NCBI GenBank assembly: GCA_902785275.1
Contig: CACZYB010000008.1
Coordinates: forward strand, 1-47,892
Length of the DNA stretch: 47,892 nt
Reading direction: 5' to 3'
Source: an uncultured Pseudomonadota bacterium
GTDB lineage: Bacteria; Pseudomonadota; Alphaproteobacteria; Rs-D84; CACZYB01
The position numbers and the translations under genes were made by a program. Below, in pieces: positions 1 through 47,892 of the stretch (the first letter of the stretch is position 1; each line of letters opens with the position of its first letter). Below the pieces are notes generated by a model, which worked only from the letters and a program-made list of their open reading frames with translations, had not been told where the DNA came from and did no database searches.

Positions 1-225
1 AAGAATAATGATTTTTATCATTTGTTTTTTTCAGATATTTATTGGAATGATGATATTGGTGAAAAAATATTTATTAGTGAAAAATTTATAAAAGAAATAG
101 CAAAAAGTCCGAATGCTAGAACGTTATATTTTATCTTTTTTACATATCCTTGGTGTTTTGAATTTGAAAATTATTCTTTTAGAATCATAGAAGATGCAAT
201 TTATGATATTTTAAAGAAGGATTAA
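1..225 (+). CDS. 3' end of putative immunity gene, truncated by the window edge; near-identical to C-terminal module of 1643..2266
   Basis: Frame 1 open from base 1 (KNNDFYHLFFSDIYWNDDIGEKIFISEKF...); protein almost identical to the last ~67 aa of 1643..2266. Confidence 0.75.
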   Translation, partial: KNNDFYHLFFSDIYWNDDIGEKIFISEKFIKEIAKSPNARTLYFIFFTYPWCFEFENYSFRIIEDAIYDILKKD

Positions 226-233
226 CAATGTAT
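25..233 (+). repeat. Direct repeat copy 1 (~200 bp; copy 2 at ~2066-2274)
   Basis: tttttttcagat(a/g)tttattggaatgatgatattggtgaaaaaatattt...gattaa(c/t)aatgtat occurs twice with few substitutions. Confidence 0.95.
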
Positions 234-246
234 TAGGAAAATTAAA

Positions 247-864
247 ATGAAATCTTTATTAGATAATTTTCATATTTCGAAATTAACAGAAGATGAATTA
301 TTTTCAGTTAAAAATTTTTTAAAAAGTAATTTTGATTTTAAACAATCTTCTTATAGTGGAATTGATGATAAAGTTATTAATGTGTATAAACCAATTTTTA
401 AAAAATCTTATTTAAAGAACAATAATTTAGTTTTAATTCCTTTTATTCAAGATTGGGATGAAATAGACTTTTTATCTAAATTGTTAGATTACTATAAAAA
501 ATTAAAAGTAATAAATAAGGTATATGTATGCAATACTCAAATATTATATCAAGAAAATATTGATAAAGGATTTAGTATTAATTTTAAATTTAACAATAAT
601 GGATTAAGTCTAAAAGATGAAGCTAAATTTAGATATGATTATACGATTATCTGTCCAGATAATTTTTCTTTCAGTGTTATTTTAGATAATGATGATGATT
701 TTCTTTTTGCAATCAATAGAAATGAAATATTGAAAATAGCATCAAATGATGAACTGAAATCTTATTACAATATTCTAGATTTTAAATCAAAAGATCTTTA
801 CTTGTCTTTATATCAAAACTTTTGTAATTGTGATTATTATAAGGATTTTTATTTATATAAATGA
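247..864 (+). CDS. Hypothetical protein, putative immunity protein
   Basis: 205 aa ORF with AGGA RBS; array context only, no recognisable family. Confidence 0.6.
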   Translation: MKSLLDNFHISKLTEDELFSVKNFLKSNFDFKQSSYSGIDDKVINVYKPIFKKSYLKNNNLVLIPFIQDWDEIDFLSKLLDYYKKLKVINKVYVCNTQILYQENIDKGFSINFKFNNNGLSLKDEAKFRYDYTIICPDNFSFSVILDNDDDFLFAINRNEILKIASNDELKSYYNILDFKSKDLYLSLYQNFCNCDYYKDFYLYK

Positions 865-883
865 TTAGATTTTTAATCTATGA
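859..883 (+). repeat. Cassette junction motif copy 1 (AAATGAYTARATTWWTRAYYTAY)
   Basis: aaATGATTAGATTTTTAATCTAT overlapping the stop of 247..864; related copies at 1561, 3221, 8734. Confidence 0.8.
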
Positions 884-1004
884 TTATAAAGTTATAGGAG
901 AGTATAATGGAAAAGCTGAAGTAAGAAAAATCGAATCAGAAACTATAGATATGTTTAGATTCAGAGATCCAGATAGTTTACCGGGAAATAAAGGAAGGCA
1001 CTAA
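861..1004 (+). pseudogene. 47 aa chimeric mini-ORF: junction stub MIRFLIY fused to a probable toxin C-terminal remnant
   Basis: MIRFLIYDYKVIGEYNGKAEVRKIESETIDMFRFRDPDSLPGNKGRH*, stop abuts ATG at 1005. Confidence 0.55.
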
Positions 1005-1562
1005 ATGAAAAACAATATTTTTAAAATTTTACCAAATGCTGAAGGAATCTTTTTTATAAAAAAAAGTGTGAAAGTTTTATTTGGAATGACAAAAAATTCT
1101 GTGGATAATTTATTTGGAATTATTTCAAATTTTCACAGTAAAGTTATTTGTAAATATCCACAAAATAAAATAATTATAGAATATAAATACATTTACAAAG
1201 AATTTTCCTTATATATGACGTTTATTGATGATAGTTTGGAACTTATACAATTTAATGGAAATAAAAATTCCTTACAGTTTGATAATATAGAATTAACAAA
1301 TAATGATTATAAAAATACTTTAGAAAATCTAAAAAAGATGAAAGTTGATATAACTAAAAATTCAGTACCAGTTTGCGATGAATATTTTGTTAATAAACTT
1401 TGCTGTTCTATTCTAATTTGGGAAGGTAAATTTGATGTTGTTAATGTATACTCTAAAAATTTTCTAGCTAGAAGAAAAAATGATTTAAATAATTTTTTAA
1501 GTAAAATGAGTAGAGATGAAGATGATAATGTTGTCATTAGATATACAAAAATTAAAAAATAA
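1005..1562 (+). CDS. Hypothetical protein, putative immunity protein
   Basis: 185 aa ORF directly after a toxin-like stub and followed by the junction motif. Confidence 0.6.
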   Translation: MKNNIFKILPNAEGIFFIKKSVKVLFGMTKNSVDNLFGIISNFHSKVICKYPQNKIIIEYKYIYKEFSLYMTFIDDSLELIQFNGNKNSLQFDNIELTNNDYKNTLENLKKMKVDITKNSVPVCDEYFVNKLCCSILIWEGKFDVVNVYSKNFLARRKNDLNNFLSKMSRDEDDNVVIRYTKIKK

Positions 1563-1589
1563 ATGACTAAATTTTTAACTTACATATTT
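1561..1589 (+). repeat. Cassette junction motif copy 2
   Basis: aaATGACTAAATTTTTAACTTACATATTT (reads MTKFLTYIF) immediately after the stop of 1005..1562. Confidence 0.8.
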
Positions 1590-1594
1590 ATCCT

Positions 1595-1627
1595 TATAAA
1601 ACATTTTATGACATAAAAAAGAAGTAA
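1595..1627 (+). pseudogene. C-terminal remnant of a barnase-like RNase toxin
   Basis: YKTFYDIKKK* resembles the barnase C-terminus (DHYQTFTKIR) and lies 15 bp upstream of a barstar gene. Confidence 0.55.
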
Positions 1628-1642
1628 CAAAGGGAAAATAAA

Positions 1643-2266
1643 ATGATAAAAGCAAAATATGTAGAAGATATATCAAGTATCAAAAATCTTCTTATTATAG
1701 ATGGCAAAAAGTGTAAAACAAAACAGGACTTATTTAAAGAATATGCAACAGTATTAAAATTTCCTGATTACTTTGGTTATAATTGGATGGCTTTTGATGA
1801 GTGTATTAGGGATTTTGATTTCCCAGAATACGATGGTAAAGATGATATCTTTGTTTTTGTTAAAAATATAGAGGATGTTCTAACTGAAGAAAAATTTGAG
1901 AAATGTACATATTTTAGAACATTTACAAATTTTTTTGAAAAAGTTAATTTTGGAGAAGAATGGGATAAAAATATTTATTTTGTATTTGATAAATATACTT
2001 TGATATTTTTACGAAAAGAAATAATTAAAATTTTTGAGGAAGATTATGATTATTTTCATCCTGTATTTTTTTCAGATGTTTATTGGAATGATGATATTGG
2101 TGAAAAAATATTTATTAGTGAAAAATTTATAAAAGAAATAGCAAAAAGTCCGAATGCTAGAACATTATATTTTATCTTTTTTACATATCCTTGGTGTTTT
2201 GAATTCGAAAAATATTCTTTTAGAATAGTAGAAGATATGATCTATGATATTTTAAAAAAGGATTAA
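1643..2266 (+). CDS. Barstar-family immunity protein with extra C-terminal module
   Basis: IIDGKKCKTKQDLF...LKFPDYFGYNWMAFDECIRD matches the barstar FPxYFGxNWDAxxDCL motif. Confidence 0.85.
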   Translation: MIKAKYVEDISSIKNLLIIDGKKCKTKQDLFKEYATVLKFPDYFGYNWMAFDECIRDFDFPEYDGKDDIFVFVKNIEDVLTEEKFEKCTYFRTFTNFFEKVNFGEEWDKNIYFVFDKYTLIFLRKEIIKIFEEDYDYFHPVFFSDVYWNDDIGEKIFISEKFIKEIAKSPNARTLYFIFFTYPWCFEFEKYSFRIVEDMIYDILKKD

Positions 2267-2274
2267 TAATGTAT
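2066..2274 (+). repeat. Direct repeat copy 2 (of 25-233)
   Basis: Direct sequence comparison. Confidence 0.95.
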
Positions 2275-2814
2275 AAGTTAAAAAAAATTAAATTAAATCT
2301 TGAACAATATAATGTAGTTAGGGATGTTTTAAATTTATCTTTAATTGATAATAGCATAAAGATAAAATTAAATATTAAACAGTACGATATTTTGAAAAAA
2401 ATTTTAAAATTACCACATTCAGATATCCTTTATTTGAATGAAAATGAAGAAATTATGAAGGATTATTGTGTTGTTTCATATTTAGATTTAAGAGAATATA
2501 ACGAAAATGATGGTTTTCAAATTGATAAAATACAAATGAAGTTAAGCATAAAAGAATATAACGGATTAAAAGACATTTTAAAATCTTCACAAAAAATAGA
2601 TTTAAGTGAATATGATTTCGATTATAAAACGCTAAAATCAAACATAGAATTTATAAAATATAATAATGATTATTTTATTACTGGAGATATAGATAATTTA
2701 CTTAATTTAAGAGAGGTTATTGAAGATTATTTTTTGATGAATGGCTTTAAAAATGATGAACCTACAGAAGAAGGACTCTTATATGAGGATTTAATAGATT
2801 TATTGTATTTTTAA
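2269..2814 (+). CDS. Putative immunity protein with three internal K(I/M)KLxxxxY repeats
   Basis: KIKLNLEQYNVVRDVL / KIKLNIKQYDILKKIL / QMKLSIKEYNGLKDIL; acidic C-terminus GFKNDEPTEEGLLYEDLID. Confidence 0.6.
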   Translation: MYKLKKIKLNLEQYNVVRDVLNLSLIDNSIKIKLNIKQYDILKKILKLPHSDILYLNENEEIMKDYCVVSYLDLREYNENDGFQIDKIQMKLSIKEYNGLKDILKSSQKIDLSEYDFDYKTLKSNIEFIKYNNDYFITGDIDNLLNLREVIEDYFLMNGFKNDEPTEEGLLYEDLIDLLYF

Positions 2815-2828
2815 TAATGAAATACTGA

Positions 2829-2903
2829 AAGATAATTGTTCAAATTTCAAATAAATATGATAAAAATTGGAAATGGCCTGCTAACTTAAAAGAAAAAAAA
2901 TAG
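2829..2903 (+). pseudogene. C-terminal remnant of a colicin E5-like tRNase toxin
   Basis: KIIVQISNKYDKNWKWPANLKEKK* resembles ColE5 (EVTQISDKTDPGW); no start codon; ends 8 bp before the next gene. Confidence 0.65.
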
Positions 2904-2911
2904 GAATAAAA

Positions 2912-3226
2912 ATGTCAATAGAAGAAAAAATATTACCTTTGTTAAAAAAAATTAATTTACCAACAATAATTTGGAATGATAATGTTTTGTTGTTTCATGT
3001 TGCAGATGTATTAAAATTTATGGATTTTTGCGATAAAAATAGAATAAATATATTGGGAATGGAAGGTTTTAGAATTTTAAAAGATAAAATACAACCAGAT
3101 TTACAATATATATATGATGGAGAAACTACAGATATAAATCGTAAATTTTTTCAAAAAGATCTGCAAAGTAATTTTAGTCAAATGAAAGATTTGTATTTTG
3201 AATTTGTTTTAGAAGAAATTAAATGA
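2912..3226 (+). CDS. ImmE5/Imm40-like immunity protein
   Basis: DVLKFMDFCDKNRINILGMEGF resembles ImmE5 AIEVCNEAAKKGLWILGIDGG; follows a ColE5-like stub. Confidence 0.65.
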   Translation: MSIEEKILPLLKKINLPTIIWNDNVLLFHVADVLKFMDFCDKNRINILGMEGFRILKDKIQPDLQYIYDGETTDINRKFFQKDLQSNFSQMKDLYFEFVLEEIK

Positions 3227-3249
3227 TTAGATTTTTGATCTATATTTTT
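3221..3249 (+). repeat. Cassette junction motif copy 3
   Basis: aaATGATTAGATTTTTGATCTATATTTTT overlapping the stop of 2912..3226. Confidence 0.8.
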
Positions 3250-3405
3250 CTTTTATTCTTTCCATTTACCTCATCAGTAAATGCACAGGTGGCGGAGGAT
3301 ATTCAACGTCATCAGCAGAATTTGATTGATGCTGGATTTCAAAAGCAAGAACTTGATCGTGCAATACAGCAAACTCCCGCTTCAACATTCAAATATGCTG
3401 AACCA
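3223..3405 (+). pseudogene. N-terminal fragment of a signal-peptide protein (possibly TpsB/CdiB/ShlB-type transporter)
   Basis: MIRFLIYIFLLFFPFTSSVNA signal peptide then Q-rich IQRHQQNLI...QELDRAIQQ; switches to unrelated sequence near residue 60. Confidence 0.45.
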
Positions 3406-3669
3406 ATTGATATAAGAAAAATAGTCTTTGATAATGCGGCAAATCAATGACAACCTACGGCAATTAGAAATTTATAGAAAGTGTTAGATGTAAAAGTCGA
3501 TGGTGCTATTGGTCCTGAAACTTTAAAGGCTGTTGAAAATAGAAATTTTGATGAATTAAAAATGAGATTAACAGAAGAAATAACAAATACATATAAAGAT
3601 ATTATAAAAAGAGATCCTAAACAAATTTATCACCAAAAGGGTTGGTTAAATAGGACAAATAGATACTAA
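3406..3669 (+). pseudogene. C-terminal fragment of GH108 / PG_binding_3 muramidase with two in-frame stops
   Basis: IVFDNAANQ*QPTAIRNL*KVLDVKVDGAIGPETL...KGWLNR in one frame; stops at 3448 (TGA) and 3475 (TAG). Confidence 0.8.
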
Positions 3670-3670
3670 A

Positions 3671-3991
3671 TTATTTTGAATTATAGGGATGTAAATTGTA
3701 TAATTTTAAATAAAGAATATCTTTATTTGTTTTAGAATTACAGTATTTTTCAAAACTTAAAGGGGTCTTGTATTTTTCTATATACTTCCTATTATTCCCG
3801 TCTTGTAAAATAATTTTGTCGCATAAATACATAATATTTTTTCTGGTTTCTAAATCCCCTTCCATTATATAAAAATTACAAATACCTTTACAATCTGTTA
3901 TTGAAACATGATAATATTTTTCAGTATTATTGGGAAACATTTTTCCCATATATCCAGTAAATTTTTTGTTTATAATATCATTAATAAGCAA
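3671..3991 (-). CDS. Hypothetical protein, probably 5'-truncated
   Basis: 106 aa ORF with TTG start, no clear RBS, in-frame stop 5 codons upstream. Confidence 0.4.
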   Translation of the reverse strand: MLINDIINKKFTGYMGKMFPNNTEKYYHVSITDCKGICNFYIMEGDLETRKNIMYLCDKIILQDGNNRKYIEKYKTPLSFEKYCNSKTNKDILYLKLYNLHPYNSK

Positions 3992-4124
3992 ATTATCATC
4001 TGCTTAAGAGCTATTTATTTAAGAATTTTTATTATCTAAAATCGTTGTAGCTCCTTATTTTCTGCAATTTCATAACCTGTGGGGCGGTTGTATAGATGTT
4101 CTATTTAATTGGAATGAATTAAAC

Positions 4125-4376
4125 TTATCGTGTATTAAGAGTTTTAGCTTTATTTAATGCATCTAAAAGATGTAAAGTTCTATAACAAGGTTTACCTTTA
4201 TTATTTAGAACAACTATTGAGTTATCTTGTAGAACAATTTTGTTTTTTCCAACAAACAAAGTATTATTTATCATTTTCATATAATACATAAGTTGTTCTT
4301 CTGCAGAAGGTAGACCTTCATTTTTATTGAAACGATTTTGCCTATCGAATTCTTGTTCTAAATTGAAATAACACAT
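4125..4376 (-). CDS. Hypothetical protein
   Basis: 83 aa ORF with AGGA RBS upstream. Confidence 0.55.
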   Translation of the reverse strand: MCYFNLEQEFDRQNRFNKNEGLPSAEEQLMYYMKMINNTLFVGKNKIVLQDNSIVVLNNKGKPCYRTLHLLDALNKAKTLNTR

Positions 4377-4597
4377 TGTAATATCCTAAAAATAAACAGG
4401 TAACATAATGTATTTATTATAAATAAAAAAGCAATTTTATCAATAAAATTGTAAGTTATTTGCTTTGGTTTAAATTCTTATATTCCTACTGTTAAATTTC
4501 TATTTTAAAAAACTACCAAGAGTGAATATTTTAATCATTTTAACGTTAAAAATACAAATTCGGATAACTTTTAATATTATTCTTTTTCATATTTAAT

Positions 4598-4625
4598 TTG
4601 ACTTTAATCTTGGGTGTTCTATAAT
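4598..4625 (+). promoter_or_regulatory. Sigma70-type promoter for the RNA repair gene
   Basis: TTGACT-N16-TATAAT, then AGGAG RBS at 4646-4650. Confidence 0.65.
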
Positions 4626-4654
4626 ATTTATAGTGTAGTTTAATAGGAGTTTTT

Positions 4655-6895
4655 ATGAGAAATTTAGTATTGCTTCGTGGTATTTCTGCATCTGGTAAAT
4701 CAACATGGTTAAAGGAAAATAAACTTGAACAATATACTGTATCGGCAGATAATTTAAGGTTATTGTATGCTGGTGTTGAGTATAATGCAATTGGACAGCA
4801 ATGTATTTCACAAAAATCGGATGTAAAAGTATGGCGTGAGTTGTTTAATATTGTAGAAACTCGTATGAAATATGGTTTATTGACAATTGTTGATGCAACA
4901 CATACTTCTGAAAAAGCTATTAAGGCATATGATAGTTTGTGTGAACAATACAATTATCGAATGACTATTATAGAATTTGATATCGATGTAGAGGAAGCTA
5001 TAAAAAGAAATTCAGAAAGGGATGAATACAAAAAAGTCCCTGAAGATGTAATTAGAAATATGGCAAAAAAGTTAAATGATCCTTTATCTTCAAAACATCA
5101 AAAATGTATCATAAAAAGCAATTCTCTTGGTGGAAATAGTCCTACATTGTTTCAATATTTATCAAATGATTTTTATGATTTAGGCAAATATGATAAGATT
5201 ATTGTATTTGGAGATATTCATGCATCTTATTCTCCATTAAAGGAATATTTTGATAATGCTCCATATTCTGAAAAGAATTTTTATATATTTATAGGGGATT
5301 ATTTAGATAGAAATTATCAAGCAAATGAAGTTGTTGAATTTATTTTTGATATGATGCAAAAGGACAATGTCATACTTTTACAGGGTAATCATGAAAATCA
5401 TATAAAAAAGATTATTCGGGGTGAGTCTTTTAAAGAAACAACTGATGAATTTGTTAAAACTTGGTCTTTGTTATCTGAAGAGAATAGAGAAAAATTAAAA
5501 ACAATTGGGAAAAAAGTTCGTCAGGTATTCTGTTTTATGTATACAAATAAAAATGACATTAAAGATAGTTTTATTTGTACACATGGAGGTATTCCTGTTC
5601 CGTATATAAATACAGAAATACCAACTTCGCAAATAATTTGTGGTGTTGGAAGATATTCTGATATGCAAGGATGTGATGAAAATTTTGCAAAATTAAGCAA
5701 AAATGAAACTATTAAAAATCATACTACTATATATTCTATTCATGGACACAGAAATCTTGAAAATGTTGATATTCAAAATACAGATAGAACATTTAATCTT
5801 TGTGATGATATAGAACATGGTGGATACTTACGTATTTTGGAAATAACGAAAGATGGATTTAATCCAATAAAAATAAAAAATAATGATTATATAAAGAAAT
5901 CTGATCAGTTATACACTAATGATATAGTAAAAAAATTACATGAGTGTGGATATGTAAAGGAAAAGTTATTAGATGATGGTATCGTATCATTTAACTTTAC
6001 GAGAGAGGCTTTTAGAAAAAACAATTTTAATGATATTTCTGTATTGGCAAGAGGTTTGTTTGTTGATTCAGAAAGTGGTAAAATTATAGCTAGAAGTTAT
6101 AATAAATTCTTTAATGCATGGTTTAAAGAAAATGAAACTAATTCTGAAAAAGAGTATGGAGATTGCTCTATCTATTCTCTTGAAAACAAACTTAAATTTC
6201 CTGTTTTTGTTTATAAAAAAGAAAATGGATATTTAGGTATTGTTTCGTGGAATTACAAAATAGATGATTTTTTTGTGGCCTCTAAATCTACTAATCAAGG
6301 GGATTATGCTCAACATTTTAAAGAAATGTTTGAGGAATATTTAAAAAAATTATCTGATGATCAAAAAGAAAAATTAATAGAAATTGTAAAATCAGGTAAA
6401 TCTATGATATTTGAAGTAATAGATGAAATTTTTGATCCTCATATAATTCGTAACGAAAAACCACAAAAATTTGTATTATTGGATATTGTAAACAATGATT
6501 TTTCAGAAACCTATATGGGATATGATGATTTATTGATTTTGGGGCAAAATCTTTTATTAAATGTAAAGACTAAAGTTAAAGAAATACAAAATTTCAAAGA
6601 GTTAATTGGTTGGTTGGAAACTTATAATGTTTATAACTTAGATGACATTACTTTTTCCAATGATTTTGCAATAGAAGGGTTTGTTATGAAAGACAGTAAT
6701 GATTTTAGATTTAAGTTTAAAACAGCCTACTATTGTTTTTGGAAGAGTTTACGAAATAAACTTGAGGTAATAAAACTTGGTAATAAAGTTAAAAACTGGT
6801 CAAAAGATGAACTAAAGGTTATGGATGTTTGTGGCGATAAACAATTTGATAATGTCCTTGAACTTAGAGAAGCGTATTTTAAAGGAAAAAACTAA
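4655..6895 (+). CDS. Trifunctional RNA repair enzyme: polynucleotide kinase + metallophosphoesterase + Rnl1-type RNA ligase
   Basis: Walker A GISASGKST and DNLR; GDIH, GDYLDR, GNHE, THGG, HGH; ligase motifs RGLF, KFFN, KENG, FEVI, EGFV, KFK. Confidence 0.9.
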   Translation: MRNLVLLRGISASGKSTWLKENKLEQYTVSADNLRLLYAGVEYNAIGQQCISQKSDVKVWRELFNIVETRMKYGLLTIVDATHTSEKAIKAYDSLCEQYNYRMTIIEFDIDVEEAIKRNSERDEYKKVPEDVIRNMAKKLNDPLSSKHQKCIIKSNSLGGNSPTLFQYLSNDFYDLGKYDKIIVFGDIHASYSPLKEYFDNAPYSEKNFYIFIGDYLDRNYQANEVVEFIFDMMQKDNVILLQGNHENHIKKIIRGESFKETTDEFVKTWSLLSEENREKLKTIGKKVRQVFCFMYTNKNDIKDSFICTHGGIPVPYINTEIPTSQIICGVGRYSDMQGCDENFAKLSKNETIKNHTTIYSIHGHRNLENVDIQNTDRTFNLCDDIEHGGYLRILEITKDGFNPIKIKNNDYIKKSDQLYTNDIVKKLHECGYVKEKLLDDGIVSFNFTREAFRKNNFNDISVLARGLFVDSESGKIIARSYNKFFNAWFKENETNSEKEYGDCSIYSLENKLKFPVFVYKKENGYLGIVSWNYKIDDFFVASKSTNQGDYAQHFKEMFEEYLKKLSDDQKEKLIEIVKSGKSMIFEVIDEIFDPHIIRNEKPQKFVLLDIVNNDFSETYMGYDDLLILGQNLLLNVKTKVKEIQNFKELIGWLETYNVYNLDDITFSNDFAIEGFVMKDSNDFRFKFKTAYYCFWKSLRNKLEVIKLGNKVKNWSKDELKVMDVCGDKQFDNVLELREAYFKGKN

Positions 6896-6939
6896 TGTAT
6901 AAATTAAAAAAATAAAATTAAAATCAGAAAAAGATAAAA

Positions 6940-7605
6940 ATGAAATTTAAAGCAAAATTATATATAAATACAGATATAAATGGTGGTAAAGGATTTCAAA
7001 TACCACGTAGTTGTCGAACAGGTTTTCATTTTTTTAAGGGTAATTCCGGCTTTTGGAGTGGACAAATACGTTACTCTGAGAAGTATGATATTATTTATCC
7101 TGGTCAAACCTATGATATTGATGTTTGCATTTATTGGGGGAAGTCGTTTTTTTATCGTATAAACTATTCAAATGAAATTTTTATATCATCAAAACCAGAT
7201 CATGTTTGGGGTAAAATTATAATACCAGATGATGAAATAAAAAAAATAAAACAAGAATGTAAAATAAAAATCATTACAGAAATTTTACCAAAAGAAATAA
7301 TACAAAAAGGCTTTATTACAGAAACTAATGATATTGCTTTTTATGCAAAAGAAATTTTTCAAATTATAGAAATACTTAAAAATAACAATATTGCGATTTT
7401 AGGCGGAAATGTTTTTGTTAAAATTGACAATGTAATAAAATATAGTTCAGATTCTGGAAACTGGCATTGTGATATGATGTTAAATGAAAGCTTTAAGGAT
7501 TTTCAAAAAAAATCATTGAAAACAACAATTAATTATTTAAACAATCTATCAAGAAAAGATGATTATTTGTATAACCTTATTCCTATAGAAGAGTCTGAGT
7601 TTTAA
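6940..7605 (+). CDS. Fusion of EF-Tu domain III-like beta-barrel and Imm40-family immunity domain
   Basis: N-term GGKGFQIPRSCRTGFHF...WSGQI...IYPGQ; C-term IAILGGNVF...NWHCD...SLKTTINYL...YLYNLI typical of Imm40. Confidence 0.7.
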   Translation: MKFKAKLYINTDINGGKGFQIPRSCRTGFHFFKGNSGFWSGQIRYSEKYDIIYPGQTYDIDVCIYWGKSFFYRINYSNEIFISSKPDHVWGKIIIPDDEIKKIKQECKIKIITEILPKEIIQKGFITETNDIAFYAKEIFQIIEILKNNNIAILGGNVFVKIDNVIKYSSDSGNWHCDMMLNESFKDFQKKSLKTTINYLNNLSRKDDYLYNLIPIEESEF

Positions 7606-7616
7606 AGGAAAATAAA

Positions 7617-7988
7617 ATGCTTGAATTTACTTTAATAGATAAAATAAATTTTAAATTTGATGTTTCTGATATTTCTGAAATAGATCAATCTGTTGAATTA
7701 TCTTTAGATATAACTTTTCTGTATGGAAGTTCACAAATTAATTATAAAGATAAATTGTGGTTTGACACACAAAGTATTAAGTTATTTATTTCTAATTTAA
7801 CTATGGAAAAAAATTGTGTTTTTACAAATATTGATGAAAATTTTTTAATGACTATAAAAAATAATAAATTAAATATAGAAATTGATAAAAAAGGATATTT
7901 TTTATCTCCATTGAAAATAAGTTTTAACACCAATATTGATGATGAAATATATAAGATAAAACAATCATTTGATTCTTTATATATATAA
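7617..7988 (+). CDS. Putative immunity protein (WapI-like, tentative)
   Basis: 123 aa, AGGA RBS, beta-rich with LWFDTQSIKLFISNL; array context. Confidence 0.5.
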   Translation: MLEFTLIDKINFKFDVSDISEIDQSVELSLDITFLYGSSQINYKDKLWFDTQSIKLFISNLTMEKNCVFTNIDENFLMTIKNNKLNIEIDKKGYFLSPLKISFNTNIDDEIYKIKQSFDSLYI

Positions 7989-8008
7989 TAAACATTAAGG
8001 AGAAATAA

Positions 8009-8356
8009 ATGTACATAGATCAAGATTTAAAAAACGATATAGTAAATCAAAAAATTATTGGTGTTTATATTGGAATTGATAAAGATGTAAGTCTTACTTT
8101 AGAAAATTATGCTTCAATAGGTATTATCAATTCTTTTACTATACCAGATAGATTTGAAAATTTAATTGAAAAAAAGATAATAGATATACAAGAAAAATCT
8201 GATGCTTATATAAAATTTTTATTAGATGATAAAAGTTGTATTGATGTAAATATGAGTGATAGTGGATTTATTAATGGTCCAGAAGCTCTTGATATAAAAG
8301 ATTCTAAAGATAATAGATATATTATACGAGGAGTTGATGATATTTGTGTGTTTTAA
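8009..8356 (+). CDS. Putative immunity protein
   Basis: 115 aa acidic ORF, AAGGAG RBS; array context. Confidence 0.55.
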   Translation: MYIDQDLKNDIVNQKIIGVYIGIDKDVSLTLENYASIGIINSFTIPDRFENLIEKKIIDIQEKSDAYIKFLLDDKSCIDVNMSDSGFINGPEALDIKDSKDNRYIIRGVDDICVF

Positions 8357-8408
8357 TCCATTCATGAAAAAACGCATATTAATGTTGAATTAAGATCAGA
8401 GGGTATAA

Positions 8409-8735
8409 ATGAAATATTTTGAATTAGAAGTGATAATGACTATGTATTCTGAAAAACAAGACTTTCATGTTCAGAATATTGATAATTGTGGTAAAAAAGA
8501 TGCTAGAATTGGAATTGTAGTATTTACGCAAAATAAAGAAGTCTTGAGCAATAATAGCTTTTTATTAATAGATAAAAGATATACTTTAGAACCATCAAAA
8601 TCATATAATTTTGTTATAAAACTGACTGTAGATGAAAAAAATATCCAACATATAAAGTTACAAAATGAAATTATAATACAAATTGGTATAAATAATTTTG
8701 CAAATGCTATAATAAAAAATATTAAAGAAATATAA
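8409..8735 (+). CDS. Standalone EF-Tu domain III-like protein, putative immunity protein
   Basis: LEPSKSYNFVIKL...IKLQNEIIIQIGINNFANAIIKNI resembles the PG...G..F.I.EG...IG.G.I barrel pattern. Confidence 0.5.
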   Translation: MKYFELEVIMTMYSEKQDFHVQNIDNCGKKDARIGIVVFTQNKEVLSNNSFLLIDKRYTLEPSKSYNFVIKLTVDEKNIQHIKLQNEIIIQIGINNFANAIIKNIKEI

Positions 8736-8770
8736 ATGACTAAATTAATAACTTACTAACTTACATAATC
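8734..8770 (+). repeat. Cassette junction motif copy 4 with internal 8 bp tandem duplication; right end of the array
   Basis: aaATGACTAAATTAA-TAACTTAC-TAACTTAC-ATAATC directly after the stop at 8735. Confidence 0.75.
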
Positions 8771-8804
8771 ATTTGGTGGGTAGTTTCTTTATAGCTTACT
8801 ATTT

Positions 8805-9134
8805 TTAGTATAGAAACTTACTTTCTTTTTTAAGTTTGGAATTTAATTTTGAATCTAGGATTAAATCAAGTTGGTATTGGCGGGTGGTTTGGCTTTCCTC
8901 ATCCATTTCGGTTATTAAGACTTGCTTTGTCTTCTTTAATGTTTTTAATGCCTTTCGTGGGATTTCAGTTAGCTTGATTATTTCGTTTTCATCGCGGAAA
9001 AGAGCCATAGTTTTCTTGCCGTCAAACACCAAAAATGGATTTCTTTGTGGTGTTGGGCGAGAGGATATTATTATCATAACCTTTTCATCTTTGGTTATAA
9101 TTATATCAAATAATGGTTCTAAAATTGTTATCAT
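8805..9134 (-). CDS. Hypothetical protein
   Basis: 109 aa ORF with GGTGG RBS-like motif. Confidence 0.7.
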   Translation of the reverse strand: MITILEPLFDIIITKDEKVMIIISSRPTPQRNPFLVFDGKKTMALFRDENEIIKLTEIPRKALKTLKKTKQVLITEMDEESQTTRQYQLDLILDSKLNSKLKKESKFLY

Positions 9135-9243
9135 TTTTCCACCTTAAGTTTAATATAGCACATAATTATTTTTTTTTAAATATTTTTGTTCTTTATTTTA
9201 TTATAAAAATCTGTTATCATATAGGAAAATATAAGAGGTGAAA

Positions 9244-9669
9244 ATGACAAATTATTCTGATAATCCTTCAATGGATGAAATTTTAAAGCGTATTAAGAAG
9301 GCTTTGGCTGATAGAGAAAAAAGGGCCGAAGTGGAGATGTCTATTGGTTCGGATGATAGTGTCGAAAGCTTTCCTTTGGAAATTTCGCCTATGGATAGAA
9401 AAGTAGAGGTGGAACAGAAAAAAACTTCGGATATTTTCATTAAACCTAATGTTAAATCTGAAAAATCAGGTGTTTTTGTTTTGACCAAAGATATGAAGCT
9501 TAATTCTATGGCAAAGATTACCGATACCGATTTCCAACAACTTTGCTTTAATATTGCAGATAAGATGTCAAAGGATTTGGCAATGGCTTATATGGGGCCA
9601 AAGATGGAAACATGGCTTTTGAATAACTTTTGGGAAGTTGTTGCAAAATCGAAAAAGAATCTTTTTTAA
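9244..9669 (+). CDS. popZ: PopZ-like polar organizing protein (DUF2497)
   Basis: N-term PSMDEILKRIKKAL (PopZ EPSMEEILASIRRII) and C-term GPKMETWLLNNF. Confidence 0.65.
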   Translation: MTNYSDNPSMDEILKRIKKALADREKRAEVEMSIGSDDSVESFPLEISPMDRKVEVEQKKTSDIFIKPNVKSEKSGVFVLTKDMKLNSMAKITDTDFQQLCFNIADKMSKDLAMAYMGPKMETWLLNNFWEVVAKSKKNLF

Positions 9670-9679
9670 ATAACTCTTA

Positions 9680-10279
9680 TTAACGAGTGTAAGTTTTAAG
9701 TTCTTCCTGTATGTTTGTGGCATTGCCGTGGCCGGGGAGAACTTTTGTTTTTGGAGGAAGGGTTAAAAGCTTTTTTATGCTTTCAAAGATTTCTCTTTCA
9801 TTTCCGGTTGGAAGATCTGTTCTGCCATAGGTATGGTAAAACATTGTGTCGCCGGAAAAAAGAGTATCTTCTAAGAGAAAGCAGACGCTTCCTTTTGTAT
9901 GGCCGGGGGTTTCAAGAATTTTTATTTGTTGGTTGCCTATTGTGAAGACTTTGTTTTTATCAAAATATTCGGTAATTTTTGGAACTTCGGTATAGGAAAC
10001 GTAATTTTTTATGCTTTGGATTATTTCTTTATCATTTAGTGGAGCAAATGTAGGGATATTGTATTTTTCAAGGTGATAGTTTACGCCCATTACATGATCG
10101 AAATGTCCGTGTGTAAGAAGAATATATTTTAGATTTGAGCCACTTTCCTTTACAAAATTCATAATTTCATCGGTTGGGCTTGTGCAATCGATTAGTACAG
10201 CTTCCTTTGATGCTTCATCCATTATAAGGTAGTTATTGTTTTGGATTGGACCTTCTATAAATGTTTTTATTTTCATCAT
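9680..10279 (-). CDS. MBL-fold metallo-hydrolase (glyoxalase II-like)
   Basis: THGHFDH, TPGHT, FSGD, PGHG motifs. Confidence 0.92.
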   Translation of the reverse strand: MMKIKTFIEGPIQNNNYLIMDEASKEAVLIDCTSPTDEIMNFVKESGSNLKYILLTHGHFDHVMGVNYHLEKYNIPTFAPLNDKEIIQSIKNYVSYTEVPKITEYFDKNKVFTIGNQQIKILETPGHTKGSVCFLLEDTLFSGDTMFYHTYGRTDLPTGNEREIFESIKKLLTLPPKTKVLPGHGNATNIQEELKTYTR

Positions 10280-10388
10280 TATTTCCTTTTTCTTTACCTT
10301 TTATCGTATTAGAAATACAGGGATTGTCAATAACTTTTGTATTATTATGTAGTTGATTTTTTCAAAAAAAATCTATAATATTTAAGCT

Positions 10389-10931
10389 ATGGAAAGACTT
10401 AGTATTAAATATTGTTGCAAAAATAAGGCAGACCGTAAGTGTGATTTTTCGTTTAGGGGGCTTTCGACTTTTATTGCTTCGGGTATTGTTCCAAAGGATG
10501 CGGAAAAAATCGCTCTTTTTCTTTTGGATAGGAAGAATGACAAGAAGATTATGAAGTATTGGAAGAAGGTTCAGACGGATGAAAAAAAACTTGAGAAATA
10601 TGATGGAACGTTGGAGCAGTTGGAACAAGCCAGAAAGATTGCAGAGGAAGTTGGTATTGAAAATGTGTATGCCAATGCATTGCTTGATATTTCGTATTAC
10701 TGTCCAAAATGTCATAAATTTCAGGTACAGTTTGGCTTCTTTATGACTTGGCAGGATGCAAAGGGAAAACAAAAGATATTTAAGTTCGAACACAAATGTA
10801 AAAATTGTGGGGCGGAGTTATTAAAGCTTACCGGTACATCAAAACAGACATCAAAACTTAAGTGCCCAAAATGTGGTGGGGCGATTGAGGTGGATAATTC
10901 CTCTGTTATAAATGTTGTTACGAGGTATTAA
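10389..10931 (+). CDS. Hypothetical Zn-ribbon protein
   Basis: CPKC, CKNC, CPKC motifs. Confidence 0.75.
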   Translation: MERLSIKYCCKNKADRKCDFSFRGLSTFIASGIVPKDAEKIALFLLDRKNDKKIMKYWKKVQTDEKKLEKYDGTLEQLEQARKIAEEVGIENVYANALLDISYYCPKCHKFQVQFGFFMTWQDAKGKQKIFKFEHKCKNCGAELLKLTGTSKQTSKLKCPKCGGAIEVDNSSVINVVTRY

Positions 10932-11462
10932 TTGATTGAGCGTTTCTTTATAAAGTATATATGTGAGCATACAAGAGATAAGACTTGTGATTTTACTTTT
11001 GATTCTATTGTAAATTTTCCTTACTCAAACATACTTCCGAAAAAACATGTTGATATAGCGAGGGATATTTTATCCGAGTCATAGGATGATGCATTGAAAA
11101 AATTACAAAAAACTCATCCAAAGGTTTATTTGCGTTATAAGGCTGATTTACCAAAGCTTAGGGAAGCAAAGAAGATTGTTGAAAGAATTAGATTTGATAA
11201 TTTGTTTGTTTCTGCTTCGGCTGAAAAGGCAAAAGGAACATTTGAAAAACCAGCTTTTGAAAAGAAAGGTGGCAAAGGACCAATGAAACCTACATTTGAA
11301 AATGGTTGTCTTTCTGTGAAGAATGTAAAGGGACCTATGGCTGATATGTCTACAAAGGCAGATGCTGATGGCGATGGTTGTGTTACAGAAGCTGAATTTG
11401 ATACATTTATGAAAGAACATAAACCATCAGGAAATCCTCCTAAACGTCCAGATGAAGAATAA
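10932..11462 (+). pseudogene. Interrupted paralog of 10389..10931 fused to an EF-hand-containing C-terminus
   Basis: TTG 10932 MIERFFIKYIC...TCDFTF aligns with MERLSIKYCC...KCDFSF; in-frame TAG at 11082; C-term DADGDGCVTEAEF EF-hand. Confidence 0.7.
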
Positions 11463-11482
11463 TATTAATAATATATCTCTTG

Positions 11483-11513
11483 AACCACCTTTTTTTATAT
11501 TAGGTGGTTTTTT
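11483..11513 (+). terminator. Intrinsic terminator
   Basis: aaccacct...aggtggtt followed by T run. Confidence 0.7.
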
Positions 11514-11564
11514 ATTTGTAAATTTTATATAAAGGCATATAATCCATAAAAAACGGAGCCGGTT

Positions 11565-12617
11565 ATGATTAGAAATTTTGATGATTTGAAAAAGTTTAAA
11601 CCTGATATAGATCCAAAAATCAAACAAGTGATTGAAAAATATGGTGTATTGATTACAGATTATTATGCTTCTCTTATTGATTGGAAAAATCCAGACGATC
11701 CACTTTATAAATTGGTTGTCCCTTCGATTTTAGAGTTAGATGATAAGGCCGATGAGTTACAGGACCCTATTGGAGATGATAGTGCAGAATTTAATACTAT
11801 GAAGACAAAGATGCTTATCCATCGTTATCCTGATAGGGTTTTACTTCTTTCTACAAATAAGTGTGAAAGTAGGTGTCGTTATTGTTTCAGAAAGTGTAAG
11901 GTCTTTGGCAAAAGGGATATTTTTGATGATGTGGAGTTTGAAAAATCTCTTCAATATATAAAAAATACAAAGACTATTTCTGAGGTTATTCTTTCGGGTG
12001 GGGATCCTCTTTGTATGCCAAGGGTAAAATTCAAACAAGTGTTTGAATTTATTGTTTCGGAATGTCCGCATATAAAAGGAATAAGAATTCATTCGCGTGC
12101 TTTTGTATATAATCCTGATATTATTACGGATGATTTGGTTGAATTTTTAAATAGTATAAATAAAAAGCTTCCTGTGGTTTTGGTTACACATATTGTTCAT
12201 GAAAAGGAAGTTACAGAAAAGCTTTGTGATAAACTTGGTAAACTTTGCTTTCTAAAAGTTAATCAAACCCCATTATTAAAAGGAGTTAATGATACGACAG
12301 AGGATTTAGTTAATCTTAGCTGGGCTTTGGTTAGGGCTGGTGTGCTTCCTCATTATCTTCATTATTTGGATAAGGCAAGGGGGATATCGTATTTTAGAGT
12401 TTCTATTGATAGGGCAAGGGAATTAGTGGCAAGTCTTTGGGGACATTTGGGTGGACATTTAATTCCAAAGCTTATATTGGATTTACCGGATGGACATGGT
12501 AAAGTTTTGCTTAATAAATCATTTATTGTTTCTGAAAATTATGATGATGGACATATTTTAACTGTGCAATCGACTTATTCAGACAAGGTAAGTGAGTATA
12601 AAGAGCAAGATTGTTAA
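11565..12617 (+). CDS. epmB: KamA-family radical SAM lysine 2,3-aminomutase (probable EF-P beta-lysylation protein EpmB)
   Basis: HRYPDRVLL, CESRCRYC, LSGGDPL, YLHYLDKARG; epmA present in the window. Confidence 0.75.
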   Translation: MIRNFDDLKKFKPDIDPKIKQVIEKYGVLITDYYASLIDWKNPDDPLYKLVVPSILELDDKADELQDPIGDDSAEFNTMKTKMLIHRYPDRVLLLSTNKCESRCRYCFRKCKVFGKRDIFDDVEFEKSLQYIKNTKTISEVILSGGDPLCMPRVKFKQVFEFIVSECPHIKGIRIHSRAFVYNPDIITDDLVEFLNSINKKLPVVLVTHIVHEKEVTEKLCDKLGKLCFLKVNQTPLLKGVNDTTEDLVNLSWALVRAGVLPHYLHYLDKARGISYFRVSIDRARELVASLWGHLGGHLIPKLILDLPDGHGKVLLNKSFIVSENYDDGHILTVQSTYSDKVSEYKEQDC

Positions 12618-12732
12618 TATATGCTTAAGATATAAGAATTATTTCCAAATATTTCATAAAATTGTTTTGCATAGCCTTTAGTTGTAGGGTAAAATTAACT
12701 TTATGTTTTAAATAAAATGAAAGGAAATTTTT

Positions 12733-14577
12733 ATGTGTGGAATAGTAGGTTATATTGGAAACTCTGATGTCGTTGATATACTTACAAATGGACTTAATAC
12801 CCTTAAATATCGTGGATATGATTCCGCTGGGGTTGCTTTGTTTGATGAAAATAAAATAAAGATTTATAAAGCTGTTGGCAAATTGGAAAATTTGAAGGCA
12901 AAGCTGGAAACTGTTAAATCAGAAATAAAAAATCCATCAATGGGTATTGGTCATATAAGATGGGCTACTCATGGAAAGGCAAACGAAGTTAATGCTCATC
13001 CTCATACTTCAACTTCTTCGGATATAGTTGTGGTTCATAATGGTATTATCGAAAATTTTAAGGAACTTCGTGAAGAACTTACTAAGAAGGGATGTGTTTT
13101 TAAATCAGAAACAGATACCGAAGTGGTAGCTCATCTTGTTTCAGAAGAATATAAAACAATAGGTAATTTAAAAGATGCTGTTAAAAAAGCTTTGGTTCAA
13201 TTAAGGGGAGCTTATGCTCTTTGTATTATGAGTATAAATGAACCGGAACATATTGTTTGTGCAAGAAAGAATGCGCCACTTATCATTGGTATTGGTGAAG
13301 GTGAGAATGTTATTGCAAGTGATATTCCTGCGATTATTTCTTTGACTTCGAATATTATATACCTTAATGATGAGGAAGTTGCAGTTGTGAAGAAGGATAG
13401 TGTTTCAATAGAAAAGTTTAGTGGTGAAAGTGTTCCTTTGAAAATTGTGAAAATTGCAATAGAAACAGATGCTATTTCAAAGATGGGCTATAAACACTAT
13501 ATGCTTAAGGAAATACATGAACAACCAAGTATTGTAAGAAACCTTTTGAACGGAAGAATTGTTGATATAAACAGTCCAATAGAGCTTCCTGAAATAAAAA
13601 TGTCAAAGGATGTTTTACAAAATATTTCAAAAATTCAGATTATTGCGTGTGGTACTTCTTTGCATGCAGGGCAGATTGGAAAGTATTTGATAGAAGATTT
13701 TGCTGGTGTAAGTGCCGAAGTAGAATCTGCTAGTGAATATATATATCGTAAAAATACTACTGATAAAAATAGTTTAGTTATTGCTATTTCTCAAAGTGGA
13801 GAGACTGCGGATACTATTACTGCGGTAAAACAGGCAAAAGAAAAGGGTGCATATATTTTGGTTATTACAAATAGACCAGATTCAAATATTACCCGTTATG
13901 CCGATAGTGTTTTGAATGTGAATGCGGGAATTGAGGTTAGTGTTGCTGCAACAAAATCTTATACTGCACAACTTTTGACACTTTACTTATTTGCAATTTA
14001 TCTTGCTGAAGTAAAGGGGGTAGATGTATCAAACTTTTTAGAAATTAAAAGAGAGCTTTTATCTATACCAACAAAAATGGAAGAAGTTTTAACAACAGAG
14101 GGTGATATTGAAAAGAAGGCGGAAAAACTTTCTGGATTTAAAAATGTTGTTTATATTGGTCGTGGTGTAAATCTTTCTACTGCGATGGAAGGTGCTTTGA
14201 AGCTTAAAGAAATAAGTTATATAAATGCAAATGCTTATCCCGCTGGGGAGTTAAAGCATGGACCTATTGCTCTTCTTGATGAAAATATGCCGGTTGTATC
14301 TGTGCTTATTCCTGGTCATATATCGTATGATAAGACAATTTCTAACTGTGAGGAAGCAAAGGCAAGAAATGCGAAGCTTATTACCGTTACATCATCAAAT
14401 GATGAAAAGCTTAATAATCTTTTTGATGTAATTATAAGAATTCCAGAGGTATCAAATGTATTGTCTCCGATTTTGGCGGTGATACCATTCCAGCTTTTGG
14501 CTTATTACATAAGTAACTTTTTAGGTAAAGATGTTGATCAGCCAAGAAATTTGGCAAAATCTGTTACCGTTGAATAA
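12733..14577 (+). CDS. glmS: Glutamine--fructose-6-phosphate transaminase
   Basis: MCGIVG, YRGYDSAG, GHIRWATHG, C-term PRNLAKSVTVE. Confidence 0.98.
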   Translation: MCGIVGYIGNSDVVDILTNGLNTLKYRGYDSAGVALFDENKIKIYKAVGKLENLKAKLETVKSEIKNPSMGIGHIRWATHGKANEVNAHPHTSTSSDIVVVHNGIIENFKELREELTKKGCVFKSETDTEVVAHLVSEEYKTIGNLKDAVKKALVQLRGAYALCIMSINEPEHIVCARKNAPLIIGIGEGENVIASDIPAIISLTSNIIYLNDEEVAVVKKDSVSIEKFSGESVPLKIVKIAIETDAISKMGYKHYMLKEIHEQPSIVRNLLNGRIVDINSPIELPEIKMSKDVLQNISKIQIIACGTSLHAGQIGKYLIEDFAGVSAEVESASEYIYRKNTTDKNSLVIAISQSGETADTITAVKQAKEKGAYILVITNRPDSNITRYADSVLNVNAGIEVSVAATKSYTAQLLTLYLFAIYLAEVKGVDVSNFLEIKRELLSIPTKMEEVLTTEGDIEKKAEKLSGFKNVVYIGRGVNLSTAMEGALKLKEISYINANAYPAGELKHGPIALLDENMPVVSVLIPGHISYDKTISNCEEAKARNAKLITVTSSNDEKLNNLFDVIIRIPEVSNVLSPILAVIPFQLLAYYISNFLGKDVDQPRNLAKSVTVE

Positions 14578-14581
14578 AAAT

Positions 14582-14605
14582 AAGGGCCTTTTAAAAAGGC
14601 CTTTT
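14582..14605. terminator. Bidirectional terminator between glmS and xerC
   Basis: aagggcctttt-aa-aaaggcctttt hairpin flanked by A and T runs. Confidence 0.7.
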
Positions 14606-15515
14606 ATTTTGCGTGAGGGTGGGCCGAGTTATAATTTTCTATGATTTTACCCATATCGACTTTGGTATAAAGTTGAGTTGTGGAAAGGGAGCTGTGTCCT
14701 AATAATTCCTGTATAGTTCTTAAATCTGTACCATTTGCAAGAAGGTGTGTTGCAAAGCTGTGGCGAAGACTGTGGGGGGTGGTTGTTTGTGGAAGTCCCA
14801 GATAATCACGAGCCATTGCAATATCTCTTTCTGCAACACGAGGAGTGAGTCTTGCACCCTTTACTCCACGAAAAACAGGAGTGTTTGGTTTGAAATCGAA
14901 TGGTGCGATTTTTAAGTAATCGAAAACTTTTTCCTTTATTATATCAAGTATTGGGATAAGTCTTTCTTTGTTACCCTTACCGGTGATGCGTAAGACATCG
15001 TTGTTTGATATATCTGATATGTTAAGGTTTAATGCTTCGGATATTCGAAGTCCACAACCATAGATTAGTGTGAAAAGGGCGATGTCGCGTTTGGCAATCC
15101 ATTTTTCCTTTATCAAATCATTAAAGCTTTCGAGTAGTTTTATTACATCCACAGTAGCAATGGATTTTGATAATTTTTTTGGAATTTTTGGGGAATGTAA
15201 AATTTGGATTGCTTGGTTATTTGCAATTTCATTTTGTTGCATAAATTTGAAAAAATTTTTAAGGCTGGAAACATTTCTTGCGATTGAAACGTTGCTTTTA
15301 TTTTGGCGGGTAAGGTGTGCCAAAAAACTTCGGAATGTGGATATGGATATATCATTTAAAAATTTTGCATCAATTTTTTTTAACTCTTTGGTTTTTGTAA
15401 GAAAATCGATAAAAAAGGAAATATCCCTGTTGTAATTTTCAAGGGTATTTATGGATACACGACGTTCGGATCTTAAAAAATCAAGCCATAATTCTTTTAT
15501 TTTTGTTATGTGCAT
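14604..15515 (-). CDS. xerC: Tyrosine recombinase XerC
   Basis: LIYGCGLRISE, GKGNKER, TPHSLRHSFATHLL, DLRTIQELLGHSSLSTTQLY. Confidence 0.88.
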   Translation of the reverse strand: MHITKIKELWLDFLRSERRVSINTLENYNRDISFFIDFLTKTKELKKIDAKFLNDISISTFRSFLAHLTRQNKSNVSIARNVSSLKNFFKFMQQNEIANNQAIQILHSPKIPKKLSKSIATVDVIKLLESFNDLIKEKWIAKRDIALFTLIYGCGLRISEALNLNISDISNNDVLRITGKGNKERLIPILDIIKEKVFDYLKIAPFDFKPNTPVFRGVKGARLTPRVAERDIAMARDYLGLPQTTTPHSLRHSFATHLLANGTDLRTIQELLGHSSLSTTQLYTKVDMGKIIENYNSAHPHAK

Positions 15516-15584
15516 TTTTTCTTGTATATTCCCCTTTATTTTTTTATAATAACACAGATTTGATTAAAAAGAAAGGAGTTTAAA

Positions 15585-16085
15585 ATGCAATGGGATGAAT
15601 ATTTTCTTGGGATAGCAGAGCAGGTTGCTTTGAAATCAAAGGATCCTTCAACTAAGACAGGAACTGTTATTGTGGATAAAGATTACAGACCGGTTTCGTT
15701 TGGCTATAATGGATTTATCAGTGGTTGTAATGAACAAAAGATGACACAGGAACGTCCAATGAAATATCATCTTGTTCTTCATGCAGAAATGAATGCAATA
15801 CTTTTTGCAAAGCGTGATTTGGATAATTGTATTTTGTATACTTTGTATGCTCCTTGTGAAAATTGTTTGAAACATATTCTTCAGGTTGGAATTAAAAGAA
15901 TTATTTATAAGTATCCATTTGTTCAAAGTAAGGTTCATAAAGATTGTAAGTCTATGTCAACCGATGTTCAGACCGAAGCATTGACACGAATTTTGCAATC
16001 ATTCCCAGATGTTGAATGTAGAAATATTAATGGAAAAACTTATTTAGAAGAGTTGTGGGGCGATTGTGAAATTCCAAATTATTAG
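15585..16085 (+). CDS. dCMP deaminase family protein
   Basis: WDEYF, SKDP, GYNG, HAEMNA, PCENC. Confidence 0.92.
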   Translation: MQWDEYFLGIAEQVALKSKDPSTKTGTVIVDKDYRPVSFGYNGFISGCNEQKMTQERPMKYHLVLHAEMNAILFAKRDLDNCILYTLYAPCENCLKHILQVGIKRIIYKYPFVQSKVHKDCKSMSTDVQTEALTRILQSFPDVECRNINGKTYLEELWGDCEIPNY

Positions 16086-16092
16086 TATTTGG

Positions 16093-16515
16093 TTAGTCTT
16101 CTTCGCTTTCAGCTTCATCATCGGAGTCATCATTATTTGATACTCCGTTTTTATTTTCACGGAGTGATTTTTCAGAATAGATTGGTGGGGTTTTATATTT
16201 TTCCTTTTCCGGTGTGTAATTTATGGATGGTTGTTTTTCGTTGGCTTCTAATTCTGAATACACATCCTCTATGGAATAAATTAATTTGTATTTTTCCTGG
16301 GATTGAACGGGAAGTTCACTTTCCTCTAGATAGTATGGAGGTTCAGGGTCTTCATCAAGTTGAGCTGGACCTTCGTTAAAAGCTTGGGTATTTTCATCCA
16401 ATTCGACACGACCAAATTCATCTTTTTTATATGAAAAACCACCGAAACGTGCCGGAGAAGCAAATATTTCGTTTGAAAAAATGCAAAATAATAAAACTAA
16501 TCCAAATTTTCTCAT
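16093..16515 (-). CDS. Hypothetical secreted acidic protein
   Basis: N-terminal signal peptide, D/E-rich body. Confidence 0.65.
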   Translation of the reverse strand: MRKFGLVLLFCIFSNEIFASPARFGGFSYKKDEFGRVELDENTQAFNEGPAQLDEDPEPPYYLEESELPVQSQEKYKLIYSIEDVYSELEANEKQPSINYTPEKEKYKTPPIYSEKSLRENKNGVSNNDDSDDEAESEED

Positions 16516-16573
16516 GGTTTAAGTGTAGCATATTATTGTTGATTTTTAAACTAAAAAAATATATCATTTGGTT

Positions 16574-16864
16574 TGTGGACAGTCGGGGAACTGCTGTATA
16601 GCTTGCTATATAGAGGAAAGTCCGGACACCTCAAGGGAAAGATAGTGGGTAATGCCCATCCGGAGCAATCCGAGGATAAGAGCCACAGAGACGAGCCCAT
16701 TTAGTTGGGAGTGAAACGCGGCAATCTCTATCTGGTGCAAGACTAAATAAGAAGGTGTTGATTACTCTTGGGAGCCTTCGGGTAAGTTGCAAGGAAATAT
16801 GCAGTAATGTATATTCAAGATGAATAGTTCTCTATTACAGAATCCGGCTTATAGATTGTCCACA
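16574..16864 (+). ncRNA. rnpB: RNase P RNA (compact, ~291 nt)
   Basis: GAGGAAAGTCC and ACAGAATCCGGCTTA P4 halves; P1 tgtggacagtc/gattgtccaca; GCCACAGA and GTGAAAC motifs. Confidence 0.95.
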
Positions 16865-16883
16865 TTTTTTTAAAGGTGATATT

Positions 16884-17543
16884 ATGGTTTCAACAGCAAA
16901 CAGAATAAAAGTTAAAGTTAAAACTGCAAAGTATAGAAAAAAATCTTCTACTCGTTGGCTTCAACGCCAGCTTAATGACCCTTTTGTTAAGAAGGCACAC
17001 GAGATGGGGTATCGTTCCCGTGCGACATTTAAGATTATGGAAATTGATGATAAATTCCATATTTTTAAAATGGGAAAGAAGGTTGTGGATATTGGTTCGG
17101 CTCCTGGTGGATGGAGTGATGTTGCTGTAAAGCGTGTTGGTAAGGGTAATGTCGTTGCTATTGATATTTTGGATATGAAACCTATTGATGGTGTTCATTT
17201 TAAACAAATAGATTTTAATAAGGATGAAGCAAAGGAGTTTTTGATGTCGGCGTTAAATGGAAAGGCTGATGTTGTGATTTCTGATATCGCACCGAATACT
17301 ACGGGAAATGCTACACTTGATCATTTGCAAATTATGGCATTGGTGGAGCAGGGGTTTTATTTTGCAGTGGAGGTTTTGCGTGAAGGTGGTGCTTTTGTTG
17401 CAAAGGTTAGACAGGGTGGTACAGAATCGTCTTTGCTTTTGGAAATGAAGAAAAAATTTACTTCTGTAAAACATTTTAAACCAGAATCCTCAAGAAAGGA
17501 AAGTGCAGAAACATATGTTGTTGCACAAGGGTTTAAGGAATAA
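16884..17543 (+). CDS. rlmE: 23S rRNA Um2552 methyltransferase RlmE/FtsJ
   Basis: WLQRQLNDP, GYRSRATFK, DIGSAPGGWS, SDIAPN, KPESSRKES. Confidence 0.96.
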   Translation: MVSTANRIKVKVKTAKYRKKSSTRWLQRQLNDPFVKKAHEMGYRSRATFKIMEIDDKFHIFKMGKKVVDIGSAPGGWSDVAVKRVGKGNVVAIDILDMKPIDGVHFKQIDFNKDEAKEFLMSALNGKADVVISDIAPNTTGNATLDHLQIMALVEQGFYFAVEVLREGGAFVAKVRQGGTESSLLLEMKKKFTSVKHFKPESSRKESAETYVVAQGFKE

Positions 17544-17563
17544 AAGATATAAAAATAAAAATT

Positions 17564-17600
17564 AAAAATTCCCGCATATTATTTTTGTGGGATTTTTTTT
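17564..17600 (+). terminator. Intrinsic terminator after rlmE
   Basis: tcccgca...tgtggga followed by long T run. Confidence 0.7.
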
Positions 17601-17639
17601 ATTAATTTTTATGGTTTGATTTATATATTTTGGATTTAT

Positions 17640-17678
17640 AAAAAAATAAAACGCCACGAAAAAGAATCGTAGCGTTTC
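17640..17678 (-). terminator. Intrinsic terminator of the nrdD operon
   Basis: Minus strand aaacgctacga-loop-tcgtggcgttt followed by T run. Confidence 0.7.
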
Positions 17679-17704
17679 GAAACTTTTTATTTTTCAAAAC
17701 TTGG

Positions 17705-17905
17705 TTATGCAACCTTTGTTTCACAACAACATGAAAGGGATTGCATAGAGGAAATAGCTTTTTCTTCTGTGAAATACTTTCTTTCATAGAATTCGGATTT
17801 TTTACCTTTGTTGAAATTTGATACAGGACGACAGTAACCCATAGCACGTGTCCAAACTTCACATTTAGTTCTTAGTGAATTATCTATTGTTTCGAATGTT
17901 TTCAT
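17705..17905 (-). CDS. nrdD: Standalone glycyl-radical domain of class III ribonucleotide reductase
   Basis: CEVWTRAMGYCRPVSNFNKGKKSEF (RxxGY glycyl radical motif); own GGAGG RBS. Confidence 0.9.
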   Translation of the reverse strand: MKTFETIDNSLRTKCEVWTRAMGYCRPVSNFNKGKKSEFYERKYFTEEKAISSMQSLSCCCETKVA

Positions 17906-17964
17906 TTTTATTTCCTCCCTTGTTTTTTATTTTACCCTTTTTTGTGTTTTTTTTCAATCAAAAA

Positions 17965-20019
17965 CTAAAACTTTTTTTCAGATTTTGATATTATCTCCTC
18001 GTCGCATATTGGACAATATTCGTGTTCACCCGCAATGTATCCGTGTTTTGGACAGATTGAGAATGTTGGAGTTATTGTTATATATGGAACGCGATAGTTT
18101 TCAAATACACGTTTGATTATGTTCTTACAGTTATTGATGTCAGAGATTCTTTCTGCCATGTATAAGTGAAGAACTGTACCACCGGTGTATTTTGTTTGCA
18201 AATCATCCTGCATATCAAGAACTTCGAATGGATCATCAGTATAGCTAACTGGAATTTGAGTCGAGTTAGTATAGTAAGGAGCATCCTTTGTTCCTGCTTG
18301 AATGATGCCTGCAAAGTGTTTTGCATCTTCCTTTGCAAATCTGTATGTTGTACCTTCGGCAGGTGTTGCTTCTAGGTTATAAAGATTTCCTGTTTCTTCT
18401 TGGAATTCAACCATTTTATTTCTTATGTGTTCAAGAAGATCAGATGCAATTTTGTGTCCACGTGGATCGGTTATATCAAATTCGTCATTTGAGAAGTTAC
18501 GAATCATTTCGTTTACACCGTTTACACCGATTGTCGCAAAGTGGTTACGAAGTGAACCGAGCCATCTTTTTGTGTATGGGAATAAACCACCATCCATAAG
18601 TTTTTGAATTGTTTTTCTTTTGATTTCAAGACTTGTTTTTGCAAGTTCCATAAGGTGATCAAGTCTGTAATACAAACCTTCCATATTACCCTTATAATTA
18701 TAACCAAGTCTTGCACAGTTGATTGTTACAACGCCGATAGAACCAGTTTGTTCCGCAGAACCGAAAAGTCCGTTTCCTCGTTTCAAAAGTTCACGTACAT
18801 CAAGACGAAGACGGCAACACATTGAACGAACATCAGTTGGTTTCAAATCTGAATTCATAAAGTTTTGGAAGTATGGAAGACCATATTTTGCAGTCATTTC
18901 AAAAAGAAGATCTGCATTTTCACCTTCCCAGATGAAATCATTTGTAATGTTGTATGTTGGAATTGGGAATGTGAATGGACGACCCTTTGCATCACCATCT
19001 GTCATTACTTCGATGTATGCTTTGTTAATCATATCCATTTCTTTTTGTAAATCGCCGTATGTGAAGTCAACTTCTTTACCACCGATTTTTGGATGTTGTG
19101 GCGCCAAATCCTTTGGACATACCCAATCGAATGTGAAGTTTGTGAATGGAGTTTGTGTACCCCAACGGCTTGGAACGTTAAGGTTATAGATAAGTTCCTG
19201 AATTTTTTGTTTTACCTGTTCATAATCAAGGTTATCAAGTCTTACGAATGGAGCAAGGTATGTATCAACAGATGAGAAAGCCTGTGCGCCAGCCCATTCG
19301 TTTTGAAGGGTACCCATAAAGTTTACCATTTGACCAACTGCAGAAGACAAGTGTCTTGGTGCGATAGATTCAATATGACCAGGAACGCCGTTGAAACCTT
19401 CTTCTAATAATGCACGAAGTGACCAACCTGCACAGTATCCTGAAAGCATACTTAAATCATGAATGTGAAAATCACCGTTTCTGTGTGCTTCACCAATTTC
19501 TTTTGGATATATGTATGAAAGCCAATAGTTTGCAACAACTTTACCAGATATATTAAGAATCATACCACCCAAAGAGTAACCTTGGTTTGCATTCTCGTTT
19601 ACACGCCAGTCAAGTTGATCAAGGTATTCTGTGATTGATTTTTCAACATCGATTTTGATTTTTCCAGCATCACGGTTTTGTGCACGTTTTTCACGATATA
19701 AAATGTATGCCTTTGCTGTTTCATAGTAGTTTGAATCGATTAAAGCTTGTTCGATAACATCTTGGATTTTTTCGATGAATACGGTTTCATTACCACTGTA
19801 TTTATGATTTAAAAATTTTGCGACTGTGTTGGTTAATCTTAAAAGTTCTTCTTCTGAAAATGGAGTTGTAGCTTCTCCAGCAAGTTTTATGGCGTTTGAT
19901 ATCTTTTCAATATCGAAGTCAACGACTTCACCATCTCTTTTTACTATTTTTGTTATATTAAGTTTGCTTACTGGGTTCATTGATACGATGTTTGTATCTT
20001 TTGAATTGTCGATAGCCAC
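17965..20019 (-). CDS. nrdD: Anaerobic ribonucleoside-triphosphate reductase with ATP cone, lacking the C-terminal glycyl radical domain
   Basis: IVKRDG ATP cone, HIHDL, FTFPIPT, RSMCCRL, EATPAE, YTNS, YTGG, CPKHG..CPIC. Confidence 0.95.
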   Translation of the reverse strand: MAIDNSKDTNIVSMNPVSKLNITKIVKRDGEVVDFDIEKISNAIKLAGEATTPFSEEELLRLTNTVAKFLNHKYSGNETVFIEKIQDVIEQALIDSNYYETAKAYILYREKRAQNRDAGKIKIDVEKSITEYLDQLDWRVNENANQGYSLGGMILNISGKVVANYWLSYIYPKEIGEAHRNGDFHIHDLSMLSGYCAGWSLRALLEEGFNGVPGHIESIAPRHLSSAVGQMVNFMGTLQNEWAGAQAFSSVDTYLAPFVRLDNLDYEQVKQKIQELIYNLNVPSRWGTQTPFTNFTFDWVCPKDLAPQHPKIGGKEVDFTYGDLQKEMDMINKAYIEVMTDGDAKGRPFTFPIPTYNITNDFIWEGENADLLFEMTAKYGLPYFQNFMNSDLKPTDVRSMCCRLRLDVRELLKRGNGLFGSAEQTGSIGVVTINCARLGYNYKGNMEGLYYRLDHLMELAKTSLEIKRKTIQKLMDGGLFPYTKRWLGSLRNHFATIGVNGVNEMIRNFSNDEFDITDPRGHKIASDLLEHIRNKMVEFQEETGNLYNLEATPAEGTTYRFAKEDAKHFAGIIQAGTKDAPYYTNSTQIPVSYTDDPFEVLDMQDDLQTKYTGGTVLHLYMAERISDINNCKNIIKRVFENYRVPYITITPTFSICPKHGYIAGEHEYCPICDEEIISKSEKKF

Positions 20020-20110
20020 TTTCTCCTCCTTTTTTTATTTGTGTCCTTTGTAAGAAAGAATCCATAAACTCCTTACTAAGTGTTTGTTTTTTTAACCTTT
20101 CTCCTTATGT

Positions 20111-20157
20111 CTACAATATATAGTATTTAAATGGTAAAAGCAAACTATATTTTGTAG
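20111..20157. promoter_or_regulatory. Tandem NrdR boxes
   Basis: ctACAATATATAGTat (20111-20126) and aaACTATATTTTGTag (20142-20157), 31 bp apart, upstream of nrdD. Confidence 0.85.
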
Positions 20158-20269
20158 TTTTTTATAAATAAAATTCTTGACTAAGGAAAAATACAGAAAA
20201 ATCTACAATTTAAGATTTTTTTGTGATATAATAGTTTTGAAAATTAATAAAATATGGGAGAAAACTGCG

Positions 20270-21061
20270 ATGTCTGTGCTATATTCTGTAATGGGAGTGA
20301 TTTGCTTTTTATGTGTGTTTTGGGGTTTTTGGGGTAGTCATTATTTTCTTTCAAGCTACGGTTTTGGGGGAGTCGCAGAAGTTTTACCGAGTGATATGTC
20401 GTATGTGTTGTTTGCAGTAGGACTTCCTATCTTAATATTACTTATGATTGCTTTGGTTATTTATGTTGTGGTTTCTATGAACCAGACAAAACAGATTATT
20501 GCCAGTCTTTTACAGATTTCAAGATCAGAAATGTCTGGTATACAGACTGTTGGTAAGTCATTGATTGAAGTAAGAAAATTAGGTTTTTCAAATCAATTTT
20601 TTATTAATTTCCCTGTTATTTTGAATGATATGAGTCAGTTTATTGCGAATATTATTACAAAGGCGGGAATCGCATCGGATGTTGTTGTTTATGATGCTCT
20701 TTCTAAGACTGGGGATAGCAGACTTTATGCTGTTTGCCGAATAATTTTAGATAAAAGAGAATCTACACCTCATTTTGATGAAAGTTTGCGTCGTCTTCTT
20801 AAAAGGGATGAGTCTTTGGCTGGAATTATTTCAATATTTTCAGATAAATACGATAAATTGTTAAGAGTTGTTGGAAAATATGACTTGGACGGTTTTGTTT
20901 CTTCTATAATAGAGGAAGGTGAGCTTGGAAAAGTTAGAAATGTTCTTCTTAACGCACTTAATTTAAAAGATGAATCTGGTCGTCATGCAAATGTTTTTGA
21001 TTCAATTAGCGAATCTTCGATAAGTGTGGATAAATTAGATATTTTTTCAGGGGATAAATAA
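20270..21061 (+). CDS. Hypothetical membrane protein (two N-terminal TM helices)
   Basis: ATG 20270 with GGGAG RBS; two hydrophobic segments then soluble domain. Confidence 0.7.
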   Translation: MSVLYSVMGVICFLCVFWGFWGSHYFLSSYGFGGVAEVLPSDMSYVLFAVGLPILILLMIALVIYVVVSMNQTKQIIASLLQISRSEMSGIQTVGKSLIEVRKLGFSNQFFINFPVILNDMSQFIANIITKAGIASDVVVYDALSKTGDSRLYAVCRIILDKRESTPHFDESLRRLLKRDESLAGIISIFSDKYDKLLRVVGKYDLDGFVSSIIEEGELGKVRNVLLNALNLKDESGRHANVFDSISESSISVDKLDIFSGDK

Positions 21062-21135
21062 CTTTTTTAAGTTGAAATTATCTTTACTTTGTATTACTCT
21101 TGCATCTTATAGACAATATAGAGATTAGCTTTGAA

Positions 21136-22557
21136 ATGACTAGTGAAGATAAAATAAAAAATATTGCCGATAATGGAATCGAATATAAGGCTGGATTTGA
21201 CCCTGAAATCCCTTTGGATGTTATTGAAAAAAAAGGTGTTTCTGAGGATGTCATTCGGTATATCAGTAAGAAAAATGGCGAATCCGAGGATATTTTGAAT
21301 TTTAGGTTGGATGCTTATCATAAATGGTTGAAAATGAAGGAGCCTCATTGGGCGGTTTTTGATTATAATCCAATAAATTATGATGATATTTACTTTTTTG
21401 CGAAGCCAAAATCTGGAAAAATTGTTGATGATAAAATTGATGCTACTTATGAGAGGCTTGGTGTCCCATTAAAGGAACAACAGATTTTGAAGGGGCAGGC
21501 AGTTGATGCGGTAGTTGATAGTGTTTCTGTTAGAACAACCTATGGTAAAAAGCTTTTGGATATGGGAATTATATTTTGTCCTATTTCGGTTGCTCTTCAG
21601 AAATATCCAGATTTGGTAAAGAAGTTTTTGGCACATGTTGTGCCACCGGAAGATAACTTTTTCGCATGTCTTAATGCAGCGGTGTTTTCTGATGGAACAT
21701 TTGTTTATATTCCACCAAAGGTAAAATGTCCTATTGAACTTAGCTCTTATTTCAGGCTTCAAACTGAAAAATTGGGGCAATTTGAACGTACTTTGATTGT
21801 TGCGGATGAAGGAAGTGAAGTTTCTTATTTAGAGGGATGTTCGGCACCTATTCGTGATGAAAATCAACTTCATTCTGGAGTTGTGGAGCTTGTCGCATGC
21901 AAGGGGGCAAAGATTAAGTATTCTACTGTACAGAACTGGTATGCTGGCGATGAAAATGGTAAGGGTGGAATTTTAAATTTTGTTACAAAGCGAGGTGTTT
22001 GTTTCGATGATGCAACAATTTCTTGGACCCAGTTAGAAGTTGGTTCTGTTAAAACATGGAAATATCCATCCTGTATTTTAAAAGGTGATAGAAGTAAAGG
22101 CGAATTTTTTTCGGTTGCACTTACAAACAATATGCAGACTGCAGATACCGGAACGAAGATGATTCATATTGGTCGTGATACAACAAGTACTATTATAACA
22201 AAGGGTATTGCTCTGGGAAAATCTGTTAATGGATATAGGGGTATGGTGAAGTTTGCACCTGCTGCGGAAAATGCAAGAAATTTTACAAAGTGTGATACTT
22301 TGGTTGTCGGTGATAATTCAAAGGCTTTGGCTTTGCCTGACATTATTAACGCGAATATGTCGTCTGTGGTTGAGCATGAGGCTTCGGTTTCATCGGTTAG
22401 TGAGGAACAACTTTTCTTTATGATGCAAAGAGGTATTGATGAAGATAAAGCTTTGGGGCTTATTGTTAATGGTTTTTGTTCAGATATTATAAAAAAGTTG
22501 CCTGCGGAATTTGCGGTTGAGGCAAAAGAATTAATTAATATTAGTATAGAGGGTTAA
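21136..22557 (+). CDS. sufB: Fe-S cluster assembly protein SufB
   Basis: DSVSV, GQFERTLI, YLEGCSAP, TWKYPS, ADTGTKM; start probably ATG 21136. Confidence 0.96.
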   Translation: MTSEDKIKNIADNGIEYKAGFDPEIPLDVIEKKGVSEDVIRYISKKNGESEDILNFRLDAYHKWLKMKEPHWAVFDYNPINYDDIYFFAKPKSGKIVDDKIDATYERLGVPLKEQQILKGQAVDAVVDSVSVRTTYGKKLLDMGIIFCPISVALQKYPDLVKKFLAHVVPPEDNFFACLNAAVFSDGTFVYIPPKVKCPIELSSYFRLQTEKLGQFERTLIVADEGSEVSYLEGCSAPIRDENQLHSGVVELVACKGAKIKYSTVQNWYAGDENGKGGILNFVTKRGVCFDDATISWTQLEVGSVKTWKYPSCILKGDRSKGEFFSVALTNNMQTADTGTKMIHIGRDTTSTIITKGIALGKSVNGYRGMVKFAPAAENARNFTKCDTLVVGDNSKALALPDIINANMSSVVEHEASVSSVSEEQLFFMMQRGIDEDKALGLIVNGFCSDIIKKLPAEFAVEAKELINISIEG

Positions 22558-22558
22558 A

Positions 22559-23299
22559 ATGTTAGAAATAAAAAATTTGAAAGTTAGTGTTGATGAAAAG
22601 CAAATTTTAAATGGTGTAAATTTGTCGGTTGGCCCTTCGGAAACACATATCCTTATGGGAAAAAATGGAAGTGGTAAAAGCTCTCTTTTAAGTACTATTG
22701 TAAAAAATCCAAAGTATAAAATTGATGGTGGTGATATTTGCTTTTGTGGGGAAAGTATTGCTGAAAAATCTGTTTGTGATGTTGCAAGGGCAGGTATATT
22801 TTTAAGCTTTCAAAATGCACCGGCAATTTCGGGGCTTTCTATTTCTATGCTTCTTAAAAACTCGGTTAATAGTGTAAGAAAAGCACGTGGCGAACAGGTT
22901 TTGACTGCACCTGAATATTTTAAATTGGCACAGGAATATTGTAACCTTTTGGAAATACCAAATGATTGGTTGAAACGTCAGGTTAATTTGGGGTTTAGTG
23001 GTGGCGAAAAAAAGAAAATAAGTATGCTTGAAATGCTATTTTTAAAACCAAAGTTAGCTTTGCTTGATGAACCAGATAGTGGTGTTGATGTTGATGCGGT
23101 TAATATTATTGCAAAGGCAATTGATTATCTTAAACCATTTGGAACTTCGTTTTTAATTGTTTCTCACTATGAAAAACTTATATCTTTATCCAAACCAAAT
23201 TTTGTGCATATTATGCAGGATGGAAAAATTGTTGAAAGTGGTGATGTTACATTGGCTCAAAAAATTTTGAAAAATGGATTTGGCGATGATGAAAAGTAA
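22559..23299 (+). CDS. sufC: Fe-S cluster assembly ATPase SufC
   Basis: GKNGSGKS, GFSGGEKK, LDEPDSGVD. Confidence 0.95.
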   Translation: MLEIKNLKVSVDEKQILNGVNLSVGPSETHILMGKNGSGKSSLLSTIVKNPKYKIDGGDICFCGESIAEKSVCDVARAGIFLSFQNAPAISGLSISMLLKNSVNSVRKARGEQVLTAPEYFKLAQEYCNLLEIPNDWLKRQVNLGFSGGEKKKISMLEMLFLKPKLALLDEPDSGVDVDAVNIIAKAIDYLKPFGTSFLIVSHYEKLISLSKPNFVHIMQDGKIVESGDVTLAQKILKNGFGDDEK

Positions 23300-24563
23300 T
23301 TTTTCCATGATTGAAGAAAAAGAACGTATCCCTTTTGCACAAGGGTATAGTTTGACTGCAAAACCAAATATGCCAGAGTGGTTTTTGAAGTTTAGAAGGG
23401 CTGGATTTGAAACTTATTTAAAGGAATATGGTTCCATAGATAGTACCGTTAGAAATTTTATTTCTGGTGGAAATTTTGAATCTATTGCTGTTGAACTTTG
23501 TCCTTCGTTGGATATGCTTTTGAAATATAAAATGCTTGATATAGAGGCGTATACAATAGTCCTTTTGAATGGAAGGTACTGTCCGGAACTTTCGTACGAA
23601 GATGATCTTCCATTTTCTGTATTTTCTGATGGGTTGGGCCTTTCGTTATCCGATGATGAAAATTTTTTGAATGGTAAATTAAAGTGTGATAATAATCCTT
23701 TGGTTGCACTTAATTCTGCTTATCTTTCGAATGGTGTTGTTATCGAAGTAGAAGATGGAACAAAGCTTTTGAAACCAATACATGTTATATCTATTGTGTG
23801 TTGTGATGATGAAAAGTTATTTTTAAATCCTCGTGTTTTCGTGAATGTTGGTGCTGATGCTTCTGTGGATATTATCGAATCGAATCTTTCTTTTGAAGAA
23901 AAGTATTTCGAAAACAAAGTGGTGCAATTTAGTGTTGGAAAAAATTCTGTTGTTAATCATTATTCATATTATAATGTTTCGAAAGATTCTTTGATGACGG
24001 AAAATGACTTTTTTGAATTTGCTGATTACTCTGTATTTAATCAAATTTCATTTGTTAAGAATTCGGGGATTTTGAATAAGGTTTATGATTTTTCTGTTAA
24101 TGAAGGGGGAAAGCTTAATTCATCCGTTTCTGTGGATTCAAGTGATAAAAATATTGTCGATGTAAGTGCAGTGATTAGGCATTTAAAAAGTCAGGGTGAA
24201 AGTGATGTTTCGTTGTTTGCTGTTGCCGAAGACGAGGCGGATATTAGGTTTAAAACTTCGGTTGAATGTGCGAAAAATATTTTTGATGTGAATACGAATC
24301 AGATTTCTCGAATCTTGCTTAATTCTGTTAATGCAAGGGGGCGAATTAAACCATTGCAAAATATTGCGTCCGAAAAGGTGAAGGCATATCATGGTGCGGT
24401 TGTAAGTGGCGTTAATCCAAAGGATTTATTCTTTTTACAGAGCAGGGGACTTGATGAAAAAAGTGCAAAGACTTTGGTGTTGAAATCTTGTTTGGCTAAT
24501 ATTTTACAAAATATTCATAATGAAAAAATTTATGATGCATTTTATAATTTAATTTGGTTATAA
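23286..24563 (+). CDS. sufD: SufD-family Fe-S assembly protein
   Basis: ALNSAY, VKAYHGAVV, LFFLQSRGL; follows sufBC. Confidence 0.85.
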   Translation: MMKSNFSMIEEKERIPFAQGYSLTAKPNMPEWFLKFRRAGFETYLKEYGSIDSTVRNFISGGNFESIAVELCPSLDMLLKYKMLDIEAYTIVLLNGRYCPELSYEDDLPFSVFSDGLGLSLSDDENFLNGKLKCDNNPLVALNSAYLSNGVVIEVEDGTKLLKPIHVISIVCCDDEKLFLNPRVFVNVGADASVDIIESNLSFEEKYFENKVVQFSVGKNSVVNHYSYYNVSKDSLMTENDFFEFADYSVFNQISFVKNSGILNKVYDFSVNEGGKLNSSVSVDSSDKNIVDVSAVIRHLKSQGESDVSLFAVAEDEADIRFKTSVECAKNIFDVNTNQISRILLNSVNARGRIKPLQNIASEKVKAYHGAVVSGVNPKDLFFLQSRGLDEKSAKTLVLKSCLANILQNIHNEKIYDAFYNLIWL

Positions 24564-24590
24564 TGGTTATAGATAAAAAAGGAGGTTACT

Positions 24591-25217
24591 ATGAAAAAAT
24601 TTTTATCATTTTTATTTGTATTTTTGGGGCTTTCTATGTCTGCTTTTGCATCGGAAACTGATGATGTAAAGGTTTATACACAAAAGCTTATCGATGATGC
24701 GATTGTAAGTATTTTTAAAACTGGGGTTGCGTCAAATGAACGTGTTGTTCCATTCAGAAAAGTTTTGAATGATAATTTTGATTTTCCTTATATCTCTAAA
24801 TTTGTTCTTGGGGTTTATGGACGTGGGGCAAGTGATGCCGAAATTCAAGATTTTTCAAAACAATTTTCCGAACTTAATGTTTACAGTTATGTAAAAAAGT
24901 TCGAATCATATACAGATTCAAAGATTGATGTGATTGATGTTCAAAAGGGTAAGAAAGAAGGTCAATATTTTGTTGCAAGTAAGGTTCGTGCAATGACAAG
25001 TGGTGACAAGGATTACAGTGTTGATTGGCGAATCGTAAAAGATGGAGATAAATACAAGGTTATTGATGTTATTATTGAGGGAGTATCTATGGTTATGAGT
25101 TATAAAAACGAATATGCTCCTATTTTAAAAACAGCATCTGATGAAGGAAAAAATCCAGTTAAAGTTTTGACCGAAAAGATTGAAGATAAGGTTATAAAAT
25201 TGAAATTGGCAAAGTAA
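24591..25217 (+). CDS. mlaC: MlaC/Ttg2D phospholipid-binding periplasmic protein
   Basis: Signal peptide, FDFPYISKFVLG, VDWRI, VIDVIIEGVSM. Confidence 0.88.
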   Translation: MKKFLSFLFVFLGLSMSAFASETDDVKVYTQKLIDDAIVSIFKTGVASNERVVPFRKVLNDNFDFPYISKFVLGVYGRGASDAEIQDFSKQFSELNVYSYVKKFESYTDSKIDVIDVQKGKKEGQYFVASKVRAMTSGDKDYSVDWRIVKDGDKYKVIDVIIEGVSMVMSYKNEYAPILKTASDEGKNPVKVLTEKIEDKVIKLKLAK

Positions 25218-25239
25218 AAATTTTATATTATTAAATAAT

Positions 25240-25271
25240 AATACCTGTAGTTATCTGCGGGTATTTTTTTT
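25240..25271 (+). terminator. Intrinsic terminator
   Basis: aatacctgtag...ctgcgggtatt followed by T run. Confidence 0.7.
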
Positions 25272-25450
25272 ATTATGTATTAAAAACAAGTAGTTTTTTG
25301 TTATCCTGTGTTTGATACTGAAATTTAGGTAAAATATTGAATCCTTATTATCTTATCCATAGTGTTTTGCTACTCAGATTATGGAAAAATATATATTTCA
25401 AAGTTAAACCTAAGTATAATAGGAAAGAAAGTTTAATAAAGAATTTTTCC

Positions 25451-26752
25451 TTAGAACATATATTTAAGTTTGATACCGTATTGTCTGAAATTCATATCGC
25501 CGGATGAAACACGACGTTCGGTCAAGGTTTGAATACCTTCCTCAGTTTCTGCATCAGAGGTACAAAGTGTGTATGCAGCATCAGGATCGTATGTACCATT
25601 GAAACCATCACCACATGGGTTTTCACCAGGATCTGTATTTGTATCTAAAACTTCTTCGTTATCAACAATATAGAATTCTGTTGTATCAACATCGTATGTT
25701 GAAAGTACTGTACCTGAAGTTTTTACCTTTCCATAATTATTTATTTTATAGAAGATATCGATTGAAAGGTTGCCCTCTAATTCAATAGAGAAGCCAAGTT
25801 CTGCACCTACGGCAAATGAACGGGTTGTTGCACCGATAAAGTTTAATTCTCCGTTAGAGTATTCTTCAGCAGTGTAAATATCTAATGGTTTAAGTTCGCC
25901 AAGAGCTTCATCATCATCAGCCTCTGGAATTTCATCACCGTCGGTATAACCTTCATCATCGTTTACGATATAATCCTTTATTGTGTTTTGAGCGATACCG
26001 ATTTGGAAACCAATGTATGGTTTTAATCTGCCAAGTATTGTACCGAATAAGTTTTCAAGGTTGTATTTGAAACCAAGACCAATGAAGTTGGAATCGATTT
26101 GACCACCTTCGGTAACTTCGTATGTGCTATCATCAATAACGCTAGTTTCTTCGGTTTCTATGTTTCCTTTATCGTCTTCAATAGGATCACCGTTTTCATC
26201 AAGTTTTTCTTGTTCTTCGGTACTGTTGAACTTTACCCAATCGCCGAATTTCATTTTGTTATATTTGGAGTACATAAATTCAACACTTAATGTATTTGAC
26301 ATAACACGACCAACACCAAGTGTTAAGCCACTTGCGGTTCCCATACTGTCGTTTGCATCGGCCTCACCACTGTTTACTTCGCCGTGTTCAAGGTTTATAC
26401 CACCTGTTGTTTTACCAGTTGAGTATGCTGCAAACATATAAAGTCCGTTATCAGAGAAAAGACCATCATCCTTTTTCTTTTGACCATAGAAGTATGTGCT
26501 TTTGTTTTTACCATATAGAGGAATCTCACTTACCCTGTTCATTGGTTTTGCGTATACAGAATTTATTTGTGGTGCAACGTAAAGTGTGCGTTGTTGATTT
26601 GGGTTTACGATTTGTGTGTTTTGTCCCATATATTGTTGTGAACCAACGTAACGCATACCAACAGGATTTACCCTTTGAGCAGATACAGGAGATGTATACA
26701 ATCCGAAAATTGTAGCGATAGATAAGGATATGTTTTTAAAACTTTTTTTCAT
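25451..26752 (-). CDS. Outer-membrane beta-barrel protein (opacity/OmpA-like) with large acidic loops
   Basis: Signal peptide, KPYIGFQIG, C-terminal YGIKLKYMF. Confidence 0.8.
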   Translation of the reverse strand: MKKSFKNISLSIATIFGLYTSPVSAQRVNPVGMRYVGSQQYMGQNTQIVNPNQQRTLYVAPQINSVYAKPMNRVSEIPLYGKNKSTYFYGQKKKDDGLFSDNGLYMFAAYSTGKTTGGINLEHGEVNSGEADANDSMGTASGLTLGVGRVMSNTLSVEFMYSKYNKMKFGDWVKFNSTEEQEKLDENGDPIEDDKGNIETEETSVIDDSTYEVTEGGQIDSNFIGLGFKYNLENLFGTILGRLKPYIGFQIGIAQNTIKDYIVNDDEGYTDGDEIPEADDDEALGELKPLDIYTAEEYSNGELNFIGATTRSFAVGAELGFSIELEGNLSIDIFYKINNYGKVKTSGTVLSTYDVDTTEFYIVDNEEVLDTNTDPGENPCGDGFNGTYDPDAAYTLCTSDAETEEGIQTLTERRVSSGDMNFRQYGIKLKYMF

Positions 26753-26761
26753 TTTTTATGC

Positions 26762-28096
26762 TTAGAATATTAATCTAAGTTTTACTCCTATCTCTGTTGT
26801 TTCAATTTTACCTTTTTCTGTTGCAGAAGTTGTGTACCCATTTTGTGTGTAAGATTCGCTTTCACACCAATCAGTATCTTCGTTCCATGCAAAGCCTTCT
26901 TTTATTGCCTGTGCAGTACAATAGTCAGTAATTTGGCCTTCGTCTGTATCTACTGTAGTTGCATCATCGGTTGGATCAACAATGTCAACAGCTTCGTATT
27001 CATAGTATACAACATCCTTTGACTTTATGGAACCATAATTTGCTTTTTTATAGTAGACATCAAGCATAGTCTTTTTATCAAGGTTGAATGTTAAGCCAGC
27101 TTCTATCGACCATGCAATATTGTTTGTCATTGCACCGAAGTGAGTTATTGTTCCGTCGTATTGGTAGTAACCAGCAAGATTATCACCTGTTGTTTCATCG
27201 TATGCAAGACCATCAGCGGTAGCTGGAATTTCTGCATTTCCGTATTCATCAGTTACAGTGTAATCACCGACAGTGTTAAATGACATACCGATACCGGCAC
27301 CGATGTATGGTGTTACAAATGATGTATCAAACAAGTCACCGAACATTTCTGTTACAGGAAACTGTATATTTAACATCAAAGCGTTTGACTTTATTGAACC
27401 GCCGGTAACATCAGATTCATCAGCACAATCAAATAAGAAATCACCATCATCACCATATTCGGATGGACCGCACCATTGTTCTTCGGTATATGCGGTAGAA
27501 TCGTATTTAAGACCGGAAATGTTTGTGTAAGAAACATCAATTCTTATATCACGATTTTGCATAACACCAAAGCCGAGGTTGAACATCTTTGGCTTTCCAA
27601 GTCCAGTGGATATATTATTCATAGGAGGAATTACCTTATCATTTGTAAGTCCAGTTCCATCAAACTTTCCGGAACCGTAACTTAGTAACAAATAATATTC
27701 TGTACCAAATTCTTCTGAAAGCTTTTTATCATTAAGTTGTTCCTGTGCACGTATTTGTGTTAGCACAGCTGGGCTTTGTAATACGTATTTTGTCGGTGTT
27801 TGATAACCATTTACGTTTTCGTAAAGTCTTTGATTAATAGTTGGATTTTTTGAGTAATCGACAACTGTTTTTGTTTTTAAATGAGGGGTTACAGTGTATG
27901 GGGTAGCATAGCTTCGAACATTATTATTTTGATATGCCCCAACGTGAGGAGGTAAGCGCATTTGAGAAGGATTGTTCGAATTTGCAGAATACACACCAAC
28001 CTGTTGAGGAAGTGCCATGTTGGATGTTTGAGAGTATGCTTTACCACATAGCAAAAAGCTAGTTATCAATAAAAGATAATTTCTTGTTTTTACCAC
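26762..28096 (-). CDS. Outer-membrane beta-barrel protein, paralog of 25451..26752
   Basis: Likely GTG start 28096, signal peptide, TPYIGAGIG, C-terminal IGVKLRLIF. Confidence 0.8.
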   Translation of the reverse strand: MVKTRNYLLLITSFLLCGKAYSQTSNMALPQQVGVYSANSNNPSQMRLPPHVGAYQNNNVRSYATPYTVTPHLKTKTVVDYSKNPTINQRLYENVNGYQTPTKYVLQSPAVLTQIRAQEQLNDKKLSEEFGTEYYLLLSYGSGKFDGTGLTNDKVIPPMNNISTGLGKPKMFNLGFGVMQNRDIRIDVSYTNISGLKYDSTAYTEEQWCGPSEYGDDGDFLFDCADESDVTGGSIKSNALMLNIQFPVTEMFGDLFDTSFVTPYIGAGIGMSFNTVGDYTVTDEYGNAEIPATADGLAYDETTGDNLAGYYQYDGTITHFGAMTNNIAWSIEAGLTFNLDKKTMLDVYYKKANYGSIKSKDVVYYEYEAVDIVDPTDDATTVDTDEGQITDYCTAQAIKEGFAWNEDTDWCESESYTQNGYTTSATEKGKIETTEIGVKLRLIF

Positions 28097-28176
28097 TTCT
28101 CTCTTCCCTCTCCATAAGAAATACAGCATTATTTTAACATAGAGGTGAAAATAAGTCTAGTGTTTTTTAATAAAAA

Positions 28177-28725
28177 TTATAAATTTGAGCGGATTTTATC
28201 AAATTTTTTTGAAATAATGTTGTCATAATTTTTGGAAATTTTTTCAATAGCCTTTGAAATTTTTTCTTTTTCTTCAGAATTGAACTTTCCAAGGACGTAA
28301 TTTACCACATCAATTTGAGGAGTATGATTGCGAGGGTGATCGATACCAATGCGAATCCTGTGGTAATTTGGTCCTATTGCTTTATCAATACTTTTAAGTC
28401 CATTGTGGCCGCCGTTGCTTCCACCTTGTTTTATTTTGATTCTTCCAGTTTCCAAATCTAAATCATCATGGATTATGATTACATCTTCGGGTTTGATTTT
28501 ATACATAGAAGATAGTGAAAGTACAGCCTCTCCGGAAAGATTCATATATGTTGTTGGCTTTGCAAGGATTACATTATCTTGTTTTGTGAAGAAATATTTG
28601 TTTTTTTCTTTGAATTCTGGAAAATTATGTTCTTCCTGTATTTTTTCAACAGTCATAAATCCAACATTATGACGTGTGTTTTCGTATTCGTTACCAATAT
28701 TTCCAAGTCCAACAATTAATATCAT
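28177..28725 (-). CDS. pth: Peptidyl-tRNA hydrolase
   Basis: LIVGLGN, TRHNVGF, KPTTYMNLSG, HDDLD, GGHNGLKS. Confidence 0.97.
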   Translation of the reverse strand: MILIVGLGNIGNEYENTRHNVGFMTVEKIQEEHNFPEFKEKNKYFFTKQDNVILAKPTTYMNLSGEAVLSLSSMYKIKPEDVIIIHDDLDLETGRIKIKQGGSNGGHNGLKSIDKAIGPNYHRIRIGIDHPRNHTPQIDVVNYVLGKFNSEEKEKISKAIEKISKNYDNIISKKFDKIRSNL

Positions 28726-28745
28726 TTGTTAATAATTCCTGTTAT

Positions 28746-29630
28746 TTATTCTTTTTCAAAATTTGTTAAGGCAATAATTTTTTGTTCTTGTGCTTTTTTT
28801 ATATACTCTTCATTTTCGGAAATCAACTTTTTCATAAGGTTGGAATTTATTTTATCCTTAACGGTTGAAATAAGTTTATTTGTATCATTATAGTCATCAA
28901 AACCTTCGTTATTAAATTTTTTTACTATATCTTCTATTTTAATATTGGAGTTTTTGAGATTATTGATTTTTCCGATATAAAAACCTTGTTTTGTATATGA
29001 ATCAAGACACGAAATCATACAACTGAAGCAGTCAAATGCGGAATTTGTATTCCATGAATTTTCACTGGTTACTATGTATGATTTGCATATTGCGTCAATT
29101 TCAGCAATGGTGTATATAATAGAGCAATCAAGTGGGGAAAGTTGCTTTGCATCAGTAAAAATACCTTTTTTATCCTGTAACATATGAGTTGATTCGTGGA
29201 TAATCATACGTTTGAATTTTGTAAGGTTTTCTTTACTCTTTGTTGTGTTATTTATTATATTTCGTGGAATTTCGATTTTATTTTTACCTATACCATAGGC
29301 TCCATTATAAGAACTGTTTTCATTAACAATTTCCAAAACAGTATTATTTTTTTCTAAAGATTTGATAATGAATTGAGAGGTTTCGTTATCGTCTTCTATG
29401 TCATAGATAAGATTTTTAAGAATTTTTGCAGTATCTTTATCTTTTTCATCGCAAGAAATATTTATTTCTGGATTTTTTATTGTCGTTTCAATAGATGCAA
29501 GGGGCGCCTCTTCGGCAATTAGGTCGTTGTTAAATTTGTTATGTGATAAAAGAATTCCTGAAAGAACGAAAATCTTTAATAATTTAGATTTTCGTATTTT
29601 TATTGATGCTTTGTCAAAAATATCTTTCAT
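28746..29630 (-). CDS. Hypothetical protein with HExxH putative metallopeptidase motif
   Basis: IIHESTHMLQ plus downstream AEIDA. Confidence 0.65.
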   Translation of the reverse strand: MKDIFDKASIKIRKSKLLKIFVLSGILLSHNKFNNDLIAEEAPLASIETTIKNPEINISCDEKDKDTAKILKNLIYDIEDDNETSQFIIKSLEKNNTVLEIVNENSSYNGAYGIGKNKIEIPRNIINNTTKSKENLTKFKRMIIHESTHMLQDKKGIFTDAKQLSPLDCSIIYTIAEIDAICKSYIVTSENSWNTNSAFDCFSCMISCLDSYTKQGFYIGKINNLKNSNIKIEDIVKKFNNEGFDDYNDTNKLISTVKDKINSNLMKKLISENEEYIKKAQEQKIIALTNFEKE

Positions 29631-29802
29631 TATTTATATATTTTTCCTTTTGTAACACTTTGTATATAATAACATATTTTGAAGGAAAATACTATTCTTA
29701 TTTTCTTTTATGTAAATTTTATAAAATTTGTATAAAAAAATCTTGTTAATGTCTAAAGAATGTGATATGATATAGGTATATAACTTAGGAAAGGAAATTA
29801 TT

Positions 29803-30762
29803 ATGAAAAGAGTTTTGTTAGGTCTAGCCTTGGTTTTAGGTGCGTCTAGTGCTAATGCTGCAGGTCTTTATCTTAGTGCTGGTTATGGAAAGTCAGATCC
29901 AGATTTGTCATATACAACAAAATCAAAATGTTCAGATCCAACTAATCAAACAATGTGCACTGTTGAAAGTGAAGGATATGAAGAATCTTTGAAAGAATTG
30001 CCTGGTTTCCCAAATGGTTATAAGTTGGCAGATTATAATTCTTCTAAAAAAATTGGATATCAAGCTGCTGATTGGGGTGCTGGTCTTAATGAAAAATATG
30101 ATTATAATACTAATGGCGGTGAGACAATGGCTCTTGCTGTTGGTTGGGATATTTCTCAAAACCCATTTAGATTTGAATTAGAATATCAAAAAACAAAATT
30201 TAAATCTCCTGGATACAGATGGACTGTAGTTGATCCTGAAGGAAACTATTTTATGGGTAAATACTCTAATGATGTTGATGAGTCTAATCCTGAAGGGTAT
30301 ACTAATTGTTTGAATGGTGTTTGTGTTAATTTGAATAAATCATTGCCTGCATCAGAATATAACTTTGATGTTTCATTCTATCAAGAAATGTCAGCGTCTG
30401 TTGATTCTCTTATGGCTAATGCTTACTTTGAAATACCAGGTTTTGGTCCAATTGATCCATATATCGGATTAGGTATTGGTAAGGCAAAGGTAGAATTTGA
30501 TTTCGCTGTACCAGAAGCTGATGAAAATGGTACAATTACTGGAGTTTCAAACCTTTCTGGTGGTTCAGATGGTATGGTTGCTGCAAAGCAATTAATACTT
30601 GGTGTTGAATACAGATTTGAAGAATCTCCTCTTATTGCAGGTATTGAATACCGTCAATTTAAGACAGATTTTGATGAAAGAGATGATAAAACACCATACA
30701 AATTTGAACATAAATATGTTATGTTGAAATTAAGATATGATTTCATTTCTGATGAATACTAA
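29803..30762 (+). CDS. Outer-membrane beta-barrel surface protein
   Basis: Signal peptide, FRFELEY, LMANAYFE, DPYIGLGIG, LKLRYDF. Confidence 0.82.
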   Translation: MKRVLLGLALVLGASSANAAGLYLSAGYGKSDPDLSYTTKSKCSDPTNQTMCTVESEGYEESLKELPGFPNGYKLADYNSSKKIGYQAADWGAGLNEKYDYNTNGGETMALAVGWDISQNPFRFELEYQKTKFKSPGYRWTVVDPEGNYFMGKYSNDVDESNPEGYTNCLNGVCVNLNKSLPASEYNFDVSFYQEMSASVDSLMANAYFEIPGFGPIDPYIGLGIGKAKVEFDFAVPEADENGTITGVSNLSGGSDGMVAAKQLILGVEYRFEESPLIAGIEYRQFKTDFDERDDKTPYKFEHKYVMLKLRYDFISDEY

Positions 30763-30780
30763 AAAAATTCCTTTTCTTTT

Positions 30781-30814
30781 TCCCCATGGTTTTTGAAATC
30801 GTGGGGATTTTTTT
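30781..30814 (+). terminator. Intrinsic terminator
   Basis: tccccatggttt...aaatcgtgggga followed by T run. Confidence 0.75.
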
Positions 30815-30874
30815 ATTTAAATATTTCTTGTCTTTTCTTGAGGTTTCATTTATTATTTAATATAAGTTAAATAA

Positions 30875-31875
<1,001 letters not shown>

Positions 31876-31876
<1 letters not shown>

Positions 31877-32775
31877 TGAAGTTTTTAAGGAGTCCTATTG
31901 GGCTTGTCCTTCGTAAAATTTTTAAACTTTTATCTATTTTGATTCCTGTTGAAAAACCACGTCGTTTTGTTAGGGAGTTTTTTGATTATAAAAGTGCGTA
32001 TCGTTTAAGATTGTATTTTAAACGCTATGTTCCTGTTGCTCCAAAGAGGAGGGAAAAGCTTGGACCTGCCTCTGATTATGTTTTTCAATGTTGGCTTCAG
32101 GGTGTGGAAAATGCACCGGTTTTGGTTAAAAAATGTATGCAAAGTGTGAAGTATTTTTGTAAGGGTAAGAAGTATGTTTTGATTACCTTGAAAAACTTTA
32201 AGGACTATGTTGATTTGCCGGATTATATTTTGGAAAAGTATGAATGTGGGATTATTTCTCATGCTCATTTTGCTGATATTTTAAGGCTTTGTTTGCTTTA
32301 TAAATATGGTGGATATTGGATTGATGCGACAATGTTAATGACAGATGTTTTTCCGGATGAAATTGAAAAGTTGGATAATTTTATGTATTATTCTGATGGA
32401 AAGTTTTATTGGACACTTATCAATAATTGCTTTATTTATTCAAGGCCAAAATCTTATTTAATCGGGGCATGGCGTGATGCAATGTTTAATTTTTGGAAGA
32501 ATGAAAATAAATGTTACAACTATTTCTTTGCACACATTATGTTTCAATGTTTGGTTAGAAATAATCCTTTTGCAAAGGCGGATTTTGAAAATATGCCTGT
32601 TGTTATGCAGACAAATAATCACACTCTTTTATCTATTTTCTTTAGTGAGTATGATAAGGAAAAATTTAAAAGTATTATTTCAAATTCTTTTATTCACAAG
32701 CTTACATATAAGCTTGAAAAGGGGATAAAGGAGCATCCAAATTCATATAAAAAGTTTGTTGAAGAAAGATTTTAA
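31876..32775 (+). CDS. Capsular polysaccharide synthesis protein (DxD-type glycosyltransferase)
   Basis: WLQG..NAP, ADILRLCLLYKYGGYWIDAT, HKLTYK. Confidence 0.85.
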
Positions 32776-33507
32776 TTACATCTTGAAATCTTCGCCAAGG
32801 TAGACTTTTCTTGCATCTGGGTTTGCAACGATTTCTTCTGGAGTACCTTCACACAAAACAACACCGTTGTGAAGAACGTATGCGCGGTCAGTGATTTCCA
32901 ATGTTTCACGAACGTTGTGGTCTGTAATCAAAACACCGTAGCCTTTATCTTTTAGATGAGAAACAAGTGTACGAATATCGTTTACGGCGATTGGATCAAC
33001 ACCGGCAAATGGTTCATCAAGCAAGATGAAATCAGGGTTTGCAGCCAATGCACGTGCAATTTCAAGACGACGTCTTTCACCACCGGAAAGGGCGATTGAT
33101 GGACTTTCACGAAGATGAGTTATTGAAAATTCAGCAAGTAATTCTTCTAGCTTTTGCATACGGTTATCCTTGTATTTTTCAACAACTTCAAGTACAGCCA
33201 TAATATTTTCCTCTACTGTAAGAGAACGGAAAATAGAAGCTTCCTGTGGAAGATAGCCGATACCCTTTTGTGCACGGCGGTAAAATGGAAGCTTTGTAAT
33301 GTTTTCGCCAGCAAGGGTTATTGAACCAAAATCAGGTGTTATCAAGCCGGTTATGCAATAAAAACATGTGGTTTTTCCGGCACCGTTTGGACCAAGAAGA
33401 CCAACGGCTTCACCTTGTTTTATATTGATAGAAACATTTTTTAAAACAGGACGTTTTGCATAAGTTTTTGCAATATTTTTAACAACTATTTCTTTTGGAT
33501 TTTCCAT
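32776..33507 (-). CDS. lptB: LPS export ABC transporter ATP-binding protein
   Basis: GPNGAGKTT, YLPQEASIF, LSGGERRR, DEPFAGVDP, TDHNVRETL. Confidence 0.96.
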   Translation of the reverse strand: MENPKEIVVKNIAKTYAKRPVLKNVSINIKQGEAVGLLGPNGAGKTTCFYCITGLITPDFGSITLAGENITKLPFYRRAQKGIGYLPQEASIFRSLTVEENIMAVLEVVEKYKDNRMQKLEELLAEFSITHLRESPSIALSGGERRRLEIARALAANPDFILLDEPFAGVDPIAVNDIRTLVSHLKDKGYGVLITDHNVRETLEITDRAYVLHNGVVLCEGTPEEIVANPDARKVYLGEDFKM

Positions 33508-33516
33508 TTTTAACCT

Positions 33517-34275
33517 TTATTTATCTGATGTAGTTTGGGTTGAAAATACACCGCTAACCTTACTGTTTTTATCCTTTGGTAATACCTTTGCAATACCGGT
33601 ATTCATATTGTATACAATTTTTCCACCGGAAAGATTTGCTTCGGTTCCCTTTTTGAAACGAACGTTTCCATCGATTGTAGCAAAGCCATTTTGAGGGTTG
33701 TATTCTGCACGGTCACCATAAAGTTCTTCCTCTCCGTCGATAAGTTTTATGTTACCGTCGGCGTGGATGTATTTAACTTGTTTTTTACCGTTCTTGTTTT
33801 CAAAAGTTATACGGATGTAATCAGAGAAAAGATGACGTCCGGAATGAATTATTTCGGCATTATCAGCAGTTGCATAGTTTTTGTTTTTGTAATAAATGAT
33901 TTTATCCTTTGTGATAATCTTACTGTCGGTACCGGTCATAACGGTAGGGTTGCCGGTTGAAAATAAATCAACACGTTCCGCATCAATATCGTAAAGCATT
34001 TTGTCGGCAGTGATATTTTCAGTTGAGGATTTTATTTTTACATTGTCGTTTGCATAAATTTTATAAATCTTTTTATTGTTACCCTTGTAAAGAGCTTCAA
34101 TATTATCGGCATTGAGTTCATAAGATGGAGTTTTTGCAGTTGCATTTTTATGCATTATTATTTTTTGATCCTTTTGGTTCCATTCAAGACCATCATCTGC
34201 GAAAAGTTCAATGTTTTCGGCATGTGCGGAAATGCTTCCTATGAATAAAAATACAATTAAAAATAGTTTAAACAT
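33517..34275 (-). CDS. lptA: LptA/OstA-family periplasmic protein (tandem jellyroll)
   Basis: Signal peptide, two OstA-like repeats, directly upstream of lptB. Confidence 0.75.
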   Translation of the reverse strand: MFKLFLIVFLFIGSISAHAENIELFADDGLEWNQKDQKIIMHKNATAKTPSYELNADNIEALYKGNNKKIYKIYANDNVKIKSSTENITADKMLYDIDAERVDLFSTGNPTVMTGTDSKIITKDKIIYYKNKNYATADNAEIIHSGRHLFSDYIRITFENKNGKKQVKYIHADGNIKLIDGEEELYGDRAEYNPQNGFATIDGNVRFKKGTEANLSGGKIVYNMNTGIAKVLPKDKNSKVSGVFSTQTTSDK

Positions 34276-34333
34276 ACATAATCCTTTATTTGTGCCATTG
34301 TATTATAGAGTATATATATTTTAAAAACAATAA

Positions 34334-37113
<2,780 letters not shown>

Positions 37114-37187
37114 AATTTTACCTTTTTTATGTTTTTTTGTGTATTATATAATAATTTTAATTTAAAAAAAGAAAAAAATTTGTTATA

Positions 37188-37955
37188 ATGTTATGGAGAT
37201 TGGAAATATTAAAAATGAGAGAATTCTTTTTTAAATTTAAGTTTATTTGTTTAACGTTTTTTGCGTCAATATCTGTTTTATTGATTATATTGCTTTTTAG
37301 GCAAAAATTGGTTTCGGATGATGCGTTTAAAATGACTTATCCAGAGGTTGTTTTTGTAAATAAAGTTTCTATTGATAAGGATGTTGCGGTTTCATCTCTT
37401 CGTGATTTGATTACACCATTTTTGGAACAAGAAAAGCTTTTGGAAGTGGATATAAGAACATTGTCTTCTCAAATAGAGGAGCTTGCTTGGGTGGAAAATG
37501 TTGCTGTTATACGTGATTTTCCAAATGTTTTGAAAATTATGATAAAATCAAAAAATGTAATCGGGTATAAGGCTTTTGATGGAAATTATCTTCCTGTTAG
37601 TGAAAATGGTGAGGTCTTGAATTTTCCTGTGGATTATGAAGGTGGATTTTTAATTTTTGGTGATCTTTCCGAAGAAAAATTGCCTGATCTTTTGAACTTT
37701 TTAAAATCTTATCCTAATCTTTTGAATAAGACTGTTGGAGCACAGCTTATAAACGGTTTAAGATGGAATTTGTATTTATATTCTGTTGATGAAGATGGTA
37801 TTTTGGTAAAGTTGGATAATTCTTTTTATGACGGAATAAAAAAACTTGAAGAGCTTGATTTATTACAAGGAATTTTAAGTAAAAATATTTCAGAAATTGA
37901 TTTGCGTGATTTGGATAAAATTCTTATAAAACAGAGGGGTAATAATGGCGTTTGA
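37188..37955 (+). CDS. ftsQ: Cell division protein FtsQ/DivIB
   Basis: TM helix, POTRA LAWVENVAVIRDFPN, RWNL, IDLR; upstream of ftsA; start uncertain (37188 or 37215). Confidence 0.82.
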   Translation: MLWRLEILKMREFFFKFKFICLTFFASISVLLIILLFRQKLVSDDAFKMTYPEVVFVNKVSIDKDVAVSSLRDLITPFLEQEKLLEVDIRTLSSQIEELAWVENVAVIRDFPNVLKIMIKSKNVIGYKAFDGNYLPVSENGEVLNFPVDYEGGFLIFGDLSEEKLPDLLNFLKSYPNLLNKTVGAQLINGLRWNLYLYSVDEDGILVKLDNSFYDGIKKLEELDLLQGILSKNISEIDLRDLDKILIKQRGNNGV

Positions 37956-39198
37956 TAAGAAAAGTTCATTAGGTTTTATTGATGTGGCATCCGGAAAGGT
38001 GCGCGTTATGATTATGTCTATTGATAAAAATTCAAAATTTGTATTACAAGGGAAAAGTGAAGTAGAATCTGTTGGATATAAGGGTGGAAAAATTTTGGAT
38101 TTTGATGCTTTTTCAAATTCTATTAATACAGCTTTGGAAATTGCAGAAAAACAGGTTGGAAAAAATATTTCTGATGTTGTTATTTCTTTGTCTGATTTTA
38201 AATATAAATCATATTTTCTTAAATCAAAAATTGATTTACCGTTTGAAAGAAAAATTACGGATGCTGATATAAAAAAATGTACATCGAATCTTTCTTTGAA
38301 CCAGACTGTGAATTTTGATAAGGAAACATTGGTGCATGTAATCCCTGTTGAATATATTATTGATAACAATAGAGTTGTTGATAATCCTGAGGGAAATTTT
38401 GCGAAAAGTTTGGTTATAAGATATCATATTATTACTGTTGATTCAGGGATGTATTCCTCTTTGATAAAAATATTTAATAGCTTGAATTTGAATGTAAGAA
38501 AGGTTGTAGCAAGTGCCTATGCTTCATCTTTGTCTTCGTTGATAGATGATGATAGGCAGGTTGGAACATTGCTTATCGATATTGGTAAATCAACAATGTC
38601 TGTTGCTATATTTATTGATGATAAGTTGTGTTATAACTATTCTTTTCCTTTGGGTGGGGATGCAATTACCAATACTATTTCAAAACAGATGAATGTTCGT
38701 TTTTCAGAGGCGGAACGTTTGAAAATAAGGTATGGCGCAAAGCCTCCTATGGCATTGGATTTTTCTGATTATATAAATGTTTATATGATTGGGGATAATG
38801 GTGAAAATGATGAAAGGGAAATATTAAAGTCTGATTATTTGACTGTTTCAAGTAATGCAACAAGAAGTTTGTTCCTTATAATAAAGAAATATTTCGAGCA
38901 AGAAAAAGTTTTATCCTATATAAACCGTGTTGTTGTTACTGGTGGTGGTTCGAAACTTTCGGGTATAAAGGATATAATTTCCGAAGTTTTTTCTTGTCCT
39001 GTAAGGTGTGCAAAACCTGTTAAACAAGAAGAGCTTTCCGAAAATTTTGATGATGCAAATTATGCTACTTTGGTTGGACTTTTTCTCTTTTATAAATTAA
39101 AATCAGTTACTGATTATACTGATTTTTCTTTGGAAGGGACTGAACGTAAAAATGTTTTTGATAGATTTATGAAGTTTTGGATGGAAAATTTTGGATAG
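37945..39198 (+). CDS. ftsA: Cell division protein FtsA
   Basis: LIDIGK, LGGDAIT, AERLKI, VVTGGGSKL, WMENF amphipathic tail. Confidence 0.9.
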   Translation: MAFDKKSSLGFIDVASGKVRVMIMSIDKNSKFVLQGKSEVESVGYKGGKILDFDAFSNSINTALEIAEKQVGKNISDVVISLSDFKYKSYFLKSKIDLPFERKITDADIKKCTSNLSLNQTVNFDKETLVHVIPVEYIIDNNRVVDNPEGNFAKSLVIRYHIITVDSGMYSSLIKIFNSLNLNVRKVVASAYASSLSSLIDDDRQVGTLLIDIGKSTMSVAIFIDDKLCYNYSFPLGGDAITNTISKQMNVRFSEAERLKIRYGAKPPMALDFSDYINVYMIGDNGENDEREILKSDYLTVSSNATRSLFLIIKKYFEQEKVLSYINRVVVTGGGSKLSGIKDIISEVFSCPVRCAKPVKQEELSENFDDANYATLVGLFLFYKLKSVTDYTDFSLEGTERKNVFDRFMKFWMENFG

Positions 39199-39237
39199 TG
39201 TTTTAAAATAGGACTAAGAATAGAAAAAGGATTTAAA

Positions 39238-41043
39238 ATGACAGATACAAAAAATACAGTAAAAGATGTTTATTATGATAAGTCAAAATATGATATATCA
39301 TCTATAATTGCTCCGTTTAAAAAGGAAATAAGAAAGGTTTTTGTTTTATCTTTCTTTATCAATTTTTTGACATTGATGATACCTTTGTTCGTTATGTTTT
39401 TGTTTGATGAAAAGTTTAGACTTGGGTTTCATGGTGAAGGACTTGTGAATTTAGTTGCTTTGATTGCGGTCGTTTGTTTTAACTTTTTATTTAGGTATGA
39501 AAGAGCATCTGTTATAAATTTTATTTTACGTTCTATTGATACAAATGTTTGTAATGGTATTTTAGAAAAGGTTTTTAAAATTCCAGCAAAGAAAATGGAA
39601 AAGAAAAATGATGCGTTTTGGCATTCTGTTTTTTCAGATATCGATGTAATAAGAAATGGACTTTCTGGATCATATATTATCAATTTGTTTGATATTCCGT
39701 TCGTTCTTTTATTTATGGGGTTGATTGGAATACTTTTGGGAAAGTATTTCTTTGTTATGGTGTTTATTGCTTTGTTCTATCTTGTTGTGGTATTTTCGGC
39801 AGGGTATACATTAAGTATTGTTGATGATAAGGAAAAGTTGGCGGTAAAGGAACGTGATGAACTTGTTTCAAACACAATTCGTGATTTATCATCACTTAAG
39901 ACTTTATCTTTGGCTGAAAAAATTATGTATATGTGGAAAGATTATCAAAGAAGTATAATTGATAACACATACAAAAGAAATTATACATTGGATATGTTTT
40001 TGGTTATTGCTTTTGTGATTTATTGTGTTGGCTTGGTTGTATTTTCTCTTATTGGTGAACATTCCTATAATTTCGGATTTATGAGCTTGGGGGCTTTGGT
40101 TGCAGTACTTTTGCTTTTTTCACACAGCTTTTATATCATAAATAATTTTATAAAATATTTTCCACAGTATTTTAAGTTTTCAAATTCAACTGAACGTCTT
40201 GCACAGGTTATGGCAGAGCAGGTTGATGCAATTAAAACCGAGGAGATTGAAGATATTACTTTGGGTAATATTGAACTTAAAGATTTTACTTTGGAAGATA
40301 ACAGAAATAATGTAATTTTAAAAAATGTAAACTTTACATTTAAGGATGGTTTATTGTATGTGATTAGGGCGAAAAATACATTTGAAGGTTCGCTTTTCTT
40401 GAAATCTCTTTTTGGTGGGTATGAAGCTTCGAATGGAGAAGTTCTTTTTGATAGATATAATGTGATGAACCTTAAGACAGATAGTTTGAAAGATTATATC
40501 CATTATGCAAGTGAGAATGCCTTTGTTTTGGAAGGTACAATAAAAGAAAATTTGACTTGTCTTGTTTCAAAAACTTCTTCAGATAATGATTTTGCTGGCT
40601 TTATGGATTATAAGGAAGTTTCAAAACTTCTTGGGTTTGATGAAGTTGTTAAAAACCTTCCTAATGGTTACAATACTTTGATTGCACCAAAGGCAGATGT
40701 GCTTTCATTGGAAGAATTAAAGCTTTTGAGTATTGTTCGTGTGTTTGTTGGTAACCCAAGGGTTATTCTTCTTGATCAACCATTCTTGGGATTACGAAAA
40801 AAGTACAAAGAAAATATTATTAAGCTTTTGCAAGATATTTCAAAAGATAAAATTATAATAATTTCTACACAGGAAAAGGAACTTTCGAAGCGTTTGGTTT
40901 TGAATATTGAAGATGAAAAGATTTCAACTTTGACTGTGGAGGCATTTAACGATGCGGCAAAGGATTTGCAAAACAAGATTTATGGGGATGATGATCCAAC
41001 AGAAAATCGAGCTTTGTTTAGGAGAATTTTTAGGAAAAAGTAA
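39238..41043 (+). CDS. Type I secretion-like ABC transporter with degenerate ATPase motifs
   Basis: ABC membrane domain, GTIKENL, LPNGYNT; Walker A, signature and Walker B degenerate. Confidence 0.75.
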   Translation: MTDTKNTVKDVYYDKSKYDISSIIAPFKKEIRKVFVLSFFINFLTLMIPLFVMFLFDEKFRLGFHGEGLVNLVALIAVVCFNFLFRYERASVINFILRSIDTNVCNGILEKVFKIPAKKMEKKNDAFWHSVFSDIDVIRNGLSGSYIINLFDIPFVLLFMGLIGILLGKYFFVMVFIALFYLVVVFSAGYTLSIVDDKEKLAVKERDELVSNTIRDLSSLKTLSLAEKIMYMWKDYQRSIIDNTYKRNYTLDMFLVIAFVIYCVGLVVFSLIGEHSYNFGFMSLGALVAVLLLFSHSFYIINNFIKYFPQYFKFSNSTERLAQVMAEQVDAIKTEEIEDITLGNIELKDFTLEDNRNNVILKNVNFTFKDGLLYVIRAKNTFEGSLFLKSLFGGYEASNGEVLFDRYNVMNLKTDSLKDYIHYASENAFVLEGTIKENLTCLVSKTSSDNDFAGFMDYKEVSKLLGFDEVVKNLPNGYNTLIAPKADVLSLEELKLLSIVRVFVGNPRVILLDQPFLGLRKKYKENIIKLLQDISKDKIIIISTQEKELSKRLVLNIEDEKISTLTVEAFNDAAKDLQNKIYGDDDPTENRALFRRIFRKK

Positions 41044-41044
41044 G

Positions 41045-41701
41045 ATGAAAAAAAATACAGTTTTAGTTGGAGCAAGCATTTTATCCGAAGATTTTTTTGA
41101 TATTCAAAAAACTTTGAAAAAGGTAAATTCTTCGGATTTGGATTTTGTGCATTTGGATGTGATGGATGGTGTTTTTGTGCCAAACATTTCATTTGGTCCT
41201 GCGTTTGTAAAAAATATTCGTCCTTACTCGGACAAGTTTTTTGATGTGCATTTGATGGTGAAAAATCCGTTGCCTTATATTGAAAGGTTTGTTCAGGCTG
41301 GGGCTGATTTGATATCGGTTCATGCGGAGGCAAAAAATTCACGCAAGTGTTTGAATTTGATAAAACAGAGTGGTGTGAAGTGTGGGATTGTCGTAAATCC
41401 AAAGACAAAGGCTGGGGCTGTTAAAAAATATTTATCCGTTGTGGATTGTGTTATGGTTATGACTGTAGAGCCTGGATTTGGTGGGCAAAAGTTTATGGAA
41501 GATCAACTTTCTAAAATTTCAAAAATTTCTGATATGATAAAAAAATCTGGTTGTCAAATTAGGCTTGAAGTTGATGGTGGGGTTAATTTTGATACGGAAA
41601 AGCTTGCTTTGAAAAGTGGGGCGGATACCTTTGTTGTTGGAAGTTTCCTTTTCAAACAGAAAAATTTTAATGCTACCGTTAAAAAATTAAAGCTCGGATA
41701 A
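41045..41701 (+). CDS. rpe: Ribulose-phosphate 3-epimerase
   Basis: HLDVMDGVFVPN, DVHLM, MTVEPGFGGQ, VDGG; start ATG 41045. Confidence 0.96.
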   Translation: MKKNTVLVGASILSEDFFDIQKTLKKVNSSDLDFVHLDVMDGVFVPNISFGPAFVKNIRPYSDKFFDVHLMVKNPLPYIERFVQAGADLISVHAEAKNSRKCLNLIKQSGVKCGIVVNPKTKAGAVKKYLSVVDCVMVMTVEPGFGGQKFMEDQLSKISKISDMIKKSGCQIRLEVDGGVNFDTEKLALKSGADTFVVGSFLFKQKNFNATVKKLKLG

Positions 41702-42754
41702 AGTTGGAATTTCAATCCAAAGGACATCTTTTATATTATCGGTATGGTTTGCAAGCATCATAAGTCTGTCTATACCCATGGCAATACCGGTACAATTTTC
41801 AAGTGTTTCAATCGCATTTAAAAATTCATAATCGATTGGAAAAGTTGTGCCGTAAATTTTCTGTTTTTCAGCTTGGTCGTGTTTAAATCTTTCTTCTTGG
41901 ACTTTTCTGTTTGTAAGTTCGGTGAATGCGTTGGCAAGTTCAACACCGCAAACGTAAAGTTCAAATCGTTCGGCAATGTTTGGATTATCTTTTTTCGGTG
42001 CGGAAAGTGCAGCCTGGTGTATTGGGTATTCGTAAAGTACAGTTGGTTTTCCAATACCAAGGTTTGGTTCGATATATTCGAACATTAATTTTTCATAAAT
42101 ATCATCCCATGTATCAATTTCGCTTACTGATATATTTAATTTCTTTGCGAATGGAGTGATAAGTTTTGTTGATGGATTTTGTGGATTATCGATTGTTGAA
42201 AGAATATCGAAATTACAAAATTTTTGGAATGCTTCGGCAATAGTTAATTTTTCGATACCGTCTTTTATAAAACATTTTTTGCCTTTGTATTCGAAAAAAT
42301 CGGTGTCGATAATTTCAAGCGAGCGTTTTAAAATTTCTTCACAGTCATCCATTAACTTTTCATAATTATATCCAATACGGTACCATTCAAGCATTGTAAA
42401 TTCAGGGTAGTGGGTTGGGGAAACAACTTCGTTTCGAAATGTGTGGGTGAATTGGTATATATTTTTCATACCAAAAGATAAAAGTTTTTTCATAGAAAAT
42501 TCAGGAGATGTGTGTAAATAAAGTTCCTGAGTATCTATACCATTTATATTTTTAAATAATGTTTGGAATGCAAAAAGATGTACTTCCATTCCAGGAGAAT
42601 ATTGAAGTATAGGGGTATCGACTTCGATAAAATCATCCTTTGCAAAAAAGTTTTTTATTGATGAAATAATTTTATTTCTATTTAAAAGAAAAGGAAGTTT
42701 TCTTTCGAAAACCTCCTTTGTATTTTGAAAATTGTTGCAATTATTTTGCTTCAT
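41687..42754 (-). CDS. epmA: EF-P lysine aminoacylase EpmA (GenX/PoxA)
   Basis: LHTSPEFSMKKLL, HYPEFTMLEWY, ERFELY, ELANAF, GIAMGIDRL; likely ATG 42754. Confidence 0.93.
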   Translation of the reverse strand: MKQNNCNNFQNTKEVFERKLPFLLNRNKIISSIKNFFAKDDFIEVDTPILQYSPGMEVHLFAFQTLFKNINGIDTQELYLHTSPEFSMKKLLSFGMKNIYQFTHTFRNEVVSPTHYPEFTMLEWYRIGYNYEKLMDDCEEILKRSLEIIDTDFFEYKGKKCFIKDGIEKLTIAEAFQKFCNFDILSTIDNPQNPSTKLITPFAKKLNISVSEIDTWDDIYEKLMFEYIEPNLGIGKPTVLYEYPIHQAALSAPKKDNPNIAERFELYVCGVELANAFTELTNRKVQEERFKHDQAEKQKIYGTTFPIDYEFLNAIETLENCTGIAMGIDRLMMLANHTDNIKDVLWIEIPTLSEL

Positions 42755-43412
42755 TTTCTTTAGCAGCTTCCTTAGCAGCAGCTTTTTCTTCTGTTGCAGA
42801 TGGAACATCTGTTGTTTCAGGAGCAGCAGTTTCTGTAACTTCTTGTACAGCAGAAGCAATAGTTGCAATTGTAAATTTTTCGTGTGATGCAAATTTCAAA
42901 CCCTTTGGAAGTTTAATTGAGTCTGAGTGAATAGATTCAGCAACATCCAAATCAGAAACATCAACTTCGATTGCATCAACCATGTCAGATGCTTTACATA
43001 CAATAGCAGCGATACGGTTAACAATGTTAAGAACGCCACCTTTCTTAGTACCCTTGCAAGTTTCTTCACCGATGAATTTGAATGGGATTTCAACAGTGAT
43101 TTCTTTATTCAAATCAATTCTTAAGAAATCTGCATGAATTGGATTATCTTTTACTTTGTGGTATTGAATAGCTTGGCAAAGAGCAAGTTCTTTTTTACCA
43201 GTACCTTCGATTTCAAGTTCGAATTGACGAGTTCTGAAACCTTTGATTTGCATTTGTTTTTCCAAATCTTTTGGAGTGATTGCAATCAATTCAGGTTCTT
43301 GTTTGTTTCCATAGATAACAGCAGGAATAAGACCAGCTCTTCTTGTAGCACGTGCGGCCCCTTTACCACTGTTGTCTCTTTTTTGTACTTTTAATGTAAC
43401 TTTATTAGCCAT
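42741..43412 (-). CDS. rplY: 50S ribosomal protein L25 / Ctc
   Basis: GKGAARATRRAGLIPAVIYG, HADF, KGGVL. Confidence 0.95.
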   Translation of the reverse strand: MANKVTLKVQKRDNSGKGAARATRRAGLIPAVIYGNKQEPELIAITPKDLEKQMQIKGFRTRQFELEIEGTGKKELALCQAIQYHKVKDNPIHADFLRIDLNKEITVEIPFKFIGEETCKGTKKGGVLNIVNRIAAIVCKASDMVDAIEVDVSDLDVAESIHSDSIKLPKGLKFASHEKFTIATIASAVQEVTETAAPETTDVPSATEEKAAAKEAAKENEAK

Positions 43413-43442
43413 TTTTTAAGTCCTTTTTTTTATTAATATTAT

Positions 43443-43471
43443 ATTAGTTGCCTCCAAGGGTGCAAACTAAT
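43443..43471 (-). promoter_or_regulatory. Hairpin in the rplY leader, candidate L25 regulatory element
   Basis: Minus strand attagtttgc-acccttggag-gcaactaat, GC-rich stem-loop 30 nt upstream of the ATG. Confidence 0.4.
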
Positions 43472-43623
43472 GTGGGGAATTATATCATATCATATTGTAA
43501 AATCAAGAGTTTTTTTAAGAAAATAACTTTTATATTCTCTTTGAAAATTTTTGTTGACAAACTAATATTCTGTCAATATAATTTGTCACGTGGTATAAAT
43601 AATATAAAAAAAAGAGGTATGAT

Positions 43624-44010
43624 ATGGATAAAAAAATAGTAATTGATGTTGATAATAAACAATCATTCATTCTTGATAGAAATAATATTCCAGAAGTTGT
43701 TGTTTTTAAAAAGAATACAAGTGCTACTACATCACTTATTGGTGATAAGTATAATGTTGAGAAAAAAAGAGATTTGATTATTGCTGCTATTAAAATTAGA
43801 GATAGCAAAACAGTTTATCATTCAGTTGTTTACGAACCAATTTTTATGAAAGAAATTGAAGCATCTTTCAATCAATTCGTTATGATTAACAATTTGAATG
43901 TTTTGGACAGTGTTACTTTGAAAGCTAATTACTCAAGAGGTCCAAGATCTGTTTTGGGTAATGGTGGTTTTAAGGCTTCTCAGATTTTTGATAAAGAATA
44001 TTATAGTTAA
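43624..44010 (+). CDS. Hypothetical protein
   Basis: 128 aa ORF, GAGG RBS, TTGACA/TTGTCA promoter-like motifs upstream. Confidence 0.7.
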   Translation: MDKKIVIDVDNKQSFILDRNNIPEVVVFKKNTSATTSLIGDKYNVEKKRDLIIAAIKIRDSKTVYHSVVYEPIFMKEIEASFNQFVMINNLNVLDSVTLKANYSRGPRSVLGNGGFKASQIFDKEYYS

Positions 44011-44019
44011 ACTTTATTT

Positions 44020-44673
44020 TTGTGGGGGTATGTCGTGAAAAGAGTAAAATTTGACAAACTTTCAAACGCTTATTTGGTTTTGATTTTTGGAGCACTTTTG
44101 TTGGGTGGAAGTGCTGGGTTGGAAGTTGCTAATCGTGTTGAACATGATATTTATGTTAAAAAGATGGAAGTAGTTAATAAACTTAATGTAGTTTCTGCAC
44201 AGGCTATTTCTGATGTTAAGAAAACTGAACAAAATGGTCGTAAAAGTTATTCCGTTGATGTTGATTTAGATAATAATGGAACGAAAGATTGGACTGTTAA
44301 TTTACTTGATAATGTGAAATATGTATCCCCAGAACGTTTGAAAAAAATAGAAAAAATCAAAAAAGATTCAAAAATTATGTTTGAATGTTTGTATGATTAC
44401 AATAATACAGTTGATGTTGATGGACAACGTATTTTTATAAATGAAAATATAAGTTCTATTTCTGGAAGTAAGAAAGTTGGTCTTGTTGATGATATATTTG
44501 TTATTGATGGAGATGTTGTTGGAAAACCTCAAAATCCACATAATAGAATGTCATTTTACTTTGCAGGTGATACATTGGATTGTGGAGAAGGTTTTGAAAT
44601 GCCAAAAGAAAAAATCAATGATAAAAAATTTCATATGTTTTTTGCTTCATACCTTAGACACAATGTAAAATAA
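44020..44673 (+). CDS. Hypothetical membrane-anchored protein
   Basis: One N-terminal TM segment; start may be GTG 44035. Confidence 0.65.
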   Translation: MWGYVVKRVKFDKLSNAYLVLIFGALLLGGSAGLEVANRVEHDIYVKKMEVVNKLNVVSAQAISDVKKTEQNGRKSYSVDVDLDNNGTKDWTVNLLDNVKYVSPERLKKIEKIKKDSKIMFECLYDYNNTVDVDGQRIFINENISSISGSKKVGLVDDIFVIDGDVVGKPQNPHNRMSFYFAGDTLDCGEGFEMPKEKINDKKFHMFFASYLRHNVK

Positions 44674-44699
44674 AGTTTTCTTATATTTGTTATATTTTT

Positions 44700-44725
44700 A
44701 AGGGAGGTTTTATACCTCCTTTTTT
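44700..44725. terminator. Bidirectional terminator
   Basis: aagggaggt-ttat-acctccttttt between convergent genes. Confidence 0.7.
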
Positions 44726-45413
44726 ATTCTTTGAATTCAAGAAGCCCGATTTGGCAAGATTTCCAAAGGACAACATCAATATAACCAATGGATAAACCTG
44801 TTTCTTTTTCGATACTTTTGAACATTTTATCACAGGCTTTTTTTGTTTCTGGGCAAAGTTGGGATGATACTGTCATGTCATTTTTACCACAGATGGATAT
44901 ACCCAAACGTTGTATCCAAACATCGTATTTAACTTTGTTTATACCGAGGTTACGTGCAATGTGATTTTTTGTGATTGCGCCTATATGTGGAAGTTTTTCA
45001 AGGTAGTTTAATTTTTCATCGATACTTTGTAATTTATAAAAGTTTTCACAGTATTCTTCTTTATTATTCCATACCTTGCAAATTGCATTAATTTTGTTTT
45101 TGTTGCCAAAGATTTTAAGCAAATTTTCTGGGATAGCTTGGTTTTCCTTTTTTATAAAATCGGTTATTTCAAAAAATTTTTGTTTTGCAATTTTTTGTTT
45201 GAATCCACTGGCAAGAATTACGTAAATTACTTCTTCTGCAAATTCGGATGGAGTAAATAAAGGTGGGTTTTGAAGATGTGATTTTATTACTTCAAAACTA
45301 TCCTTATCCGATGCAAGACCAGAATTAATTAAGTATTTTTCAAGAGCAAAGAAAACTCCCTTATCTATTTTTGAGATAAAGGAGTTTGTTAGTTTGCAAA
45401 ATACTTTTGTCAT
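44724..45413 (-). CDS. Helix-hairpin-helix protein, DNA-glycosylase-like
   Basis: YVILASGF, LEKLPHIGAITKNHIARNLG..KYDVW, IDVVLW. Confidence 0.6.
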   Translation of the reverse strand: MTKVFCKLTNSFISKIDKGVFFALEKYLINSGLASDKDSFEVIKSHLQNPPLFTPSEFAEEVIYVILASGFKQKIAKQKFFEITDFIKKENQAIPENLLKIFGNKNKINAICKVWNNKEEYCENFYKLQSIDEKLNYLEKLPHIGAITKNHIARNLGINKVKYDVWIQRLGISICGKNDMTVSSQLCPETKKACDKMFKSIEKETGLSIGYIDVVLWKSCQIGLLEFKE

Positions 45414-46300
45414 TAGATTGCTTTACCTTCTTGAACCCAATCCTCTAAGCGTGGAAGATTAGATTTTGCAACATCATCGATTGTTTTAAGTTGAGTTAAA
45501 ACTTCTTCCATATACATCAAAGGAATTGCATTCCAGATATCGGAACCTCCCTTTAATGGTTCTGGATGAGTTTCAATAAATACACCACCAACGTGACCAG
45601 TAGAAAGTGCAGCACGTGCAATGATTGGTGCCATACGACCTTCACCACCGCTTGATTCACCCATAGCAGCAGGTTTTTGAACAGAGTGTGTTGCATCAAT
45701 AACAACAGGGTATCCTGTTTCTGCCATTGTAATCAAACCAGTTGTATCAACAACCAAAGCTCCATAACCGAATGATGTTCCGCGTTCTGTTAAACAAAGG
45801 TTATAATTTTCAAAATGTTCGTACTTACCGATAACATTTTTCATATCCTTTGGGGCCATAAATTGTGCCTTTTTCAAATTGCAAGCCTTACCAGTTTTTG
45901 CGATAGCAGCAGATAAATCTGTTTGGCGAATTAAGAATGCAGGTTGTTGAATCATATCAACATGTGGGGCGATAATTGCAGCCTGTTCTTCTGTGTGAAC
46001 ATCTGTGATTACTGGGATACCAAGTTCGTTTCTAATTCTATCAAAAATCTTGATGCCTGTTTCGATACCAACACCACGTGCTCCATTGATTGAATTACGA
46101 TTTGCCTTATCAAATGAAGCTTTGAAAATGTATTGGATACCAAGTTTTTCGGTTAATTCCTTCATATATTTTGCGATTTTCAAAGCTAATTCTTCATCTT
46201 GTAATTGGCAAGGGCCAGCAATAAGAGTAAATGGTAAATCATTACCCATTGTAACTTCTTTTACAATGCCACCACCAACTTTTATATGTTTATTTTCCAT
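45413..46300 (-). CDS. kdsA: KDO-8-phosphate synthase
   Basis: IAGPC, FKASFDKANR, PAFLIRQTD, ERGTSFGY, DATHSVQ. Confidence 0.96.
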   Translation of the reverse strand: MENKHIKVGGGIVKEVTMGNDLPFTLIAGPCQLQDEELALKIAKYMKELTEKLGIQYIFKASFDKANRNSINGARGVGIETGIKIFDRIRNELGIPVITDVHTEEQAAIIAPHVDMIQQPAFLIRQTDLSAAIAKTGKACNLKKAQFMAPKDMKNVIGKYEHFENYNLCLTERGTSFGYGALVVDTTGLITMAETGYPVVIDATHSVQKPAAMGESSGGEGRMAPIIARAALSTGHVGGVFIETHPEPLKGGSDIWNAIPLMYMEEVLTQLKTIDDVAKSNLPRLEDWVQEGKAI

Positions 46301-46429
46301 TGTAATATCCTTTTTGTACTTATTAAAAACTTCCTATATTTTACTGTATTACATGGGGAAAATCAATATGAAATTATTATGAAGGTATTTATTTTACCTT
46401 AGGATTTTGTATTAATGAATATAGATATG

Positions 46430-46669
46430 TTAGGAGAGATTTAGTTTTAACGCGTAATTATCAAGTGTTGTGTGAGCAGAAGAGAGAAGTGGAGTTACTT
46501 TGATTACAGAGTGAGAATTATCATCAAAATTAAGTAATATACTGTCCCCAACTTTTGGAATAATATCTTTTGGTAAAGAATATGCAAAGACGAAAACAAT
46601 ATCCTTATTGATTGTTCCGCATACTTTTTCGATTTTATTGTTGTGTATTAATTTTATGGATTCAATCAT
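46430..46669 (-). CDS. Hypothetical protein
   Basis: Likely start MIESIK after AAGGA RBS. Confidence 0.5.
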   Translation of the reverse strand: MIESIKLIHNNKIEKVCGTINKDIVFVFAYSLPKDIIPKVGDSILLNFDDNSHSVIKVTPLLSSAHTTLDNYALKLNLS

Positions 46670-46777
46670 TTTATATTCAGTCCTTTCTTTGTGTTTTTTA
46701 TTTATCCTTATGTAATACAGGGTATACAATATAGAACATAAAAAGAAAAAATCAAGAACAAAATATAAAATATTTTT

Positions 46778-47797
46778 TTATTTCTTAAAAATCTTGTTTT
46801 TCAAACCAACCCACCATGGGTCTTTATCAACTTGTTTTGCAAGTTTTAAAATATGAGCATCTTGGAAGAAATATTTGTATTTATTCTTTTTTGCAACTCT
46901 TATAGTCTTTTTTAATACTTTTAAAAATTTCTTATATTCAGGATGGCCTGGTTCCCAACATTCATATTTTTCGTGATCTCTACACATTGAAGATGTTTCA
47001 CTGTGGCATGGTTTGAATTTTTCAAAACAAACAACAGAGTTAAAATTACTTGCTAATTTCAAGAAATCAGGCATTTCTTTATAATTTAATGATGAAATAA
47101 CAAACATTAATTGGATGAAAGTCTTTTTATTTATATGTTTTATATTATCTAAAACGGTATCAAAATCACTGCCACACACAATTTTATTATAGGTCTTTTT
47201 TGTTGCAGCGTGAACAGAAACAATAACATAATTTAATCTATCGATAATTCCCAAATCTCTTAAAATATCCTTTTTTAATAATAAACCATTTGAAAAAATA
47301 ATAAAAGAAAGATGAGGGTAAGTTTCTGCCAATATTTTTATTAATTTTCTGAAATGAGGTGATGAAAGAGCTTCACCTTCTCCATTAATAGAAACGGTTT
47401 TTGCGTGTTTACAAATAGGAACTATTTTTTCAATAAATTTTTCTTGTTTTTCTGTATCTTCTTTTGTTTCACAAATTAGTTCATCACGACACATTTTGCA
47501 TCTTACATTACAAAACTTATTATATGCTAAATCTATACATTCAGGATAATTGAAATTAGGTTCTTCTGATTTTTGACCTTTTGATTGTTTTAAAGTACAA
47601 AATTCAGAGCAATATTTATAACTTCCGTCTAAAATTGTTTTTCTAAATGCTTGAGCTTTTTCACCAAACCATATATCTTCAAACGAATCTTTGAATATAT
47701 TTCCTAAAACATATTTACTTGTCCACCAACAGAAAAATACATCTCCATTTGGAAATATTCTAATTAATTGAAACGGAAATTTGCAGCAGTTTTCCAT
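46778..47797 (-). CDS. Radical SAM protein with N-terminal SPASM domain
   Basis: CKFPF...NGDVFFC...LGNI SPASM; CNVRCKMC; GEGEA. Confidence 0.85.
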   Translation of the reverse strand: MENCCKFPFQLIRIFPNGDVFFCWWTSKYVLGNIFKDSFEDIWFGEKAQAFRKTILDGSYKYCSEFCTLKQSKGQKSEEPNFNYPECIDLAYNKFCNVRCKMCRDELICETKEDTEKQEKFIEKIVPICKHAKTVSINGEGEALSSPHFRKLIKILAETYPHLSFIIFSNGLLLKKDILRDLGIIDRLNYVIVSVHAATKKTYNKIVCGSDFDTVLDNIKHINKKTFIQLMFVISSLNYKEMPDFLKLASNFNSVVCFEKFKPCHSETSSMCRDHEKYECWEPGHPEYKKFLKVLKKTIRVAKKNKYKYFFQDAHILKLAKQVDKDPWWVGLKNKIFKK

Positions 47798-47892
47798 AAA
47801 TTATCCTTTTACTTTTTTATTGCTCCGTAGGTTAAGGTTAAGTGGGTTTGGGCATTATCTTTGTATTCCAATATTCCTACACTTTCTAACCT

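Follow-up and report, generated by a model that had tools for sequence, protein, structure and literature searches.

The window, a stretch of 47,892 nucleotides, corresponds to positions 1-47892 of one contig (C8), and its position 1 is the contig end. Its first 8,790 nucleotides form an AT-rich block with a GC content of 23.4%, versus 32.9% for positions 8805-47892. As the sequence-only reading of this DNA had described (about ten short co-oriented genes), the block holds nine intact small ORFs in a single orientation and one 5'-truncated ORF at 1-225. The features are as follows, with the nine ORFs marked as intact.

1..225, +, C-terminal extra domain of a gene cut by the contig end; same domain as on the barstar fusion at 1643-2266
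247..864, +, intact ORF, presumed immunity gene, 205 aa, by position only
858..880, +, junction copy 1, tpsB 5'-end scar with ~24 nt kept (codons MIRFLIY)
882..1004, +, toxin tail, Tox-URI2-like (GIY-YIG/URI fold), fused in frame behind junction copy 1
1005..1562, +, intact ORF, immunity gene cognate to the Tox-URI2-like toxin type, homolog of C10:445-987
1560..1582, +, junction copy 2, ~35 nt of the tpsB start kept (MTKFLTYIFIL)
1643..2266, +, intact ORF, barstar-family immunity gene (PF01337) with ~100-aa C-terminal extra domain
2269..2814, +, intact ORF of 181 aa, its family in pre-tpsB position among relatives (phmmer)
2912..3226, +, intact ORF, immunity protein, 104 aa, ImmE5/Imm40-like fold
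3220..3450, +, junction copy 3, here opening a truncated tpsB of 75 codons (signal peptide and N-terminus)
3413..3991, inserted fragment: PG_binding_3/endolysin-like C-terminal piece (3481-3669, +) and truncated convergent ORF (3671-3991, -)
4021..4392, DNA that follows the tpsB 3' end in G005, including an 83-aa ORF (4125-4376, -)
4655..6895, +, phage-type polynucleotide kinase-phosphatase-RNA ligase, 746 aa, intact (Pfam AAA_33, Metallophos, RNA_lig_T4_1)
6940..7605, +, intact ORF of 221 aa, C-terminal half Imm40-like (PF15569, weak)
7617..7988, +, intact ORF, presumed immunity gene, 123 aa, by position only
8009..8356, +, intact ORF, immunity-type gene, 115 aa, by homology to G006
8409..8735, +, intact ORF, immunity-type gene, 108 aa, by homology to G007; last cassette before the second tpsB scar
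8733..8770 (end approximate), +, junction copy 4, scar left by a deleted second tpsB; right boundary of the island

Pfam searches of 18 ORFs of 1-9669 and 35 ORFs of 9680-47797 found no intact toxin or secretion gene, in agreement with the sequence-only reading. As position 1 is the contig end, this absence is uninformative on the DNA to the left. On the right, homology to island-free relatives and to four of five metagenome loci begins at 8802-8805.

Barstar, ImmE5 and Imm40 had been named from the letters alone. Barstar was confirmed by the match of 1643-2266 to PF01337 (E 1.1e-14, 54.5 bits against a 23.4-bit cut-off), and an ImmE5-like fold is supported for 2912-3226. Imm40 stood only as a weak match of 6940-7605 to PF15569 (E 1.5e-3), whose 19.5 bits lie under the 25-bit cut-off. 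The extra domain of the barstar fusion recurs at the contig end, where positions 5-251 are 90% identical in nucleotide sequence to 2046-2292 and the protein matches that of 1643-2266 with E 6.7e-43; a paralog of the fusion, frameshifted there, lies at C10:7310-7875. No barnase (PF00545) was found in the assembly.

The genes are, as proposed earlier, of orphan immunity type and lack their toxins, and several of the ORFs are homologous to genes directly behind intact toxin modules of congeners. The product of 1005-1562 was similar to that of C10:445-987, directly behind a toxin end (phmmer E 1.6e-23, 33% identity), and for four further window ORFs the congeners have homologs that sit in orphan or pre-tpsB positions. 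ORF 2269-2814 matched C10:2880-3215 (phmmer E 1.8e-19) and G009 L019:13430-13678 (2.6e-6), the latter directly upstream of the G009 tpsB, and 6940-7605 matched G006 L020:18180-18569 (phmmer E 9.3e-6), which follows an orphan toxin. ORF 8009-8356 matched G006 L024:4702-5052 (47% identity, E 3.3e-32) and also L024:5112-5471 (E 5.4e-6), which sits directly behind a toxin C-terminus; 8409-8735 matched G007 L017:19555-19887 (56% identity, E 1.3e-41), between an orphan toxin and tpsB. Since the window copies are only 33-56% identical to the immunity genes of congeners, cross-protection is uncertain.

Neither a family nor a positional homolog was found for 247-864, 7617-7988 or the extra domain of the barstar fusion. 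Pfam, NCBIfam and PHROG searches gave no match for the two ORFs; the tentative similarity of 247-864 to G006 L024:2650-3219 covers 17 residues only (E 0.005), and the AF2 model of 7617-7988 was unusable (pLDDT 36). Database matches were full length for 247-864 in four of four cases (205-206 aa, 63-98% identity) and for 7617-7988 in seven of eight non-self cases (88-93% identity).

Mid-block, at 3413-6895, the DNA is phage-like and not toxin-related. The piece at 3481-3669 matched PF09374 (E 1.1e-10) and the endolysin family phrog_315 (E 9.9e-10), and an intact version of the endolysin-like/convergent gene pair is present in G003:C5 (L025:4362-5270 and 5267-5827). In G005:C30 the tpsB 3' end (68-694) is followed by 741-810, equivalent to window 4021-4089, and 1891-2214, equivalent to window 4065-4392; a paralog is present at C2:148956-149230. 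The protein of 4655-6895 matched phrog_8238, 'RNA ligase', over residues 1-714 (E 1.1e-173), with 112 of 251 matching phage records covering at least 80% of it, and is predicted to be a tRNA 'heal and seal' (healing-and-sealing) enzyme. Among 101 genomes of the order it was present in this one (G000) only. A promoter-like site at 4598-4625 matches at 11 of 12 positions. Positions 3223-6895 are not an immunity array: they hold a tpsB 5' remnant, the endolysin fragment, two reverse-strand ORFs and the 746-aa RNA ligase.

A 23-nt motif, TAAATGAYTARATTTTTRAYYTA, occurs at 858, 1560 and 3220 with no mismatch and at 8733 with two mismatches. The claim that one junction motif recurs after four genes was borne out by these four copies versus 0.01 expected, a count reached in 0 of 100 shuffles, with a pattern derived from the same four window copies. 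Independent support comes from its restriction to tpsB-bearing genomes: it was found in 4 of 19 family genomes (six copies in G000, two in G007 and one each in G009 and G006), all with a full-length tpsB, and the reversed pattern gave 0 in all 19. The intact tpsB of congeners G007 and G009 starts with the motif. By alignment, the orphan toxins of G007, G009, G006 (five complete orphan starts aligned) and G000:C4 start with the tpsB signal peptide. What recurs as the junction motif is the tpsB 5' end, with start codon and signal peptide, tpsB being the outer-membrane partner of a CdiA-like two-partner-secretion toxin. Two tpsB remnants lie in the window, at 8736 to ~8770 and at 3223-3450, the latter 80% identical (E 1.7e-23) to TpsB residues 6-61 of C10:3813-5498, in a region whose DNA is 90% identical to C10:3822-3993. 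Each of the three frames meets a stop codon at the tpsB start, immediately ahead of the ATG or within it, so that an upstream immunity gene of any frame ends there.

Intergenic stretches had also been read as start-less toxin C-termini, and this stood for 882-1004. Its first 18 residues equal the C-terminus of toxin end C10:2-415 at 17 of 18 positions, and the DNA of 881-936 is 89% identical to that toxin end, which itself matched Pfam Tox-URI2 with E 0.005, below the cut-off. The stubs at 1595-1627, 2829-2903 and 8357-8407 gave no significant match among 12 toxin C-termini from this genus, with best E values of 0.38 and 0.049 in this tiny database. Behind the toxin tail, the last ~57 nt of 1005-1562 together with the junction are 94% identical to C10:928-1007 in DNA, versus 33% protein identity across the diverged gene bodies, which makes this a recombination mosaic.

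One TPS-domain gene was found in the genome, a 2143-codon open frame running off C7 (domains TPS and Fil_haemagg_2), and one intact ShlB-type tpsB, on C10, where the order is toxin end, immunity, orphans, tpsB, second array and a junction scar at 11529. The block shares modules with C10 and C4, and no contig-end overlaps involving C7, C4, C10 or C8 were found. The conserved region ends in ...DNRVFTSEGR, and neither the VENN pretoxin motif nor Nx(E/Q)LYN lies at the conserved/variable boundary, so that the toxin departs from a textbook CdiA or BcpA. A search of the genome for VipB/TssC found none. Congeners carry tpsA-immunity-orphan-tpsB in the corresponding chromosomal neighbourhood, and the TPS locus of G007 and G009 adjoins homologs of window genes 10389-10931 and glmS (12733-14577). 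Relatives likewise have TPS arrays of low GC. On C4 and in G006, G007 and G009 there are intact orphan toxin modules that share the junction, which argues for acquisition of whole modules with later deletion of the toxin parts and against the earlier proposal that immunity genes were captured with only a harmless toxin tail.

Positions 1-8790 are very probably what decay has left of the downstream part of a polymorphic-toxin locus of the two-partner-secretion kind (type Vb, CdiA-like), with a putative link to tpsA. The bacterium is a gut alphaproteobacterium, in line with the alphaproteobacterial lineage named in the sequence-only reading. Such a locus would follow the Burkholderia-type order tpsA(toxin)-immunity-(orphan modules)n-tpsB, and in this genus the first ~65 nt of tpsB (start codon and signal peptide) are copied at the start of each orphan module. 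Recombination anchored in tpsB may have placed whole toxin-tip/immunity modules in front of that gene, through homology-facilitated illegitimate recombination or through an exchange between the junction repeats, and every addition would have duplicated the tpsB 5' end. Later deletions would have removed the toxin parts, starting just within the junction and reaching close to the toxin 3' end, and the local tpsB copies would have been lost too, one to a deletion now occupied by phage-like DNA and the other down to a scar. Intact immunity genes are left over, and the working tpsA and tpsB of the cell lie on other contigs. A polymorphic-toxin locus with decayed orphans was the alternative that the sequence-only reading had set against itself; essentially this was found, except for an adjoining full-length toxin, as the contig ends at position 1.

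Judging from homology and position, the retained immunity genes would neutralise toxins from related strains. A pure fossil, in which the ORFs of this same remnant would be silent and would no longer protect the cell, is in our assessment unlikely. In its favour, each of the two local tpsB copies is destroyed, as is every toxin part, terminator and promoter signals did not exceed chance (66 promoter-like sites versus 83.8 expected), and a 'fossil record' is one model put forward in the CDI literature (PMC4927057). However, all nine small ORFs have stayed intact while the toxin parts were all deleted, their close homologs from other assemblies have the full length (4/4, 5/5 and 7/8), and spacing is tight, with start codons immediately after preceding stops.

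Arrival of the block in one unit, as what is left of a phage or mobile element with no relation to the resident two-partner-secretion system, would agree with its GC content (23% vs 33%), the lack of a DNA match for most of 1-8790 in 12 of 13 congeners, scattered modules excepted, and the endolysin fragment and phage-family RNA ligase mid-block. Such a foreign island is very unlikely, as the block contains two tpsB remnants and four tpsB-derived junctions, has modules in common with C10 and C4 of the same genome, is syntenic in position with the TPS locus of G007 and G009 and is matched in low GC by the TPS arrays of relatives, and the phage-like DNA is limited to 3413-6895. An acquired interbacterial defence archive (rAID- or integron-like), with a site-specific recombinase inserting immunity cassettes at the junction, is very unlikely too: a low GC content, small genes that all point the same way, an inter-gene motif that repeats and the orphan immunity families agree with three rAID-1 criteria as described in 10.1101/471110, and the off-contig 5' end leaves room for a recombinase, but the motif is no attC-like element but coding sequence, at the start of tpsB and of the orphan toxins, the sole tyrosine recombinase of the window (14604-15515, minus strand) lies 5.8 kb off, past core genes, and keeps the same neighbours in island-free G003 and metagenome locus L030, and the paralogous C10 array has no recombinase. 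The AID/rAID analogy of the sequence-only reading was therefore abandoned for a junction that is the tpsB start, in a window with tpsB remnants and a genome with intact tpsA and tpsB.

The decayed two-partner-secretion locus is like Bacteroidales rAID-1 in being a low-GC, co-directional orphan immunity array with a repeated intergenic sequence in gut bacteria (10.1101/471110). As presented there, the defining features of rAID-1 are a 5' XerD-like recombinase and integron-like repeats; the repeat of the present array, in contrast, consists of tpsB coding sequence, and the available DNA showed no recombinase linked to the array. Burkholderia-type CDI (bcpAIOB / cdiAIB) likewise has a two-partner-secretion toxin with a variable C-terminal tip and the order toxin, immunity, extra small ORF(s), TpsB gene. 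Some BcpO proteins are described as small lipoproteins with signal peptides (PMC3415462). The present locus differs in the absence of the Nx(E/Q)LYN boundary motif, in having orphan toxin/immunity modules and not a conserved BcpO between immunity gene and tpsB, and in that every orphan opens with a tpsB signal peptide copy.

Neisseria meningitidis tpsA loci with downstream tpsC cassettes are also alike, with a TpsA toxin followed by silent 3' cassettes and intervening immunity ORFs; to our knowledge, these cassettes have no tpsB-derived start, and the gene order is unlike that of this genus. In the T6SS orphan immunity arrays of Vibrio cholerae, explained by a sequential displacement model, old effectors give way to incoming effector-immunity modules while the old immunity genes and, in some cases, effector 3' ends stay behind, as here, and homology-facilitated illegitimate recombination is the mechanism proposed in that account (PMC5361080). 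Those arrays belong to a T6SS, however, and have no duplicated secretion-gene start as junction. E. coli-type orphan cdiA-CT/cdiI arrays are similar as tandem, co-oriented and often fragmented toxin-tip/immunity pairs, interpreted in PMC4927057 as a fossil record kept for immunity or as a silent reserve. They trail cdiBAI, often with transposase/integrase genes interspersed, whereas here no transposase was seen and the array precedes tpsB; it is a tpsB 5' end that repeats between modules, and this genome has retained the immunity genes alone.

The block at 1-8790 is what decay has left of the orphan region in this lineage's own contact-dependent toxin locus, and it carries a lineage-specific junction derived from tpsB, the outer-membrane partner gene of a two-partner-secretion toxin (TpsA). 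Its GC content is 23.4%, vs 32.9% in the remainder of the window. The block was found to be laid out as follows.

1-225, + strand: a tenth small ORF, cut by the contig end
1-3222: Array A, ending at a truncated tpsB at 3223-3450
3413-3991: inserted fragment, made up of a PG_binding_3 tail of endolysin type plus a convergent ORF that is truncated
4021-4392: post-tpsB DNA, equal to the sequence after the tpsB 3' end in genome G005
4655-6895: intact phage-family kinase-phosphatase-RNA ligase
6940-8735: Array B, ending in junction copy 4, the scar of a second tpsB
247-864, 1005-1562, 1643-2266, 2269-2814, 2912-3226, 6940-7605, 7617-7988, 8009-8356 and 8409-8735, + strand: nine intact small ORFs

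The sequence-only reading had reported a motif recurring after four of these genes, and the recurrence proved to be far beyond chance. The 23-nt junction TAAATGAYTARATTTTTRAYYTA is exact at 858, 1560 and 3220 and has two mismatches at 8733; these four matches compare with 0.01 expected, and four were reached in none of 100 shuffles. Elsewhere in the genome (G000) it occurs only at C10:985 and C10:11529 on contig C10, plus one match with three mismatches on C1. The junction is the start of tpsB. The ORF that opens at copy 3 (3223-3450) encodes the N-terminus of a TpsB/ShlB-type outer-membrane transporter, with 80% identity to residues 6-61 of the intact 561-aa TpsB at C10:3813-5498, itself recognized by PF03865 (ShlB, E 1.9e-69) together with POTRA_2 and POTRA_3. 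Apart from this remnant and the scar at 8736-8770 the window holds no tpsB, and as 4021-4392 is the DNA that follows tpsB in G005, the body of the first copy has been lost. The intact tpsB of two relatives with good assemblies, G007 (MTKLLTYIFILFFAFTSLVNAQ...) and G009, likewise opens with the motif. When one mismatch was allowed, the junction was confined among 19 genomes of the family to G000 (six copies), G007 (two), G009 (one) and G006 (one), which are the four genomes with full-length tpsB; a reversed-pattern control gave zero in all 19.

We aligned tpsB starts, orphan-toxin starts and the junction copies of the window. The orphan starts came from G007, G009, the end of contig C4 of the genome under study, and five complete starts in G006, where a sixth toxin ORF runs off the locus. 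All orphan toxin modules share one signal peptide at their start, with Cys/Gly-Tyr and then toxin sequence behind it, and the toxin parts of the window are absent from 24-35 nt inside the junction onward. Direct reading of the twelve bases TAAATGACTAAA gives a stop codon in each frame, and therefore unrelated upstream genes all end at the junction. The 3' ~57 nt of 1005-1562 plus the junction share 94% identity with C10:928-1007 while the two proteins are only 33% identical, a pattern that marks this end as a recombination mosaic.

The orphan toxins of the genus (L017:18929-19558 in G007, L019:14167-15267 in G009, those of the G006 loci L020/L024, and L002:6911-7333) each start at an ATG of their own, and their signal peptide resembles that of tpsB (ending ...SSVNA) and is followed by a lipobox-like Cys-Tyr. 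Such features suggest that these toxins might be exported on their own and might not be silent.

A second recurring scar, TAATGTATAARTTAAAAAAA, was observed at 2267-2286 and 6893-6912, and in degenerate form at 226-246. The 2269-type gene (MYKLKK...) begins with it; a further copy stands immediately behind the RNA ligase gene, and a degenerate one behind ORF 1-225. The genome has two exact copies, vs 0.75 expected at up to two mismatches.

The small ORFs were examined as immunity genes by family and by position. Barstar had been proposed among them and was recovered at 1643-2266 (PF01337, 54.5 bits vs a gathering score of 23.4, E 1.1e-14); a search with this barstar fusion in 401 genomes of the class returned one distant match, in G045 (E 9.8e-10), lacking an informative upstream toxin. 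The Imm40 assignment fell short, as 6940-7605 reached 19.5 bits vs a gathering score of 25 (PF15569, E 1.5e-3), and an ESM Atlas match for this ORF was set aside at only 0.75, which is chance level. The same ORF is related to a G006 gene located behind an orphan toxin. For 2912-3226, no Pfam match was found at E<=0.1, and its ESM Atlas feature similarity to Imm40 clusters was 0.88. By position, four ORFs have homologs located behind toxin modules: 1005-1562 is a homolog of C10:445-987; 8009-8356, of L024:4702-5052 in G006; 8409-8735, of L017:19555-19887 in G007; and 2269-2814, of both C10:2880-3215 and a pre-tpsB gene of G009. Neither a family nor a positional homolog was found for 247-864 and 7617-7988. 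In other assemblies the close relatives of both have their full length, and AF2 modelled 7617-7988 with a pLDDT of 36. A resemblance of 247-864 to L024:2650-3219, spotted by eye, was dropped as a 17-residue match with E 0.005. Start-less toxin tails had also been read in the intergenic DNA, and here one of four stood: 882-1004, which retains only the last 40 residues, matches the C10 toxin tail at 17/18 residues, and the other three (1595-1627, 2829-2903 and 8357-8407) had no match among the 12 toxin tips collected.

Intact counterparts of the lost parts lie on other contigs and in relatives. The single TPS-domain gene of the genome is at C7:2-6421(-), on a different contig from the window, and is a 2143-codon open frame running off the C7 start (PF05860, the TPS domain, E 1e-34; PF13332, haemagglutinin repeats, E 3.5e-24). 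Near the end of C4, two orphan toxins that start at a junction each repeat the conserved C-terminal region of this TpsA (...DNRVFTSEGR); one of the two runs off the contig. The C7 protein, both C4 proteins and those of G007 and G009 share this region and diverge beyond it, and a small ORF stands behind each tip. By sequence, then, each has a conserved body and a variable C-terminal predicted toxin tip with a small putative immunity gene downstream. Neither a T6SS sheath gene nor barnase was found in the G000 assembly.

Contig C10 begins inside a toxin tip (C10:2-415; Tox-URI2, PF15653, 17.6 bits vs a cut-off of 20, E 0.005) and continues with an immunity gene, further small ORFs, tpsB, ten more small ORFs and a junction scar. 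The second array, at 6241-11560 and 3' of the intact tpsB, has among its ten small ORFs a frameshifted barstar, a DUF2247 and a DUF7674. Within it, the C-terminal 131 residues of C10:8444-9082 share 90% identity with the G009 gene that immediately follows the tip of the main TpsA. C10:1034-1381, from the array that precedes tpsB, shares 88% identity with the gene following the G009 orphan toxin.

In G007 and G009 an intact tpsA-immunity-orphan-tpsB locus adjoins homologs of window 10389-10931 and of glmS (12733-14577), and the block therefore occupies the same neighbourhood as the intact locus. Homology to the island-free congeners G004 and G003 begins at 8805. A metagenome search with the flanking core gene 9238-9669 gave five short loci, too few for a strain-to-strain comparison of cassette order; homology begins at 8802-8805 in four of them and at 8875 in the fifth. 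A decayed tpsB with eight internal stops was also seen in the congener G002, at G002:C3:131346-132068, and G000 is therefore not the only genome to show such a loss of the secretion gene.

The window runs from the first base of contig C8 to base 47,892, so its position 1 is an assembly break (the assembly is 1.05 Mb in 18 contigs). A search for contig-end overlaps found none for C7, C4, C10 or C8. With a C4 orphan as query, the G009 contig was the sole return, and the heavily rearranged synteny with G009 hints that the end of C4 precedes the start of C8; the upstream genes of G007, used as a synteny query, had no match in G000. The barstar fusion has an additional C-terminal domain, of which three copies with 84-90% nucleotide identity are present (window 5-251 and 2046-2292; C10:7688-7883), and this repeat probably caused the break at position 1. 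Many contig ends (in C1, C2, C6, C11 and C13) lie inside Cys-rich repeat proteins (...CPAG...C..C...), which look like a multi-copy surface-protein family fragmenting the assembly.

Two elements of the block stand between its arrays. The convergent gene pair fragmented at 3413-3991 is intact in G003:C5 (L025 4362-5827), where one gene codes for a 302-aa protein, Cys-rich at its N-terminus and ending in PG_binding_3, and the other for a 186-aa secreted protein; the two may represent a lysis module from a phage, or else a further effector/immunity-like pair. The polynucleotide kinase-phosphatase-RNA ligase at 4655-6895 belongs to phrog_8238 (E 1.1e-173), with 112 of 251 matching phage records covering at least 80% of it; a search of 100 other genomes of the order did not recover it. 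This enzyme lies between two immunity arrays and has a strong promoter-like site at 4598-4625, in a promoter/terminator scan that overall gave nothing above chance. The enzyme could mend tRNA that RNase-type toxins have cleaved, or it may be no more than debris from a phage.

Copies of the tpsB start delimit the modules, of which intact examples are present in relatives and on C4. We infer that tpsB-anchored recombination placed new toxin-tip/immunity modules ahead of tpsB, each event duplicating the tpsB 5' end. Later deletions would have removed the toxin parts, with the immunity genes presumably kept because they protect against neighbours. G000 appears to be an end state, in which toxin parts have been discarded and immunity genes retained. 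The sequence-only reading had described an acquired archive of captured immunity genes; its observations were largely right and its interpretation half so, the array being a decayed part of the lineage's own locus.

A bolder proposal is that the duplicated tpsB start is a purpose-built cassette adaptor flanking every module and that, jointly, the RNA ligase was co-opted as a generic immunity factor, which we regard as improbable. If it were true, a single element would stop translation in all three frames, provide a restart codon and add a signal peptide, so that every orphan toxin would come with a start and an export signal (signal peptide then Cys-Tyr). Ordinary homologous recombination would suffice for modules to be gained, lost or swapped, in an integron-like manner that needs no integrase, and the healing-and-sealing ligase would mend tRNA cleaved by the RNase-type toxins against which barstar and ImmE5-like proteins act one by one.

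To our knowledge, nearly all work on contact-dependent toxin loci and their orphan immunity genes has concerned cultured Proteobacteria and gut Bacteroidales. In this uncultured gut alphaproteobacterium, with a genome of roughly 1 Mb, about 2.9% of the assembly is contact-dependent toxin locus or orphan immunity DNA. Among sequencing runs, one labelled bovine gut metagenome contains 99% of the window and may be where it came from; others share 5-16% of its words, a level uninformative about habitat or about sharing of modules, and no RNA run was among those listed. Under the stacking rule of the genus each module begins with a copy of the start of the secretion gene, which therefore provides a simple sequence handle to find and order toxin/immunity modules in the lineage's metagenomes.

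The decayed locus resembles several known systems in part. A tpsB-start junction does not appear in the portions consulted of the papers on these related systems. The rAID-1 report (10.1101/471110) gives a 5' XerD-like recombinase as the defining feature of those clusters. The arrays described here share with rAID-1 at least two co-directional low-GC genes and a repeated intergenic motif, which in this case is tpsB coding sequence. No XerD-like tyrosine recombinase was found in window 1-9300 or C10:1-15000, and the 5' end of the array lies beyond the contig start; the Xer-type gene at 14604-15515(-) is a conserved core gene distant from the array. The gene order A-I-(O)-B, known from Burkholderia bcpAIOB (PMC3415462), is seen in L017:12296-20000 of G007, in L019 of G009 and in C10:1-5498. 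Unlike Burkholderia BcpA, the C7 TpsA, the G007 TpsA, the available part of the G009 TpsA and the two C4 orphans have no Nx(E/Q)LYN by regular expression, and unlike E. coli CdiA there is no VENN string at the conserved/variable boundary. PF04829 (PT-VENN) was likewise absent from the last 361 residues of the G007 TpsA at E<=0.01 and from the C7 TpsA at E<=0.001. The history proposed for the block agrees with the fossil-record/reserve model of CDI orphans, as given in PMC4927057, and with the sequential displacement by homology-facilitated illegitimate recombination set out for Vibrio T6SS clusters in PMC5361080. Current models are not overturned; the fossil-record and sequential-displacement ideas are extended to a new lineage and to a new kind of junction.
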